Shown here: in pieces, positions 1 through 40,000 of the stretch
Layout of the letters: each line of letters starts with the position of its first letter
Position numbering within the stretch: the first letter of the stretch is position 1
From: Methanoregula sp.
GTDB taxonomy: Archaea; Halobacteriota; Methanomicrobia; Methanomicrobiales; Methanospirillaceae
Direction: 5' to 3'
Length of the DNA: 40,000 nucleotides
NCBI RefSeq assembly: GCF_041645475.1
Contig: NZ_JBAZQA010000002.1
Coordinates: 227,320 to 267,319 of the forward strand
Notes under the pieces: generated by a model
Databases searched by the model: none
What the model was told of the DNA's origin: nothing
What the model saw: the letters and a program-made list of their open reading frames with translations, nothing else
Program-made: the position numbers and the translations under genes

Positions 1-140
1 ACCTCCCGATTAATTTCTGGAGGTGGAAAAGAGATATTATCCTTGACTCTTTTTCTTGCATATATTTTTGATTCATTTTGTTTGATGAAGTCAGATGTTT
101 TCTTGACATCGTCCTGAGATATTTCCCAAATGAGAGGCAC
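1..140 (-). CDS. Partial hypothetical ORF leaving the window at the left edge (possible GTG start at 140)
   Basis: Open frame on the minus strand from a GTG at 138-140 to position 1 (…PLIWEISQDDVKKTSDFIKQNESKIYARKRVKDNISFPPPEINRE…). It lies directly downstream of, and on the same strand as, the TA pair. No recognisable motif. Confidence 0.2.
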   Translation of the reverse strand, partial: MPLIWEISQDDVKKTSDFIKQNESKIYARKRVKDNISFPPPEINRE

Positions 141-188
141 CGTTTCACCACAGTATCAGAATAAGTCTCAATAGCAATTCGAAGAGGG

Positions 189-1313
189 TTAAGGTTGGGT
201 GTGAGAATGATAACTCTCTTTCAACTTGTTCAAATGAGTATATTTGATAATTCCTTCGTGTTGCAATCGTCCGACAACAATACCTGGGTGAATCTTGATC
301 TTTGAAGCAAATTCCAAGACTGATTTCTCACTTTTTAATTTTTTCAATTCGTTCGAATATTTGGGGGGAATCAGGAACTCGCTTGCCCATTTATCCGCAT
401 CACGTTCTTCTTTCAGGTCCACTCTTTTTCCGTCAATCTCGTCAAGAAAAATTTCTTTTTTATCCTGTTTTAAAAGGTGAGCTATCTCATGGAAAAAAGT
501 GAACCAGATTCGATCATTTGTCTTGCCATAGAGAGATAACTGGATTATTGGTTGATTGGGTTTCAACCACCGGGCAATACCACTCACATGTGCCCGGGGA
601 ATAGACGGGATGATTACTAAAATTACACCGGACTTCAAACATATTTCTTTCAAAGTTTCTTCAATCTCATTAAAGTGAGAAAGAGTAAGTGGTCGAATAG
701 TTTCTAAAGATTCTTCAAAAGTGCTTTTATTGAATTTTGGACTGTCGATCTTTTCCGCTTCAATTTCCCCCAGTCGGATCCAAGACGAAATCGCACCGAA
801 ATCACTCTGATCAGCCCGGGTGCATCTGAATGATCCAGACATTTTCGCAGTATGTGCTTCCCATGCGGCGGGAGATGCTACCTTGAATAATCGTAAAAGA
901 TCATCGACAATTTCAGCGAAGTATTTTTTAGCTACTCTTCGAGTCGGAATATATCCATGTTCCATCAAATCATGGATTGGCAATTTTTTTGCCCATTCAC
1001 CCCATGATTCAAGGCGCTTGGTTTCATGTAACCTGGCGAGATTCTGTTGATATTGTTCCTCCCGGTTCAACCAGAATTCCGCTGTACTGCCGAGCACACG
1101 TTCGAGTTTCAGAGCGGTATCTCTTGTTATGGGTGTTTTTGCTTTGATGATTTCATTGACATGTTTCTGAGACAACTCCATCCTCATAGCAAATTCAGCT
1201 TGCGTCCAACCGCGTTCTTCTAAGAGATCGGTGATGGTCTCTCCGGGTAATGAGACCCAATCCGGCGTGAAACGCTTCATTTTAATAGTCATGGTAATTT
1301 CCGATATATTCAA
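189..1313 (-). CDS. HigA-like XRE-family HTH antitoxin fused to an ImmA/IrrE (M78, COG2856-type) zinc-metallopeptidase domain
   Basis: N-terminal HTH (GWTQAEFAMRMELSQKHVNEIIKAKTPIT). C-terminal HEXXH (FFHEIAHLL) in the usual ImmA/IrrE context. It abuts or overlaps the upstream toxin gene. The real start is probably ATG 1292 or 1280 rather than 1313. Confidence 0.8.
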   Translation of the reverse strand: MNISEITMTIKMKRFTPDWVSLPGETITDLLEERGWTQAEFAMRMELSQKHVNEIIKAKTPITRDTALKLERVLGSTAEFWLNREEQYQQNLARLHETKRLESWGEWAKKLPIHDLMEHGYIPTRRVAKKYFAEIVDDLLRLFKVASPAAWEAHTAKMSGSFRCTRADQSDFGAISSWIRLGEIEAEKIDSPKFNKSTFEESLETIRPLTLSHFNEIEETLKEICLKSGVILVIIPSIPRAHVSGIARWLKPNQPIIQLSLYGKTNDRIWFTFFHEIAHLLKQDKKEIFLDEIDGKRVDLKEERDADKWASEFLIPPKYSNELKKLKSEKSVLEFASKIKIHPGIVVGRLQHEGIIKYTHLNKLKESYHSHTQP

Positions 1314-1614
1314 TGGTGACTTTGTTCACTTTGGACCAGTCAATCCTGCCATCTTTTGTTGGAACTGGTGAGTTCGCCGGTACGAATGTTAATCGGACAA
1401 GTCCAACAAGAGATAATGAATACTCTCCAGCACGCTCTCTTTTAAGTTCATGAGGATTTCCGGCGGGTAAATTTGTCGCAAAAGGAGCAGCCTGAATTTC
1501 TGAAAGACGAGTTCTCAATTTTTTTGCACAGGGAGCACCGAGTTTACGATTGGCTTCTCTTTCGCTTTCACAGATCGCCTGCAGCTCCGGAGTTTTAAAG
1601 CCCACGATGTCCAT
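1282..1614 (-). CDS. HigB-like toxin (RelE/ParE superfamily, plasmid-killer type)
   Basis: 110 aa. NPHELKRERAGEYSLSLVGLVRLTF and the C-terminal IEYIGNYHDY fit the HigB/killer-protein pattern. The toxin-first gene order with an HTH antitoxin is typical of HigBA. Confidence 0.7.
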   Translation of the reverse strand: MDIVGFKTPELQAICESEREANRKLGAPCAKKLRTRLSEIQAAPFATNLPAGNPHELKRERAGEYSLSLVGLVRLTFVPANSPVPTKDGRIDWSKVNKVTIEYIGNYHDY

Positions 1615-1627
1615 TTACGGCAAGATA

Positions 1628-1650
1628 TTATTTACCTTGTAGGTAAATAA
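1628..1650. promoter_or_regulatory. Palindrome TTATTTACC-n5-GGTAAATAA just upstream of the toxin gene; candidate TA operator
   Basis: Perfect 9-bp arms (1628-1636 and 1642-1650) located 14 nt upstream of the start at 1614, in an AT-rich promoter-like stretch. Confidence 0.4.
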
Positions 1651-1733
1651 CACTGTCGCTAGAAACTTACTGATTTGTCAATTTGAAATTCTAATGGCGA
1701 GGTTTGGGATGAATTGAGATTGCTCTGTTACGA

Positions 1734-2199
1734 TCAAGATCCAAACGGAAACCCGGGACAAACTTGCGGATACCTGGAAAAAATCGGAGAGCTATGACAC
1801 AACTCACATTCCGTAGAGGTTCCAACAAAGCTAAACATTTTGCTAACGCATCCCACGGGAGTGTCTCTCGGGCATGCCAATACGGGCCCGATACGGGTCC
1901 CGATTAGCCGTTTCCGGATCCAGACCATCCACTTACTGCAAAAACGCAGCCATTTGACCCTCCCTTTACCCGTGGAAATCTGCGGATTTCCGCCGGAATT
2001 CCATCCCCCCTTAACCATCCCCATATGGGTCAATTGGGATGGCGGAAGTCTCCTCAAATCGGACATCTGGGGGGGACCGGAGATTGGAGCGGGGTCCGGG
2101 AGACCTCTCCCCGGTACCTTACCATCATATGACGGAGATCGGTTCATGGTGGAAAAACGTGAGGAAGATCGGGATTTTGGGAACGGGTTGTTAAAAAAA
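1734..2199. repeat. GC-rich non-coding block embedded in the AT-rich island; shares short motifs with the backbone intergenic repeats
   Basis: Composition matches the GC-rich backbone. It contains GCCAATACGGGC and GGGTCCCGATTAG, which recur as GCCAAAATRCGGG and GGGYCCGGATTAG in the repeats at 17.1, 22.1, 38.9 and 39.4 kb. The ORFs here overlap on both strands and look non-coding. Confidence 0.35.
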
Positions 2200-3205
2200 T
2201 TGCTCTGTAGAAAAGATTTCTTTGAGTGAGAATCGAGCAGAGATTAACCAAAAGATCTAAGGTACGGTGTCTCCTTACAATGTTATGCGAGTAACGAATA
2301 AGGAGACAATAAAGAAATCGTCAGGCCGGTTTATCAGTTTTATCAAACATGCATTCTCGTTAGTACGTTCATCTCATCTCTCGCTGTATTCCTGCAAATA
2401 TTCGAGAAGAGATTATACCCAGCATCAACTTCTGACATTACTTCTCTTCAAAGAATATCGAAAAGAAGACTACCGAACGGTTATCTGGAATCTCGAAGAG
2501 ATGGACCGGATCCGGGAAGCCTTGGTCTTACGACAATTCCGCACTTCACCACGCTTCAGAAATTTCTCTGCCGAATCAAACCCATCTACTTCGATATTCT
2601 CTTAAAATGTACCCTGAAACTATTCTATTTCCCCGAAGACACAATTCCGATTACTGCCATCGATTCATCCGGGTTTACCAGCGGATATTGCAGTCATTAT
2701 TACTCGGAAAGAACCGGAAAGATCCGAAAACATTTCCTGAAAACTTCGATTGTTGTCGATATCGAACTGCAGGTTATCATCGGATTTATGATATCGAACA
2801 GCCGAGTCCATGATTCCCGACATGCTTTCTCTCTTCTGAAAAAATGTCACAAACTCCTTAAATCGCAGTGTTATGTCATGGACCGTGGATACGACTCCGA
2901 GAAAATGCACCGGTTTATTCGCGAATCTCTTCATGCAGACTCGATTATTCCAGCTCGTTCTCATCAATTTTCCACGAATGTCTGGGGGAAATATCGAAAG
3001 GAGATGACCGAGAATTTTGATTCAACTCGCTATCGAAAACGGTTCCTGGTCGAAACCAAGTTCTCCGTCATCAAACGGAGGTTCGGAGCTGACCTGAAAT
3101 CCCGAAAATTTCAGACCCAGATGAAGGAAATCTCTTGCAAGATCATTCTCGCTAACATTGACAGGTTCATACAATTTGTTTGGAGAATGGTTTTCTACAG
3201 AGCAA
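2200..3205 (+). mobile_element. Insertion sequence (~1 kb, IS4/IS5-type DDE transposase) with perfect 15-bp terminal inverted repeats
   Basis: TTGCTCTGTAGAAAA (2200-2214) is the exact reverse complement of TTTTCTACAGAGCAA (3191-3205). Both ends are flanked by A-runs, a possible target duplication. The repeats enclose a DDE transposase reading frame. Confidence 0.7.
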
Positions 3206-3261
3206 AAAAATTATGCGTGACCAGGAGATCTGAGAAATGTTGGGTTGAAGTATTCTTGTGA
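2267..3261 (+). pseudogene. DDE transposase (DDE_Tnp_1-like) interrupted by one -1 frameshift near 2518-2522
   Basis: Motifs VMDRGYDS and YRKRFLVETKFSVIKRRFG. The N-terminal part (…QHQLLTLLLFKEYRKEDYRTVIWNLEEMDRIREA) is in the frame of 2267. The continuation (LGLTTIPHFTTLQKFLCRIKP…AIDSSGF…) is in the frame of 2788-3261. No obvious slippery heptamer at the junction. Confidence 0.7.
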
Positions 3262-3279
3262 CATTTTCTATTTGATTAT

Positions 3280-5004
3280 TCAATCAACAAATTCGGCCAA
3301 TTTTTTATTTTTTGGAACAGCTTTCGATACAATCTGTATCATATCTCCGATACCTTTTGCCTTGATGAATCTAAATTTATTATTTACTAAATTTCCGAGA
3401 ACAAGTCGATACTTATCCCCAGCAATAACCGCGATCGTATCATATTGAATGAGATCTTGTTTCAATTTAATTTCAACATTCGGGCGGATTTTTTCCACGT
3501 CACAAATAGTATTTAGGCGTTGATCATAAGTCTCTAGGGAGAACTCTGGAGTTATTAACCCATGTTTTGCTGAAATAATACGATAGTCAAAATGCATAGC
3601 TTCTGCATAAGCACGTACTTTTTTAAACAGGGTTCCTTGGTAGAGTTCTTTTGCCATTACCTTGCCGTTTGATCCCTCTTCACAAGTGAGTTTGTTTTTC
3701 GAGCACCCGGTAATTACTAAAACATTTTCTTTCCCTTTTAAAAAATCCAGATTTGTTCGTTCGAGTGATCTGATTTGTTTCTCTAACTCTTTCTTTTTAC
3801 ACCGTTCCCATTTTGCTTTATCTTTCAAAATTTCATTAAATACGAACACATTATGAAAACCTCTCCTCCGGTTGCGATTATTTCCACGAAATATCACGAC
3901 ATCAATTTTAATTTCCTTGCAAATTGGGCAGGAGCATTGTTTCCAAGGTTTAGATTCCAATGTCCGTTGATAATACTTCAATAACTCTGGGTCTTCATGC
4001 ATTCGCTCAATAAATTTTTTTAATTTTTCCATGACTTTCTTAAGAGAGATCTCATCGTCATCGAATTTTCTTAAAGAGTTAAGACAATCGTTTGATAAAC
4101 TCGCATATTCATCAGGGTCGATGAATTCTAATTTTTCTTTCGTTAACTTTGATGGTATCCGGATTGCTGAATACCCTGTCCACGATTGATCTATATAATT
4201 AAATTCTGTATGTGCAGAAGTCAACCACGCTTTTCGGAGATGTGATGATGAATCAAACGACGTGGAAATTCCCATATCATCAAGCTCTTTGAATTTAGAG
4301 AATAGTGAATATCGTGCCACTCCGAAAAAATGAATTAACTCTGGCTTCTTTTTTGTTTTATTGATATCTTCAATTAAGGCCTCGATTAGTTGAATAATAA
4401 ATGTGGTTTGTGTTCGTACCAAACCACCAAATGCGAAATGTCGAATTCCATTTTTGTAGAACTTATTGAACATTAGAAGATAATCACGAATTTCAGCACC
4501 TTGAACCGCAACGATTAGCTGAAAATCTTCCTTATACTTATTTTTCCACTCATTATGTGCTTCAACACCGTTTTTGAATGTAATTTCTATACGTTGTTTG
4601 TTTTTTTCCTTATGCATAGGAACAACTAAATGGTCAATGCTAACTCCATAATTGAAATCTAAGTCGCTGTAAATTTTTAAAACATCGGATGTTTTATAGG
4701 GAGGAATTTCTTGATCGATATATGAAAAAGCGCCACAATCCGCGAGAATTTGAAAATCCTGTGGTAGTCCTAAAAAGCTATGAATGCCTTTATCGAGAAT
4801 CGATTTGTATTTTCTTGTGTTTTGCTGAAGATTCGCAATAGAGACAAGAACTCCATCAAAAGGGACTTTTTCTTTCTCGAAGATATCCCACATATAGGAG
4901 TCGTTTTCCATAGGATTTGCATTATGCATCGCAGAATGGGAATCGGTTGAAAAATCATAGCCGGGATCGACCCGGTCGTCCCACTCGGGGATGAAAAAGC
5001 GCAT
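3280..5004 (-). CDS. TGT-fold (DpdA-like transglycosylase) protein fused to a C-terminal DUF6884-like domain
   Basis: The N-terminal ~395 aa carry the ordered TGT signatures: ILADCGAFSY (cf. DSGGFQ), HFAFGGLV (cf. AIGGL), IHFFGVARY, TSFDSSSHL, and zinc motif CSCPIC-x21-H (nt 3853-3936). C-terminal aa ~427-565 (nt ~3310-3726; VLVITGCSKNK…AKELYQGTLFKK…IISAKHGLITP…YDQRL) fit my recollection of DUF6884. Confidence 0.7.
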   Translation of the reverse strand: MRFFIPEWDDRVDPGYDFSTDSHSAMHNANPMENDSYMWDIFEKEKVPFDGVLVSIANLQQNTRKYKSILDKGIHSFLGLPQDFQILADCGAFSYIDQEIPPYKTSDVLKIYSDLDFNYGVSIDHLVVPMHKEKNKQRIEITFKNGVEAHNEWKNKYKEDFQLIVAVQGAEIRDYLLMFNKFYKNGIRHFAFGGLVRTQTTFIIQLIEALIEDINKTKKKPELIHFFGVARYSLFSKFKELDDMGISTSFDSSSHLRKAWLTSAHTEFNYIDQSWTGYSAIRIPSKLTKEKLEFIDPDEYASLSNDCLNSLRKFDDDEISLKKVMEKLKKFIERMHEDPELLKYYQRTLESKPWKQCSCPICKEIKIDVVIFRGNNRNRRRGFHNVFVFNEILKDKAKWERCKKKELEKQIRSLERTNLDFLKGKENVLVITGCSKNKLTCEEGSNGKVMAKELYQGTLFKKVRAYAEAMHFDYRIISAKHGLITPEFSLETYDQRLNTICDVEKIRPNVEIKLKQDLIQYDTIAVIAGDKYRLVLGNLVNNKFRFIKAKGIGDMIQIVSKAVPKNKKLAEFVD

Positions 5005-5062
5005 TAATATGATTCTGTTTCGGATAGTGAAATTTGTTTTTATTTTATGTATTATGGATGAA

Positions 5063-6046
5063 TTACGGATATCTTAACTCATGAGGACTGCTCGGACAAT
5101 CCCATCGTTTATCACAAGTTGTACAGGTATCATCTCCAGGAAGGTTCTCCGCAGTTGGAGCATCCCAACGTTCAACTTGTTTACAGTGTTCAATATTTTT
5201 AACAGTATGGTGAAATTCGTCGAGCGCTTCATGAATATTTTCTATATTTGCGGGATCAGTAAAATCTAATGAAAAGATTGCTTTCTGTCGCATCATTAAA
5301 ATTTGTTGTTCTGATGGATTTGGAATTGCTCGACTGGATAATTCATTTAAAAAATATAATACTCCTTTTTTTGGGTATTTTCCAGTTTTCAAATGATACA
5401 TATAAGCGTAAACAAGTAATTGAAAACGATAATTTTGCATTCTTCTTTGATTTTGTTGATTTTGTGGTTGATGCAATGGATTTTTTGCAGCTTTATAATC
5501 CCAAATTTCTACTAGATCATATTCTTCTGGGATCTCTTCGTCAGATGTATCTTTTAGTACGTCAACAACACCCTGTAAGATATACCCATTCTGTTGATTC
5601 TGAAACCGGTATTCAGTATCTCTAATATTGGGATAAAGGGATGCACCTTCGATCGCATTAAATTGCTGTAATATTCTTAAAGCATGTTGTTCGTCGCCAT
5701 CTCGGTCTAATGTTCGACTATATGATTTAATTCCGCGAACTCGCAAACTTTCATTTATCTGAATAAAAAAAACTTCAACATCATTTTGGGTGGGGAGTTG
5801 TCCTTGGCGTTCAGGATTCAAACGACCTTGATATTGTTGATGTAGTTTATCAAGAACCTGATGAATAATTGTTCCAAACCACAGTTGAATATTATGAGCA
5901 GGGGTATAACCTCGTTGTGAAAAAAAGCCATACTGTCTTGGACAGGTTTTATACGCCAAGATATCTCCAGTGATGCTATATGTGGGTAATGGTTCGTGAA
6001 GATCTCTTCGTGTTACAGTTATGGAATTAAATTCTTCAAATGGCAT
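5063..6046 (-). CDS. PD-(D/E)XK nuclease of the Cas4/AddB type with a four-cysteine Fe-S signature
   Basis: N-terminal Cys (YKTCPRQY) plus C-terminal CTTCDKRWDC gives C…CX2CX5C. Nuclease core GVVDVL…VEIWDYK and QLLVYAY (QxxxY). Likely start is ATG 6046, preceded by AGGGGG, 11 nt after the helicase stop. The ORF-track start 6130 would overlap the helicase. Confidence 0.75.
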   Translation of the reverse strand: MPFEEFNSITVTRRDLHEPLPTYSITGDILAYKTCPRQYGFFSQRGYTPAHNIQLWFGTIIHQVLDKLHQQYQGRLNPERQGQLPTQNDVEVFFIQINESLRVRGIKSYSRTLDRDGDEQHALRILQQFNAIEGASLYPNIRDTEYRFQNQQNGYILQGVVDVLKDTSDEEIPEEYDLVEIWDYKAAKNPLHQPQNQQNQRRMQNYRFQLLVYAYMYHLKTGKYPKKGVLYFLNELSSRAIPNPSEQQILMMRQKAIFSLDFTDPANIENIHEALDEFHHTVKNIEHCKQVERWDAPTAENLPGDDTCTTCDKRWDCPSSPHELRYP

Positions 6047-6056
6047 GAAATTCCCC

Positions 6057-8399
6057 CTAAATAAAATGAACAATTTGTCGAAAACGATTTGGATCTCTTC
6101 CAATAATACCAAATCCAGTTTGGTTATCACCAGTTCGACTTATCCGAAGTTCCTGTTGTGTCAATAAATGAATCAATGCGCATCTTGCTCTTGAATAAGC
6201 TACAAAATAAAATCTTATTTTGTCTTGAGCGGATTTGTCGTGACATGCAATATTGTTTTGAATTTGGTTTTGACAAAATGGTGCATAATCACATTCAATA
6301 TGAATTGATTCATCTTCATCGTCTTCTTGTTGACTTAATCCCCAAATAAAAACAAAATCGAATTCTAAACCTTTTGCTTGGTGAACAGTCATAATTGGTA
6401 AGTGATTAGGAGGTGCGATAATCTCATCATCCTCAGGATCATTTTCGCCGTATGCCATTAGACGAGTAACAAAGAGTTTATAAAAATCCATTAACCATTT
6501 ATGACTGGCATACCCTCCCCGACTACTCGCCCAAATTTCTCCACGATTCGATCTTCGATTTTGATCAAAATAAGGTATTGCAGAAAATTGTTCAAATAAT
6601 GATGATAATTTTCCTAATCGGTACGTTCGTTCAGGATCTTCTTTCCAGTTAGAAAACGGTTGCCGAGAAATAATAAGATAGAATAATTCCGCCATTGACA
6701 GTTTTAGTTTTTCTTGAGGTTGTTTTTGTCGAATACGCCTAGTGGCTTCGTTAACATACATCGATAATTCGGCAGAATTAGGTGCAATTCGTTGATATTC
6801 CTGGATCCATTGCTGTACATTTCTTCCAATATTATTTTTTACCGCCGTTCCTCCTCTCATATACCTAATTCCTTCCAGGTCAGGATCAATAATTGATATA
6901 AATGCTCCAAGAGCAACCGCAATTTCTTCTTGAACCAAAAATTGTCGAGATCGGGGGTTATAAGGAGTGATTCCTTGATTTTTTAATTCATTTACAAATT
7001 GTAATGCATGTCTACTCGTCTCTCTAACGGATTTCATTAAAAGAACGCATTGGCTATAATCTTGAATTTTATTATTGTCATGTAACCATTTGACCATCGA
7101 AGCAAACTGACGTGCAGTATCAGATTTTGTATTCGTGCGAATACAGGTAACAGAGGGATAATTTCCATGAACTTGTGAACCGAATACCAATCTCGGTTTG
7201 TTTTGGATTCGAGCTCCAGGCATATTCATTTGAGGAAATGAAAGAAGATATTCGTTACAATATTCAACGATTTTTTCATGTGAACGATAATTTGTATTTA
7301 AGTAACGAGATGTACATTCGACGCTCCATTGTTGTTGACATCTTTGACTAAAATTAACAATGCATTCAACAGTGCCTCCTCTGAAACGATATAAGGCTTG
7401 ATCATCATCACCAACAATACAAATATTATGAGGGGCATTTCGTGACAGAGAGAAATAAATTAATTCCTGGATTGGATTTGTATCTTGATATTCATCAACC
7501 ATCAAATACTCAAGTCGAGGATACATTTCATAATTCTCGGGATCTCCATCGACAAACAACCGTCCGTGAGGGGTGTTAAGAAATTCTAAAAATTTTGATT
7601 GTAACGTTGAAAAATCACATCTTTGAAAATGTGTTAATTGTTCTTGATATTGCTCGAATCCCTCAACAAGAAGTCGCCACGAATCCCCAGATTCGCGCAT
7701 TAAATTTAAGTTAATTCGATATTCTGTAATCCGGTTGAATAAATTAATTGCAGCTCTCGTGAGCGCCCATTTATTTGGTGGATATTGATGATTATTCCAC
7801 CCTCTATATCCACTTACGGGGTCATATTTTTCAAATAAATAATCAAATTGCTCGTAAACAGGAAGATAATGATCATCTTCTTGAACGAGATTCGAATGTT
7901 CAAATGTGAAAAGGAATTGTTCAAAGTCATCCATTAATCGGAAATTTTGATAATCCGGTGAATGATATTCTTGCATCACATCATTACAGAGACTATGAAG
8001 AGTACAAATTCTAAGATTGTAAATATCAATTGATTCCTGTAATTTTGGATGGTGCTCAAAAAAATATTCTGCGCCAGTGATAATCCTTTCTTTGATATTT
8101 TTTGCAGCCTTTTCAGTGAACGTTGTAACAATTATTGATTTGGGATCAACATTTCGAACAAAAAGAAGATAAAGCGTTCTTAAAACAAGCGTTTCAGTTT
8201 TTCCCGACCCAGGACCAGCAATTATGTGCAATGGACCATTTGTGTGAGTGATGATTTTTCCTTGTTCATTTAATATAATCTCACCGGCGGCATTCGTATT
8301 ATAAATTCTATATCCTAAACGAGGTTCCAATAATTGACTGAATTCTTGAAATTCCATGTTATCCATCCGGTGGTTGTACTTGTTTATTACGGATGTCAC
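6057..8399 (-). CDS. UvrD/Rep-family SF1 DNA helicase
   Basis: Walker A IIAGPGSGKTET, motif II MVDEYQDTNP, YRFRGG and TVHQAKGLEFDFVF. The start may be one of the downstream ATGs (8366 or 8357). Confidence 0.9.
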   Translation of the reverse strand: MTSVINKYNHRMDNMEFQEFSQLLEPRLGYRIYNTNAAGEIILNEQGKIITHTNGPLHIIAGPGSGKTETLVLRTLYLLFVRNVDPKSIIVTTFTEKAAKNIKERIITGAEYFFEHHPKLQESIDIYNLRICTLHSLCNDVMQEYHSPDYQNFRLMDDFEQFLFTFEHSNLVQEDDHYLPVYEQFDYLFEKYDPVSGYRGWNNHQYPPNKWALTRAAINLFNRITEYRINLNLMRESGDSWRLLVEGFEQYQEQLTHFQRCDFSTLQSKFLEFLNTPHGRLFVDGDPENYEMYPRLEYLMVDEYQDTNPIQELIYFSLSRNAPHNICIVGDDDQALYRFRGGTVECIVNFSQRCQQQWSVECTSRYLNTNYRSHEKIVEYCNEYLLSFPQMNMPGARIQNKPRLVFGSQVHGNYPSVTCIRTNTKSDTARQFASMVKWLHDNNKIQDYSQCVLLMKSVRETSRHALQFVNELKNQGITPYNPRSRQFLVQEEIAVALGAFISIIDPDLEGIRYMRGGTAVKNNIGRNVQQWIQEYQRIAPNSAELSMYVNEATRRIRQKQPQEKLKLSMAELFYLIISRQPFSNWKEDPERTYRLGKLSSLFEQFSAIPYFDQNRRSNRGEIWASSRGGYASHKWLMDFYKLFVTRLMAYGENDPEDDEIIAPPNHLPIMTVHQAKGLEFDFVFIWGLSQQEDDEDESIHIECDYAPFCQNQIQNNIACHDKSAQDKIRFYFVAYSRARCALIHLLTQQELRISRTGDNQTGFGIIGRDPNRFRQIVHFI

Positions 8400-8403
8400 C
8401 GAT

Positions 8404-8444
8404 AAACTTATTCATTTGGTGACCATTTAAACGAAAATAAGTTT
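8404..8444. promoter_or_regulatory. Inverted repeat AAACTTATT-n23-AATAAGTTT between the ATPase operon and the helicase gene
   Basis: Perfect 9-bp arms at 8404-8412 and 8436-8444, immediately upstream of the helicase start. Function is unknown (operator or transcript-end structure). Confidence 0.2.
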
Positions 8445-8495
8445 TTAGGGGAATGATTATCATCAAAATATGTAAAAGTTAATCACCGAAAAAAT

Positions 8496-9677
8496 TTAAT
8501 TAGAAATAATCGAAATTAAAACATCTTGCTCTATCGATTTTTTATCCAGATCTAAAGATACATCTAATGCTTGACTGGAAAGCGAAATGACTCGTCGTGT
8601 ATTTCCCTGCGAATGGATGTAAATTTGTTCAATGGATCTCTCAGTAAATGGAGAGAATGAATCATTTTTCTTTGTTCGTTTGTTATTCAGATAGGATATC
8701 AAGAGCATCCGGATCTTTTCCTGATCAAGAGGTTTGAGATTCGCTTCTTTACCGATTCGTTCTGAGAACGCATGATACTCAGCAACAATATTCTGCCAGA
8801 CTTCCGGTGCACAAGCGATGATGAGGGATAATCCCTCCCCGTTGAGATCGATAACGTGCCGGAGATAATTGAGCATTTTTTGTTTCTTCAATGAAGGGAG
8901 TGTTTCTATGTATTCAAATTCATCAATGAGAAGTATGAGCGAAGAAAAACCAAGCTCCTTAAGAATAAATTTTAGAGATCCCAATGCTCGAATTGAATTG
9001 GTATCATTGATATTTTTTCCAAGAGAAAGCTCCTGCCGTTTTGTATATTCTACACCCTCCCCACATAGCCACTCCCAAGAATAGATGGAGTTTTCTTCAT
9101 AGGATAATGCAATGAAAGCACGTGTATAATCGACGAATTTAATTCCATCATTAAGTCGTTGAATAGCCTTTGGAACAATATCTGAGATAAGTACATCTCC
9201 TTTTTCAATCTGTTTCCAACCTTGTCCTTTCCGGATTTTTTCTTCGATCAATCCTTCTTTCGATAATTGGTACGCGATAAGGCCGAGATATTCTTGGGAG
9301 ATATGTTTGACAAATGAATATCCAAGATCATACATAAATTTTGTATAGATATCGAGAAAATTCTCACCAGGTTGAGAGACATATCCAACACAGATCGGGG
9401 TATCGGATTTTTCCGAGAATTGATCTCGGATATGAGATTTAATGAATTTCAATGTATGACTTTTTCCATTCCCATATGAGCCTGTCACAATTATATGATT
9501 TGACTGTCCAGTGAGGACTGTCGATGATAATACCGAATTAATTTTTGTGAGAACCTCATCCTGTCCGATATACACATTGGGATGTTCATCAGGAACCCCG
9601 GAAAACGGAAAGGGGTTTCCAGTTAGCCCGTACTTTGAGTAATCTTTATTTTTTAATGTCAAAGTAAATTCAGTCAA
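8496..9677 (-). CDS. AAA-type ATPase with ExeA/AAA_22-like N-terminal signature
   Basis: YSKYGLTGNPFPFSG…, then Walker A VTGSYGNGKSHT and Walker B LILLIDEFEYI. Only TTG starts (9677 or 9662) precede the conserved N-terminus. It overlaps the upstream gene by 8 nt. Confidence 0.75.
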   Translation of the reverse strand: MTEFTLTLKNKDYSKYGLTGNPFPFSGVPDEHPNVYIGQDEVLTKINSVLSSTVLTGQSNHIIVTGSYGNGKSHTLKFIKSHIRDQFSEKSDTPICVGYVSQPGENFLDIYTKFMYDLGYSFVKHISQEYLGLIAYQLSKEGLIEEKIRKGQGWKQIEKGDVLISDIVPKAIQRLNDGIKFVDYTRAFIALSYEENSIYSWEWLCGEGVEYTKRQELSLGKNINDTNSIRALGSLKFILKELGFSSLILLIDEFEYIETLPSLKKQKMLNYLRHVIDLNGEGLSLIIACAPEVWQNIVAEYHAFSERIGKEANLKPLDQEKIRMLLISYLNNKRTKKNDSFSPFTERSIEQIYIHSQGNTRRVISLSSQALDVSLDLDKKSIEQDVLISIISN

Positions 9678-10512
9678 TTAGTTCACCGCCGTGATATGCA
9701 ACATAGTAGTATGATTTTGGTCCAACATTCAGACCGTTGAGATACTGATTTGAGGATAGTTTCATCGTTATTTTATCAGGGAGTTCGAGGAAATGTACAT
9801 TCTTCACTTTGTTAGCTGATCGTTTGGCGTGGGTTGTGACCGGAGCTCCTGCAAGCTCAATCTTTCCGATATTTTTCATACACAGCTGAATGAATCGTGA
9901 ATCAAAGGAGTCCCGGGAAATCCTCATATTCTGGCAGATATACTCGCGGATCTTGGGAATTTCTACATATCTTTGCCGGAGAGAAAGTCCGGTTTTGATA
10001 TTGAGCGATTGATAGGAATCGAGAAAGGCGGGGATAATAGAGGATGATAACTCAGTGATGGTAAAATATTGGTTGGTGAAGATATTACGTTGAATGGATC
10101 CGATACGTTCTCCCCAATCGCATAATACATCACAGGAGGCCTGATTGAAGTGAACCGGAGAAGATTGCAGGCAAGTAAGAATCTCTTCAGGTGTGGAAGG
10201 TTCAATTGATTGAAGTTGAGTGAAAAATGTCTGATAAAATGAGTAATCCATCATCAAATTATGAATACTAATCCAATTGTTTGTCCGAATATCATCTAGA
10301 AATTCAGAACCTTTTTTTGTTTCATAATATTGTGTCCCATCTTTTTCTAACAACCCAATATTCACAATCTCATCAGCAACATCTTTTCCGCGCTCTTCAG
10401 AAGATTTTAGAAATGTCGTTAGCTCTTGTTTTGAAAACGCTCTTGTCATCTCGGCGAAATAAAGTGTTTCCACAACACGACTCAACGTGACCGGGCGCAT
10501 CGTAAGCCTCAT
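9670..10512 (-). CDS. Hypothetical protein with N-terminal winged-helix-like segment
   Basis: 280 aa. SKQELTTFLKSSEERGKDVADEIVNIGLLEKDGTQYYETKKGSEFL resembles a MarR-like wHTH. The rest is unrecognised. It is translationally coupled on both sides (ATGA overlap at 10509-10512; 8-nt overlap at 9670-9677). Confidence 0.5.
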   Translation of the reverse strand: MRLTMRPVTLSRVVETLYFAEMTRAFSKQELTTFLKSSEERGKDVADEIVNIGLLEKDGTQYYETKKGSEFLDDIRTNNWISIHNLMMDYSFYQTFFTQLQSIEPSTPEEILTCLQSSPVHFNQASCDVLCDWGERIGSIQRNIFTNQYFTITELSSSIIPAFLDSYQSLNIKTGLSLRQRYVEIPKIREYICQNMRISRDSFDSRFIQLCMKNIGKIELAGAPVTTHAKRSANKVKNVHFLELPDKITMKLSSNQYLNGLNVGPKSYYYVAYHGGELID

Positions 10513-11540
10513 ACAAAACCTCCGACTTTAGATTTTGCATATTTGTACGCAATTTTAATCTGAGCGCTATTCATGAAACGATAATCAAGGTACGATTCAA
10601 GATCGCCTTCAAGAATGTGCATCTTCAATTTTCTGATTTCATATGAGATCATCCAGAGGTTATGCATCCCGATAAGTCGTCGTTGAGATCGAACTTGTTC
10701 AAAGGAATTTTTACTACAAACCGGACAAACACAGGGAAGCATTTCAGTTTGTGGCAATTCATTGAATGCAAATGATTTCTGTTCCGGAGCAAAGTATACC
10801 CGATTTGATCCGGCGGATAGGAAGGATGATGAATCGAATGAATCAACACCAAGGTATGTCAACAAGGGAATCATTGCTGGTCCACCTAATCCGAACACAT
10901 GCAATGGTTTCTCCCCGGTCCGTTTTCTGATAGCGAGGATAAGGTCAATAAGATGACGATAATTCGATCGTTTTAAAATTAATCCCCCGATTGCAAATCC
11001 ATTAAAATTTCCTTTACGGTTGAGATAATCGATCATATTCGTCATTACTTTGATATCATTGCCGTGAATGACTGCATAGAGGAGCATATCTTCTCGCTCT
11101 CGGTTTTTCGAAGCGAGGAGGGCATTTTTTACTGTTCTTTGGATATACTCAGCATGTTTATCGTCAGAAATATTGTCAGTGATGAAAACAGGTGCATCGA
11201 GTGTTGCGGCGATATCGGCGCCAATTTCTTCCTGGATTCGTAAAATTTCTAGTGGATCTATAATTGCATTATTCAAACGACTTTGTAATCCGCCACTATC
11301 TGCAAAAAAGATCCCGTTAAATTGGAAATGGTTATGAAGTCCTTTTGTACTTATTCGTTTGAATTTTTCTGATTTACTTATATAATGGGCATTCACAAGC
11401 ATTGTTCTCATTTCAGGAATTTCATTCCAATATTTCGGAAATGATCCGGTTCCTTGTTTATTCAGATGAAATACAGGAAAGAAGATCGGAGTTTCTAAGT
11501 TACCGTGCGCAGTTTCTATAATTTTAATATTAAACGGCAT
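10509..11540 (-). CDS. Catalytic-domain-only tRNA-guanine-transglycosylase family protein (DpdA-like)
   Basis: HGNLETPIFFPV, FFADSGGLQS, GFAIGGL, LHVFGLGGP, GVDSFDSSS and zinc motif CVCPVCS-x17-H. At 343 aa it has no PUA or other C-terminal tRNA-binding domains. Confidence 0.8.
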   Translation of the reverse strand: MPFNIKIIETAHGNLETPIFFPVFHLNKQGTGSFPKYWNEIPEMRTMLVNAHYISKSEKFKRISTKGLHNHFQFNGIFFADSGGLQSRLNNAIIDPLEILRIQEEIGADIAATLDAPVFITDNISDDKHAEYIQRTVKNALLASKNREREDMLLYAVIHGNDIKVMTNMIDYLNRKGNFNGFAIGGLILKRSNYRHLIDLILAIRKRTGEKPLHVFGLGGPAMIPLLTYLGVDSFDSSSFLSAGSNRVYFAPEQKSFAFNELPQTEMLPCVCPVCSKNSFEQVRSQRRLIGMHNLWMISYEIRKLKMHILEGDLESYLDYRFMNSAQIKIAYKYAKSKVGGFV

Positions 11541-11558
11541 TTGAAATACACCACTTAT

Positions 11559-11589
11559 TGATTAGCCTAATTTATAGTTTAGCTAATCA
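11559..11589. promoter_or_regulatory. Inverted repeat TGATTAGC-n15-GCTAATCA enclosing a bidirectional TATA-like element in the divergent promoter region
   Basis: Perfect 8-bp arms (11559-11566 and 11582-11589). The spacer CTAATTTATAGTTTA reads TTTATA on the + strand and TATAAA on the - strand. It sits between the minus-strand operon start (11540) and the wHTH-queC operon (11619). Confidence 0.4.
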
Positions 11590-11618
11590 TAACTATAAGT
11601 ATCTTTTGAAATAATGTT

Positions 11619-11900
11619 GTGAAGGATATGGTATCATTTATTCCAAAATTTCTTTTAACAGATCTCGCGGTGTTATTTTCAAAATTTGGTTACAACGAAT
11701 TTGCTTTTCAAAATGCACTCGAATTGCTTTCACATGATTATAGATATACCTCAATAATTTTATCAAAACTTGAAAAATCGGGATATATTTCAAAACGTCA
11801 GGATCCTTCAGATGGGAGAAAAAGATTCTACAAAATTAATAAAATTAATTTTGAGGATATCATGAAAGAAATAGGAGGAAACAGGAGGGAGAGTAAATGA
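11619..11900 (+). CDS. Small winged-helix (MarR-like) transcriptional regulator
   Basis: YTSIILSKLEKSGYISKRQDPSDGRKRFYKINK is a typical wHTH recognition helix plus wing. ATGA overlap with queC. The start is GTG 11619 or ATG 11628. Confidence 0.65.
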   Translation: MKDMVSFIPKFLLTDLAVLFSKFGYNEFAFQNALELLSHDYRYTSIILSKLEKSGYISKRQDPSDGRKRFYKINKINFEDIMKEIGGNRRESK

Positions 11901-12553
11901 ACTCACGTGCTGTGATAATTCTATCCGGGGGAATGGACAGTACAACTCTTCTTTATGATCTCATCAACCAGAAATACTCAATCCATGCAGTCACTTTCGA
12001 TTATGGACAGAAACATAAAAAAGAGATTTCCTATGCGATAAAAACCTGTGAGCGATTAAAAATTCCACAGAAGATAATTGATATAAATATTCTGAATGAT
12101 CTCGCACCATCTTCACTAACGCGAACCGATTGGGAAGTCCCTGAGGGGAATTATGCAGATAACAACATGAAGCAGACCGTTGTTCCCAACCGGAACATGG
12201 TTCTGCTTAGTCTTGCTGCAGCTTTCGCAATTGGGATCAAAGCCACTCACCTATATTACGGTGCACATTCTGGAGATCATGCAATTTATCCGGATTGCCG
12301 ACCGTCATTCGTTAGCGCAATGGCGACTGCATTTCATCTCTGCGACTGGGATGATCTGACCTTATCTGTACCATATCTTCAGATGTCCAAAGGAGATATT
12401 GTCAAACGCGGATTGTCCCTCGGTGTTGATTATTCCAATACATGGACGTGTTACAAAGGAGAGGAAAAATCCTGTGGAAAATGTGGCTCGTGCGATGAAC
12501 GATTAGCTGCGTTTCGGGAAGCAGGTGTAGACGATCCGTTGGAATATCAATAA
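11897..12553 (+). CDS. queC: 7-cyano-7-deazaguanine synthase QueC
   Basis: PP-loop ILSGGMDSTT, FDYGQKH, and the C-terminal zinc cluster CYKGEEKSCGKCGSCDER. The length (218 aa) is typical. Confidence 0.92.
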   Translation: MNSRAVIILSGGMDSTTLLYDLINQKYSIHAVTFDYGQKHKKEISYAIKTCERLKIPQKIIDINILNDLAPSSLTRTDWEVPEGNYADNNMKQTVVPNRNMVLLSLAAAFAIGIKATHLYYGAHSGDHAIYPDCRPSFVSAMATAFHLCDWDDLTLSVPYLQMSKGDIVKRGLSLGVDYSNTWTCYKGEEKSCGKCGSCDERLAAFREAGVDDPLEYQ

Positions 12554-12652
12554 TTTCCCATTTTTGCATATCAATCTCAAATTAATCACCGGATTTAAAT
12601 ATTTGATTCGCATGATTGTTAATTAAAAAAAACCATCGTGTGATGATGACCT

Positions 12653-13039
12653 ATGGGTAGATATGGAGAATGTGCAATTCTTGCAACAAAATTCTTAGCA
12701 GAAAAGAATATAAAAAATCCAAGGGACGCATGGGAACTAGCTATTTCTAAATTAGTGAAGAATGACCCGAGTGAATGGGTCATGAAGAAGGGATGTCCAA
12801 GAGCTGCATTCCTTAGCCTTTGTGAGGAGGGCCTTGTTCGAGGAGTGGACTGTGGAAAATATACGAGATCAACTAAAAATTAGGCATATGCATTAAATGC
12901 TGTAAAGGAATTAGGTCAAATCTCAAAACCAGTTAAACAATTGGAATTATGGCGAAAAATAGGAAATCAATTTGCTCATTCAGGACAGATGGACGTCGTT
13001 CTATCCCTATGGGACAATGATCTAATTTTGAAAAAATAA
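12653..13039 (+). pseudogene. Conserved-looking hypothetical gene interrupted by a single in-frame TAG (12881-12883)
   Basis: After the TAG the same frame stays open and protein-like to TAA 13037-13039 (…YTRSTKN*AYALNAVKELGQISKPVKQLELWRKIGNQFAHSGQMDVVLSLWDNDLILKK). The KGCPRAAFLSLCEEGLV and QMDVV segments resemble a family I recall as DUF6979-like. Confidence 0.55.
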
Positions 13040-13295
13040 TTTTTTTGGGATCCAGTCCTACACGGATCTTCTTTATTGGTGTTAAATCACCAGTCATCTT
13101 AAAAATTATATCTCTTTCATGCTTCTTCATCCAATCAATCCCCGATTATCCAACCATAACAATCTTCCCCCCCCCGCCCCCACAAGCGCCGCATACGTTG
13201 TCTCCATCTCAACCTCATTCGGCATAAAAAGAAAAACTCACCCGGCCCCGAGTCCAGCCGAAAGTTATTCACTAGCAACCGGTGGGGTACTTCGC

Positions 13296-16200
13296 CTAAA
13301 TCCCCTTCCCCGCCTTCTTCATAAACCACGCCGGAATCTCCGCATCCAACCGCCACACAATACTCATCGGCTTACTCCCCTCGTGACTCACATACCTCGC
13401 CGTACCTAAGCACACAAACGGCTGCGAAACATTCCCGACCTTATTGAACTCCCGGACAAACAGCAGCACCTTTGAACCACTTATGTACCGCTGCCCCGTA
13501 GGAGACGATGCCGATGTTGTGCTCTGGGACTGCCAGTGAAAGAGCCGCTCGCTTATCGCGTAATCGTTGTACATCGTGGACGGCGAGAAATGCTTCTCGG
13601 ATTTATTGAGCGTGATGAAAAACACATCCAGATTCTTCTCCCGGAGATACAACACACCCTCGCGTTTGCCGGCAACGCTGATCTGGAATGGCGTCCAATG
13701 CCCGAGCCCCGCAAAGATCTGGTCGCGGGAATAGGTACAGTGAAGGGACAACCCGGCGGGGAACCCGAGGTCGAGCGGGCCTTCGAGCACTTCGGTCTTA
13801 TCTTCCAAGTACGCAAGGAGGCTGTCAATCTCGCGGGTCATCCAGTCAACCGAAAGGAACGGCTGCATACCCGTGAGGAGATCCGTGGTCCCCGCAAGTG
13901 GCTGCGTGTGGAATGAATAGTAGAGTATCGCAAGACAGGTGTCACGCCGGGGATCTTCCTTTCCGGCAAACTCAAAACTTTTCATTGCAAGGAACTGTCG
14001 GATGAACCGGATCATCGAGACCGAGTTGAGCGGCAGCAACCGTCTCGCAGCAGTGACAATGCGTTCCTCCTCATCGGGCGTAGGAGCGGAACACAGATGA
14101 GCCTCAGCACACAATTGCCGGAAACTCGACCGCCCGTAGATCTCCCGGGGTTCGAGCACAAAATATTCTAAGAAATTCCCAACCTCCAGCGCCTTCCCGG
14201 ACTCCGCTTCGAACCGGGCAATCTTCTGCACCAGCCCCTTCCGTCGGGTGAGCGATTGTTCAATATGCGCAAGGACCGTCTGTTGCGCAACCTTCTCCAG
14301 GCTGATGAAACAACCCCGGGGAAGGGAAAATGTATTCTCCCGAATCTGCTGCACGAGCGGCACATGCGCATCCGCCAACAGGGCCCGGTACTTTGCATCG
14401 AAATGATAATTCGCATGCTGCCGCCCGACAAAATCCAGCACCGTGAGACATTCCTTCCCCTCACAGAGCCGGAGCCCCCGGCCCAACTGTTGGAGAAAGA
14501 CGGTCATGCTCTCGGTGGGACGGAGGAATAGGATCGTGTTCACTTCGGGAATATCCACACCTTCGTTGTACAGGTCAACAACGAAAATAAACCGGATCTC
14601 TTTTGCCCTTAATTGTTTCTGGACCGATCTCCGCAAGTCATCCAAGCTTTCGGAACTCAAGGAGACTGAGGGAATACCAATTTTCGTGAAGATCTCCGCC
14701 ATATAGTTTGCATGCTCGATACTCACACAAAACCCGAGGCCGATGATATCGTCAATATCTGTGACATATTTCTTGAGCGAATCCGCAATAAGACCCGCTC
14801 GGGTATCATTCCCCGTATAGCGTTTCGAGAGTACGCTCTGGTTGTATCTTCCTCGGGTCCATTCCACATCATCGAGATCAACCGAATCCGCGACACCAAA
14901 ATAATGGAAGGGTGCAAGGAGATTTCTCCCAATGGCTTCCGCAAGCCGAATCTCCGCTGCAATCCGGCCATCGAAATATCCCATGATGTCCAGATTATCC
15001 ATCCTCTCGGGAGTTGCTGTCAGCCCCAACAGAATCTTCGGCTGGTAATGGGATAGGAGACGCTGGTACGATGCCGCTGCCGCGTGATGGAATTCATCCA
15101 CGATGATAAAATCATAATGATCGAGTGCAGTCCGGTCGGAAAATTTCGTACTGTTGAACGTCTGGATCGACATGAAGACGTGATCGGTCTGCGCAGGAAT
15201 CCTACCCGCGACCGCAATATCCCCAAAGTTCTGGTCTTTCAAAATTCCCCGGAATGTCTGGAGACTCTGCTTTAAGATCTCCTCGCGGTGCGCAACGAAG
15301 AGCAGCCGGGCCCGAGGATTCTTCTCCCGGAAGCGGCGGAAGTCGAATGCCGAGATAACGGTCTTTCCGGTTCCTGTTGCCGCCACGACGAGGTTCTTGT
15401 AATGGTTGTGGATCGTTCGTTCCGCTTCAAGGCGTTCGAGAATCTCTTTCTGGAAGGGGAATGGGGTGATGTCGAAAAAGTACGAGTTGCCATCATCTCC
15501 GGGTACTTTCCGTTCCTTGCGAACCGCCTCTTCAAAGGTTGCCCGGTCGTTCTCTGTATATCTCAAAAACTCCGGGTCATTCCAGTAACTCTCAAACGAT
15601 GCCTGGATCTTCCGGATGAGCGGCTTTGCATCTTTCTCCGTCAGCTTGACGTTCCACTCAAGTCCCGACGTGATAGCGGGATTCGAGATATTCGATGACC
15701 CGACATATGCGGTCGAGAACCCGGACTCCCGTTCGAAAAAGTAAGCTTTGGCGTGGAGCCGTGTATGTGCTGTATCGTAGGAGATCCGTACCTCTGTATT
15801 CGGTAACGAAGAAAGGAAATTGATTGCCTTGATTTCGGTTGCACCCGTATAGGCAGTCGTGATCACCCGCAACCGGCCCTTTGTACAGAATTGTTTCAGT
15901 TCCTCCATGAGAAGCCGGATACCACTCCATTTAATGAATGAGACGAGGAGATCAATCCGGTCAGCCGACAGGATCTCAGCCTTAAATTCCTGAATCAGGT
16001 TGGGTTCAAGTGAGGAGCCGGTGAACAGGCTGCTTTGCGCAAGGGGGGTGACGGGCCGGGCTGATGATCCTTTTTCGTCGCCGACCGAAAAGAGAATTTC
16101 TCCATCGCCCGATATCACACACTCGCCAAGACATTCTTCGTTCGTAATCGATGCAAGCAGTCTGATGATCTCATTACAGCAGGTGATTTGTTCTGTGGCT

Positions 16201-16388
16201 GACCCTTCTGAATTCTCCAGGAACGTGAGAGACTTCTTTAGGATCGGGCCGAGGTACTGAGCGAGAAGAACGGGCGAATCGAAATTTTTCAGGGTGTCCT
16301 TGCGGATTGTTTTATTCTGCCCACGAAGTTTTTCTTCAAGATGAGTGTTGATCAGTTGTTCGTAGAGACCAGGAGGGAGTGATTTCAT
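13296..16388 (-). CDS. PLD-family nuclease domain + SF2 (DEAD/DEAH, ResIII-type) helicase + C-terminal DUF3427 fusion protein
   Basis: HKD motif RLHAKAYFF…VGSSNIS, Walker A VVAATGTGKT, and DEFH box IIVDEFHHAAA. The C-terminal block (FFITLNKSEKHFSPSTMYNDYAISERLFHWQSQS…VLLFVRE) is typical of DUF3427. Confidence 0.85.
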   Translation of the reverse strand: MKSLPPGLYEQLINTHLEEKLRGQNKTIRKDTLKNFDSPVLLAQYLGPILKKSLTFLENSEGSATEQITCCNEIIRLLASITNEECLGECVISGDGEILFSVGDEKGSSARPVTPLAQSSLFTGSSLEPNLIQEFKAEILSADRIDLLVSFIKWSGIRLLMEELKQFCTKGRLRVITTAYTGATEIKAINFLSSLPNTEVRISYDTAHTRLHAKAYFFERESGFSTAYVGSSNISNPAITSGLEWNVKLTEKDAKPLIRKIQASFESYWNDPEFLRYTENDRATFEEAVRKERKVPGDDGNSYFFDITPFPFQKEILERLEAERTIHNHYKNLVVAATGTGKTVISAFDFRRFREKNPRARLLFVAHREEILKQSLQTFRGILKDQNFGDIAVAGRIPAQTDHVFMSIQTFNSTKFSDRTALDHYDFIIVDEFHHAAAASYQRLLSHYQPKILLGLTATPERMDNLDIMGYFDGRIAAEIRLAEAIGRNLLAPFHYFGVADSVDLDDVEWTRGRYNQSVLSKRYTGNDTRAGLIADSLKKYVTDIDDIIGLGFCVSIEHANYMAEIFTKIGIPSVSLSSESLDDLRRSVQKQLRAKEIRFIFVVDLYNEGVDIPEVNTILFLRPTESMTVFLQQLGRGLRLCEGKECLTVLDFVGRQHANYHFDAKYRALLADAHVPLVQQIRENTFSLPRGCFISLEKVAQQTVLAHIEQSLTRRKGLVQKIARFEAESGKALEVGNFLEYFVLEPREIYGRSSFRQLCAEAHLCSAPTPDEEERIVTAARRLLPLNSVSMIRFIRQFLAMKSFEFAGKEDPRRDTCLAILYYSFHTQPLAGTTDLLTGMQPFLSVDWMTREIDSLLAYLEDKTEVLEGPLDLGFPAGLSLHCTYSRDQIFAGLGHWTPFQISVAGKREGVLYLREKNLDVFFITLNKSEKHFSPSTMYNDYAISERLFHWQSQSTTSASSPTGQRYISGSKVLLFVREFNKVGNVSQPFVCLGTARYVSHEGSKPMSIVWRLDAEIPAWFMKKAGKGI

Positions 16389-16599
16389 CAGACTTGCCTT
16401 TTAGTGAGATTGTATTTGGGAGTGATTAAGATGTCAGGTTTTACTTTTTTTCACTCAATCCGATCTCCTCAAATTATCCTTTCATATTTTTTATTTTACT
16501 CTCAAAAACGTGGAGTTTTTTTAAAATCCTAAAATCACTTCGTCACCATCACATTTACAGGATGATTCAAGTGTTCCAACCGGTTTACGTCCAGCACAG

Positions 16600-16880
16600 G
16601 CTCTATGGCTTATCTATACGGCCCCAGTTCTCTCTGGCCGGGGCAAAGCCCCCTGGAGCGTCTCTCCTTCAGCAAAACCCAAGCCCCCTCTTCGCGAGAG
16701 TACTATTCCAGCCCACGGGCCCGGGGGCAAAGGAGCCAGCGAAAACAGGGCCGATTTCGTACAGACCCGGGGGACCCGGAGAGCGGCTCGCAAACCCGCG
16801 ACCCCCATTGCAGACGTGGCAGCGTTTAACACGATCGTCCAGTCGGTTCTTCCCGACAACCCTGCTGCGAGAAATCATAT
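16600..16880 (+). repeat. Decayed copy of the 39.38-39.65 kb region (end of repeat A, repeat C, and the 5' part of ORF 39518 without its ATG)
   Basis: CCTTCAGCAAAAYYCAAG…GAGTAC…hairpin GCCCCGG/CCGGGGC…GATTTCGTA aligns between 16664-16764 and 39435-39544. Weaker similarity continues (AACCCGC…ATTG.A.ACGT…CCGACAACC) to ~16880 and ~39650. Confidence 0.45.
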
Positions 16881-16948
16881 CAATTTTTAATTTCAGGGAC
16901 GCCCACCCCGGCCGGGGCAAAACCCCGATGAGCATCAAACCCCCCACC

Positions 16949-17160
16949 GGTCCCCACCCAGAATTGCACCCTGTTTCGGAACCACCGTTTCCTCTGTAAT
17001 ATGGCTACATATGACCTCTCATTTTCCGACGTAAAAACCCTGAAAAAAGATGGTTACTCTCCCTCTTTTTCGGGTAATATGACCTCCCGGGTCCCCAAAG
17101 TGGGCAATCGGAGCCCGCAGAGGGCCCGGATTAGTCTATCCCAAAAACAGGGGTTTTCCG
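16949..17160 (+). repeat. Dispersed intergenic repeat A, copy 1
   Basis: Aligns over ~210 bp with 39227-39433 in the same orientation (roughly 85-90% identical by eye), including CTGTAATATGGCTACATATGACCTC and GGAGCCCGCAGAGGGYCCGGATTAGTC. Confidence 0.7.
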
Positions 17161-17207
17161 CAGGAGAGTGGAGTTTCCGGAGGTGATGGGCGAAACCCAG
17201 ATGAGCG

Positions 17208-17468
17208 TTACTCCTCCCCCTTTCCCTCCATCAACTCCAAAACGGTCTTCCCGGTCTCCGTAGTCCGGTAATACCGGCTCATCTTCTCATCCGGTGTCAG
17301 ACACTCCACGAGCCCGACCTTCTCAAGCGCCTGTATTGTCCGGCTGACAGATGACCGGTCAATATCAAGAGTTCTCGCAAGATCCGTAGGAGTGTTCGGC
17401 CGGAAAAGGCCCTTGAGTACTTTTTTTCGTACACTGCCACGGGAAACGAAACTTACGAGATTGTACAT
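17208..17468 (-). CDS. Small winged-helix transcriptional regulator (paralogue of 20669-20926)
   Basis: MYNLVSFVSRGSVRKKVLKGLF…PTDLARTLDIDRSSVSRTIQALEKVGLVECL… aligns end to end with the 85-aa paralogue. For that reason I place the start at ATG 17468 rather than 17534. Confidence 0.7.
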   Translation of the reverse strand: MYNLVSFVSRGSVRKKVLKGLFRPNTPTDLARTLDIDRSSVSRTIQALEKVGLVECLTPDEKMSRYYRTTETGKTVLELMEGKGEE

Positions 17469-17601
17469 CAAAAAAATTGTATGTACGAATATGTGTAATA
17501 CACGCGTATTATTGGTGTTGTAGTGGTGTTGCAAACGTGTGGCAAAATTAATGGGCTAGTACACCCAAACATCTCCTGTGGATGTGTGCCGGAGAAGAAA
17601 A

Positions 17602-18753
17602 ATGCCAACCGCCCCCAGAACCAATCCCCCTACGCATAACCCCGCGACCGATATTTTCCTCTGCCGCTCCCCACCGGTGTTAAACGGTCCCGTCATGCCG
17701 GAAGGGAACTGCACGAGCCTCTTCGCCCACCCGGAGCCTGGAGGCACAACCTCCTTTTATCTCAGCTACCGGCTCGACCCTTCCGAGCCACTCTTGATCC
17801 GCCTTCTCGATGACCCGGTCGATGCAGCCGCATACCTCCTCGGCATGGCAGGACCCGGGCTTGCGGGAATTTTGGAACCGGAGCGGATCCGGATCCGGGA
17901 ATTTTTCCCGGGATGGTTTGGTTGCGCAGATGTAAAACACGATAAACCCGAACAGGCCGCAGGAGAAAATCCACGCCGCCCCGGTCAATCATCTGAACCC
18001 GGGCTCACAACCGCCCGGCGCCCGGAAATACCGGCAGGATCTTCTGCAACCGCACCGGTCCTGGATAATTTCCCGAAACAACCATCCGGACCGGATTCCT
18101 CCGGAGGCCCGGAAATACCGGTGGGATCTTCTGTGAACACCCCGCCCCCGGATAATCCCCCGGAACCACCGTCCGGACCGGATTCCTCCGGGTGTCCGGA
18201 AATACCGGCAGGATCCTCTGTGAACACCCCGCCCCCGGATAATCCCCCGGAACCACCGTCCGGACCGGATCCTTCCGGGTGCCCGGAAATACCGGTGGGA
18301 TCTTCTGGAAACGCACCGGTCCCGGATAATCCCCCGGAACCACTGTCCGGACCGGATTCCTCCGGGTGTCCGGAAATACCGGCAGGCTCCTCTGTGAACA
18401 CCCCGCCCCCGGATAATCCCCCGGAACCACCGTCCGGACCGGACTCTCCGTCACCCGCATTGGACATGGAGAGTTCCATTATCCTTTACCGCTCCCTGCG
18501 GTACGACCTCCGCACCGGAGAGAGAAATAAACACGGCACAGATCTCTGCGCAACACGGGAGGAGGACGGATCGATCATCCACTGGTTCCGGCACTGGACG
18601 GCGAATCCGAACGAGACCCCTGTCCGCGTTATCACGTCCCGGAAAGAAGCGGCCGGTTTTATCCGGGAGCAGTTCTCACAACCGGGCCTTTTTAGTGGAT
18701 GGAACCACAAAGGTCTGCACGAGTTCCTGCCGGAAGTCTATAGGAAGAAGTGA
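17602..18753 (+). CDS. Hypothetical protein with five proline-rich 29-aa tandem repeats (paralogue of 21036-21887)
   Basis: The N-terminal block (LFAHPEPGG…FYLSY…DAAAYLLGMAGPGL…RIREFFPGWFGCADVKHD) and the C-terminal block (ILYRSLRYDL…WFRHWTA…SRKEAAGFIREQFSQPGLFSGWNHKGLHEFLPEVY) are conserved with the paralogue. The ATG 17602 start is chosen by alignment. Confidence 0.65.
   Translation: MPTAPRTNPPTHNPATDIFLCRSPPVLNGPVMPEGNCTSLFAHPEPGGTTSFYLSYRLDPSEPLLIRLLDDPVDAAAYLLGMAGPGLAGILEPERIRIREFFPGWFGCADVKHDKPEQAAGENPRRPGQSSEPGLTTARRPEIPAGSSATAPVLDNFPKQPSGPDSSGGPEIPVGSSVNTPPPDNPPEPPSGPDSSGCPEIPAGSSVNTPPPDNPPEPPSGPDPSGCPEIPVGSSGNAPVPDNPPEPLSGPDSSGCPEIPAGSSVNTPPPDNPPEPPSGPDSPSPALDMESSIILYRSLRYDLRTGERNKHGTDLCATREEDGSIIHWFRHWTANPNETPVRVITSRKEAAGFIREQFSQPGLFSGWNHKGLHEFLPEVYRKK
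18022..18456 (+). repeat. Tandem repeat, 5 x 87 bp, in-frame within CDS 17602-18753
   Basis: Units start with CCGGAAATACCGG (PEIP[AV]GSS…PPDNPPEPPSGPDSSGC). Units 2, 3 and 5 differ by only a few nucleotides. Confidence 0.9.
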
Positions 18754-18784
18754 CGGGATGAAGGAAACTTACCGGCGGGTCTTG

Positions 18785-19775
18785 TCATGGAGATTTATCC
18801 GGCTGATCGTCCCGGTCCATTTTTTCCGGCAGTTCTGTCTCTTTTAGCATACGGTCAAAATCGCTTTCAAAAAGCCGGTCCTGAACAATACGGTATTTTT
18901 CAAATTCAGACTCCGCAGCCTCTTTTGCCCTCTCTGCCGTTACTTTCCCGCCATCTTCAAGCAGTTTACGGTCATCAAATAATAGGAACAGGTCAAGACG
19001 TTGTGCCCAGTCTTCCATGGTCATTGGTATCTGTCGTCTGGCACGATTTTCAGCTAGATCCAGCCAGGCATTGACAATCCGGCCGAGTGATTCGAGCTCT
19101 TGCGAAGTCAGGTAATTTTTCGCAACCAATACATCGGTTTTTAAAATTTTTCCGTCGGGACTGTTCTCCCACGATGTCAGTCCCATGTGATCGTTTCTGC
19201 TGTCGGCTCGCTTTATTATCAGTTCGGCTGCAGTATGGCCGTGAATTGCGAAATGCAATTTGTTCTCTTACTTTTGCAAAAAAATCGCGGGTTGTCGGGG
19301 CATTCCTGCTGTAATCAATACTCGTGGCATATATGTCGGTGATCTTCTGGTAGAACCGTCTCTCGCTGAGGCGGATCTCCCGTATCTCTGCAAGTAAGCG
19401 CTCAAAGTAATCTTCACCAAGAAACGTACCGTTTTCCATCCTTTTTTTATCAAGTACGTATCCCTTGATGGCAAATTCCCGCAATACCCGGGTTGCCCAC
19501 TGACGGAACTGGGTGGCTCTCGTTGAATTGATGCGGTATCCGACCGAGATTATGGCATCAAGGCTGTAGTATTCCAGATTCCGTGAAACTTCACGGTTTC
19601 CTTCAGAACGAACTATTAGGAATTTCCTAATAGTTGCCTCACGGGTCAGTTCACCGCTCTCATAAATGTTTTTTAAGTGTTCGTTTATTGTCGGAATCCT
19701 TACATCAAAGAAAGCCCCACTGCGACAAGTCGTTCCTTCGTCTGGAAATCTTTGGCGAATGTCACGCTGAACCAA
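18785..19775 (-). pseudogene. RhuM-family (virulence-protein-like) gene split by a frameshift near 19268-19275
   Basis: IRKFLIVRSEGNREVSRNLEYYSLDAIISVGYRINSTRATQFRQWATRVL…RLSERRFYQKITDIYATSIDY…FFAKV in one frame. It continues as (K)LHFAIHGHTAAELI…GLTSWENSPDGKILKTDV…AKNYL in the next. The N-terminus also looks degenerate. Confidence 0.75.
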
Positions 19776-19913
19776 TCCGGGTGTGCAGGAAATTCCGGTA
19801 CGGGAATCCCATGATTCAACACCATCCGCCCGTGCAGCGGGTTATCCACGTCATGGGTTATCCGGTGTGAGTGGCTCCTTCCCGGTTCCCCGGCCATGAT
19901 AAAAAAAGAAGGA

Positions 19914-20135
19914 TTATTCAGAATGCGAAGCTGGTTTCGCCTGTTTTTGCATCTCTGCGATCTCACTGCATATCTCGTCGAGATCATTGCTTAACTACTG
20001 CCTGCGCTCTTTGGTATAATCTCCTTTTCCATGATCAAACATCTGGATGAACCGGATCATGTCAACGGGACCAAGTGTCTTTCGGAGGACATCAATTCCT
20101 TTATCATGAATTTCATGCAGTGTCTTCACGTTCAT
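19914..20135 (-). pseudogene. Small TA-partner-like ORF with an in-frame TAG (19995-19997)
   Basis: A strong GGAGGTGA lies upstream of ATG 20135. MNVKTLHEIHDKGIDVLRKTLGPVDMIRFIQMFDHGKGDYTKERRQ*LSNDLDEICSEIAEMQK…. The frame continues to TAA at 19914-19916. The TAG sits where I would expect Trp (TGG). Confidence 0.35.
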
Positions 20136-20204
20136 TCCCGGTCACCTCCTCGTACCATGCAGCAGGGTTTACGATTCGTATGGAAATTATATCGCTGTGG
20201 TTGC

Positions 20205-20546
20205 TCATAATGTTTTCAACGCATCATCAGTCGTGACAAGAACCATTGCACCTGCCCTCTCTGCGCAGGCAATGTGCAATGCATCAAGAGCTTTTACTCC
20301 GGGGTTCATGATCACGGTTGCCCGTTCCTTTATTGCCGGGTCCACCGCAATATTCGTCGTTGTCTTTGCTGCGATGGAACTGATGTACTGTTTTTTGTCG
20401 TGATCGGGAATTTTGGCAACCTCGTACGTGATCGCGGAACTCCAGACCAGTTCCCAGTCCCGTGAACACCGGTTAAGGATTGCTATAACCGCTTCACTCT
20501 CATACCGGATTCTCGGGAGGAGCTGGTCATCGAAGATCTTCCCGGA
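20205..20546 (-). pseudogene. PIN-domain (VapC-like) toxin lacking an in-frame start codon
   Basis: Open frame …KIFDDQLLPRIRYESEAVIAILNRC…SSAITYEVAKIP…ALDALHIACAERAGAMVLVTTDDALKTL* has PIN-like acidic positions. The only upstream ATG (20554-20556, MVLI…) is in a different frame. This implies a frameshift near 20545. Confidence 0.55.
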
Positions 20547-20668
20547 TTAAAACCATCAATTGAAAACGCGGTAAGAAAAACCGGGCAATAAATTGTCCCG
20601 GATCGTGTCCGTGTATTACAGGAAAACCCGGACGCGGCACGAGGGCGTCAGAGTATCAAAACTGATTT

Positions 20669-20926
20669 TTATTCCTCTTTTCCTTCAATGATATTGACAA
20701 CTTTCTTCCCAACCTCCGTTGTCCGGTAGTAGCGGCCCATCCGTTCACCCGGCGTCAGGCACTCGACGAGTCCTTTCTCCATGAGAATAAGAATTGCCCT
20801 GCTGACAGTGGAACGTTCGATATTCAGCTGCTTCGCCAGTTCGGTTGGGGAATTTAATTTGAAAAGAGCCTTGAGTACTTTTTTCCGGACACTCCCCCTG
20901 CCAACGAAACTCACGAGGTCATACAT
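20669..20926 (-). CDS. Small winged-helix transcriptional regulator (paralogue of 17208-17468)
   Basis: MYDLVSFVGRGSVRKKVLKALF…PTELAKQLNIERSTVSRAILILMEKGLVECL…. It is divergent from 21036-21887, as in the other module. Confidence 0.75.
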   Translation of the reverse strand: MYDLVSFVGRGSVRKKVLKALFKLNSPTELAKQLNIERSTVSRAILILMEKGLVECLTPGERMGRYYRTTEVGKKVVNIIEGKEE

Positions 20927-21035
20927 CTACGGTGAATGGGAAAAAATATGTGATGAATTTACGTAGCAAATACGTAGATTATATTACCTCCACAGACATC
21001 AAACTATTTAACCGGATATGATCCGGAGATGACCC

Positions 21036-21887
21036 ATGCCCGAAGAACCCAGTCTCAAAATCCCACCGCCCGATCCTGAAAAAGATATCCGCCTCTGCCG
21101 TATTCCTCCGTCCCCGCACAGCTTCGGCATCCCGGATGAAGATGACACTGAGATCTTCGCACATCCGGTCCCCGAAGGCCCGCCCCTCTTTTACCTCCGT
21201 TACCTGGATGAATATTCCGGCCGACAGATAATCTGCCCGTTTGCCTCAAACATGGATGCAGCCGCATTCATCACCGGCCTGGCTGGGATCGGACTCCGGA
21301 AGATCCCTGAACCGGACCAGGTTCGGATCCGGGCATTTTTCCCGGGATGGTTTGATTGCGAAGATGTGGAGCACGATGATCCGGTAAACCTGGCGAGTAA
21401 AGATTCCTGCAGCCCGGTGCAATGTCATCATGCCGGGGATAAATCTCCCATGTGCCCGGAAATTCTGGCAGGACCTTCTGGAAACGCACCGATCCCGGAA
21501 AAATCTTCCGGACAACTCCTCATACCGGATACCGCCGGACCCCCGTCATCGAAGTCCCCCGATTGCACATGCCGTAATTCCCCATCGCCCGCTTTGGACG
21601 TGGAGAGTGCTGTTATCCTTTACCGTTCATTGCGGTACAACCTCCACAATGGTGAGAGAAATGATCGCGGCATGGATCTCTGCGCCACCAGGGATGAGAA
21701 GGGAGCCAGCATCTTCTGGTTCCGGCACTGGACGGCAAAACAGGACGAGACCCCCATCAGGAAGATCACATCGCGAAAAGAGGCGGCCGGTTTTATCCGG
21801 GACCAGTTTTCACAACCGGGTCTTTTTTCCGGCTGGAACCACAAAGATCTGCACGAGTTCCTGCCGGAAGTCTATGGGAAGAAGTGA
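21036..21887 (+). CDS. Hypothetical protein, paralogue of 17602-18753 with only one degenerate copy of the proline-rich unit
   Basis: Shares the N- and C-terminal blocks with the paralogue. The central region has a single PEILAGPSGNAPIPEK… unit. Confidence 0.7.
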   Translation: MPEEPSLKIPPPDPEKDIRLCRIPPSPHSFGIPDEDDTEIFAHPVPEGPPLFYLRYLDEYSGRQIICPFASNMDAAAFITGLAGIGLRKIPEPDQVRIRAFFPGWFDCEDVEHDDPVNLASKDSCSPVQCHHAGDKSPMCPEILAGPSGNAPIPEKSSGQLLIPDTAGPPSSKSPDCTCRNSPSPALDVESAVILYRSLRYNLHNGERNDRGMDLCATRDEKGASIFWFRHWTAKQDETPIRKITSRKEAAGFIRDQFSQPGLFSGWNHKDLHEFLPEVYGKK

Positions 21888-22093
21888 TGGGATGAAGGAA
21901 ACTTACCGGCGGGTCTCGTCATGGAGATTTATCCGGTGCAGAGGGAACAAACCCGCCGTGGAGAAGACAAAGGATCGCATCGCGGTACCGGGATTCCCTT
22001 TCCGGAAGCGGGCAATGTAGACCTCGGTTCATCAGGATTGGGATCTGGCTGACCTTCAGGCACTTCCCTCATATCCGATATGTACGATGATAA

Positions 22094-22266
22094 CCCCGCA
22101 AAACGCCCGGTTCCGGTTCCTGCTGGAAATACGTCTCATCTTTGAACCGATTGCCAAAATACGGGCGGAAACGCCATCGTTTAATGGCCGTTAAGGGCCT
22201 TCCGGTTGAGGTTGTTTCAGTCCTGTAATTTACTCCATCCGGACAATGGAAACCCTGCCGGAACGC
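22094..22266 (+). repeat. Dispersed intergenic repeat B, copy 1
   Basis: Aligns with 38930-39102 in the same orientation (AAAACGCCCGGTT…GCCAAAATRCGGG…GGAAACGCC…GGCCTTCCGGTTGAGGTTGTTT…ACTCCATCCGG…GGAAACCC). Confidence 0.7.
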
Positions 22267-22486
22267 AACTATGTGGGTCGTTTTTTCCGGGGTACTCGTA
22301 AAAAAAGGCAGGACCGACGATTTCTCACGGTATTTTCAACTCATGTCCGGGAAATAATGCGGGTCTCTCATAAAAAAAATCCGTGAACACCGGATTAAAG
22401 CAATATTTATTTAATTAAAGCAAGTAAAGTTGATCCAATAAAACCATGCATGCCAAGGAAGATTTCTTACACGATGAAGGTGCTGC

Positions 22487-23296
22487 TTGACACAGGGCGT
22501 CAAAGACCCCCTCACGTCTATCCTGCGGAACAAGCGGGAGGTTTCCCGTTTCCAGATTCTCGCAGAGATTGCTGAGCACCAGCCGGCCGTGCGCCAGCAG
22601 GAGATTGCCGATAAACTCGGTGTCACCCCTCAGGCAGTCTCGGAATATATCCGCGAGCTCGCAGAGGAGGGCATGGTCTCGGCAAGCCGCCGGGGCAACT
22701 ACGAAGTAACAAAAGCCGGGGTCGAATGGGTGCTGGCGCATGCCGAGTCCCTCGAATCCTATGCCCGGCATATCCGGCGCGACATCATCCAGCAGGTCTC
22801 GATCTGGACCGCCATTGCTGCCGAGAATCTCAAAGCCGGGGACGAGGTGGGAGTGTACATGCAGGACGGGTTCCTGTATGCAGCGAAAAAGCCTGCGGCC
22901 GCGACCGGGTCCGTCATGGCGGATACAATGAAAGGTACGGAAGCCGGGGTTGCGCACTTAAGCGGGATCATCGAGCACCACGAAGGGACTATTCACGTCT
23001 GCAAGGTGCCCCGGATCCAGTACGGCGGTTCGCGCAATGTGCAAAAAGAGCAAATCAGGGAAATTATTGCACATACCGGGCTGGTTGCGGCAGTGGGCCT
23101 CGAAGCCTATGTCGCCCTGAACACCGCTGGCCGAAAACCCGACATGTTCTTTGGCGCAAGGGAAGGCGTGATCGAAGCGGCCTTCCATGGTATCGACTGC
23201 GCAATCGTGATCGTTGACGAAGAGTTCACGGACCTTATCAAACGCCTGGATGGGGTGAAGCTTGCGTACGTGATCCATGACCTGATCGTACCATGA
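22487..23296 (+). CDS. Archaeal HTH transcriptional regulator (COG2524-like N-terminal domain, non-CBS C-terminal domain)
   Basis: RFQILAEIAEHQPAVRQQEIADKLGVTPQAVSEYIRELAEEGMV is a clear wHTH. The only possible start before the conserved N-terminus is TTG 22487, with GGTG 6 nt upstream. The nearby ATG 22474 is out of frame. Confidence 0.65.
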   Translation: MTQGVKDPLTSILRNKREVSRFQILAEIAEHQPAVRQQEIADKLGVTPQAVSEYIRELAEEGMVSASRRGNYEVTKAGVEWVLAHAESLESYARHIRRDIIQQVSIWTAIAAENLKAGDEVGVYMQDGFLYAAKKPAAATGSVMADTMKGTEAGVAHLSGIIEHHEGTIHVCKVPRIQYGGSRNVQKEQIREIIAHTGLVAAVGLEAYVALNTAGRKPDMFFGAREGVIEAAFHGIDCAIVIVDEEFTDLIKRLDGVKLAYVIHDLIVP

Positions 23297-23616
23297 AGAT
23301 TTCCGCCCGGCTCCGGATAAAAAAAACAACCTACCGGAAACCGGTTGTATCTTTTATTGAAGAACTGATGAGAGGGCAGGCAACGGTATACAGAGGAGCC
23401 GGCTGCCCCCTCTGTGAAAAATTCGCAATCAGGCATTACCAATAAACAAAATGTCCGGTACTATCCTGAAATATGGATCGCCGGTGAAGATCTTTGCCTT
23501 GTTTTTGTACAATGTATACATTATACAAATAAATATTCCGACGGAAGATGATTCAGGTAACTATCACGTTATCAGGTGAGTATACAGGGTTCATCAGGGA
23601 AATATATCCGGTTAAC

Positions 23617-24603
23617 TCAGTATGCGCTTATTTCAATAGTCACGACGCTGAGCGTGACATTGACCGGACTCACGTCCTTCCGGATGGAGTATACACTGAA
23701 ATCGTTACCGGAATACTCCGGCCGGTACGCGATATTGTTCTCACAGGCAGCGGCGAGCTTGCTGAAACTTGCATTCCAGTTCCTGAACGTGGCGTTTCCA
23801 AATGGGTTCCCGCCGGCATAAAACGTTATATTGGAGACCCCATAATACGGCACCGCAGTTACATTGGTGGATACCTGGAGCGTCCCGAATCCATTGCTGC
23901 TGACGAACCGGTGATTCGGTGAAGCCGAGAGGTTTACCGCAGAGAGATCAATGCCGGAACAGGTTCCCGCAGGCGGGGTAAAGGTGAACCGGTTGTTGAT
24001 CAGGTCCGGTGTCGTGTTCTGGACCGGCGTCCGGTTAATCGTGTATTCAACCGCCACAAATGAACCCGCAAATACTGCGAGAGATCCCGCATCCCGGAAG
24101 TCGTTGGTCACATCGGTCATGTTGTAATACCGTAACGGGGACCGGAGCGTGCGGTGTTTGGTCACATTGAGGTACCCGTACTGCCAGCGGTATCCCTGGT
24201 CCTGCCAGAAATTTCCCTGCGGTTCGTACGAGATAGTGACCAGCGTTCCATCCATCTCCCCCATAACCCGGTTGTTCGCATCATAGTGGGTAAGGTAATA
24301 CACCGGTTCGGACTCGTTCCGGACCGCGAGGGAACCGCTGGACCGAAGCGTGTTAAAGAAGAACTCCCCTCCCCCCAGCGGTACCGGTTCGCTTAAGGTC
24401 AGGTCATCCTGCCGTGTCGATACTGCCCGATCGATATCCGATGAGATGTGCAGGAACGCGGATTCCACGGTCTGGAGGTGACTCACTTCAGTAGATTGTT
24501 TCATGGATGGGACATAGACCGCATTCCAGATTGAGAGGAACGTGACAATCGCTGCAAGGATCAGCATCACGGCAATTACCGGTGCAACGGCATCGTCCGT
24601 CAT
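23617..24603 (-). CDS. Type IV pilin-like protein (class III signal peptide, DUF1628-type N-terminus), large minor-pilin candidate
   Basis: The N-terminus MTDDAVAPVIAVMLILAAIVTF matches the AV[SA]xV[VI]xxML motif shared by the other three pilin-like genes. 4-nt overlap with the upstream pilin gene. Confidence 0.65.
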   Translation of the reverse strand: MTDDAVAPVIAVMLILAAIVTFLSIWNAVYVPSMKQSTEVSHLQTVESAFLHISSDIDRAVSTRQDDLTLSEPVPLGGGEFFFNTLRSSGSLAVRNESEPVYYLTHYDANNRVMGEMDGTLVTISYEPQGNFWQDQGYRWQYGYLNVTKHRTLRSPLRYYNMTDVTNDFRDAGSLAVFAGSFVAVEYTINRTPVQNTTPDLINNRFTFTPPAGTCSGIDLSAVNLSASPNHRFVSSNGFGTLQVSTNVTAVPYYGVSNITFYAGGNPFGNATFRNWNASFSKLAAACENNIAYRPEYSGNDFSVYSIRKDVSPVNVTLSVVTIEISAY

Positions 24604-25034
24604 GGCAATCCCCGCCCGATCCTGCCGGAGAAGATTACAGCCCGGTCGGTTGCAAGGACAACCTGCTCGTCCCCGATGAGCGGATGGCTCCGGATTATGG
24701 TGATGTTGCCGTCCAGATCGAAAGCCTGTGTGCCGGGTACGGGAATGAATGGCGGGGTACTCCTCATCGTAGAGACATTTGTCATGCCGTTTGCATCGGT
24801 GATAATTACTTTCAGCGCATCCGTCTTTACCCAGTCCCCGCCTTTATGCCAGAGGGTGATATTCCCTGCGGTGTCATTGCTCATCAGGATGGTCACGGTC
24901 GGGCTGCGTTCGGATGGCAGGTAATTCGAGAGCGAAGCAGAGAAAACCGCAACGAGAATGAGGACAATACCTATCATGAGCATCTCCCCGACCACTTCTG
25001 AAACTGCGGTGCCGGAACTGTCAGTTGTACGCAT
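24600..25034 (-). CDS. Archaeal type IV pilin (DUF1628-type)
   Basis: GTAVSEVVGEMLMIGIVLILVAVF is a class III signal peptide / hydrophobic N-terminal helix. 144 aa. Confidence 0.7.
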   Translation of the reverse strand: MRTTDSSGTAVSEVVGEMLMIGIVLILVAVFSASLSNYLPSERSPTVTILMSNDTAGNITLWHKGGDWVKTDALKVIITDANGMTNVSTMRSTPPFIPVPGTQAFDLDGNITIIRSHPLIGDEQVVLATDRAVIFSGRIGRGLP

Positions 25035-25043
25035 CTCTCTTCC

Positions 25044-26903
25044 TCAAACGATGAATACAAACATCGCTACCGTTGCCGCGAGCAGGACGATGCTGTGCTT
25101 GAACCCGGCAAGGATGCTGTTCGAACTGAACTGCCCGGCCATGATGCCTGAGAACAGGCCAAGGATGATGCCGATCCCAAACATATCGGTGATATTCCGG
25201 GCAAGATTGAAATTGAGATTGTACGTTGTGAAACTCGACATGAACGGCCCGTTGAGCTGGTACGCCGTGTAGAGGTAAATGCCGAAGGACAGGTAAATGA
25301 TCATGACGTAAACGATCGCTGTATTGGATCGCTCGCGCTTCATCCGGAGATAATGTTCAAAGTCGGTAATGGCGATCAGGATTATCTGGCTTAAGTTGGA
25401 GGTGATCTCGCTCGCCTTGACCAGCAGCGAGATCGCCCGCTTGACCGAGATGAGGCCGATGCGCTCTTCCATCCGCACCAGGGCAAAATTGACATAGGCA
25501 CCGGTGCCGACATCCCGGGATACGTGCGAGAGCTCCGAGCTCAGAATGCCCAGTTTGGCGGAGGAGATCCGCGAGATGGCATCCGGCAGCGTGAGCCCTA
25601 TATCTTTCATGTCGGAGAGTTCCCGCAGGAATTCCGGAATATTCTTCTCGATATTATTAACATACCACCGGCGCCCTTCATACGCAAGTGAGACCGGTGC
25701 CATGAATCCGATCAGGATCAGGCAGATGGCCGCGTAGAATGCGTTTTTCGGGAAAACAGATTCGAATGAGCCCGTAAAAAGAACCATTACAAAAAGCCCG
25801 GCACAGGCAATGCCGGCAATAATCCCGTAGGTGTAATGGGAAATGTAGGTGCGAAGCGGGTGACGCAGCTGATCGCAGAGACGGAATCGCTTTTTCTTCG
25901 CCTCGATATGCTGGTAAAATTTCTGATCTCCCCGGGCATCTTCTGCCAGTACGGGAACACCCTCACCGGAATCATATTCCACGGTCCCGTGCCGGCTGAT
26001 CTCAAGATTTTCCGAAGGCAGCATGAGGGAGAGGATCCAGATCATGAGGATTGCGCCTGCAGGTATGCAGAGGTACATGAACGGCACGAGCCAGTCCATT
26101 GTTCCCGCGCTGGTCATGCCCTGTGCAACGATCATGATGATGAGCGCTATCGGCCCGGCGACAAAGGCCGAGACGTACACTTCGGCCATGATCTCGATCG
26201 TCTTGAGCACGAGGTCGAGTTCCCGCCGTGCCTGTTCATGGAAATAATCTGTTTTTGACGAGAGGTATGCGGTGATGTCGCCCCCCCTCTCAAAGACGAT
26301 GGTGAGGTCGTTGAGAAAATCCCGCATGACCGGCGAGGGGGTGGTCTGCTGGAGATTCTGCATGGCGGTTATCAGGTCGTCGCCAAACATCTCCACATCC
26401 CGCACGATCTGACCGAACTCACAGGAGACTTCCCCGAACATCGCCTTCTCTTCATAGATTCTTCGGATAACTTCGAACGGGGACATGGTTGTCGAGAGTG
26501 CCTGCATGTAGGAGACGGCATAGGAGAGTTCGAGATCGATCCGGGTCTGCCTGCCCCGGGCAAGAATAACCGGGTAATAGACCTGGAACAGGTACAGCCC
26601 GGGCACCATGCCAATGAACAACAGCACCCAGAAGAGGACCGGCGGGATGAATCGGAAGAGGCCGAAGTCGTAGCCGGTCGATGAGACCAGCGCGAAAAAT
26701 GCAAGGAAAATGGCAGCTGATGCTGCAAGATTGTTCCGGGTTCTGCGGAGGTACTGCCCTGCGGTCACCGGCAGGTGGGCCGACATGAGATCCCGGCCCA
26801 GGTGTGCGCCGATGAGGACCATCTCGAAATTCTCAAGACGGCTGCCGGTGCCTTTGAGGAACGACAAAACGCCCATATCAGTCACCGAGATCATGGATAG
26901 CAT
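25044..26903 (-). CDS. Type II secretion system F-family polytopic membrane platform protein (TadC/PilC/FlaJ-like)
   Basis: 619 aa with alternating cytoplasmic helical domains and multiple hydrophobic segments. It lies directly downstream of, and overlapping, the secretion ATPase, as in archaeal pilB-pilC pairs. Confidence 0.8.
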   Translation of the reverse strand: MLSMISVTDMGVLSFLKGTGSRLENFEMVLIGAHLGRDLMSAHLPVTAGQYLRRTRNNLAASAAIFLAFFALVSSTGYDFGLFRFIPPVLFWVLLFIGMVPGLYLFQVYYPVILARGRQTRIDLELSYAVSYMQALSTTMSPFEVIRRIYEEKAMFGEVSCEFGQIVRDVEMFGDDLITAMQNLQQTTPSPVMRDFLNDLTIVFERGGDITAYLSSKTDYFHEQARRELDLVLKTIEIMAEVYVSAFVAGPIALIIMIVAQGMTSAGTMDWLVPFMYLCIPAGAILMIWILSLMLPSENLEISRHGTVEYDSGEGVPVLAEDARGDQKFYQHIEAKKKRFRLCDQLRHPLRTYISHYTYGIIAGIACAGLFVMVLFTGSFESVFPKNAFYAAICLILIGFMAPVSLAYEGRRWYVNNIEKNIPEFLRELSDMKDIGLTLPDAISRISSAKLGILSSELSHVSRDVGTGAYVNFALVRMEERIGLISVKRAISLLVKASEITSNLSQIILIAITDFEHYLRMKRERSNTAIVYVMIIYLSFGIYLYTAYQLNGPFMSSFTTYNLNFNLARNITDMFGIGIILGLFSGIMAGQFSSNSILAGFKHSIVLLAATVAMFVFIV

Positions 26904-28953
26904 TCGCGAGATCGTGGATATCCGGGATGGGAACTTCGAGGGCGGTTATGAGAAACTCCTCGCGTTTTTTCAGGGCATCGGTCACCTGCTCAGGTGTCCA
27001 TCCCCTTATTGCCGCAATCTCGTCGAGAACCCGGGAGTGCCGGTATACTTTCCGGAATGCATCGCTGTTGACATCCCACTCGTACAATTTCCGGGGGAGG
27101 ATGGTATCCCCCTCCACCGCGATCTCATGGATGGCCTGGCAGCGGCGTATGCGGCTGTTGCCGTACGTTGACATCGACTGGTTGATCACCAGGTCGAGCG
27201 CGGTGAACATGACAGGCGGCACGCTGATGGGTTCATGGGTGAGCCGGTTGATCGTTTCCTGGACGCTGCCCGCATGGATTGTCGAGAGGGTTGCGTGGCC
27301 GGTATTCATTGCCTGGAAGAGCGTCTGGGCTTCCCTGCCCCGCACTTCCCCGACGATGATATACTCGGGGCGCTGCCGCATGGAGGATTTCAGGAGCGAG
27401 AAGAGATCGATATCTCCCTGCACTCCCGGGTTGCTGAGTTCCCGCGTCCGGGTGGCAAGCCAGTTACTGTGCGGGAGCTGGATCTCGTGGGTGTCTTCGA
27501 GCGATACGATCTTCGCGTTCTGGGGTATGAAGAGCGAGACCGCATTCATGGTTGAGGTCTTCCCGCTTGCGGTACCCCCGGCGATGACGAGGCTCCTGCG
27601 GTGCTCGATGACCAGCCAGAGAAATGCGAGGATCCCGGCGCTGTACGTACCGAACCGGATCAGGTCGAGGGGAGTCATCGGTTCGGCACGGAATTTCCGG
27701 ATCGTAAACGAACTGCCGTTCAAGGATACCACATTGCTGTACGTGACCTGGACCCGGGAACCCCCGGGAAGAGTTGCGTCCACCATAGGGTTTGTTAAGG
27801 AGATCTGTTTGTTGGCTTTCTGGGCAAGTTTTAAGACAAACTGGTTGAGTTCGCCTTCCCGGAAGAGGACACTCGTTGGCAGGCTGCCCCAGGTGCGGTG
27901 AAAGATGAAGACCGGCATGTTGTCCCCGTTGCAGCTGATGTCTTCGAGGGCCGGATCATGCATGAGGGCTTCGAGCGGGCCGAATCCCGAGAGATCGCGC
28001 CGCAGGTAGTAGGAGAGAACATCCAGCCGGTCAGCGGTTATCTCCGGGTGGAATTCCCGGATGAGGCGATGAATGAATATCTTGTCAAACGAGTCCCCTG
28101 CATTTTTTCCGGGGTTATCGTATACGATCACTTTTCGTAAGTGAATGGCAGTCTCGCGCAACACGATCTGCTCCCGGGGAGTGATCGCGGGCTCGACAAC
28201 GGTGTACGTAAATCCCTGGTTTTTCTGCCGGATTATCTTTATGTACACATGTGGGGCTTCGATCCAGTAGGTATCGAGCGTCCCGACAGCCCGCTCTTCC
28301 GGTAGTTCCGCATGAACCGGGCCGGGAAACGGCTTGTGTCCGGCAGTTATTGCCGGAGCCGTTTCCGACAGGACCGGCGCGGTTTGTATGACGGGTAGTA
28401 ATCGCTCCAGCTTTCCCGGACAGAACCGGAAGGTCAGGGCGACAGAGGCGAACGCCAGTAACACGAGCGAGAGGATCCCGAGAAGCGCAAGGAAGAGGAC
28501 CGGCATATCAATGAAGAGGCTGGTATATCCCGTGACGATCGCACCAATCCCGGATACCAGGATCAGTACATCGCCCCGGATAGTCCGGCATCCCATTGAC
28601 CGGGGAAGTCTGGTGATGAAGGCCGTGAGATCATGGAACCCTTTCCGTTCTGTATCCGAACGGGTTCGTGAGACCGGAGATATTCCGACTCCGTTGGGAG
28701 AGGGATTGGAGAGCCGGGCCCGGGCCGCAGCTGCAAACAAGATCAGCGCGGCAAGAGAGATGACGGACAATACGCCCATCAGGATAATGGGCATATCGAC
28801 GAAAAGCACAATGGCACCGGTCCCAAACGCAATGAGCGCAACTGCAATGAGAAGGACAAGCCCCTGTATCGTCCGGCTGGCAAGAGCTGCAATGGCATCC
28901 GGGAAATATTTTCTGGACCCGTCACGAGAACGCAAATATGCCGGAAGCATCAT
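26878..28953 (-). CDS. Type II/IV secretion-system ATPase (PilB/FlaI/TadA-like) with an N-terminal ~180-aa membrane extension
   Basis: Walker A IAGGTASGKTST, then PEYIIVGEVRGREAQTLFQAMNTGHATLSTIHA. The N-terminus has four hydrophobic segments arranged as two related units. ATGA overlap with the upstream gene supports the long start. Confidence 0.88.
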   Translation of the reverse strand: MMLPAYLRSRDGSRKYFPDAIAALASRTIQGLVLLIAVALIAFGTGAIVLFVDMPIILMGVLSVISLAALILFAAAARARLSNPSPNGVGISPVSRTRSDTERKGFHDLTAFITRLPRSMGCRTIRGDVLILVSGIGAIVTGYTSLFIDMPVLFLALLGILSLVLLAFASVALTFRFCPGKLERLLPVIQTAPVLSETAPAITAGHKPFPGPVHAELPEERAVGTLDTYWIEAPHVYIKIIRQKNQGFTYTVVEPAITPREQIVLRETAIHLRKVIVYDNPGKNAGDSFDKIFIHRLIREFHPEITADRLDVLSYYLRRDLSGFGPLEALMHDPALEDISCNGDNMPVFIFHRTWGSLPTSVLFREGELNQFVLKLAQKANKQISLTNPMVDATLPGGSRVQVTYSNVVSLNGSSFTIRKFRAEPMTPLDLIRFGTYSAGILAFLWLVIEHRRSLVIAGGTASGKTSTMNAVSLFIPQNAKIVSLEDTHEIQLPHSNWLATRTRELSNPGVQGDIDLFSLLKSSMRQRPEYIIVGEVRGREAQTLFQAMNTGHATLSTIHAGSVQETINRLTHEPISVPPVMFTALDLVINQSMSTYGNSRIRRCQAIHEIAVEGDTILPRKLYEWDVNSDAFRKVYRHSRVLDEIAAIRGWTPEQVTDALKKREEFLITALEVPIPDIHDLANAIHDLGD

Positions 28954-29837
28954 TCACCCCCGCTGTCGGGTCTCATGCCCGGGGGAAACCGCCGTACCGG
29001 TGTGGATGAAGGGACCGGTGTTATACCTGCCGAAGTCTGTTGTATCGTATTGATGTCCGGTGAGTCTCCGGTGATGACCGATACGGTCACATCGAGATAG
29101 TTGCCGGTCATCGTTACCTGGAACTGCCCCTCCCGGTAAATGGCAATATACCGGGGTCCCGCATAGGCAACGACCGTCCCGGTATTCTCGGTGGGATCAT
29201 CCCTGATTCCTGAATAAACCGTCCTGCCATAATTACCGGTGTCCGAACTATACTCCCCGGCATACCCGTTTTCAGCCACGATCTCATGGGTCTCGTTGTC
29301 CCGCACGGTTATGGTCAGGTACGGGCGGTTGACCGGGATGTTCAGGGTCCCCCTGCATGAGTCCGGATCTTTGAGGCAGTCGTGTTTGGGGGTGACGTTA
29401 TACCGGATGTAGAGCGGGCCCTGCACCACGTTCACATAGAGGCCCGCCGCACTCCCGTTCAGCGTGTATTTTTTGGTAAACGCCGGCTGCCGGTAGAGGA
29501 ATGGATATGATGACGTGGAATTAACCCGGACCCCGTGGATGACCGGGTAGGGATCGGGTGTTGGAACGGGTGTGAACTCCGATACCCCACTGGTTTTTAT
29601 TGGCGTGGGTTGTGACATGTGACTTTGTGGTGCGGGACGCGGTGTCTGCAGCGCAGGTGCCGGTGCGGTTGCATTTTCTCTTACCGGGTCTGAGCCGGAC
29701 GGTGTCACGATATATCCCCCTTCCGGGGATTTCGTGATCATATTGATACAACCGGCCGAACTGAGCATGAGCATGATGACCGTGGCAAGAATAACCGGGA
29801 TATACCTCACGGGGCTGTTCCTTTTTTCCGGGCTCAT
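28950..29837 (-). CDS. Secreted or lipoprotein-like hypothetical protein, first gene of the pilus-machinery operon
   Basis: From ATG 29837: MSPEKRNSPVRYIPVILATVIMLMLSSAGC is a signal/TM segment with a lipobox-like SAGC, followed by a Pro/Thr-rich linker. The 341-aa version from 29975 has an implausible leader. Confidence 0.5.
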   Translation of the reverse strand: MSPEKRNSPVRYIPVILATVIMLMLSSAGCINMITKSPEGGYIVTPSGSDPVRENATAPAPALQTPRPAPQSHMSQPTPIKTSGVSEFTPVPTPDPYPVIHGVRVNSTSSYPFLYRQPAFTKKYTLNGSAAGLYVNVVQGPLYIRYNVTPKHDCLKDPDSCRGTLNIPVNRPYLTITVRDNETHEIVAENGYAGEYSSDTGNYGRTVYSGIRDDPTENTGTVVAYAGPRYIAIYREGQFQVTMTGNYLDVTVSVITGDSPDINTIQQTSAGITPVPSSTPVRRFPPGMRPDSGGE

Positions 29838-30029
29838 GCGGTATCCCCCGCAGCATGGGTTTCCGACAGAATAATGAAGCACGGGATGCTGAGCAGGGCC
29901 CGGATGAAATGGATGAAACAATCTTTTTGCCGGTCTGATTTGCGAGTATAATCTGTCGACATTGTGCACTCTCATTACCCTGAAATCCCTGGAGCACTAA
30001 TGGGTTGGGCCGCCGAATTAATAAAGTTT

Positions 30030-30047
30030 ATTTGTTTTAAAACAAAT
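30030..30047. promoter_or_regulatory. Perfect 18-bp palindrome ATTTGTTTTAAAACAAAT in the divergent pilus promoter region
   Basis: Located in the AT-rich gap between the minus-strand machinery operon (start 29837) and the plus-strand pilin operon (start 30180). Confidence 0.3.
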
Positions 30048-30179
30048 TAAAATGATCAATTAAAATAGTTTTAACACAAGCTAATTTGTTCAAGTCATCT
30101 ACGGTTGGACCATGTGGTCACTGGCGCCCGCACGGGTGTCTTTACTCATCGCATGATGGCCAGGAATTGGAGATGAAGA

Positions 30180-30812
30180 ATGAAAAATAACAGAAAAACG
30201 GTACAGGAGCACGCAGTGTCGCCCGTTGTCGGCGTGATGCTGATGCTCGTAGTGACGATTATTATTGCAGCGGTTGTCTCCGCGTTTGCGGGGGGGATGG
30301 GATCCGGGGCCCAGAAGGCGCCGCAGGCATCGATTGAAGTAAAGATCGATTCTGCTGCCGATAACACCATGGGGTCATCCAGCACTGTGATGACATTTAC
30401 CGAACTCAGTGGCGATCCTATCCAGACAAAGGATCTCGCCATCATTACATATTACAAGAATAAGGCTGGAAAGACGTACAAGAACAAGCAGACCATAACC
30501 AGTCCTGCAACAGTACTCTATTCGTATCATACAAACACACCCACCAGAGTACCCTTTCTCAATGATATGAGATCCGGATATAACTATGACAATCCGGCAA
30601 CAATGGATTTCGGGAACTTCACGTGGAAAACCGGGGGCATACTCAGCACAGGTACTACTGCAGGAACGGCGTCTCTTCTTGCGATAAATTCCACTGCAAT
30701 ACCCGCGACCATCGCCGATAATGACTTTGGTCCCGGCAGTATCGTGGATGTCAAGATCCTCCACATACCCAGTGGCCAGTACATCTTCAACAAAGAGGTG
30801 ATTGTCCAATGA
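30180..30812 (+). CDS. Archaeal type IV pilin (DUF1628-type)
   Basis: MKNNRKTVQEHAVSPVVGVMLMLVVTIIIAAVVSAFAGGMGS is a class III signal peptide. GGAG lies upstream. Confidence 0.75.
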   Translation: MKNNRKTVQEHAVSPVVGVMLMLVVTIIIAAVVSAFAGGMGSGAQKAPQASIEVKIDSAADNTMGSSSTVMTFTELSGDPIQTKDLAIITYYKNKAGKTYKNKQTITSPATVLYSYHTNTPTRVPFLNDMRSGYNYDNPATMDFGNFTWKTGGILSTGTTAGTASLLAINSTAIPATIADNDFGPGSIVDVKILHIPSGQYIFNKEVIVQ

Positions 30813-31483
30813 TCCCGCATAAGGATGCAGCGGTATCGCCCGTTGTCGGCGTGATGCTAATGCTCGTTGTGACCATCATTATCGCCGCAGTTGTATCAGC
30901 ATTTGCCGGGGGTATGGGAAGCGAACAACATAAGACCCCTCAGGTGACGATAAGTGTCAGGAGTGATATTCATAATATCCAGGGCACCATTTCCCCGACT
31001 TCTCCTTATACTTTAACCTACCCGCCAGGGTTTACCGCTGCCAATGGTCTGCTGTTTGAGAATACCGGGGGAGACACTTTTACCCTCAATGATATTGAAA
31101 TTCAGTTGCAGCACGCAGATGTCATGTACCTCATCAAGCCGACCGACACACCATCTCCCGCGATTGCCTCGGAAGATTATCCCGGAAGCATCCTGACACC
31201 GGGGATCACAACAGGCGGGTACTTCGGGAAGATCGGGAACACCTCGACTTCGGATATCACAATCGCACCGGGTGACAAGTTCAAGCTTTATGCCGATGGT
31301 TGTGCACAGGCTGTCACCTACACGTGGGCAGGGGGTTCGAGTTATTACGGTCCGAAACTATCCTGGAGACCAACCGGCACAGAGAGAGGAATTGCATTCT
31401 ACCTGGACGATAAGATCCAATATAAACTCATTGACCGGGCCAGCAGCCGGGTTATGGCAACCGGTGAAGTTGTTCTGACATAG
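30809..31483 (+). CDS. Archaeal type IV pilin (DUF1628-type), paralogue of the preceding gene
   Basis: MIPHKDAAVSPVVGVMLMLVVTIIIAAVVSAFAGGMGS. The N-terminal 33 aa are identical to the upstream pilin. ATGA overlap. Confidence 0.75.
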   Translation: MIPHKDAAVSPVVGVMLMLVVTIIIAAVVSAFAGGMGSEQHKTPQVTISVRSDIHNIQGTISPTSPYTLTYPPGFTAANGLLFENTGGDTFTLNDIEIQLQHADVMYLIKPTDTPSPAIASEDYPGSILTPGITTGGYFGKIGNTSTSDITIAPGDKFKLYADGCAQAVTYTWAGGSSYYGPKLSWRPTGTERGIAFYLDDKIQYKLIDRASSRVMATGEVVLT

Positions 31484-31530
31484 CCCAAAACAAGGACTCA
31501 TTCCATTCTATTGTCAGGCTGGATCATCTT

Positions 31531-31562
31531 CCGGGGCGCCAGCCAGCCCCCGGGATTTTTTT
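31531..31562 (+). terminator. Hairpin CCGGGG-n11-CCCCGG followed by a T7 run after the pilin operon
   Basis: Stem 31531-31536 / 31548-31553, then TTTTTTT at 31556-31562. An oligo-T tract is the usual archaeal termination signal. Confidence 0.35.
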
Positions 31563-31605
31563 CCTGAACCAACCCGAGAACCCGAGATGTAAATGGAGGA
31601 TTATC

Positions 31606-31971
31606 ATGTCAAAAATCATCGGAATCAAACCCCAGCCGGCCACAAAACAGCTCATCGAAAAATTCGAAGACGAAGTGGTGATCCGGCACAACAACCAGCA
31701 ACTCATCGGCAACGTATACGTGGACATGCAGCCCGACCGGTGGGCGGTTGCATTCGCGTACAACTACACCCGCAGGCCCGGCATACACGGGCACGAGAAC
31801 CCGCTCGAAGTGCGGTATTCCTGCCCGGCGCAGGAACGCGGCAGCGTGCGTATGTTCCGCTCGGATACCGCGGATGAGAAATCCCTGGAGACCACGCCGC
31901 TCAAGGATGGCGATGAATTCATCCGGTATGTCCTTGCAGAGGAACGCTCGCAGGTCGGCAGGGCCGCATAA
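31606..31971 (+). CDS. Hypothetical protein
   Basis: 121-aa ORF with GGAGGA 8 nt upstream of the ATG and codon usage like its neighbours. No motif recognised. Confidence 0.5.
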   Translation: MSKIIGIKPQPATKQLIEKFEDEVVIRHNNQQLIGNVYVDMQPDRWAVAFAYNYTRRPGIHGHENPLEVRYSCPAQERGSVRMFRSDTADEKSLETTPLKDGDEFIRYVLAEERSQVGRAA

Positions 31972-32158
31972 CCGGGGGTATACGTACGACGTACGGATGT
32001 TCGCGGGGTACCTGCCGTGGCTGTAACCAGCCGTGCCGGATGACCGGCAGGCCCCGGACCCGGCATATCGGCTGCTTCCGCATTGCGAACCGGTGTGCAG
32101 CACCGGTGTTCCCCCGGGGGATCTGCTGAACCAGAAGAAAACGGAGTGACTGGATACT

Positions 32159-33106
32159 TTGACCCGAACCCTTCCCCTTATTCTTGGCATGATTGTCGCT
32201 GCAATCCTGACCATCATCCTCTGCACGTTCATCGGCCCGGCCGGCTTTGGGATACCGGCGGTTGGCCCCGGTACCGCAGATATCGTTGGCGGCATCCGGC
32301 TTCCCCGGGTTCTCTCCGCATTCTTTGTCGGTGCCAGCCTCGCGGTTGCCGGAGCCGCCATGCAGTCGCTCTTCCGGAACCCGATGGCCGATCCCTACAT
32401 CCTCGGCACATCGTCCGGCGGTGCGCTGGGCGCATCCATAGCCATCGTCTTTTTCGGGGGATTTTTCGTCCCGGTCTTTGCCTGGGCCGGCGCTGTTGTT
32501 GCGATCCTCCTCGTCTGGTCGATTGCCAGCCGTCAGGGCGTGGTCTCCGTAGAGACCCTGCTGTTGACCGGCATCGCGGTCTCGTTCTTCTTCTCGGCCC
32601 TTGTCTCGTTCCTGATTGCAATCGCCGGCCAGAACGTTCACCAGATCATCTTCTGGCTTATGGGCGGTTTCTGGAATGCATCGCCGTCCGACGCGATCCT
32701 GTCGGCCTGCATTCTTCTGCCGGCCGGTCTCCTCCTCTTCTTTATGGGCCGCGACCTCAACGCCCTCTCGCTTGGCGAGGAGACGGCAGCCCATCTCGGT
32801 ATCGACGCAACCCGGGCACGCTGGACGGTGCTTGGCGGCAGCACCCTGCTCGTTGCGGGAGCCGTCTCGATCGCCGGCTCAATCGGGTTTGTGGGTCTCG
32901 TCACTCCTCATGTGGTCCGGATGCTGTTTGGCCCGGATAACCGCATCGTAATCCCTGCCAGCATCCTCGCCGGCGGCATCCTTCTTGTCCTGTCCGACAC
33001 GCTTGCCCGCACGTTCTTCTCGGACCTGCCGGTTGGGATCATCACGGCTTTTATCGGCGCCCCGTTCTTCATCTGGCTCATCTACCAGCGGGGGTCGGTT
33101 ACATGA
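32159..33106 (+). CDS. FecCD/BtuC-family ABC transporter permease (corrinoid or iron-chelate type)
   Basis: RLPRVLSAFFVGASLAVAGAAMQSLFRNPMADPYILGTSSGGALGA and GSIGFVGLVTPHVVRML are hallmark FecCD motifs. The start is TTG 32159 or ATG 32189. Confidence 0.88.
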   Translation: MTRTLPLILGMIVAAILTIILCTFIGPAGFGIPAVGPGTADIVGGIRLPRVLSAFFVGASLAVAGAAMQSLFRNPMADPYILGTSSGGALGASIAIVFFGGFFVPVFAWAGAVVAILLVWSIASRQGVVSVETLLLTGIAVSFFFSALVSFLIAIAGQNVHQIIFWLMGGFWNASPSDAILSACILLPAGLLLFFMGRDLNALSLGEETAAHLGIDATRARWTVLGGSTLLVAGAVSIAGSIGFVGLVTPHVVRMLFGPDNRIVIPASILAGGILLVLSDTLARTFFSDLPVGIITAFIGAPFFIWLIYQRGSVT

Positions 33107-34398
33107 ACAACCGGACCCGCAGCATCAATGCCGACAACCTCCACGCGGGGTACGGCACTGATGACATTGTCAAATCGGTCAGCTGCACCTTTGCACCGGG
33201 AACCTTTTCCGGTATCATCGGCCCGAACGGTTCGGGCAAGACCACGCTCCTCAAGGCGTTCAGCCGCGTGATCCCGTCAAGCGGCATCCTCGAACTGAAC
33301 GGAAAAGCGGTCAGCGACTATACCTCCCCGGAACTCGGCATGGCGCTCGGGTTTGTCCCGCAGGACGAGGGCCGGCCGTTCTCCTTTACGGTGATCCTGG
33401 TTGTCCTGATGGCCCGGTATGCCCGGACCAGCAGGCTTGCCTCCCTCACACCGGGCGATTATGCCCGCTGTCACCGGGCCCTCGAAGAGACCGGGATCGC
33501 TCATCTGGCCGACCGGTCGATCCGGGCCCTGAGCGGCGGCGAATGGCAGCGGGTGCTCATTGCCCGCGCCCTTGCCCAGGACACCCGGGTCCTCCTCCTT
33601 GACGAGCCGACTTCCCATCTCGACCTGTCCCACCAGGCCGGGATCCTCTCGCTCATGCGCAGCCTTGCGGCATCCGGTTCCACCATCATCGGGGTGTTCC
33701 ATGACCTCAACATGGCTGCGCTCTACTGCGACCGGCTTATCATGATCCGGAACGGGCAGGTCGTTGCCGATGATATCCCGGCACAGGTGCTGACCCCGGA
33801 AAAGATTCACGAGGTCTATGGTGCGGACGTTGTCACGTCCCTTCACCCGGCAACCGGCCGGACATTCCTGATGCCCCTCGATACCCCGTGCCAGAGAACT
33901 GCACCGGATACCAACCGGAATATCCTTGTGATCTCCGGCGGGGGGAGCGGCACCGGTCTCCTGTACTTCCTTTCCCGACGGGGATATATCGTCTCGGCCG
34001 GTATCCTTGCCACTACCGACACCGATTACATAACCGCAAAAGCGCTCGCGATTCCCTGCATTGAGGTCCAGCCCTTCTCGCAGATTACAGCCCCGTTGCT
34101 GGAAAAATTCCGGGCCCTGCTGGTCCGGGCTGACCGGATTATCGTGTCCGTCCATCCCGTGGGGACCGGCAACCTCCCGGTGATTCTTGCGCTATCTGAA
34201 GCATTCCCGGCCCGGATCATCCTCCATATCCCCGAAGGCCGTGATTTCGCTTCCTTTGATTATGCCAAAGGAGCAGCGGCAACAGCCTTCTCCGGCCTTT
34301 GTTCTGCCGGCGCACACTGCACTACCCATTTTGGAGGAATTCTCCATCTTCTGGAATCAACACCTGCAAAAAATGACATCTCTCGGAATGAACCATGA
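33103..34398 (+). CDS. ABC transporter ATP-binding protein (BtuD/FepC-like) with an extra ~170-aa C-terminal domain
   Basis: Walker A GPNGSGKTT, signature LSGGEWQR, Walker B LLLDEPTSHLD. From ~aa 265 there is an unrelated domain (NILVISGGGSGTGLLYFLSRRGYIVSAGIL…). Confidence 0.88.
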   Translation: MNNRTRSINADNLHAGYGTDDIVKSVSCTFAPGTFSGIIGPNGSGKTTLLKAFSRVIPSSGILELNGKAVSDYTSPELGMALGFVPQDEGRPFSFTVILVVLMARYARTSRLASLTPGDYARCHRALEETGIAHLADRSIRALSGGEWQRVLIARALAQDTRVLLLDEPTSHLDLSHQAGILSLMRSLAASGSTIIGVFHDLNMAALYCDRLIMIRNGQVVADDIPAQVLTPEKIHEVYGADVVTSLHPATGRTFLMPLDTPCQRTAPDTNRNILVISGGGSGTGLLYFLSRRGYIVSAGILATTDTDYITAKALAIPCIEVQPFSQITAPLLEKFRALLVRADRIIVSVHPVGTGNLPVILALSEAFPARIILHIPEGRDFASFDYAKGAAATAFSGLCSAGAHCTTHFGGILHLLESTPAKNDISRNEP

Positions 34399-35144
34399 AC
34401 ACATCACCCCTTTTTATCTCCACGTTCTGCTGTATCGACCATCCGCTCGACACCGCGCTTGAGACGCTTGCCTCCCGGACATCCCACGTTGAGATCCTCT
34501 CTGACGGACTGCATGATCTTCTCACGGACAGCTCCCCGTGCCGCGAATACCCGTTCGCGTACAGCGTCCATGCGCCATGCAGCGAAGTCAACATCGCCGC
34601 GGTCCATGAACGCATGCGGGAGGCTTCGATTGCGCTCCTCGATGAAGTTCTTGCCGCATCAGCCCGCATTGGCGCAGAACATCTCGTGGTCCACCCGGGC
34701 TTCTCTCCCTACGAACAGGTGACGGATCGCTCTATTGCATCCCTGCTGCGCTCGCTCGATGACCTTGTCCGGCTCCAGGAAGAGCACGGCGTCCGGGTCT
34801 GTATCGAGAACATGGGAACCTGGGAATGCTGCCATTTCCGGACCCCCGCATTCCTGCCGGAACTTGCTGTAAGGGACCTTGGATGCACTCTCGACATCGG
34901 CCACGCCCGGCTCAACGGGAATCTCGATGAATTCCTGGCAGCCGGGGGATTCTGCCATGTCCACCTCCATGACAATGGCGGGACCGTTGACGATCACATC
35001 GCATGCGGTGCCGGCACCATCGATTTCCCCGGACTCCTGAGCCGGCTCCCTCAGGGGGTAACCCTTGTTGTGGAGACACGGGAGCTTGCTGCTGCCGGAG
35101 AGAGCGTCCGGTACCTTTCATCGCTTCGGAACGGGGAATCGTAA
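34395..35144 (+). CDS. Xylose-isomerase-like TIM-barrel protein (sugar phosphate isomerase/epimerase, AP_endonuc_2 family)
   Basis: HLVVHPG, IENMG, LDIGHA and HVHLHDN occur in the canonical order. It is tightly packed between the ABC ATPase and the binding protein. Confidence 0.7.
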   Translation: MNTSPLFISTFCCIDHPLDTALETLASRTSHVEILSDGLHDLLTDSSPCREYPFAYSVHAPCSEVNIAAVHERMREASIALLDEVLAASARIGAEHLVVHPGFSPYEQVTDRSIASLLRSLDDLVRLQEEHGVRVCIENMGTWECCHFRTPAFLPELAVRDLGCTLDIGHARLNGNLDEFLAAGGFCHVHLHDNGGTVDDHIACGAGTIDFPGLLSRLPQGVTLVVETRELAAAGESVRYLSSLRNGES

Positions 35145-36182
35145 ATGAATCCGGAACACTTCCCAAAAACAAACCTCCTCATCCTGCTCATCTTTGCTAC
35201 AGCGCTGGCATTCTGCATCCTGCCGGTATCGGCAGTAACTGTCATTGATGACTCCGGCACGGTCATAGTCCTGAACGCGACTCCCCTTAGGATAGTCTCG
35301 CTCTCCCCGTCCAACACCGAGATCCTGGCAGCTCTCGGCCTTGCCGATCAGATTGCCGGGGTGACCGATGTCTGCGATTATCCTCCGGCTATGAAGAACA
35401 AGACCCGTATCGGGGGTTACTCAGCTATCAGCATCGAGAAGGTAGCCGCTGCCAGGCCGGATCTCGTGCTGGCTTCCGATCTCACGCCAAAGGAGACCGT
35501 GGGCCGGCTCCGGGATCTCGGCCTGACCGTAGCGGTCATTGCGCCCCGGAATACCGATCATATGATCCGCAATCTCCTCCTGGTCGGAACACTGACCGGC
35601 ACGGAACGCCGGGCCGGCGAACTGGCTGCAAGCCTGTCAGACCGCGTTGCCGCTGTCCGCCCCTGCCCCTCCGCAACCGGCCGTCCGACCGTTGCCCACG
35701 TAGTCTGGCACTCCCCGTTCTACGTGAGCGGCAATGATACACTCCAGAACGATGTCATCACCATGACCGGTGGGGAGAATGCCTTTGCTTCCATGAACAG
35801 GTGGGGAACGGTATCGCTCGAAGAGTTCCTGGCAAAGAACCCGGACATCATCCTTGTGAATGGTGGCGGCGGGATGGATGCATCACAAAAAGATGTAATC
35901 CTTGAAGCGTTCATGAACAACCCGCAGTACTCGTCACTCTCTGCGGTGAAGAACAAGCGCGTCTATGCCGTTGATGCCGACATCATCAGCCGGCCGGCCC
36001 CCCGTATTGTTGATGCAATCGAGACCGTGGCACAACTGATACACCCGGAGTGTTTCACGCAGGCCTCACCTTCCCCAGAGGCAACAGCGACTTCCCCGGT
36101 AAAATCGTCCGGGTTCTGTGCGGGAAGTGCGGTTCTGATAATCTCCCTGATAATTCTCCTGCACCGTGGAAGGAATGACTGA
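35145..36182 (+). CDS. ABC transporter substrate-binding protein (BtuF/FhuD-like) with a C-terminal membrane anchor
   Basis: N-terminal signal/TM segment, then RIVSLSPSNTEILAALGLADQIAGVTDVCDYPP, typical of the BtuF-like family. The C-terminus has a Ser/Thr/Pro linker, SGF, a hydrophobic helix and HRGRND. Confidence 0.8.
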   Translation: MNPEHFPKTNLLILLIFATALAFCILPVSAVTVIDDSGTVIVLNATPLRIVSLSPSNTEILAALGLADQIAGVTDVCDYPPAMKNKTRIGGYSAISIEKVAAARPDLVLASDLTPKETVGRLRDLGLTVAVIAPRNTDHMIRNLLLVGTLTGTERRAGELAASLSDRVAAVRPCPSATGRPTVAHVVWHSPFYVSGNDTLQNDVITMTGGENAFASMNRWGTVSLEEFLAKNPDIILVNGGGGMDASQKDVILEAFMNNPQYSSLSAVKNKRVYAVDADIISRPAPRIVDAIETVAQLIHPECFTQASPSPEATATSPVKSSGFCAGSAVLIISLIILLHRGRND

Positions 36183-36297
36183 TGGAACAAAGTATCAGAG
36201 GCTGGCATGGCAAAATCCGTCCCTGTTTGCCTGCGGAAACCGGCGTGCCGGGAGCATTTACCGGTATCGCCAGATGGTCCCGGCGTGGGGGGTTTGT

Positions 36298-37635
36298 ATG
36301 CCGGTAACCATCCCACGGATCGTTATTGCCGGAACGCACAGCGGCTGCGGCAAGACCACCGTCGCCAGCGGCCTGATGGCCGCACTCACTGAACGCGGGC
36401 ACCTTGTCCAGCCGTTCAAGACCGGGCCGGATTTCATTGATCCCTCCCACCACGCCGCAACCTGCGGCAGGGTCTCCCGCAATCTCGATCCTTTCATGAT
36501 GGGAGAGACCGGAATCCTGCGGACATTTGCCTCTGCATCCGGCGATGCGGATATTGCGGTTATCGAAGGGGCCATGGGCCTCTTTGACGGGATTGATGGC
36601 ACGGACTTTTCAAGCACAGCCCATGTTGCCCGAATCCTCCATGCGCCGGTCCTTCTGGTTGTGGATGCATACGCGGCGTCCCGCAGTGTCCACGCGGTGG
36701 TCCGGGGTTTCCAGACCTTTGATCCCCGCATACGGATTGCCGGCATTATTTACAACCGGCTGGGATCGTGCAAGCATCGTGAGATGATTGCAACAGAGGA
36801 ATTTGTTCCCGCACTCGGGTGGATTCCTCACCAGCGGGGATCGGAAGTGGGAAGCCGTCACCTTGGCCTCGTTATGGCGCACGAATCCGATGGGATGACC
36901 CGGTATGGCCGCATTGTCCGGGAGTCGTGCGATCTTGAGAGGATCCTGGATGTGGCACGGAATGCCCCGGTGCTGATCGTTCCTCCGTCAACGAAAACAC
37001 CCGTGGTTGAGAGAAAGGCGGTCATAGGTGTTGCCCGCGATGACGCGTTCTGTTTTTATTACCAGGATAATCTCGACCGGCTCGTCCGGGCCGGATCAGA
37101 GATCCGGTTCTTCTCACCCATGCAGGATACCCTGCCGGACGTGGACGCTCTCTACCTTGGCGGGGGTTACCCGGAACTGCATGCCGGAAAACTCGAAGGT
37201 TCCAGGTGCCGGCATGCCATTCACGACATGGCGGGCAATGGCATGCCGATTTATGGCGAGTGCGGCGGGCTCATGTACCTGTGCAGATCGGTTACCACCG
37301 ACCGGGATTACCAGATGGCCGGCGTATTGCCCGCCCGCGTCGAGATGACGAAAACGATCCAGGCACTTGGGTACGTGAAGGGGGCTTATTATGGGACATC
37401 AGGATTGTGGGCAGGGACGGTAGCTCTTCGTGGGCACGAGTTCCATTTCTCCAGGGCCGTATTCGATCCCGATGCACGGTTTGCAATCCAGCTCGTGCAG
37501 GGAAATGGGATCCATGAGGGAAAAGACGGGCTTCTCGAAAAGAATGTCATCGGGGCATACACTCATGCATATTTCAGTGATTCATTCTGCCGGCGTTTCG
37601 TTGCGGCTGCTGCGGAGTTCCGGGGGACCCGTTGA
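36298..37635 (+). CDS. cbiA: Cobyrinic acid a,c-diamide synthase family (CbiA/CobB); the methanogen paralogue CfbB cannot be excluded
   Basis: IVIAGTHSGCGKTTVASGLMAAL…QPFKTGPDFIDPSHH, with a C-terminal glutamine-amidotransferase part (YGECGGLMYL). The start at ATG 36298 is chosen because the upstream 44 codons are not protein-like. Confidence 0.85.
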   Translation: MPVTIPRIVIAGTHSGCGKTTVASGLMAALTERGHLVQPFKTGPDFIDPSHHAATCGRVSRNLDPFMMGETGILRTFASASGDADIAVIEGAMGLFDGIDGTDFSSTAHVARILHAPVLLVVDAYAASRSVHAVVRGFQTFDPRIRIAGIIYNRLGSCKHREMIATEEFVPALGWIPHQRGSEVGSRHLGLVMAHESDGMTRYGRIVRESCDLERILDVARNAPVLIVPPSTKTPVVERKAVIGVARDDAFCFYYQDNLDRLVRAGSEIRFFSPMQDTLPDVDALYLGGGYPELHAGKLEGSRCRHAIHDMAGNGMPIYGECGGLMYLCRSVTTDRDYQMAGVLPARVEMTKTIQALGYVKGAYYGTSGLWAGTVALRGHEFHFSRAVFDPDARFAIQLVQGNGIHEGKDGLLEKNVIGAYTHAYFSDSFCRRFVAAAAEFRGTR

Positions 37636-37729
37636 TGATGAAAGACGGGAGCAGAATGACTTTCGGATCCCCGCACCATGATTTGAGGACTCCTCTGGTT
37701 TTCTCACAGATTTTTGGGAGCCGGTTCAT

Positions 37730-38839
37730 ATGATTCTTTCAGGAAATGAAGAGATAGAGCACCGCGAATCCTCGCTTATTGTCCGCTTCCCCGAACCCCG
37801 GGACGTGCTCTCCACATCGTGGATGAACGGGGGATACCGAAAAAACCAAAAAGCGATCTTCAATCACCAGATTCCGCTTGAAGCCTGTGAAGCCTGCCAT
37901 GCCAATGGAGGCGTGAAAACGTATCTCGAAGGTGTCGCAGAGTCCCTGTTACTGGACCCGGCCAGCACAAGCGGTCTCCTCACCCGGGCAGAGATGAAGA
38001 ATGCAGCGATAATCTCGGAATCATTCCGGGATCTCACGGTTACTGCGATCGTGACCGCCGGTATTGACAAGAACGGCGGGAGGGCCGGTGATCCGGCATC
38101 ATATTACGAGAATGGGGATTCTTTTGAACCGGTTGGCGGGACCATCAACACGATCCTTCTCATCAGTGCCGACCTCCCGGAGTACGCCATGGTCCGGACC
38201 ATGATGACTGCCACCGAAGCAAAAACCGCAGCGCTCCAGCAGCTGATGGCCCGGAGCATCTACTCGACCGGTATTGCCACCGGGTCCGGGACGGATATGA
38301 TCGCGGTGGTTGCAAATCCCGGCTCATCACTCCACGTGTCCGATGCGGGGAAGCATTCGAAACTGGGGGAACTTATCGGGAAGACGGTGATAGCTGCCAC
38401 GCAGGCTGCACTGGAGATGGAAACCGGTCTCTCCCCCGGATCACAGCGGGATGTGCTGGTACGGCTGTCCCGGTTTGGCGTGACCGTGGAAGATATCTGG
38501 GATTCCGCCATGGTACGGTATGGGGAAATACTTCCGGAAAAGCTGTCAAAAGAAAAATTCGTTTATTGTTTTCGAGAAAAATCACGAGACGCAAACTTAG
38601 TATCGCTGGTATCTGCTGTCCTCCACATTGTTGATGAAGCGACCTGGAACCTGCTGCCGGAGGATCAAGCAAAAATCACTGCCTGCCGCGTGATCCGGCA
38701 ATTATATGATCCTGAACTGATGATTCATGGCAACAACAGATCAAAACCTGCACAGGAAGAGATCCTTTCGTGCCTTGTCAGGGCATTAGCCGATCTGGTT
38801 CTCCATGAGATCAATGACGGGATTTCCATTTCGGGTTGA
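37730..38839 (+). CDS. cbiZ: Adenosylcobinamide amidohydrolase CbiZ with a ~130-aa C-terminal extension
   Basis: VLSTSWMNGGYR…IFNHQ, VTAGIDKNGGRAGDP, GGTINTILLISADL, TATEAKTAALQQL and ATGSGTDMIAVV fit the CbiZ family pattern as I recall it. The context with BtuFCD-like genes is the known archaeal salvage arrangement. Confidence 0.75.
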   Translation: MILSGNEEIEHRESSLIVRFPEPRDVLSTSWMNGGYRKNQKAIFNHQIPLEACEACHANGGVKTYLEGVAESLLLDPASTSGLLTRAEMKNAAIISESFRDLTVTAIVTAGIDKNGGRAGDPASYYENGDSFEPVGGTINTILLISADLPEYAMVRTMMTATEAKTAALQQLMARSIYSTGIATGSGTDMIAVVANPGSSLHVSDAGKHSKLGELIGKTVIAATQAALEMETGLSPGSQRDVLVRLSRFGVTVEDIWDSAMVRYGEILPEKLSKEKFVYCFREKSRDANLVSLVSAVLHIVDEATWNLLPEDQAKITACRVIRQLYDPELMIHGNNRSKPAQEEILSCLVRALADLVLHEINDGISISG

Positions 38840-38929
38840 AGCCGGATAATGGCACTATCCGGGTCCGATTAAAATACGCCCTGTATGGGTCCTGATTCCC
38901 TGTTTCAGGTACCAACCTCTCCTGGAAAC

Positions 38930-39102
38930 GCCCGTAAAACGCCCGGTTTTGGTTCGCGTGGAAAATGGGCTTGAATTAGGGTCAGAGTGCCAAAATGCGG
39001 GTGGAAACGCCCGCTCCGGATGGCCGCAAACGGCCTTCCGGTTGAGGTTGTTTTCTCCCTGTATTTCACTCCATCCGGCCACCGGAAACCCTTAAGGAAT
39101 GC
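38930..39102 (+). repeat. Dispersed intergenic repeat B, copy 2
   Basis: See copy 1 (22094-22266). Same orientation. Confidence 0.7.
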
Positions 39103-39226
39103 GGGATAACGAGGTCATATATTATGAAGAAAATGAATAAACGGCTGGCAGGTGTGGTTTCAGGAATTCCCTATATATGATTGTCTTCTGTTCTCTCACA
39201 TAATGAATAACCCGGACCTGGGATAT

Positions 39227-39433
39227 GGTCCCCCAAATCTGTACCCTGTTTTTGTCCCTCCGTTTCCGCTGTAATATGGCTACATATGACCTCCCCTTTT
39301 CCGACGTAAAAACACGAAAAAAAGATGATTACTCTCCCTCTTTTTCGGGTAATATGACCTCATGGGTCCGGAAAATGGGCAAACGGAGCCCGCAGAGGGT
39401 CCGGATTAGTCCATCCCGAAACTGGGGTATTCC
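39227..39433 (+). repeat. Dispersed intergenic repeat A, copy 2
   Basis: See copy 1 (16949-17160). Same orientation. Confidence 0.7.
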
Positions 39434-39434
39434 C

Positions 39435-39544
39435 TCCCTTCAGCAAAATTCAAGACCCCTTTCCTACAGAGTACCTGTTTTAAGCCCCGGGTGCCGGGGC
39501 GAGGAGCCTGTACAAAAATGGCAGATTTCGTAACGAAGAGGGTA
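39435..39544 (+). repeat. Repeat C, copy 2 (contains perfect hairpin GCCCCGG-gtg-CCGGGGC and the start of ORF 39518)
   Basis: Aligns with 16664-16764. It directly follows repeat A here, whereas at the 16.6 kb locus it precedes it. Confidence 0.5.
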
Positions 39545-39727
39545 GTAACAAGCGGGATTTGTGAACCCGCACATCCGATTGTAAACGTATCGACGATCAA
39601 TCCGAATGTCCTGCCGGTCAATTCCGACAACCTGTCAGCCTGTGCTGCCGTTGCCTGTTTTATGAGTCGCACGACTGCACAATTCGCGTGTGGTTGTAAC
39701 GGTGAAATGACGGAGTCCAACTCATGA
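39518..39727 (+). CDS. Small cysteine-rich hypothetical protein
   Basis: MADFVTKRVVTSGICEPAH…ACAAVACFMSRTTAQFACGCNGE. ATGA overlap with the next ORF. A decayed, ATG-less copy of its 5' end exists at ~16.75 kb. Confidence 0.3.
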   Translation: MADFVTKRVVTSGICEPAHPIVNVSTINPNVLPVNSDNLSACAAVACFMSRTTAQFACGCNGEMTESNS

Positions 39728-40000
39728 CCCGGCTCACCCGTCTCTCCCCCGCTGAACGGGAAGCCCGTAATATCCTCGTGTCCGAAGGATACCGGGTATT
39801 GCCGGCACGGCGCTGTTTTGTCTCGCGCTATAAGCCGGTCAACCTGATTGGGATGAGGGGACCATATGAGATGATCTATCTCCGGCTGAAGTATATTGCA
39901 GGTATCCCGGATGATCCCGCTGCGCTTGCTGACTTCTGCCGGGAGGAGGGAGAGTCCCTCCGCACCCTCTTCCCGCTGGAGACCGGGTTCATCCGGCTTC
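39724..40000 (+). CDS. Partial hypothetical ORF running off the right edge (faint YraN/Hjc-like endonuclease-fold pattern)
   Basis: No stop before the window end. EREARNILVSEGYRVL…VNLIGMRGPYEMIYLRLKY loosely resembles the E..A..L...GY.IL…iDlia…VEVK layout, but without clear catalytic residues. Confidence 0.3.
   Translation, partial: MTRLTRLSPAEREARNILVSEGYRVLPARRCFVSRYKPVNLIGMRGPYEMIYLRLKYIAGIPDDPAALADFCREEGESLRTLFPLETGFIRL

Follow-up and report, generated by a model that had tools for sequence, protein, structure and literature searches.

Exchange of guanine for preQ0 in DNA is the established activity of Salmonella DpdA; insertion of a 7-deazaguanine by TGT enzymes is irreversible, and preQ0 synthesis ends with the step catalyzed by QueC. 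Among the known systems closest to the locus analyzed here is bacterial Dpd, in which modification (DpdA/B/C) is coupled to restriction (DpdD-K), as in Salmonella Montevideo (Thiaville 2016; Yuan 2018; Gedara 2023). The phage and viral DpdA1-4 proteins (Hutinet 2019; Cui 2023) are guanine transglycosylases that place preQ0-type bases into DNA without DpdB, are encoded beside preQ0 genes, and serve as viral anti-restriction devices. QueC- and TGT-family proteins also occur in other defense settings: as the ancillary QueC-like Cap9 and TGT-like Cap10 of type IV CBASS, as QatC in Qat, and as the optional TGT/GNAT of BREX-related capture (BRC; NAR 2026, PMC12839542), some members of which are haloarchaeal or from Methanosarcina.

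Here we describe an island in the archaeon Methanoregula that appears to be a Dpd variant joined by a second, three-gene module. The window, a stretch of 40,000 nucleotides, contains it as a low-GC region (0.34-0.40 versus 0.50-0.63) at positions 3280 to 12553, adjoined by an IS remnant. No published description of the island was found in the searchable literature, and the second module, which recurs across archaea, is apparently undescribed. Gene inventory, layout, and archaeal host are as given in a preliminary description: six minus-strand genes spanning 3280-11540 are divergent from a MarR-like gene and queC (Table 1). The TGT stop and winged-helix start share 4 nt (10509-10512), the winged-helix and ATPase genes 8 nt (9670-9677), and the MarR and QueC genes 4 nt (11897-11900); the same overlaps are present in orthologous loci. 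The region is foreign in composition and the set is found in dozens of independent genomes, so the combination is more than chance. With a probability of roughly 60%, and judging from sequence comparison, we read the island as a composite Dpd-type restriction-modification system of two cassettes that would mark host DNA with a 7-deazaguanine base; the earlier proposal of a Dpd-like modification and defense island thereby gains support from comparative genomics.

Table 1. Features of the Methanoregula island, in window coordinates
Feature	Position	Strand	Evidence
dpdA~DUF6884 fusion, 574 aa	3280..5004	-	NCBIfam, PADLOC, PDB, AF2/Foldseek
Cas4-like PD-(D/E)XK nuclease, Fe-S cysteines	5063..6046	-	PF12705, motifs; ORF reaches GTG at 6130
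UvrD-family superfamily 1 helicase, 780 aa	6057..8399	-	PF00580, UvrD_C, motifs
BrxD-like P-loop/AAA+ ATPase, 393 aa, triad gene 3	8496..9677	-	PF10923, NCBIfam BrxD
Triple tandem winged-helix protein with C-terminal beta domain, 280 aa, triad gene 2	9670..10512	-	AF2 model
Catalytic-domain-only arcTGT-derived guanine transglycosylase, 343 aa, triad gene 1	10509..11540	-	PF01702, TIGR00432
Putative divergent control region, TGT operon / MarR-queC operon	11541..11618	.	Palindromes
MarR-like winged-helix regulator, 93 aa	11619..11900	+	MarR and SarA/Rot sub-cutoff matches
queC, 218 aa, 7-cyano-7-deazaguanine synthase	11897..12553	+	PF06508, TIGR00364
DUF6979 gene with in-frame TAG at 12881-12883; right island edge	12653..13039	+	PF22399

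Homology identifies the 574-aa product as a true DpdA, the name that NCBI already gives it, and places it with the cellular (bDpdA-like) type. It scores 310 bits against the NCBIfam DpdA equivalog NF041059 (cutoff, 200), matches PADLOC DpdA (2.9e-83) and PDC-M57A (1e-15), and finds PDB 7UI4 by sequence at E 1.8e-74; its AF2 model (pLDDT 87.6) aligns with 7UI4 in Foldseek with a TM score of 0.85 and an rmsd of 2.4 Å. In the transglycosylase domain (residues 1-397; nt 3814-5004), D89, D124, and D251, counterparts of the Salmonella catalytic residues D95, D130, and D256 (PMC10164549), are invariant across 15 orthologues, as are C357/C359/C362/H384; the bacterial orthologue shares both the Asp triad and the zinc site. 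The preliminary description had listed the protein as one of two very divergent TGT paralogues, fused to a DUF6884-like domain; the fusion stands, and the identity is corrected to DpdA. Identity to its 343-aa TGT paralogue is 27% over about 200 aa.

The DUF6884 domain (residues 432-543; nt 3376-3711) keeps C434, K436, K438, S478, and A479 invariant in 15 orthologues. The domain has been placed in the YaaA/DpdC superfamily (PMC11701544), and its relationship to YaaA is drawn in the Pfam paper. Here its kinship with DpdC rests on weak scores (PADLOC DpdC, 9e-5 to 4e-7; YaaA 5CAJ, E 0.089), and orthologues match PF03883. The earlier statement that DpdC is missing is therefore half right: there is no separate DpdC, but the fused domain is probably a DpdC-like part, and bacterial DpdA likewise has a YaaA/DUF328-superfamily partner. 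DUF6884 is C-terminal on DpdA in Methanoregula and haloarchaea, N-terminal in L159, and encoded by its own gene next to that for DpdA both in 10 haloarchaeal loci and in the four-gene blocks.

The helicase matches PF00580 (8e-54) and UvrD_C (5e-21), with GPGSGKTE and DEYQD motifs in its translation. The nuclease (355-aa ORF) matches PF12705 (3.6e-17) and, weakly, Cas4, and has C63 plus CxxCx5C (CTTCDKRWDC) together with D..DYK and QLLVY motifs; the RecB-type nuclease motif set is intact. Its start is probably M29 (window position 6046) rather than the upstream GTG, because the L004 orthologue begins at the equivalent Met; the gene would therefore not overlap uvrD. The pairing noticed earlier is recurrent with DpdA. 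UvrD has DpdA and a Cas4-like gene as neighbors in L082, L086, L136, L139, and the four-gene blocks of L143-L162; the helicase and nuclease are linked to DpdA in L082, L083, and the four-gene block of 12 metagenome loci, and in haloarchaeal L017 and L031 a single UvrD-PDDEXK protein lies beside the triad.

The three genes that we call the triad encode a TGT, a winged-helix protein, and an ATPase. The TGT (PF01702, 1.6e-38) has the catalytic domain of arcTGT (TgtA) as its nearest sequence relative, at 181 bits against TIGR00432 (under the equivalog cutoff of 350) and 38.7 bits against DpdA. Its family profile finds Pyrococcus horikoshii arcTGT (1IQ8) at E 4.7e-55 over residues 20-347 only; the catalytic domains align end to end, and arcTGT D95, D130, D249, and the Cys3-His zinc site are conserved. 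All 57 family members have D81, D115, D233, D236, C270, C272, C275, and H293. Unlike arcTGT, the protein lacks the C1, C2, and PUA tRNA-binding domains and is accessory, patchy in occurrence, partly plasmid-borne, and always coupled to the winged-helix protein and ATPase. However, the nearest outgroup (28-31% identity) is likewise catalytic-domain-only, has housekeeping genes around it, and probably acts on tRNA, so the missing PUA/C-terminal domains are no argument for a DNA substrate.

The 280-aa winged-helix protein matched no Pfam family, and all its database names are "hypothetical." Its AF2 model (pLDDT 87.6, pTM 0.84) had no PDB match in Foldseek at E<1e-3; the best matches were tandem winged-helix proteins (the SelB C terminus, UFL1/DDRGK1, RPC62, and MarR). 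The family is small (of 1.84 billion cluster representatives, 189 match at E<=1e-3) and was not found in 2.9 million viral contigs, which also held no close relatives of the TGT, only distant ones (22-35% identity). In this, and in the cellular type of its DpdA, the island differs from phage DpdA1-4. The ATPase, earlier termed ExeA-like, is better described as BrxD-like (PF10923 BrxC_BrxD, 1.4e-14; AAA_22; NCBIfam BrxD, 9e-11, far under cutoff); all 58 orthologues keep K72 of Walker A and D252-E253 of Walker B. Its gene adjoins the TGT gene in 57 of 58 loci, and the winged-helix gene does so in 56.

Rather than the single six-gene system first envisaged, the island is two cassettes, each also found alone elsewhere: MarR-QueC divergent from the triad, and UvrD, the Cas4-like nuclease, and DpdA~DUF6884, the latter seen again both as a block of four genes and in fused form, with either order of the parts. 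The triad is intact in 56 to 57 of 58 loci from at least four archaeal lineages (Halobacteria, methanogens, Bathyarchaeia, and Aenigmatarchaeota), with overlapping gene junctions conserved; its distribution is patchy, and several haloarchaeal copies are plasmid-borne. The neighborhood census proposed in the preliminary description showed that the homologues do co-occur, with DpdA no more than 10 kb from the triad in 49/58 loci although the proteins of different lineages share only 35-45% identity. DpdA is lacking within that distance in L002, L003, L005, L008, and L017. QueC or the whole preQ0 pathway lies beside the triad in all of these but L005; in L017 the triad is accompanied by the full pathway and by the fused UvrD-nuclease.

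Effector modules differ between lineages. One, comprising a 262-aa protein, an AAA protein of about 1120 aa, and a DpdJ-like helicase (PADLOC DpdJ, 2e-66 and 8.5e-61), accompanies DpdA~DUF6884 in Methanoculleus horonobensis (L082), where there is no triad, and the triad in Methanosarcina Mfa9 (L005), where there is no DpdA. No recognizable nuclease was found within 10 kb in about two-thirds of the haloarchaeal loci, so that for these a restriction arm is unproven. The surroundings are defense islands, with type IV restriction enzyme, toxin-antitoxin, and IS elements and with DpdJ-like, DruE/DrmA-like helicase, PLD, HerA, and PglZ-like neighbors.

QueC is canonical (PF06508, 1.6e-68; TIGR00364, 217 bits versus a cutoff of 150) and in 28/58 loci its gene is at most 10 kb from the triad. 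The complete FolE-QueD-QueE-QueC set is present in haloarchaeal islands; in the window queC stands alone, and making preQ0 therefore relies on host genes outside it. The MarR-like protein has only sub-cutoff matches (MarR, 1.2e-4; SarA/Rot, 6.6e-4), and its gene is kept at the same position in L001 and L003-L008. Between the divergent operons lie two interleaved perfect 8-nt palindromes, TGATTAGC/GCTAATCA and TTATAGTT/AACTATAA; the core ATACTTATAGTTATGAGTAGTC..ATTAGTCTAAT is common to Methanoregula, Methanosarcina Mfa9, and L006, where the proteins are only 55-60% identical. We infer that this site is a candidate operator/promoter.

The island resembles bacterial Dpd further in its in-island preQ0 genes, its nature as a mobile genomic island, and the DpdJ-like helicase of related archaeal loci. 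It differs in that ParB-like DpdB is lacking, the DpdC role would fall to the fused DUF6884, UvrD and the Cas4-like nuclease replace the DpdD-K set as putative effector, a further transglycosylase, derived from arcTGT and paired with a separate ATPase and winged-helix protein, is added, and the hosts are archaeal. Because domain and profile searches of the window found no ParB-like DpdB, CD-NTase, or TatD, as noted earlier, both type IV CBASS and Qat are excluded; QatA/B/D are also lacking, QatC matches to QueC are only marginal, and the TGT reaches 9e-6 against the CBASS TGT model. Like BRC, the locus sets a TGT beside a BREX-type P-loop ATPase and a tripartite winged-helix DNA binder in a defense context, and the BRC authors propose an NTPase standing in for DpdB (PMC12839542). 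The defining BRC genes, HerA/FtsK, PglZ, and DUF6079, are, however, all missing from the window, as is a GNAT; the BRC STAND NTPase has about 175 aa (PMC12839542 supplement) versus 393 here, and no homologue of DpdC is reported for BRC nor any DpdA gene mentioned, whereas most triads have DpdA nearby. This comparison with BRC covers gene content and protein length.

In the mechanism that we propose, the DpdA domain would swap genomic guanine for preQ0, as orthology and intact catalytic residues suggest, and DUF6884 would act on the inserted base or flipped nucleotide, most likely by a DpdC-like nitrile conversion for which its invariant Cys-x-Lys-x-Lys motif is the candidate catalytic site. 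UvrD and the Fe-S PD-(D/E)XK nuclease may form a RecB/AddAB-like motor-nuclease that degrades unmarked DNA. QueC would make more preQ0 available, controlled by a MarR-type switch at the palindromic site. The triad is probably a second, ATP-driven DNA-guanine transglycosylase machine, analogous to DpdA/DpdB: the arcTGT-derived enzyme would be the catalyst, the tandem winged-helix protein would bind and select DNA, and the AAA+ ATPase would fill the role that ParB-like DpdB has for bacterial DpdA. Two writers per island seem redundant, yet most loci keep both; probably each has target sites of its own or works with a different effector module. A protein as carrier of the mark, entertained earlier, found no support.

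In a rival reading, DpdA~DUF6884 would be the sole writer and the triad a sensing or restriction arm, an ATP-driven scanner that tests target guanines, excises the base from unmodified DNA, and leaves a covalent Asp-ribosyl adduct or abasic site, self DNA being immune since TGT chemistry cannot excise 7-deazaguanine. The triad's catalytic Asp residues and ATPase motifs are invariant, about 30 haloarchaeal loci, in which the 10-kb surroundings hold no other nuclease, strictly conserve only the triad, DpdA~DUF6884, and preQ0 genes, and DNA glycosylases are now known defense effectors (bioRxiv 10.1101/2025.10.29.685425). We nonetheless consider this unlikely: an unopposed guanine attacker would be self-toxic in the five DpdA-less loci, the preQ0 genes beside four of those triads fit a writer, and in Methanoregula the triad and queC have the conserved divergent promoter region in common.

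Less probable still is that the cassettes are mere island neighbors, UvrD/Cas4-like/DpdA~DUF6884 being a self-contained restriction-modification system while the QueC/TGT triad modifies host or viral tRNA. The solitary occurrences of either cassette, the closeness of the TGT to arcTGT, and its short-format outgroup are consistent with this, but DpdA accompanies the triad far beyond ordinary island neighborhood, no tRNA TGT needs obligatory DNA-type tandem winged-helix and ORC/BrxD-like ATPase partners, the distribution is patchy and partly plasmid-borne, and in L005 the triad takes DpdA's place beside the DpdJ-like module. An epigenetic or DNA-protection island without restriction, in which UvrD and the Cas4-like protein belong to the writing machinery and unwind or nick DNA for base exchange, in the manner of the DpdB ATPase, or repair failed exchanges, strikes us as the most doubtful of the three. 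Bacterial DpdA requires an ATPase (PMC10164549), UvrD is the only one in the four-gene block, and many haloarchaeal loci have no visible effector; against this stand the defense-island surroundings, the exchange of effector modules between lineages as in restriction-modification systems, and the integrity of the RecB-type motifs.

At the right edge of the island, the DUF6979 gene (PF22399, 1.5e-22, half of the profile covered) accompanies five Methanoregulaceae loci, and its orthologues in L004 and L007 read through without a break (128-130 aa).

Sequence and structure comparisons identify the 574-aa protein as a true DpdA, predicted to insert preQ0 into DNA, and not as the odd, divergent TGT paralogue for which the preliminary description had taken it. 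The protein scores well above the cutoff of the NCBIfam DpdA equivalog NF041059 (310 bits; cutoff, 200) and matches the PADLOC DpdA model (2.9e-83), and archaeal proteins of its type carry the NCBI name "tRNA-guanine transglycosylase DpdA." Residues 1-394 align at the sequence level with the Salmonella DpdA structure 7UI4 (E 1.8e-74), on which a confident AF2 model of the protein could be superposed (TM 0.85; rmsd, 2.4 Å). In the Salmonella enzyme, the essential or base-binding residues are D95 (general acid), D256 (nucleophile), and D130 (base binding) (PMC10164549). Their counterparts D89, D251, and D124 are invariant across 15 orthologues, as are the zinc ligands C357/C359/C362 and H384.

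The C-terminal domain of this protein was assigned to DUF6884 (5e-18), a family that Pfam curators consider distantly related to YaaA/PF03883, to which DpdC belongs, and that has conserved CxxxK and LSAxxG motifs (PMC11701544). Both motifs are present and invariant in the domain of the window protein and its orthologues, and several DpdA~DUF6884 orthologues yielded PF03883 matches. Matches to PADLOC DpdC were weak but recurrent (9e-5 to 2.5e-3; homologues, 4e-7 and 2.7e-7), YaaA 5CAJ was matched by the domain profile at no better than E 0.089, and a search for the YaaA fold with the full-length model returned a match list dominated by the DpdA domain. Because the DpdC scores are weak and 5CAJ was matched only at that E value, we regard the relation of DUF6884 to DpdC as plausible but weakly supported. 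The earlier statement that the island lacks DpdC, which in canonical Dpd converts dPreQ0 to dADG, thus stands insofar as the island has no DUF328 protein, and needs amending insofar as a plausibly DpdC-like domain is fused to DpdA.

The 343-aa TGT, an exact copy of which is recorded as a protein of Methanoregula sp., is related to arcTGT. It scored 181 bits against TIGR00432 (arcTGT; cutoff, 350) and 38.7 bits against the DpdA model, and its family profile aligned with the 582-aa Pyrococcus horikoshii arcTGT 1IQ8 (E 4.7e-55) over residues 20-347 only. This alignment covers the catalytic domain and leaves the C1, C2, and PUA tRNA-binding domains outside, confirming that the protein is catalytic domain only, as had been noticed from the sequence. 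All 57 members of the TGT family retain both catalytic Asp residues along with the base-binding Asp and the Cys3-His zinc site (100% conservation). We infer that the 343-aa TGT is derived from arcTGT. With its subcutoff score and without the C-terminal tRNA-binding domains, it does not qualify as an equivalog of TgtA, the tRNA guanosine-15 transglycosylase. The closest outgroup of the family (28 to 31% identity) comes from Theionarchaea, Methanofastidiosia, and Thermococci MAGs (L055-L069). These TGTs, at 340 to 390 aa, are also catalytic domain only and lie among housekeeping genes (an eRF1-like gene, UbiA, GMP synthase, and a PyrK-like gene); the short format alone is therefore no proof of a DNA substrate. 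They may represent a minimal or split tRNA enzyme and may be the group from which the defense island TGT evolved.

The other proteins of the island were characterized in the same manner. The 280-aa protein belongs to no Pfam family, and its database names are all "hypothetical." Its predicted model, which is confident (pLDDT 87.6) and found no significant match in the PDB, has three winged-helix units in tandem, accompanied by a small beta domain, and the family is small (189 cluster representatives among 1.84 billion). The 393-aa ATPase belongs to PF10923 (BrxC/BrxD; 54 bits versus a Pfam threshold of 22), and the Walker motifs of its family are invariant. It is not a true BREX BrxD, as it falls far below the cutoff of the BrxD equivalog NF033438 (41.5 versus 350 bits) and is accompanied by no further BREX genes. 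UvrD has the Walker A motif GPGSGKTE and the motif II DEYQD, the nuclease combines a set of RecB-type motifs with Fe-S cysteines of the Cas4/AddB type, and QueC is canonical by NCBIfam. ORF calls recovered the genes at the positions originally reported, and neighboring reading frames overlap at the TGT/winged-helix (4 nt), winged-helix/ATPase (8 nt), and MarR/queC (4 nt) junctions. In Methanoregula, the triad and queC share a 78-bp divergent control region (11541-11618) with two interleaved perfect 8-nt palindromes. Its palindromic core is retained between Methanoregula and Methanosarcina, and the region may contain an operator that overlaps both promoters and is bound by the MarR-like protein.

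Features of the island and its edges, in window coordinates
Feature	Position	Strand	Remarks
Degenerate IS element	2200-3205		22-nt imperfect terminal inverted repeats (2200-2221, 3184-3205); two broken DDE_Tnp_1 transposase ORFs
TGT-fold/DUF6884 protein, 574 aa	3280-5004	-	Sixth in transcription order
PD-(D/E)XK nuclease	5063-6130	-	Fifth in transcription order; start probably 6046
UvrD	6057-8399	-	Fourth in transcription order
ATPase, 393 aa	8496-9677	-	Third in transcription order
Winged-helix protein, 280 aa	9670-10512	-	Second in transcription order
TGT, 343 aa	10509-11540	-	First in transcription order
MarR-like gene, 93 aa	11619-11900	+	Divergent from the six minus-strand genes
queC	11897-12553	+	After the MarR-like gene; the DUF6979 gene follows
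DUF6979 gene	12653-13039	+	In-frame TAG at 12881-12883; right edge of island
Type IV restriction enzyme, SauUSI-like	13296-16388	-	PLD, helicase, DUF3427; PADLOC mREase_IV 1.8e-216

To survey the triad, one genome per species was scanned, which gave 80 loci in which ORFs were called and searched with the window proteins; the counts refer to the 58 loci whose TGT belongs to the family (at least 34% identity). The winged-helix gene adjoins the TGT gene in 56 of these and the ATPase gene in 57, in near-constant order and with overlapping junctions; the two loci that deviate are L012, where the contig ends, and L037, a solitary remnant. Hosts include Methanoregula, Methanosarcina, Bathyarchaeia, Aenigmatarchaeota, and about 45 species of Halobacteria, among them the type strains Haloferax gibbonsii ATCC 33959, Haloarcula vallismortis ATCC 29715, and Halococcus salifodinae DSM 8989, and in several loci the triad is on a plasmid. 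The preliminary description had proposed a census of the neighborhoods of 343-aa and 574-aa homologues; within 10 kb of the triad, a DpdA homologue was found in 49/58 loci and QueC in 28/58. De novo clustering of neighbors and Pfam scans of the haloarchaeal islands revealed FolE, QueD, QueE, and QueC together with the triad and DpdA/DUF6884, the latter either as a 967-aa DpdA~DUF6884 fusion or as two genes, with a 235-aa DUF6884 gene after that of DpdA. A haloarchaeal protein of 1,054 aa unites UvrD with the PD-(D/E)XK nuclease, and about a dozen haloarchaeal loci encode a PLD protein together with a DruE/DrmA-like helicase.

In light of these neighborhoods, the island, originally described as one system, is a fusion of two cassettes, MarR-QueC/triad and UvrD/Cas4-like/DpdA~DUF6884, since each is found separately in other loci. 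The MarR-QueC and triad cassette stands on its own in L002, L003, and L008. An independent metagenome scan seeded with DpdA~DUF6884 recovered the fusion together with the triad in six loci (L096, L099, L104, L105, L109, and L133), a more divergent triad in a different gene order in L107-L112, and, in 12 loci, a four-gene block of DUF6884, UvrD, Cas4-like nuclease, and DpdA with no triad (PADLOC check). Similarly, Methanoculleus horonobensis (L082) has DpdA~DUF6884 followed by UvrD and a Cas4-like nuclease, with no triad. Another metagenomic locus, L159 (5832-20277), encodes a reversed DUF6884-DpdA fusion of 701 aa. FolE2 and QueC/E/D are present there, as are NurA-like and HerA proteins, a protein of 601 aa, and UvrD with a Cas4-like nuclease; a TGT gene (312 aa), which represents a third kind of short TGT, is convergent and is accompanied by a SWIM-domain gene. 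L164 shares this architecture, in which two TGT-fold paralogues lie beside UvrD and the Cas4-like nuclease. In three bacterial loci (L071, L075, and L077; Verrucomicrobia, a proteobacterium, and an unclassified bacterium), a gene for a TGT-fold protein of about 300 aa with weak DpdA matches is convergent with a Cas4-like-UvrD pair; neither DpdA nor DUF6884 was detected there, and these loci may represent a related, minimal system of three genes.

What the triad does is suggested by loci in which it is found without DpdA. In M. horonobensis, DpdA~DUF6884 is divergent from a module of genes for a 262-aa protein, a 1,129-aa AAA protein, and a DpdJ-like helicase (PADLOC DpdJ, 2e-66). Methanosarcina sp. 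Mfa9 (L005), which has no DpdA, carries the orthologous module immediately after the triad; by BLASTP, the genes that come next to the triad at this end in L003 showed no homology to the module. Haloarcula montana (L017) has the full preQ0 pathway, the triad, and a UvrD-nuclease fusion and again no DpdA. As the triad here occupies the place of the writer beside the substrate pathway, we favor the reading that it is a second DNA-guanine transglycosylase machine. To a further-reaching form of this reading, in which the machine evolved independently, from arcTGT rather than from DpdA, and is driven by an AAA+ rather than a ParB-like ATPase, we give a probability of about 40%. The TGT would be the catalyst of this second ATP-dependent transglycosylase, the winged-helix protein would bind DNA, and the BrxD-like ATPase would act as the analogue of DpdB. 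Our guess is that most loci keep both writers for different target sites or different effector partners. A bolder variant holds that the triad TGT is itself the restriction effector and attacks unmodified guanines; roughly two-thirds of the haloarchaeal loci have no nuclease within 10 kb, which leaves room for this alternative. A viral origin or an anti-restriction role was rejected, as viral contigs carry no homologue of the winged-helix protein and only distant TGTs. The preliminary reading was right in kind, with a true DpdA, a plausibly DpdC-like domain, and two separable cassettes as corrections.

Among known systems, Dpd is the nearest. DpdA is common to both, and DpdC is plausibly represented here by the DUF6884 domain. 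In contrast to canonical Dpd, the island has a different effector and lacks DpdB and DpdD-K: no match to the ParB-like DpdB was found among the 10 island proteins with PADLOC and NCBIfam, as had been remarked at the outset, and none of the DpdD-K restriction genes is in the window, the DpdJ-like helicase occurring only in the related L005 and L082. Viral DpdA1-4 occur in a different setting, and the winged-helix protein was not found in viral contigs. BRC systems, like the island, bring a TGT together with BREX-like ATPases and a winged-helix protein of tripartite form; an NTPase of theirs was proposed as a stand-in for DpdB (PMC12839542). They are defined by HerA (a HerA/FtsK translocase is universal), PglZ, and DUF6079, include a STAND NTPase of 175 aa, and may carry a GNAT; in their description, no homologue of DpdC is reported and a DpdA gene is not mentioned (PMC12839542). 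The window is nevertheless not a BRC locus, as no HerA, PglZ, DUF6079, or GNAT was found among the island proteins and the BRC STAND NTPase is about 175 aa; among the related loci, HerA or PglZ-like genes were confined to a few (L003 and L011). In L011 (2918-9590; a Halobacteriales MAG), a PglZ-like 632-aa protein with 336-aa and 1,256-aa partners is encoded divergently from the triad, DpdA~DUF6884, and preQ0 genes, and this locus may be a bridge between triad/DpdA islands and published BRC systems. Type IV CBASS and Qat were also rejected: neither CD-NTase nor TatD, whose absence had already been suspected, was matched in PADLOC or NCBIfam, nor were QatA/B/D, and the canonical QueC matched QatC only at E 0.0076 (PADLOC) and 5.9e-6 (NCBIfam; 25 bits versus a cutoff of 280).

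The combination of an arcTGT-derived TGT, a triple winged-helix protein, and a BrxD-like ATPase appears to be undescribed. In the literature, we found no description of DpdA with UvrD, of DUF6884 as a stand-in for DpdC, or of the triad; subscription papers lay partly outside this search, and an earlier description is possible. To our knowledge, deazaguanine marking of cellular DNA has so far been found only in bacterial Dpd islands, besides viruses, and we know of no report of 7-deazaguanine in the chromosomal DNA of cellular archaea. If our reading is true, such marking extends to archaea, 7-deazaguanine is present in chromosomal DNA of many cultivable haloarchaea and methanogens, and writer, ATPase helper, and nuclease arm are interchangeable cassettes. 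In the triad, an enzyme that modifies tRNA would have been recruited to DNA for a second time, and DUF6884 and a family lacking any annotation would gain a likely function. The triad is widespread in cultivable archaea, which makes the question directly testable, and natural single-cassette strains exist (Methanosarcina sp. Mfa9 and H. montana GH36, triad only; M. horonobensis, DpdA only), next to strains with both cassettes such as H. gibbonsii ATCC 33959 and H. vallismortis ATCC 29715.

The island stands out in composition, with a GC content of 0.34 to 0.40 in window 3000-13000 versus 0.50 to 0.63 over most of the remaining window. At its left edge, the degenerate IS element touches the 3' end of dpdA~DUF6884. 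At its right edge, the DUF6979 gene adjoins queC, an arrangement conserved in five Methanoregulaceae loci. The position of its TAG codon is Lys in the orthologues of two related loci (L004 and L007), and the frame stays open for 51 further codons; the gene is probably a recent pseudogene. An integration site at a tRNA gene or att repeats was considered and rejected, as no tRNA gene lies in the window and no direct repeats flank the island.

The gene of the type IV enzyme, in DNA of host GC content, adjoins the island. A very close homologue (1019-4141) is located in the metagenomic locus L144, directly upstream of and on the same strand as a DUF6884-UvrD-Cas4-like-DpdA block, and L003 also carries such a gene (2706-5843); the position beside the DpdA block may be more than mere island neighborhood. 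Just past the window gene lie two copies of a 27-nt GC-rich direct repeat (16636-16662 and 16910-16936; 81% identical; 274 nt apart). At 189-1614 on the minus strand (GC 0.39), a gene for an HTH_3 and M78 (ImmA/IrrE-like) peptidase protein overlaps a 110-aa upstream gene in what looks like a toxin-antitoxin or regulator pair. The host-side context at 19050-19775 and 25044-28953 includes a RhuM-family gene and a T2SSE/T2SSF-type pair of an ATPase and a membrane protein, as in an archaeal pilus or archaellum-like assembly system.

What the first reader, a model, noticed from the sequence alone, without database searches (positions are those of the whole stretch)
3280..5004. Fusion of a divergent TGT-fold domain with a DUF6884-like domain
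Seen: one 574-aa ORF joins a TGT-like domain to a ~140-aa C-terminal domain through a Lys/Glu-rich linker. The TGT part has ADCGAF, FGGL, FDSSS and CxCxxC-x21-H. The C-terminal domain has the pattern GCSKNK…LYQGTLF…ISAKHGL…YDQRL. The catalytic-loop sequence (DCGAF rather than DSGGxQ) and long insertions distinguish it from the second paralogue in the same cluster. Inference: the appended domain could be a partner activity (base processing or target recognition) for the transglycosylase. I know of no assigned function for it.
Basis: partly seen in the sequence, partly recalled or inferred. Interest (0 to 1): 0.7.

Follow-up and report, generated by a model that had tools for sequence, protein, structure and literature searches.

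The report
Fused archaeal DNA deazaguanine writer
A methanogen gene joins DpdA, the enzyme that swaps guanine in DNA for a 7-deazaguanine base, to a small domain related to DpdC, the enzyme that finishes that mark; it is a conserved archaeal variant of a known bacterial DNA-marking defence system, not a new kind of enzyme.

Summary

The N-terminal 394 aa are not a "divergent TGT". They are a bona fide DpdA, the DNA-guanine transglycosylase. They pass the NCBIfam equivalog cut-off, their best structural match is the DpdA crystal structure 7UI4, and the catalytic Asp pair and Zn site are intact.

The C-terminal ~148 aa are a minimal DUF6884 domain. This is the YaaA-like superfamily that contains DpdC, which converts preQ0-DNA to amido-deazaguanine (ADG) DNA.

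The fusion is a conserved archaeal family, with at least 118 full-length clusters. DUF6884 is also linked to DpdA in other ways:
- reversed fusions in bacteria;
- an apparently independent C-terminal fusion in a Bacteroidota MAG;
- split DUF6884-UvrD-nuclease-DpdA operons;
- a phage cassette.

The gene lies in a low-GC island with QueC, a UvrD-like helicase, a PD-(D/E)XK nuclease, a second arcTGT-like paralogue and an ATPase. There is no DpdB.

Best reading: a single-polypeptide, two-step 7-deazaguanine DNA writer of a DpdB-less, Dpd-like system. The chemistry of the mini-domain is inferred, not shown. This is a new variant of a known kind, of moderate interest.

The parts
3280..5004 (-). Whole ORF, 574 aa: DpdA-DUF6884 fusion protein (stop codon 3280-3282).
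   Evidence: It is 100% identical to P0001, a Methanoregula sp. protein that NCBI names 'tRNA-guanine transglycosylase DpdA'.
3823..5004 (-). DpdA domain, aa 1-394: a TGT-type TIM barrel with the DpdA insertions.
   Evidence: NCBIfam NF041059 at 310.3 bits against a cut-off of 200. PADLOC DpdA 2.9e-83. PDB 7UI4 E 8.5e-53. AF2 pLDDT 91.2, and Foldseek against 7UI4 gives E 8e-31, TMt 0.84, rmsd 2.5.
4726..4743 (-). ADCGAF, aa 88-93. D89 corresponds to Asp95 (general acid/base) and F93 to Phe99 of S. Montevideo DpdA.
   Evidence: Alignment to 7UI4. Residue roles are from PMC10164549. D89 is invariant in 118 sequences and F93 is at least 90% conserved.
4243..4257 (-). FDSSS, aa 250-254. D251 corresponds to the Asp256 nucleophile.
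3853..3936 (-). Structural Zn site: C357, C359, C362 ... H384.
   Evidence: All four residues are invariant and align to CECNIC...H of 7UI4.
3727..3822 (-). Charged helical linker, about aa 395-426.
   Evidence: 48% K/E/R/D over aa 391-432. The AF2 model has helices 375-394 and 396-413. Length and sequence vary in relatives.
3283..3726 (-). Minimal DUF6884 domain, aa 427-574: YaaA-like alpha/beta fold, DpdC superfamily.
   Evidence: Pfam PF21818 at 65.9 bits. PADLOC PDC-M57A 1.1e-15 and DpdC 9e-5. AF2 pLDDT 89.5. Foldseek top PDB hit is YaaA 5CAJ, prob 1.00. Phage DUF6884 proteins reach TMq up to 0.77.
3691..3705 (-). C434-x3-K438, the DUF6884 'CxxxK' motif and putative catalytic Cys/Lys.
   Evidence: Invariant in 118 sequences. 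The motif is named in the Pfam paper. The Cys is also kept in a genuine Enterobacter DpdC, where the Lys is Asn.
3556..3576 (-). ISAKHGL, aa 477-483, the DUF6884 '(L/I)SAxxG' motif.
   Evidence: S478 and A479 are invariant and G482 is at least 90% conserved. The motif is shared with standalone, reversed-fusion and classical DpdC forms.
5063..6046 (-). PD-(D/E)XK (Cas4/AddB-like) nuclease. Probable start at 6046; the longest ORF runs to 6130.
   Evidence: Pfam PDDEXK_1 3.6e-17. Called as 327 aa on an independent contig. Adjacent to DpdA in 7 of 14 well-flanked fusion loci and 9 of 11 split loci.
6057..8366 (-). UvrD/PcrA-like SF1 helicase. The longest ORF runs to 8399.
   Evidence: Pfam UvrD-helicase 8.2e-54 and UvrD_C 4.7e-21. 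Called as 769 aa. Always paired with the nuclease.
8496..9677 (-). BrxD/ORC-Cdc6-like P-loop ATPase, 393 aa.
   Evidence: Pfam BrxC_BrxD 1.4e-14. NCBIfam BrxD 9e-11, far below its cut-off. Part of the TGT2 module in 8 of 14 fusion loci.
9670..10512 (-). 280-aa protein with a weak winged-helix signal, function unknown.
   Evidence: Only sub-threshold HTH_45 and WH hits. Syntenic with TGT2 and the ATPase in L001, L002, L007-L010, L085, L090 and L091.
10509..11540 (-). Second transglycosylase paralogue: an arcTGT catalytic domain only, 343 aa, with catalytic and Zn motifs present and no PUA/C1/C2 domains.
   Evidence: Pfam TGT 1.6e-38. TIGR00432 at 181 bits, below its cut-off of 350. 1IQ8 E 4.7e-35 over residues 28-347 of 582.
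11619..11900 (+). Small MarR-like wHTH protein, divergently transcribed. Possible regulator.
   Evidence: Weak MarR and SarA hits. Syntenic in L001, L002 and L091.
11897..12553 (+). QueC, 7-cyano-7-deazaguanine (preQ0) synthase.
   Evidence: Pfam QueC 1.6e-68. TIGR00364 at 217 bits against a cut-off of 150.

Best explanation
The ORF encodes a bifunctional, single-polypeptide writer of 7-deazaguanine in DNA. It belongs to a horizontally acquired, DpdB-less, Dpd-like modification/defence island of a Methanoregula archaeon.

Step 1 rests on strong homology. The N-terminal DpdA domain excises a guanine base from duplex DNA through a covalent Asp251-deoxyribose intermediate, with Asp89 as general acid/base. 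It then inserts preQ0, which is supplied by the adjacent QueC and the host's archaeosine precursor pathway.

Step 2 is inferred. The tethered mini-DUF6884 domain binds the same DNA, flips out the newly inserted 7-cyano-7-deazaguanine and processes its nitrile. The most likely reaction is hydration to the amide (dADG), as DpdC does without cofactors. The invariant Cys434 is the plausible nucleophile, acting through a thioimidate as in QueF and the nitrilases, assisted by Lys438 and Ser478.

Step 3 is inferred from synteny. The ATP-dependent DNA opening that DpdB provides in Salmonella is supplied here by other genes of the island. Candidates are the UvrD-like helicase with its PD-(D/E)XK nuclease, and the second TGT with the winged-helix protein and the BrxD-like ATPase. 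The helicase-nuclease pair probably also acts as the effector against unmarked DNA.
For: DpdA identity:
- NCBIfam equivalog at 310 bits against a cut-off of 200.
- PADLOC DpdA 2.9e-83.
- PDB 7UI4 at E 8.5e-53, with D89, F93, D124, D251 and the Cys3His site aligned to the residues shown to be essential or structural in PMC10164549.
- AF2 pLDDT 91 and TM 0.84 to 7UI4.

C-domain:
- Pfam DUF6884 above the gathering score, and a YaaA-like fold.
- DUF6884 is the domain reported for DpdC, and DpdC makes ADG-DNA from preQ0-DNA with no cofactor beyond Mg/DTT buffer.
- hhalign of the C-domain profile against a genuine Enterobacter DpdC (PADLOC 6e-142) gives prob 72%, E 3e-5. It aligns the Cys, A..LY.G, ILSAGxGL and PY motifs.

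Rosetta-stone evidence that DUF6884 works with DpdA:
- archaeal DpdA-DUF6884 fusions (at least 118 clusters);
- an apparently independent C-terminal fusion in a Bacteroidota MAG, nested in the split clade;
- about 40 bacterial loci with the reversed DUF6884-DpdA ORF of roughly 680 aa, annotated as one CDS in RefSeq;
- 10 split loci in which a standalone DUF6884 gene sits beside a UvrD-nuclease-DpdA cluster, directly upstream of UvrD in most;
- dpdC directly upstream of dpdA in the classical cluster;
- a phage cassette of TGT-like gene, DUF6884 and preQ0 transporter.

Pathway context: QueC is adjacent here, and full FolE2-QueD-QueC-QueE sets sit beside the fusion in Bathyarchaeia.

Defence-island context: low GC, a neighbouring Type IV restriction enzyme, DpdJ-like helicases and PLD nucleases in relatives' loci.
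Against: - The C-domain is only the ~140-aa core. Genuine DpdC is 283-319 aa, and its C-terminal half has no counterpart here. PADLOC DpdC profiles match only aa 443-494 at E 9e-5.
- The Enterobacter DpdC itself scores below the Pfam DUF6884 gathering cut-off (23.6 against 30), and its residue equivalent to Lys438 is Asn.
- The same mini-domain, with the same motifs, is fused to a Dam-like N6-adenine methyltransferase. It also occurs in phages with no annotated deazaguanine genes nearby. The family has about 7000 representatives. Its chemistry may therefore not be nitrile-specific.
- Salmonella DpdA needs DpdB, and no DpdB is detectable in the window or in any related locus. How the DpdA domain gains access to duplex G is unexplained.
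- No modification data exist for any organism that carries this fusion.
Confidence: 0.55

Rival explanations
1. The DUF6884 domain is a non-hydratase helper. It is a DNA-binding, base-flipping or lesion/abasic-site-handling module that gives the DpdA domain access to duplex DNA or guards its intermediate. It would functionally replace DpdB, and the final mark would be dPreQ0 itself.
For: No DpdB is found in the window or in any of the 94 related loci. The YaaA/DUF6884 fold has a positively charged DNA-binding cleft, YfjM was pulled down on abasic and RNA-base lesions, and YfjM is modelled flipping a base (PMC11701544). The identical mini-domain is fused to a D12 adenine methyltransferase, another base-flipping enzyme. 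It also occurs in phages without deazaguanine genes. The C-terminal half of classical DpdC is absent.
Against: The invariant Cys, Lys and Ser-Ala motifs across 118 sequences look catalytic rather than merely DNA-binding. In the one system tested, the DUF6884-superfamily partner (DpdC) is a catalyst that acts independently of DpdA and is not needed for insertion. Parsimony favours one role for the DpdA-linked DUF6884 proteins, because the bacterial fused domains bridge the mini-domain and DpdC profiles.
Confidence: 0.27
2. The protein is a two-step writer, but the C-domain produces a different product from dADG. One candidate is an amidine (2'-deoxyarchaeosine) formed by attack of ammonia or an amine on a Cys-thioimidate, by analogy with archaeal QueF-L and ArcS.
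For: The hosts are archaea, in which preQ0 in tRNA is normally converted to archaeosine. ArcS C1 has a PC-X3-K motif that resembles DUF6884 C-x3-K. A relative's DUF6884 domain gives a weak DUF5591 (ArcS C1) hit at 19.9 bits, E 7e-4. The mini-domain differs from classical DpdC in keeping Lys438.
Against: The DUF5591 hit is below threshold and is absent for the window protein itself. Foldseek found YaaA, not ArcS. The only demonstrated chemistry in the superfamily is hydration to the amide.
Confidence: 0.1
3. The protein is a tRNA-modifying enzyme, an alternative archaeosine-pathway transglycosylase, as NCBI's product name 'tRNA-guanine transglycosylase DpdA' would suggest.
For: It has a TGT-fold catalytic core, the host is an archaeon that uses preQ0 in tRNA, and an arcTGT-like paralogue sits in the same cluster.
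Against: Pfam TGT does not match this ORF. It belongs to the DpdA equivalog and superposes on the DNA preQ0 insertase including its insertions. There are no PUA or C1/C2 tRNA-binding domains. It lies in a low-GC, patchily distributed island with helicase, nuclease and restriction genes. Phage dpdA did not complement an E. coli tgt deletion (PMC6884629).
Confidence: 0.05

Closest known systems
Bacterial DpdA (S. enterica Montevideo, PDB 7UI4), the DNA preQ0 insertase of the Dpd restriction-modification system
   Same: TIM-barrel TGT fold with the DpdA insertions (TM 0.84, rmsd 2.5 A). GDCGAF, D124, FDS and Cys3His motifs. Passes the NCBIfam equivalog cut-off. Linked to preQ0 synthesis genes.
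   Different: 28% identity. Gln168 replaces His181, as in tRNA TGTs. Carries a C-terminal DUF6884 domain. Archaeal host. No DpdB partner gene and no dpdD-K set in the window.
DpdC (the preQ0-DNA to ADG-DNA enzyme; historically called DUF328-like, now DUF6884)
   Same: Same superfamily and core motifs: Cys, A..LY.G, (I/L)SAxxG and PY. Same genetic partner, since dpdC lies directly upstream of dpdA.
   Different: DpdC is 283-319 aa, with a C-terminal half that is absent here. Only weak partial profile matches (E 9e-5; hhalign prob 72%). The Enterobacter DpdC has Asn where this family has the invariant Lys438.
Bacterial DUF6884-DpdA 'reversed' fusions (about 680 aa; for example Paenibacillus sp. 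37 plasmid WP_149847115, annotated dpdA)
   Same: The same two domains in one polypeptide. DpdB-less loci. Often accompanied by a second TGT paralogue, a P-loop NTPase, que genes and DpdJ-like or UvrD-type helicases.
   Different: Opposite domain order. The DUF6884 part is longer (about 265-380 aa, with insertions) and closer to DpdC profiles (1e-11 to 1e-13). It forms a separate DpdA clade.
Split archaeal/Dehalococcoidia loci: a standalone DUF6884 gene beside UvrD, PD-(D/E)XK and DpdA
   Same: The same four functions as window 3280-8399, and the same mini-DUF6884 type (PDC-M57A-like).
   Different: DUF6884 is a separate 150-190-aa gene. The DpdA is only about 35% identical and forms a separate clade.
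E. coli YaaA (PDB 5CAJ) and B. subtilis YfjM (DUF6884)
   Same: The 'cantaloupe' alpha/beta fold, as the best PDB fold match. Both are proposed DNA binders.
   Different: 14% identity and TMq 0.49. No link to deazaguanine. YaaA is 261 aa with extra elements.

Membership tests
DpdA (NCBIfam NF041059 equivalog; DNA-guanine transglycosylase) | Scores above the curated whole-protein cut-off of the equivalog model. | tested here: met
   310.3 bits against a cut-off of 200, aa 1-394 on profile positions 1-404 of 406. PADLOC DpdA 2.9e-83.
DpdA (NCBIfam NF041059 equivalog; DNA-guanine transglycosylase) | TGT-type TIM barrel with the DpdA-specific insertions, superposable on the DpdA crystal structure. 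| tested here: met
   AF2 model pLDDT 91.2. Foldseek against 7UI4: E 8e-31, TMt 0.84, rmsd 2.5 A over 418 columns. The next-best hits are tRNA TGTs, at E about 1e-8 and TMt about 0.5.
DpdA (NCBIfam NF041059 equivalog; DNA-guanine transglycosylase) | Catalytic Asp95 and Asp256, base-binding Asp130 and Phe99, and the Cys3His Zn site. | tested here: met
   D89, D251, D124, F93 and C357/C359/C362/H384 align to these residues. All are invariant in 118 relatives except F93, which is at least 90% conserved. His181 is Gln168 here.
DpdA (NCBIfam NF041059 equivalog; DNA-guanine transglycosylase) | Exchanges guanine for preQ0 in DNA. | not testable with these tools
   Requires biochemistry or LC-MS of DNA.
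Classical Dpd system (dpdA-dpdB-dpdC plus dpdD-K) | A DpdB (DGQHR/ParB-like ATPase) gene next to dpdA. | tested here: not met
   No PADLOC DpdB hit for any cluster gene. phmmer and an iterated HMM built from Enterobacter DpdB hit nothing in the window or in the other 94 loci. The rest of the window encodes pilus, ABC-transporter and cobalamin genes.
Classical Dpd system (dpdA-dpdB-dpdC plus dpdD-K) | The restriction genes dpdD-K. | tested here: not met
   None in the window. DpdJ-like helicases (2e-66) and PLD nucleases do occur beside the fusion in other genomes.
DpdC | Full-length match to DpdC profiles (about 300 aa, including the C-terminal half). | tested here: not met
   Only aa 443-494 match profile positions 44-95 of 310, at E 9e-5. 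A genuine DpdC scores 6e-142 over positions 37-318.
DpdC | Shares the core fold and core motifs with DpdC. | tested here: met
   hhalign prob 72%, E 3e-5 over 65 columns covering the Cys, A..LY.G, ILSAGxGL and PY motifs. YaaA-like fold.
DpdC | Converts dPreQ0 in DNA to dADG. | not testable with these tools
   Shown only for S. Montevideo DpdC.
Pfam DUF6884 (PF21818) | Above the gathering score, with the CxxxK and (L/I)SAxxG motifs. | tested here: met
   65.9 bits against 30. C434-x3-K438 and I477-S-A-K-H-G482 are present. The motifs are named in PMC11701544.
tRNA-guanine transglycosylase (Pfam PF01702; arcTGT TIGR00432) | Matches the TGT model and, for arcTGT, carries the C1/C2/PUA tRNA-binding domains. 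| tested here: not met
   No PF01702 hit at E <= 0.1 for this ORF. The only NCBIfam hit other than DpdA is a sub-threshold, unrelated match. The C-terminal region is DUF6884, not PUA.

The most novel reading that the evidence does not exclude
These ~570-aa proteins are DpdB-independent, self-contained writers that place a 7-deazaguanine mark on archaeal chromosomes. As far as the literature I could search shows, that would be the first deazaguanine DNA modification of cellular archaea. They would work with a helicase-nuclease pair and/or a second, arcTGT-derived transglycosylase. The mini-DUF6884 domain would not simply be a short DpdC. It would be a general base-flipping Cys/Lys enzyme module, also recruited by Dam-like methyltransferases and phages and possibly related to the ArcS C1 C-x3-K domain. 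It would then either substitute for DpdB or make a product other than dADG.
Probability: 0.3. Interest if true: 0.7.

Novelty: new variant of a known kind. Interest (0 to 1): 0.45.

Why it matters
Dpd is the largest known restriction-modification system. Its modification chemistry has been reconstituted only for the Salmonella DpdA/DpdB/DpdC trio.

This family packs the two modification activities into one polypeptide and does without DpdB. That has three consequences:
- The repeated fusions give independent evolutionary evidence that DUF6884 proteins are the obligate partners of DpdA.
- The family offers a minimal construct for studying how a TGT-fold enzyme gains access to duplex DNA without the ParB-like ATPase.
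- It predicts that methanogens, Bathyarchaeia and other archaea carry 7-deazaguanines in their own DNA. This can be tested directly in cultured strains.

It also gives a functional handle on DUF6884, a family with about 7000 representative clusters that has no assay.

Tried and rejected
- Divergent or degenerate TGT: rejected. Pfam TGT misses the ORF, but the DpdA equivalog, the PADLOC model, the PDB sequence match and the fold match are all strong.
- Assembly or frameshift artefact joining two genes: rejected. There are 118 full-length relatives with conserved domain order. Split or frameshifted variants exist, but they are the exceptions (L012; L093).
- Housekeeping arcTGT or ArcS: rejected, because of the domain content and the island context.
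- Word-indexed homologue search with the C-domain alone: only 2 hits. An exhaustive profile search replaced it.
- Profile search of PDB sequences with the C-domain: nothing meaningful. Only the fold search found YaaA.
- Literature searches for DUF6884, DpdA/DpdC fusions, archaeal Dpd and PDC-M57, plus reading eight papers: no description of this fusion or of cellular archaeal Dpd systems. Thiaville 2016 (PNAS) is not held, so prior mention cannot be excluded.
- ArcS C1 (DUF5591) relationship: only a sub-threshold hit, and in a relative. There is no ArcS sequence in the held loci to test it against. It remains a lead.
- The NJ tree used to argue for independent fusions has no bootstrap support.
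Full report
**1. The observation.** The window has one ATG-initiated ORF of 574 aa at 3280..5004 on the minus strand.
- ADCGAF 88-93, FGGL 192-195 and FDSSS 250-254;
- C357-x-C359-xx-C362-x21-H384;
- GCSKNK 433-438, LYQGTLF 454-460, ISAKHGL 477-483 and YDQRL 493-497.

The connecting segment (aa 391-432) is 48% charged. The second paralogue at 10509-11540 (-) has ADSGGLQ and matches Pfam TGT at 1.6e-38, whereas the 574-aa ORF does not match Pfam TGT at all.

**2. The N-terminal half.** It is a regular member of the DpdA family, not a divergent TGT.
- NCBIfam's DpdA equivalog scores 310 bits against a cut-off of 200, over aa 1-394. PADLOC DpdA gives 2.9e-83.
- The only PDB sequence match is 7UI4, 'DNA-guanine transglycosylase' of S. 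enterica Montevideo, at E 8.5e-53.
- In that alignment D89/F93 (the DCGAF loop), D124, D251 and the Cys3His site fall on Asp95/Phe99, Asp130, Asp256 and the Zn site. The DpdA paper showed or proposed these to be the general acid/base, base-recognition residues, nucleophile and structural metal (PMC10164549). His181 is Gln168 here.
- An AF2 model built on 118 relatives has mean pLDDT 91.2 and pTM 0.80. Its best PDB match is 7UI4 (E 8e-31, TMt 0.84, rmsd 2.5 A), far ahead of the tRNA TGTs (E about 1e-8).

DCGAF and the 'long insertions' are therefore the DpdA signature.

**3. The C-terminal half.**
- Pfam DUF6884 matches aa 432-543 at 65.9 bits, against a gathering score of 30. PADLOC's best model is the candidate-defence protein PDC-M57A (1.1e-15), with weak partial DpdC matches (9e-5).
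- A separate AF2 model of aa 421-574 has pLDDT 89.5.
- Its top PDB fold match is E. coli YaaA 5CAJ (E 1.4e-3, prob 1.00, TMq 0.49). Its top viral matches are phage DUF6884 proteins (TMq up to 0.77).
- This agrees with Pfam's own description of DUF6884 as a YaaA-related, probably DNA-binding fold with CxxxK and LSAxxG motifs (PMC11701544). Both motifs are present here and invariant (C434...K438, S478-A479).
- DUF6884 is the Pfam domain reported for dpdC. [quoted passage not shown]
- I located a genuine DpdC directly upstream of dpdA-dpdB on an Enterobacter plasmid. Profile comparison with the C-domain alignment gives probability 72%, E 3e-5 over 65 columns, covering the Cys, A..LY.G, ILSAGxGL and PY motifs.
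- That DpdC is twice as long. It is itself below the Pfam DUF6884 gathering score. It has Asn at the position of Lys438.

**4. The fusion is a conserved family.**
- The window protein is identical to a Methanoregula sp. protein that NCBI names DpdA.
- 118 of the 120 best clusters are full-length (559-608 aa, 46-84% identity) and carry PF21818. The named ones come from Methanomicrobiales, Bathyarchaeia and Nitrososphaeria. The genome scan adds Aenigmatarchaeota loci.
- A rough NJ tree of DpdA domains makes the archaeal C-terminal fusions one clade.

**5. DUF6884 and DpdA are linked in several independent ways.** Scanning all ORFs of 80 genome loci with an HMM of the C-domain showed the following.
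- About 40 bacterial loci (Paenibacillus, cyanobacteria, proteobacteria, Chloroflexi) have a single ORF of roughly 680 aa with a DUF6884/DpdC-like domain at the N-terminus and DpdA at the C-terminus. RefSeq annotates one of these as a single 689-aa 'dpdA' CDS.
- A Bacteroidota MAG has a C-terminal fusion nested among unfused DpdAs. This looks like an independent fusion event.
- Ten archaeal and Dehalococcoidia loci encode a separate 150-190-aa DUF6884 beside a UvrD, PD-(D/E)XK and DpdA cluster, directly upstream of UvrD in most.
- A haloarchaeal plasmid has DpdA, DUF6884, a second TGT and a preQ0 transporter.
- Fusobacterium phage phiFN37 has a TGT-like gene, a mini-DUF6884 and a preQ0 transporter in a row.

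This is strong Rosetta-stone evidence that the domain works with DpdA on the same substrate.

**6. Context in the window.**
- The gene ends a tightly packed minus-strand array: arcTGT-like paralogue, 280-aa protein with a weak winged-helix signal, BrxD/ORC-like ATPase, UvrD-like helicase, PD-(D/E)XK nuclease, then the fusion. A MarR-like gene and QueC are transcribed divergently.
- The array occupies a low-GC island at about 3.2-13.0 kb (33-41% GC against 50% or more beyond it). A DDE transposase fragment flanks one side and a Type IV restriction enzyme the other.
- Among 14 fusion loci with at least 5 kb of flank on both sides, 7 have the UvrD-nuclease pair, 8 have the TGT2/wHTH/ATPase module and 12 have at least one of them.
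- Some loci add complete FolE2-QueD-QueC-QueE sets, DpdJ-like helicases (2e-66) and PLD nucleases.
- DpdB, which Salmonella DpdA needs, was not found in the window or in any related locus.

**7. Mechanism.**
- Shown by homology: an intact DpdA active site and an intact DUF6884 motif set on one chain, next to preQ0 synthesis genes.
- Inferred: the DpdA domain inserts preQ0 into DNA. The tethered DUF6884 domain then processes the inserted base, most likely by hydrating the nitrile to the amide as DpdC does, with Cys434 as nucleophile. The helicase and ATPase genes replace DpdB and supply the restriction arm.
- Caveats: the domain is only the DUF6884 core. The same core is fused to a D12 adenine methyltransferase. 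It also occurs in phages without annotated deazaguanine genes nearby. The family has 7019 representatives at E <= 1e-3.

A generic base-flipping or DNA-handling helper role, or a different nitrile product, therefore remains open. I rate these at 0.27 and 0.10, against 0.55 for the DpdC-like reading. A tRNA role is unlikely (0.05).

**8. Comparison and novelty.**
- The protein is a member of DpdA and of Pfam DUF6884.
- It works like DpdA plus DpdC, but it is not a member of the DpdC orthologous group as PADLOC models it.
- Its locus is not a classical Dpd system, because it has no DpdB and no dpdD-K.
- The databases already name it DpdA or 'DUF6884 domain-containing protein'.
- None of the papers I could search or read describes the fusion, its reversed bacterial counterpart or cellular archaeal Dpd-like systems (and the readings listed under 'tried and rejected'). 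The 2016 discovery paper was not available.

I class this as a new variant of a known kind, with moderate interest (0.45). The prediction is directly testable, because three cultured methanogens carry the gene.

Noticed in passing
window 8496-11540 (-): A three-gene module sits beside the fusion in 8 of 14 well-flanked loci. It comprises an arcTGT catalytic-domain-only paralogue (motifs intact, no PUA), a 280-aa protein with a weak winged-helix signal, and a BrxD/ORC-like ATPase. A second TGT plus a hypothetical protein plus a P-loop NTPase also follows DUF6884-DpdA on a Paenibacillus plasmid, and a second TGT plus a hypothetical protein sits beside DpdA and DUF6884 on a Natronococcus plasmid. 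I found no description of two transglycosylases per system in the papers read.
   Followed up: partly
window 5063-8399 (-): A UvrD-like helicase and a PD-(D/E)XK nuclease form a conserved pair next to DpdA. The pair occurs in archaea, Dehalococcoidia and many bacteria that lack DpdB, including 9 of 11 split loci. It may be the effector or a DpdB substitute.
   Followed up: partly
window 13296-16388 (-): A 1030-aa PLD + ResIII helicase + DUF3427 protein matches PADLOC's Type IV methyl-directed restriction enzyme at 1.8e-216. It lies just outside the low-GC island. A 49%-identical homologue lies about 1.7 kb upstream of the DUF6884-DpdA ORF in Paenibacillus tyrfis (L021).
   Followed up: partly
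window 1-3261 and 3200-13000: The Dpd-like cluster is a low-GC island (33-41% GC against 50% or more beyond it). On its left are a DDE_Tnp_1 transposase fragment (2788-3261) and an HTH_3 + M78 (ImmA/IrrE-like) protein (189-1313) with a small upstream ORF.
   Followed up: partly
L017, L058, L076, L024, L087 and about 35 other bacterial loci: Single ORFs of roughly 680 aa carry a DpdC-like DUF6884 domain N-terminal to DpdA. RefSeq labels them only 'dpdA', so the DpdC-like half goes unannotated.
   Followed up: yes
L094 631-2160 (protein P0170): The same mini-DUF6884 domain is fused to a D12-class N6-adenine DNA methyltransferase. This protein also gives a sub-threshold hit to DUF5591, the ArcS C1 domain, whose PC-X3-K motif resembles DUF6884 C-x3-K. 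It could be a link between DpdC-type and ArcS-type nitrile chemistry, or it could be chance.
   Followed up: partly
L097 3188-5015 (Fusobacterium phage phiFN37): A phage cassette runs ParB-like, TGT-like (267 aa), mini-DUF6884 (144 aa), queuosine-precursor transporter. Other phages (Burkholderia KS14 gp8, Caulobacter W2/Kronos) carry DUF6884 with no deazaguanine genes annotated nearby.
   Followed up: partly
L012 10001-11717; L093 1364-3077: In one Methanoregulaceae genome the fused gene is interrupted by a frameshift. A 69%-identical relative is split into overlapping 413-aa and 162-aa genes at the linker.
   Followed up: no
L081, L083, L091: A conserved five-gene set lies next to the fusion in three Methanomicrobiales-type loci: a 262-aa protein, a ~1120-aa AAA ATPase, an ~835-aa DpdJ-like helicase, a ~680-aa protein and a ~1060-aa PD-(D/E)XK + AAA_12 protein. 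Two of the proteins match no Pfam or PADLOC model.
   Followed up: partly

Follow-up and report, generated by a model that had tools for sequence, protein, structure and literature searches.

The window analysed here is a stretch of 40,000 nt of Methanoregula sp. DNA. It contains an island of 35% GC in a genome of about 55% GC, and the nearest relatives of the window proteins were found in Methanoregula MAGs. In this island, the genes for a short transglycosylase (short TGT), a triple winged-helix (wHTH) protein and an ATPase form a trio. A DpdA-DpdC fusion, a helicase, a nuclease and a divergent operon with QueC are located in the same island (Table 1).

Table 1. Features of the island, with positions in the window
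Feature	Position	Strand	Description
DpdA-DpdC fusion	3280..5004	-	574 aa; DNA-guanine transglycosylase domain and DUF6884 (DpdC-type) domain
PD-(D/E)XK nuclease (Cas4/AddB-like)	5063..6130	-	Paired with UvrD; Pfam PDDEXK_1 63.6 bits
UvrD/PcrA-type SF1 helicase	6057..8399	-	Pfam UvrD-helicase 183 bits
BrxD-like AAA+ ATPase	8496..9677	-	393 aa; TTG start
Triple winged-helix (wHTH) protein	9670..10512	-	280 aa
Short TGT	10509..11540	-	343 aa
Putative divergent control region	11541..11618	.	78 nt, AT-rich; between TGT operon and MarR-QueC operon
Small MarR-like winged-helix regulator	11619..11900	+	93 aa; weak MarR, SarA and PadR matches
QueC	11897..12553	+	7-cyano-7-deazaguanine synthase (preQ0 supply); Pfam QueC 230.8 bits
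DUF6979 protein	12653..12883	+	76 aa; truncated at island edge

The genes of the trio overlap, and both overlaps reported in an earlier sequence-only reading were verified. At 10512-10509 of the minus strand (ATGA), the stop codon TGA of the TGT overlaps the ATG of the wHTH gene by 4 nt, and the wHTH and ATPase genes share 8 nt (TTGACTGA across 9677-9670, minus strand). These overlaps go beyond chance, because the gap lengths were kept: the TGT-to-wHTH gap was -4 nt in 72 of 85 related loci, and the wHTH-to-ATPase gap was -4, -8 or -1 nt in 79 of 85. No in-frame ATG for the ATPase was present upstream of Walker A (GSYGNGKSHT), so the gene needs a non-ATG start; the earlier reading had allowed just a TTG. 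Two alternatives lie further inside the frame, TTG as codon 6 and GTG as codon 35. The TTG at 9677 is the best start, since the N-terminus from residue ~12 (dY..L..NPFPy) was kept in all orthologues and an ATG stands at this position in several of them, including those of M. formosanus and Haladaptatus.

The order TGT - wHTH - ATPase recurred in about 90 loci of three archaeal classes (Methanomicrobia, Halobacteria and Bathyarchaeia). Hosts were Methanoregula, Methanofollis, Methanosarcina, Methanoperedens, Haladaptatus, Halomarina and Bathyarchaeota, and the trio lies in defence islands. Whether the trio is a unit elsewhere had been proposed as a check; it is, as TGT and ATPase were present in each of the 34 dereplicated loci that had 5 kb or more of flanking sequence. 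The module had no match in IMG/VR and GenBank phages. In the literature, we found no description of the trio itself, nor of its methanogen and Bathyarchaeia versions.

The short TGT is an arcTGT-type catalytic TIM barrel with a zinc subdomain. It matched Pfam TGT (133 bits) and NCBIfam TgtA (TIGR00432; 181.5 bits against a cut-off of 350, profile positions 12-342 of 441), and its NCBIfam DpdA score was just 38.7 bits. In the comparison with PDB 1iq8 (E 4.7e-35), its alignment covered just residues 28-347 of arcTGT from P. horikoshii (582 aa). Because the alignment ends at residue 347, the domains C1, C2 and PUA are absent, and the earlier statement that this protein has no tRNA-recognition domain held. 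All catalytic and zinc residues are intact, including general acid, nucleophile and base-recognition Asp (D81, D115, D236, C270, C272, C275 and H293, invariant in 47 family members). The best PDB fold match of the AF2 model (pLDDT 91.6) was arcTGT 1j2b (TMq 0.87).

By sequence and fold, the short TGT is thus nearest to the tRNA enzyme arcTGT and not to DpdA, and its pocket and catalytic residues are arcTGT-like. This counts against a DNA role. Sabina and Soll reportedly found in 2006 that arcTGT without PUA is still able to modify tRNA. The enzyme could therefore be a mobile PUA-less arcTGT that puts preQ0 or another base into host or viral tRNA or RNA, with the wHTH protein and ATPase as regulators and the DpdA linkage as mere co-location in defence islands. 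We regard this as very unlikely. The TgtA score is far below the equivalog cut-off, all tRNA-binding domains are missing, and the family has few members and a scattered distribution (122 90%-identity clusters at E <= 1e-10). Moreover, the low GC content of the island, the strict coupling to the wHTH protein and the ORC-like ATPase, and the co-evolution with DpdA-DpdC across classes (see below) argue against it; the last is not predicted by simple co-location. It is the genomic context that points to DNA rather than tRNA as the substrate.

The ATPase is, as judged from profile matches, a BrxD-like, ORC/Cdc6-type AAA+ protein. Pfam BrxC_BrxD (PF10923) was the best family (54.3 bits, cut-off 22.2), and AAA_22 barely passed (29.3, cut-off 27). 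PADLOC BrxD matched at 9.4e-12, and NCBIfam BrxD (NF033438) reached 41.5 bits against a cut-off of 350, together with orc1/cdc6 hints. The earlier label 'ExeA-like' is thus loose. Walker A (YGNGK) and Walker B (DEFE) were invariant among orthologues and the N-terminal NPFP motif was conserved. No relative was found among PDB sequences.

The wHTH protein consists of three tandem winged-helix domains and a C-terminal beta-sheet (AF2 pLDDT 88, pTM 0.86). Its family is an orphan one: Pfam and NCBIfam gave no passing match, and Foldseek returned just generic multi-wHTH proteins (SelB, RPC62, MarR) at E >= 2e-3. Among 1.84 billion representatives, 192 50%-identity clusters matched. The protein is paralogous to a 268-aa family of a linked helicase cassette (hhalign 96%, E 2e-9). 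Together, the wHTH protein and the ATPase are paralogues of the 268-aa and 1118-aa pair that heads this helicase-nuclease cassette, which fits a reusable DNA-targeting module. In comparisons with DpdG and DpdH, no homology of the two proteins was demonstrated; such homology, if real, would favour a restriction arm over a modification arm.

The fusion carries a genuine DpdA, as its profile scores indicate. It reached 310 bits for the NCBIfam DpdA equivalog (NF041059; cut-off 200) and 278 bits for PADLOC DpdA. Against PDB 7ui4, the E-value was 8.5e-53, and the equivalents of D95, D130 and D256 and the Zn site were kept. Invariant residues were D89, D124, D251, C357, C359, C362 and H384 in the DpdA part, and C434, K438, S478 and A479 in the DUF6884 part. 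The latter scored 65.9 bits for Pfam DUF6884, a domain equated with DpdC (PMC11888242). PADLOC DpdC matched at residues 443-494, and more strongly in the haloarchaeal 1008-aa version (5e-10).

The fusion was found within 10 kb of the trio in 24 of 34 clusters and farther away on the same contig in at least 4 more. In Methanoplanus limicola, DpdA-DUF6884 was found with no trio within 10 kb, in a locus riddled with IS elements. The pairwise-identity matrices of fusion and short TGT correlated at r = 0.955 (0.985 within methanogens), as tightly as those inside the trio. Accordingly, the four genes co-inherit (r about 0.95-0.985). As a genuine DpdA co-occurs and co-evolves with the trio, the short TGT is a second transglycosylase and not the DpdA surrogate of the system.

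A homologue of DpdB was present in none of the loci. E. cloacae DpdB, compared by phmmer with all ORFs (80 aa or longer) of the window and of about 100 related loci, had no match at E <= 1e-3; the same procedure did recover DpdA, DpdJ and DpdK. PADLOC found no DpdB in the window and the relatives scanned. This absence makes it plausible that the ATPase and its DNA-binding partner replace DpdB. The suggestion that the trio is an analogue of the DpdA/DpdB pair fell with the DpdA in the same island, which the earlier reading had overlooked; its DpdB half remains a plausible role.

A long DpdA(-DUF6884) with a short TGT, and no DpdB, also recurred in Nostoc, Picosynechococcus and Paenibacillus plasmids. 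The Nostoc short TGT matched that of the trio at E 6e-30. In Nostoc and Picosynechococcus, the short TGT is flanked by DEAD helicases and not by the wHTH/ATPase pair, so the ATPase is not a universal partner of the short TGT.

QueC (NCBIfam TIGR00364, 217 bits against a cut-off of 150) accompanied the trio in 16 of 34 loci; in halophile and Bathyarchaeota loci, the trio adjoins a complete FolE-QueD-QueE-QueC set. A homologue of the MarR-like gene, which is divergent from the TGT, was likewise placed in methanogen-type loci (14 of 34 clusters). In the control region between the two operons, two perfect inverted repeats of 8 nt overlap in an interleaved manner: TGATTAGC/GCTAATCA (11559-11566 and 11582-11589) and TTATAGTT/AACTATAA (11572-11579 and 11591-11598). 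They may be an operator or promoter. The DUF6979 protein (Pfam 80.5 bits, profile positions 1-74 of 127) was again beside QueC or preQ0 genes in L006, L007, L009, L010, L019 and L097.

The UvrD gene begins 96 nt after the ATPase gene. Its identity pattern across relatives was the same as that of the PD-(D/E)XK nuclease, and in M. formosanus, M. horonobensis and L103, the two genes come after DpdA-DUF6884 as a pair as well. According to the identity matrices, both genes were shuffled independently of the trio and the fusion. The helicase is a candidate effector partner and part of an exchangeable module.

Most likely, the trio is part of an undescribed variant of 7-deazaguanine DNA-marking defence and not a stand-alone replacement, with the wHTH protein and ATPase most likely loading the transglycosylase(s) on DNA in place of DpdB. 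We give even chances to the more specific reading that it acts as the ATP-driven arm for DNA engagement in an archaeal Dpd-like system which lacks DpdB and marks DNA with 7-deazaguanine. In bacteria, insertion into DNA by DpdA needs the ATPase activity of DpdB (PMC10164549). In the archaeal system, preQ0 would be supplied by QueC with FolE/QueD/QueE of the host or the island. The wHTH protein and the ORC/Cdc6-type ATPase would bind and remodel dsDNA, the role of the ParB-like ATPase DpdB for bacterial DpdA. The short arcTGT-like enzyme would then flip out guanine and swap it for preQ0. The DpdA-DpdC fusion may place preQ0 at further sites in the same pathway; alternatively, it may bind preQ0 once this is inserted and convert the nitrile, e.g. 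to the amide ADG, much as ArcS does on tRNA in the wake of arcTGT. Linked exchangeable effector modules would spare the marked genome, namely UvrD and the PD-(D/E)XK nuclease in the window, and YprA/DpdJ-like helicases with PLD or DNA2-like nucleases in relatives. We infer a physical complex of these partners, the role of the ATPase, the restriction function and the assignment of jobs between the two TGTs.

With a genuine DpdA already there, a second DNA transglycosylase looks redundant. One possible reading, which we consider doubtful, is that the islands of the archaea, like their DpdB-less relatives in cyanobacteria and Paenibacillus, encode a DNA-marking machine of two transglycosylases with distinct, non-redundant jobs. 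Paralogous wHTH/ORC-like ATPase pairs would bring both the modification enzyme and the restriction helicase-nucleases to shared DNA sites. The two TGTs might write two 7-deazaguanine derivatives, or mark two strands or motifs; alternatively, one could write and the other read by attempted base excision. If this reading is true, it would give the first case of 7-deazaguanine modification in chromosomes of cellular archaea, and ATP-dependent base flipping would have a new solution.

Another reading is a four-protein machine in which DpdA-DpdC is catalytic, the short TGT is an obligate TGT-fold partner (as QTRT2 is for QTRT1 in the eukaryotic TGT), and the wHTH protein and ATPase substitute for DpdB in serving DpdA. 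The co-inheritance of the four genes and the DpdB-less pairing of long DpdA and short TGT in bacteria are in its favour, as is the position of dpdB next to dpdA in the DpdB-type DpdA loci among the same plasmid matches. TGT enzymes also generally act as dimers (PMC5699537). However, the translational coupling of the short TGT is with the genes of the wHTH protein and ATPase and not with DpdA, from which it is separated by 5.5 kb and two other genes in the window. QTRT2 has lost the nucleophile, whereas every catalytic residue was kept in the short TGT; a purely structural role is therefore unlikely, and so, in our estimate, is this machine as a whole.

The trio could also be an arm for discrimination or restriction. 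In this case, the wHTH protein and ATPase would load the short TGT, and it would test target guanines of incoming DNA. As 7-deazaguanine would not be excisable, marked self DNA would be spared, and unmarked DNA would be left with a covalent ribosyl-enzyme intermediate or abasic site as a flag for the UvrD/PD-(D/E)XK or YprA/PLD nucleases. DNA glycosylases are an established antiviral effector class (bioRxiv 10.1101/2025.10.29.685425). The paralogy of the wHTH protein and ATPase to the pair heading the helicase-nuclease cassette is consistent with such an arm, as are several gene neighbourhoods: UvrD and the nuclease come after the ATPase in the window, the cyanobacterial short TGT sits between two helicases, and the Paenibacillus short TGT immediately precedes a 246-aa protein and a DpdH-like P-loop protein of 1055 aa, with DpdJ and DpdK after these. 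We nevertheless think it quite improbable. In a cell that contains free preQ0, a competent TGT would complete the exchange and thereby modify the DNA, and the haloarchaeal trio is located directly after DpdA-DpdC and beside the preQ0 operon, like a biosynthetic or modification unit. To our knowledge, there is no precedent for a TGT as a sensor.

The preferred Dpd-like reading was compared with known systems. The bacterial Dpd system comprises dpdA-K of Salmonella Montevideo (Gedara 2023 PMC10164549; Thiaville 2016, Yuan 2018). The window shares with it the DpdA orthologue with catalytic Asp pair and Zn site, a DpdC-type DUF6884 domain (a predicted preQ0-to-ADG hydrolase), preQ0 biosynthesis genes in the island and an ATPase that is presumably required for the DNA transglycosylation step. 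The relatives of the window carry DpdJ-like (YprA) helicases and DpdK-like PLD nucleases. In contrast to Dpd, DpdB (a ParB/DndB-like DGQHR ATPase) is in no archaeal locus, DpdA and DpdC are fused, an arcTGT-like transglycosylase is added along with its triple-wHTH and BrxD/ORC-like ATPase partners, and the hosts are archaea. The window has no dpdD-K, just UvrD and the PD-(D/E)XK nuclease; in related loci, DpdD, E, G, H and I gave no matches, and DpdJ-like and DpdK-like proteins alone were detectable.

According to a preprint (Bell et al. 2025, PMC12458937), BRIGADE is a Dpd-like system with a 7-deazaguanine biosynthetic cluster, YprA helicases, PLD or PD-(D/E)xK nucleases and sometimes a DNA2-like helicase-nuclease. 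It is reported there from halophilic archaea alone, and its defining feature is one or two helicases of the YprA family (ARMADA-like or DpdJ-like). As described there, it matches the haloarchaeal trio loci L011, L012 and L047-L094 and resembles the methanogen cassette; QueC, DpdA-DpdC, the short TGT and the PD-(D/E)XK nuclease of the window are BRIGADE-like. The window differs in having no YprA helicase, just a UvrD-type SF1 helicase, and the trio is not confined to halophiles (Methanoregula, Methanofollis, Methanosarcina, Bathyarchaeota). YprA/DpdJ-like helicases were found in the related loci L003, L095, L097, L011 and L012. The available portions of the preprint text and supplement mention no TGT/transglycosylase, triple-wHTH protein or small ATPase.

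In archaeal tRNA archaeosine synthesis (arcTGT/ArcS), one catalytic TGT likewise inserts preQ0, and a second TGT-fold paralogue has an extra domain with a Cys-x3-Lys motif acting on the inserted nitrile. Its counterpart in the window would be C434...K438 of DUF6884. The modelled short TGT superposes on the arcTGT catalytic domain, with Asp pair and Zn site kept. Unlike this pair, the window genes lie among DNA-defence genes, the short TGT lacks PUA, C1 and C2 and misses the TgtA cut-off, the second paralogue is a DpdA that still has its own catalytic aspartates, and ATPase and wHTH partners are added.

The BrxD-BrxHI dyad of BREX type 2 also has a stand-alone ORC/Cdc6-type AAA+ ATPase (BrxC_BrxD Pfam) next to a helicase in a defence system, and its BrxD was proposed to act as a loader (PMC12839542). 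However, the trio ATPase is far below the BrxD equivalog cut-off, its coupled partner is a transglycosylase, and no BREX genes (PglX, PglZ, PglW, BrxHI) were found in the window or related loci. In BREX-related capture (BRC) with GNAT/TGT, a TGT homologue was recruited to defence without DpdB or DpdC, and an NTPase was proposed as the DpdB substitute (PMC12839542). The BRC-defining HerA/FtsK, PglZ, DUF6079, STAND NTPase and DUF4007 are all absent from the window. HerA-like genes were occasional neighbours of the trio (7 of 34 clusters).

The trio of short TGT, triple winged-helix (wHTH) protein and BrxD/ORC-like ATPase lies in a low-GC island (35% GC), which GC composition places at ~3.2-13 kb of the window. 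To the right of the island, the GC content is 47-63%, and archaeal pilus and cobamide genes are found there. Six genes, TGT through a 574-aa protein, form a head-to-tail run on the minus strand.

Features of the island and its surroundings in the window
Feature	Coordinates	Strand	Remark
HTH + ImmA/IrrE-type peptidase gene	189-1313		left island edge
DDE transposase fragment	2788-3261		left island edge
574-aa protein (DpdA-DpdC fusion)	5004-3280	-	last of six-gene run
PD-(D/E)XK nuclease	6130-5063	-	fifth of run
UvrD helicase	8399-6057	-	fourth of run
ATPase	9677-8496	-	third of run
280-aa wHTH protein	10512-9670	-	second of run
TGT	11540-10509	-	first of run
MarR-like gene	11619-11900	+	divergent from TGT run
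QueC	11897-12553	+	divergent group
DUF6979 gene, truncated (profile positions 1-74 of 127)	12653-12883	+	divergent group
Type IV (modification-dependent) restriction enzyme, 1030 aa, PLD nuclease + SF2 helicase + DUF3427	13296-16388	-	PADLOC mREase_IV 719 bits
RhuM-family gene	19050-19775	-	ordinary host gene
Archaeal type IV pilus locus: T2SSE/F ATPase + membrane protein, two archaeal pilins	25044-31483
Cobamide salvage genes: CobQ-like, CbiZ	36166-38839

The gene overlaps described in the sequence-only reading were exact: ATGA at 10512-10509 between TGT and wHTH, and TTGACTGA at 9677-9670 between wHTH and ATPase. The arrangement recurs elsewhere, with a spacing of -4 nt from TGT to wHTH in 72 of 85 loci and of -4, -8 or -1 nt from wHTH to ATPase in 79 of 85. 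The TTG start proposed for the ATPase was upheld. No ATG precedes the Walker A motif, the first 30 residues (with an NPFP motif) are conserved among orthologues, and several orthologues have ATG where the ATPase of the window has TTG; the conserved N-terminus and the ATG at the same position make this start sound.

Relatives of the wHTH protein are scarce (77 clusters at 90% identity; 192 clusters at 50% identity in 1.84 billion representatives), and the named ones belong to methanogens and haloarchaea. Wherever a locus offers enough sequence, TGT, wHTH and ATPase follow one another in this order, be it in Methanoregula MAGs, Methanofollis formosanus, Methanosarcina sp. Mfa9, Haladaptatus and Halomarina or in 80 metagenome loci. 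The Bathyarchaeota locus has the rearranged order ATPase, TGT, wHTH. Dereplication at 90% wHTH identity gave 67 clusters, 34 of them with at least 5 kb on each side, and all 34 carried both TGT and ATPase; the trio is thus conserved as a unit in other genomes. A viral origin was rejected: no wHTH relative was found in IMG/VR, no trio-type TGT was found among 50,697 GenBank phage records (apart from a single weak hit in a Staphylococcus phage), and the island edges have no integrase or tRNA gene, only the transposase fragment. The whole window contains no tRNA gene.

The short TGT aligns only to the catalytic part of the 582-aa P. horikoshii arcTGT (residues 28-347), which bears out the claim that it has no tRNA-recognition domain. 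The AF2 model of the short TGT, with a pLDDT of 91.6, fits onto arcTGT at a TMq of 0.87, and the family (47 members) keeps D81, D115 and D236, corresponding to arcTGT D95, D130 and D249, as well as the Cys3-His zinc site. The protein scores 181 bits with the TgtA model, below the cut-off of 350, and just 39 bits with the DpdA model. A housekeeping split arcTGT was rejected on the basis of island composition, rarity and context, and we consider it very unlikely that the substrate of the short TGT is RNA.

The middle protein belongs to no Pfam or NCBIfam family. Its model (pLDDT 88) has three tandem winged helices followed by a C-terminal beta-sheet, and Foldseek returned generic multi-wHTH proteins and winged-helix arrays only, with no specific structural homologue. 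The ATPase is an ORC/Cdc6-like AAA+ protein of the BrxC_BrxD family whose Walker A and B motifs are invariant; sequence and profile searches found no relatives in the PDB.

The 574-aa protein at the end of the run is, judged by its sequence, a genuine DpdA: the NCBIfam equivalog gives it 310 bits against a cut-off of 200, and its match to PDB 7ui4 has an E-value of 8.5e-53. Fused to the DpdA part is a DUF6884 domain, a family described as DpdC (PMC11888242) and as YaaA-like (PMC11701544). PADLOC DpdC models match this domain, more strongly in the haloarchaeal 1008-aa version. Putative catalytic residues are kept in both halves across 23 diverse members.

In 24 of the 34 clusters, no more than 10 kb separates the fusion from the trio. 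The fusion is eight genes away in M. formosanus, past a four-gene insertion in one Methanoregulaceae locus (L009), and on the same contig in two further loci (L015 and L032); the Methanosarcina Mfa9 trio locus ends within the helicase cassette. The pairwise-identity matrices of TGT and DpdA-DpdC are correlated with r = 0.955 (18 representatives) and, within methanogen-type loci, with r = 0.985, which equals the level seen inside the trio. We regard it as unlikely that all four proteins form one machine in which the short TGT serves as partner of DpdA. In the halophile and Bathyarchaeota loci, a complete FolE-QueD-QueE-QueC set stands beside DpdA-DpdC and the trio.

We consider it highly probable that the trio belongs to a DpdB-less, Dpd-like system of 7-deazaguanine DNA modification and defence. 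DNA modification by bacterial DpdA requires the ATPase DpdB (PMC10164549), which is ParB-like; in the island, an ORC/Cdc6-type ATPase unrelated to DpdB and a triple wHTH protein appear to stand in for it. By sequence, two presumably catalytically intact transglycosylases stand beside the ATPase and wHTH protein that would replace DpdB. The sequence-only reading had proposed the trio as a possible functional analogue of DpdA/DpdB. Its observations were confirmed as a whole, and its interpretation was partly supported; the genuine DpdA of the island had been overlooked. In a more specific model, for which we see even chances, the wHTH protein and the ATPase would engage DNA, the short TGT would exchange guanine for preQ0 on the engaged DNA, and DpdA-DpdC would insert the base at other sites or mature it.

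No account of the trio as such turned up in the literature searched. BRIGADE (2025 preprint, PMC12458937) comprises haloarchaeal Dpd-like systems whose defining features are YprA helicases together with a 7-deazaguanine cluster; they are reported from halophiles only. The TGT, the wHTH protein and the trio ATPase are not mentioned in its text and readable supplements, figure S1 aside. BRC is a different TGT-containing system, in which an NTPase was proposed as DpdB replacement (2026 paper, PMC12839542). The island was rejected as a BRC system because PglZ, DUF6079 and DUF4007 are absent.

The effector genes differ among trio loci. UvrD and PD-(D/E)XK form the effector type of the window and of L095, L098 and L103. 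Among close Methanoregula relatives, this pair (5063-8399 in the window) is swapped as a unit, independently of TGT, wHTH, ATPase and DpdA: the window and L017 share 48% identity in UvrD and 93% in the ATPase, and L007 and L018 share 57% in UvrD and 95% in DpdA. This independent exchange in the sequences suggests a swappable effector module. That the trio itself is the sensing part of restriction is, in our estimate, quite improbable.

A five-gene cassette linked to trio and DpdA-DpdC was found in M. formosanus, Methanosarcina Mfa9 and M. horonobensis (L001/L095, CP037968, for M. formosanus; L003; L098). It encodes a 268-aa paralogue of the wHTH protein, an AAA protein of 1118 aa, a DEAD helicase that has DpdJ hits, a ~690-aa protein and a 1062-aa PD-(D/E)XK-AAA_12 'DNA2-like' protein. 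The cassette resembles BRIGADE type I, for which only halophile hosts are reported. The trio wHTH protein and ATPase are paralogous to its 268-aa and 1118-aa proteins (hhalign 96%, E 2e-9; phmmer 4e-11). The third effector type consists of a DEAD helicase of ~1850 aa and PLD nucleases. The Bathyarchaeota helicase has an MZB domain and matches to DpdJ/YprA models, and the haloarchaeal ones were assigned from size and Pfam domains only.

When E. cloacae plasmid proteins were searched against ~100 loci, DpdA, J and K had matches, and DpdB, D, E, G, H and I had none. Homology to DpdG could not be demonstrated for the wHTH protein and the 268-aa family (hhalign <1% against E. cloacae DpdG, with a single sequence on one side), and PADLOC DpdG models did not match fifty distant wHTH relatives. 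Nor could homology of the trio ATPase to DpdH be demonstrated, as the profile match was restricted to the P-loop (probability 32%, single sequence on one side). A distant relationship may have escaped these single-sequence comparisons.

A long DpdA and a short TGT (~310 aa) occur together, with no dpdB annotated nearby, on plasmids of Nostoc (pNOS3756_2), Picosynechococcus and Paenibacillus (pART37). The Nostoc long DpdA matches the archaeal DpdA-DUF6884 fusions with 318 bits; the short TGTs match the trio TGT with E 6e-30 (Nostoc) and E ~1e-11 (Paenibacillus). DEAD-box helicases flank the cyanobacterial short TGT on both sides. Its Paenibacillus counterpart stands ahead of a 246-aa protein, a 1055-aa P-loop protein with a weak likeness to DpdH, then DpdJ and DpdK; the 246-aa protein reached <2% in hhalign against the wHTH and 268-aa families, with a single sequence on one side. 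This occurrence in bacteria makes the pairing of DpdA-DpdC and short TGT older than the archaeal trio.

According to PMC13329287, 7-deazaguanines occur in bacterial, phage and archaeal-virus DNA, and none has yet been reported from the chromosomes of cellular archaea. The module predicts such DNA marking in methanogens, haloarchaea and Bathyarchaeia. Since cultured carriers exist (Methanofollis formosanus, Methanosarcina sp. Mfa9, Haladaptatus sp. ZSTT2 and Halomarina oriensis), this prediction is directly testable. It also bears on how TGT-fold enzymes reach guanine inside duplex DNA. Genome mining with dpdAB as a requirement, as in GATOR-GC (PMC11888242), would overlook all these systems.

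In some Methanoregulaceae (L009/L103, L008, L015), four genes are inserted between the trio and UvrD, PD-(D/E)XK and DpdA-DpdC, encoding a 280-aa protein, a ~900-aa protein, a 463-aa protein and a HerA-like ATPase. Of the 34 clusters, 7 have HerA-like genes close to the trio. The type IV restriction enzyme gene lies in host-GC DNA abutting the island; as two other Methanoregula loci (L006, L008) have the same neighbour, the site looks like a defence-island hot spot. The RhuM, pilus and cobamide genes are consistent with a methanogen chromosome of ordinary host content. Between the divergent TGT and MarR-like/QueC operons (11541-11618, 78 nt), two perfect 8-nt inverted repeats are interleaved, a possible operator site of the small MarR-like protein. 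DUF6979 recurs beside QueC or preQ0 genes in these islands and is full length in Bathyarchaeota (138 aa, L097 3134-3550); DUF6364 is another recurrent family (L004, L014, L097).
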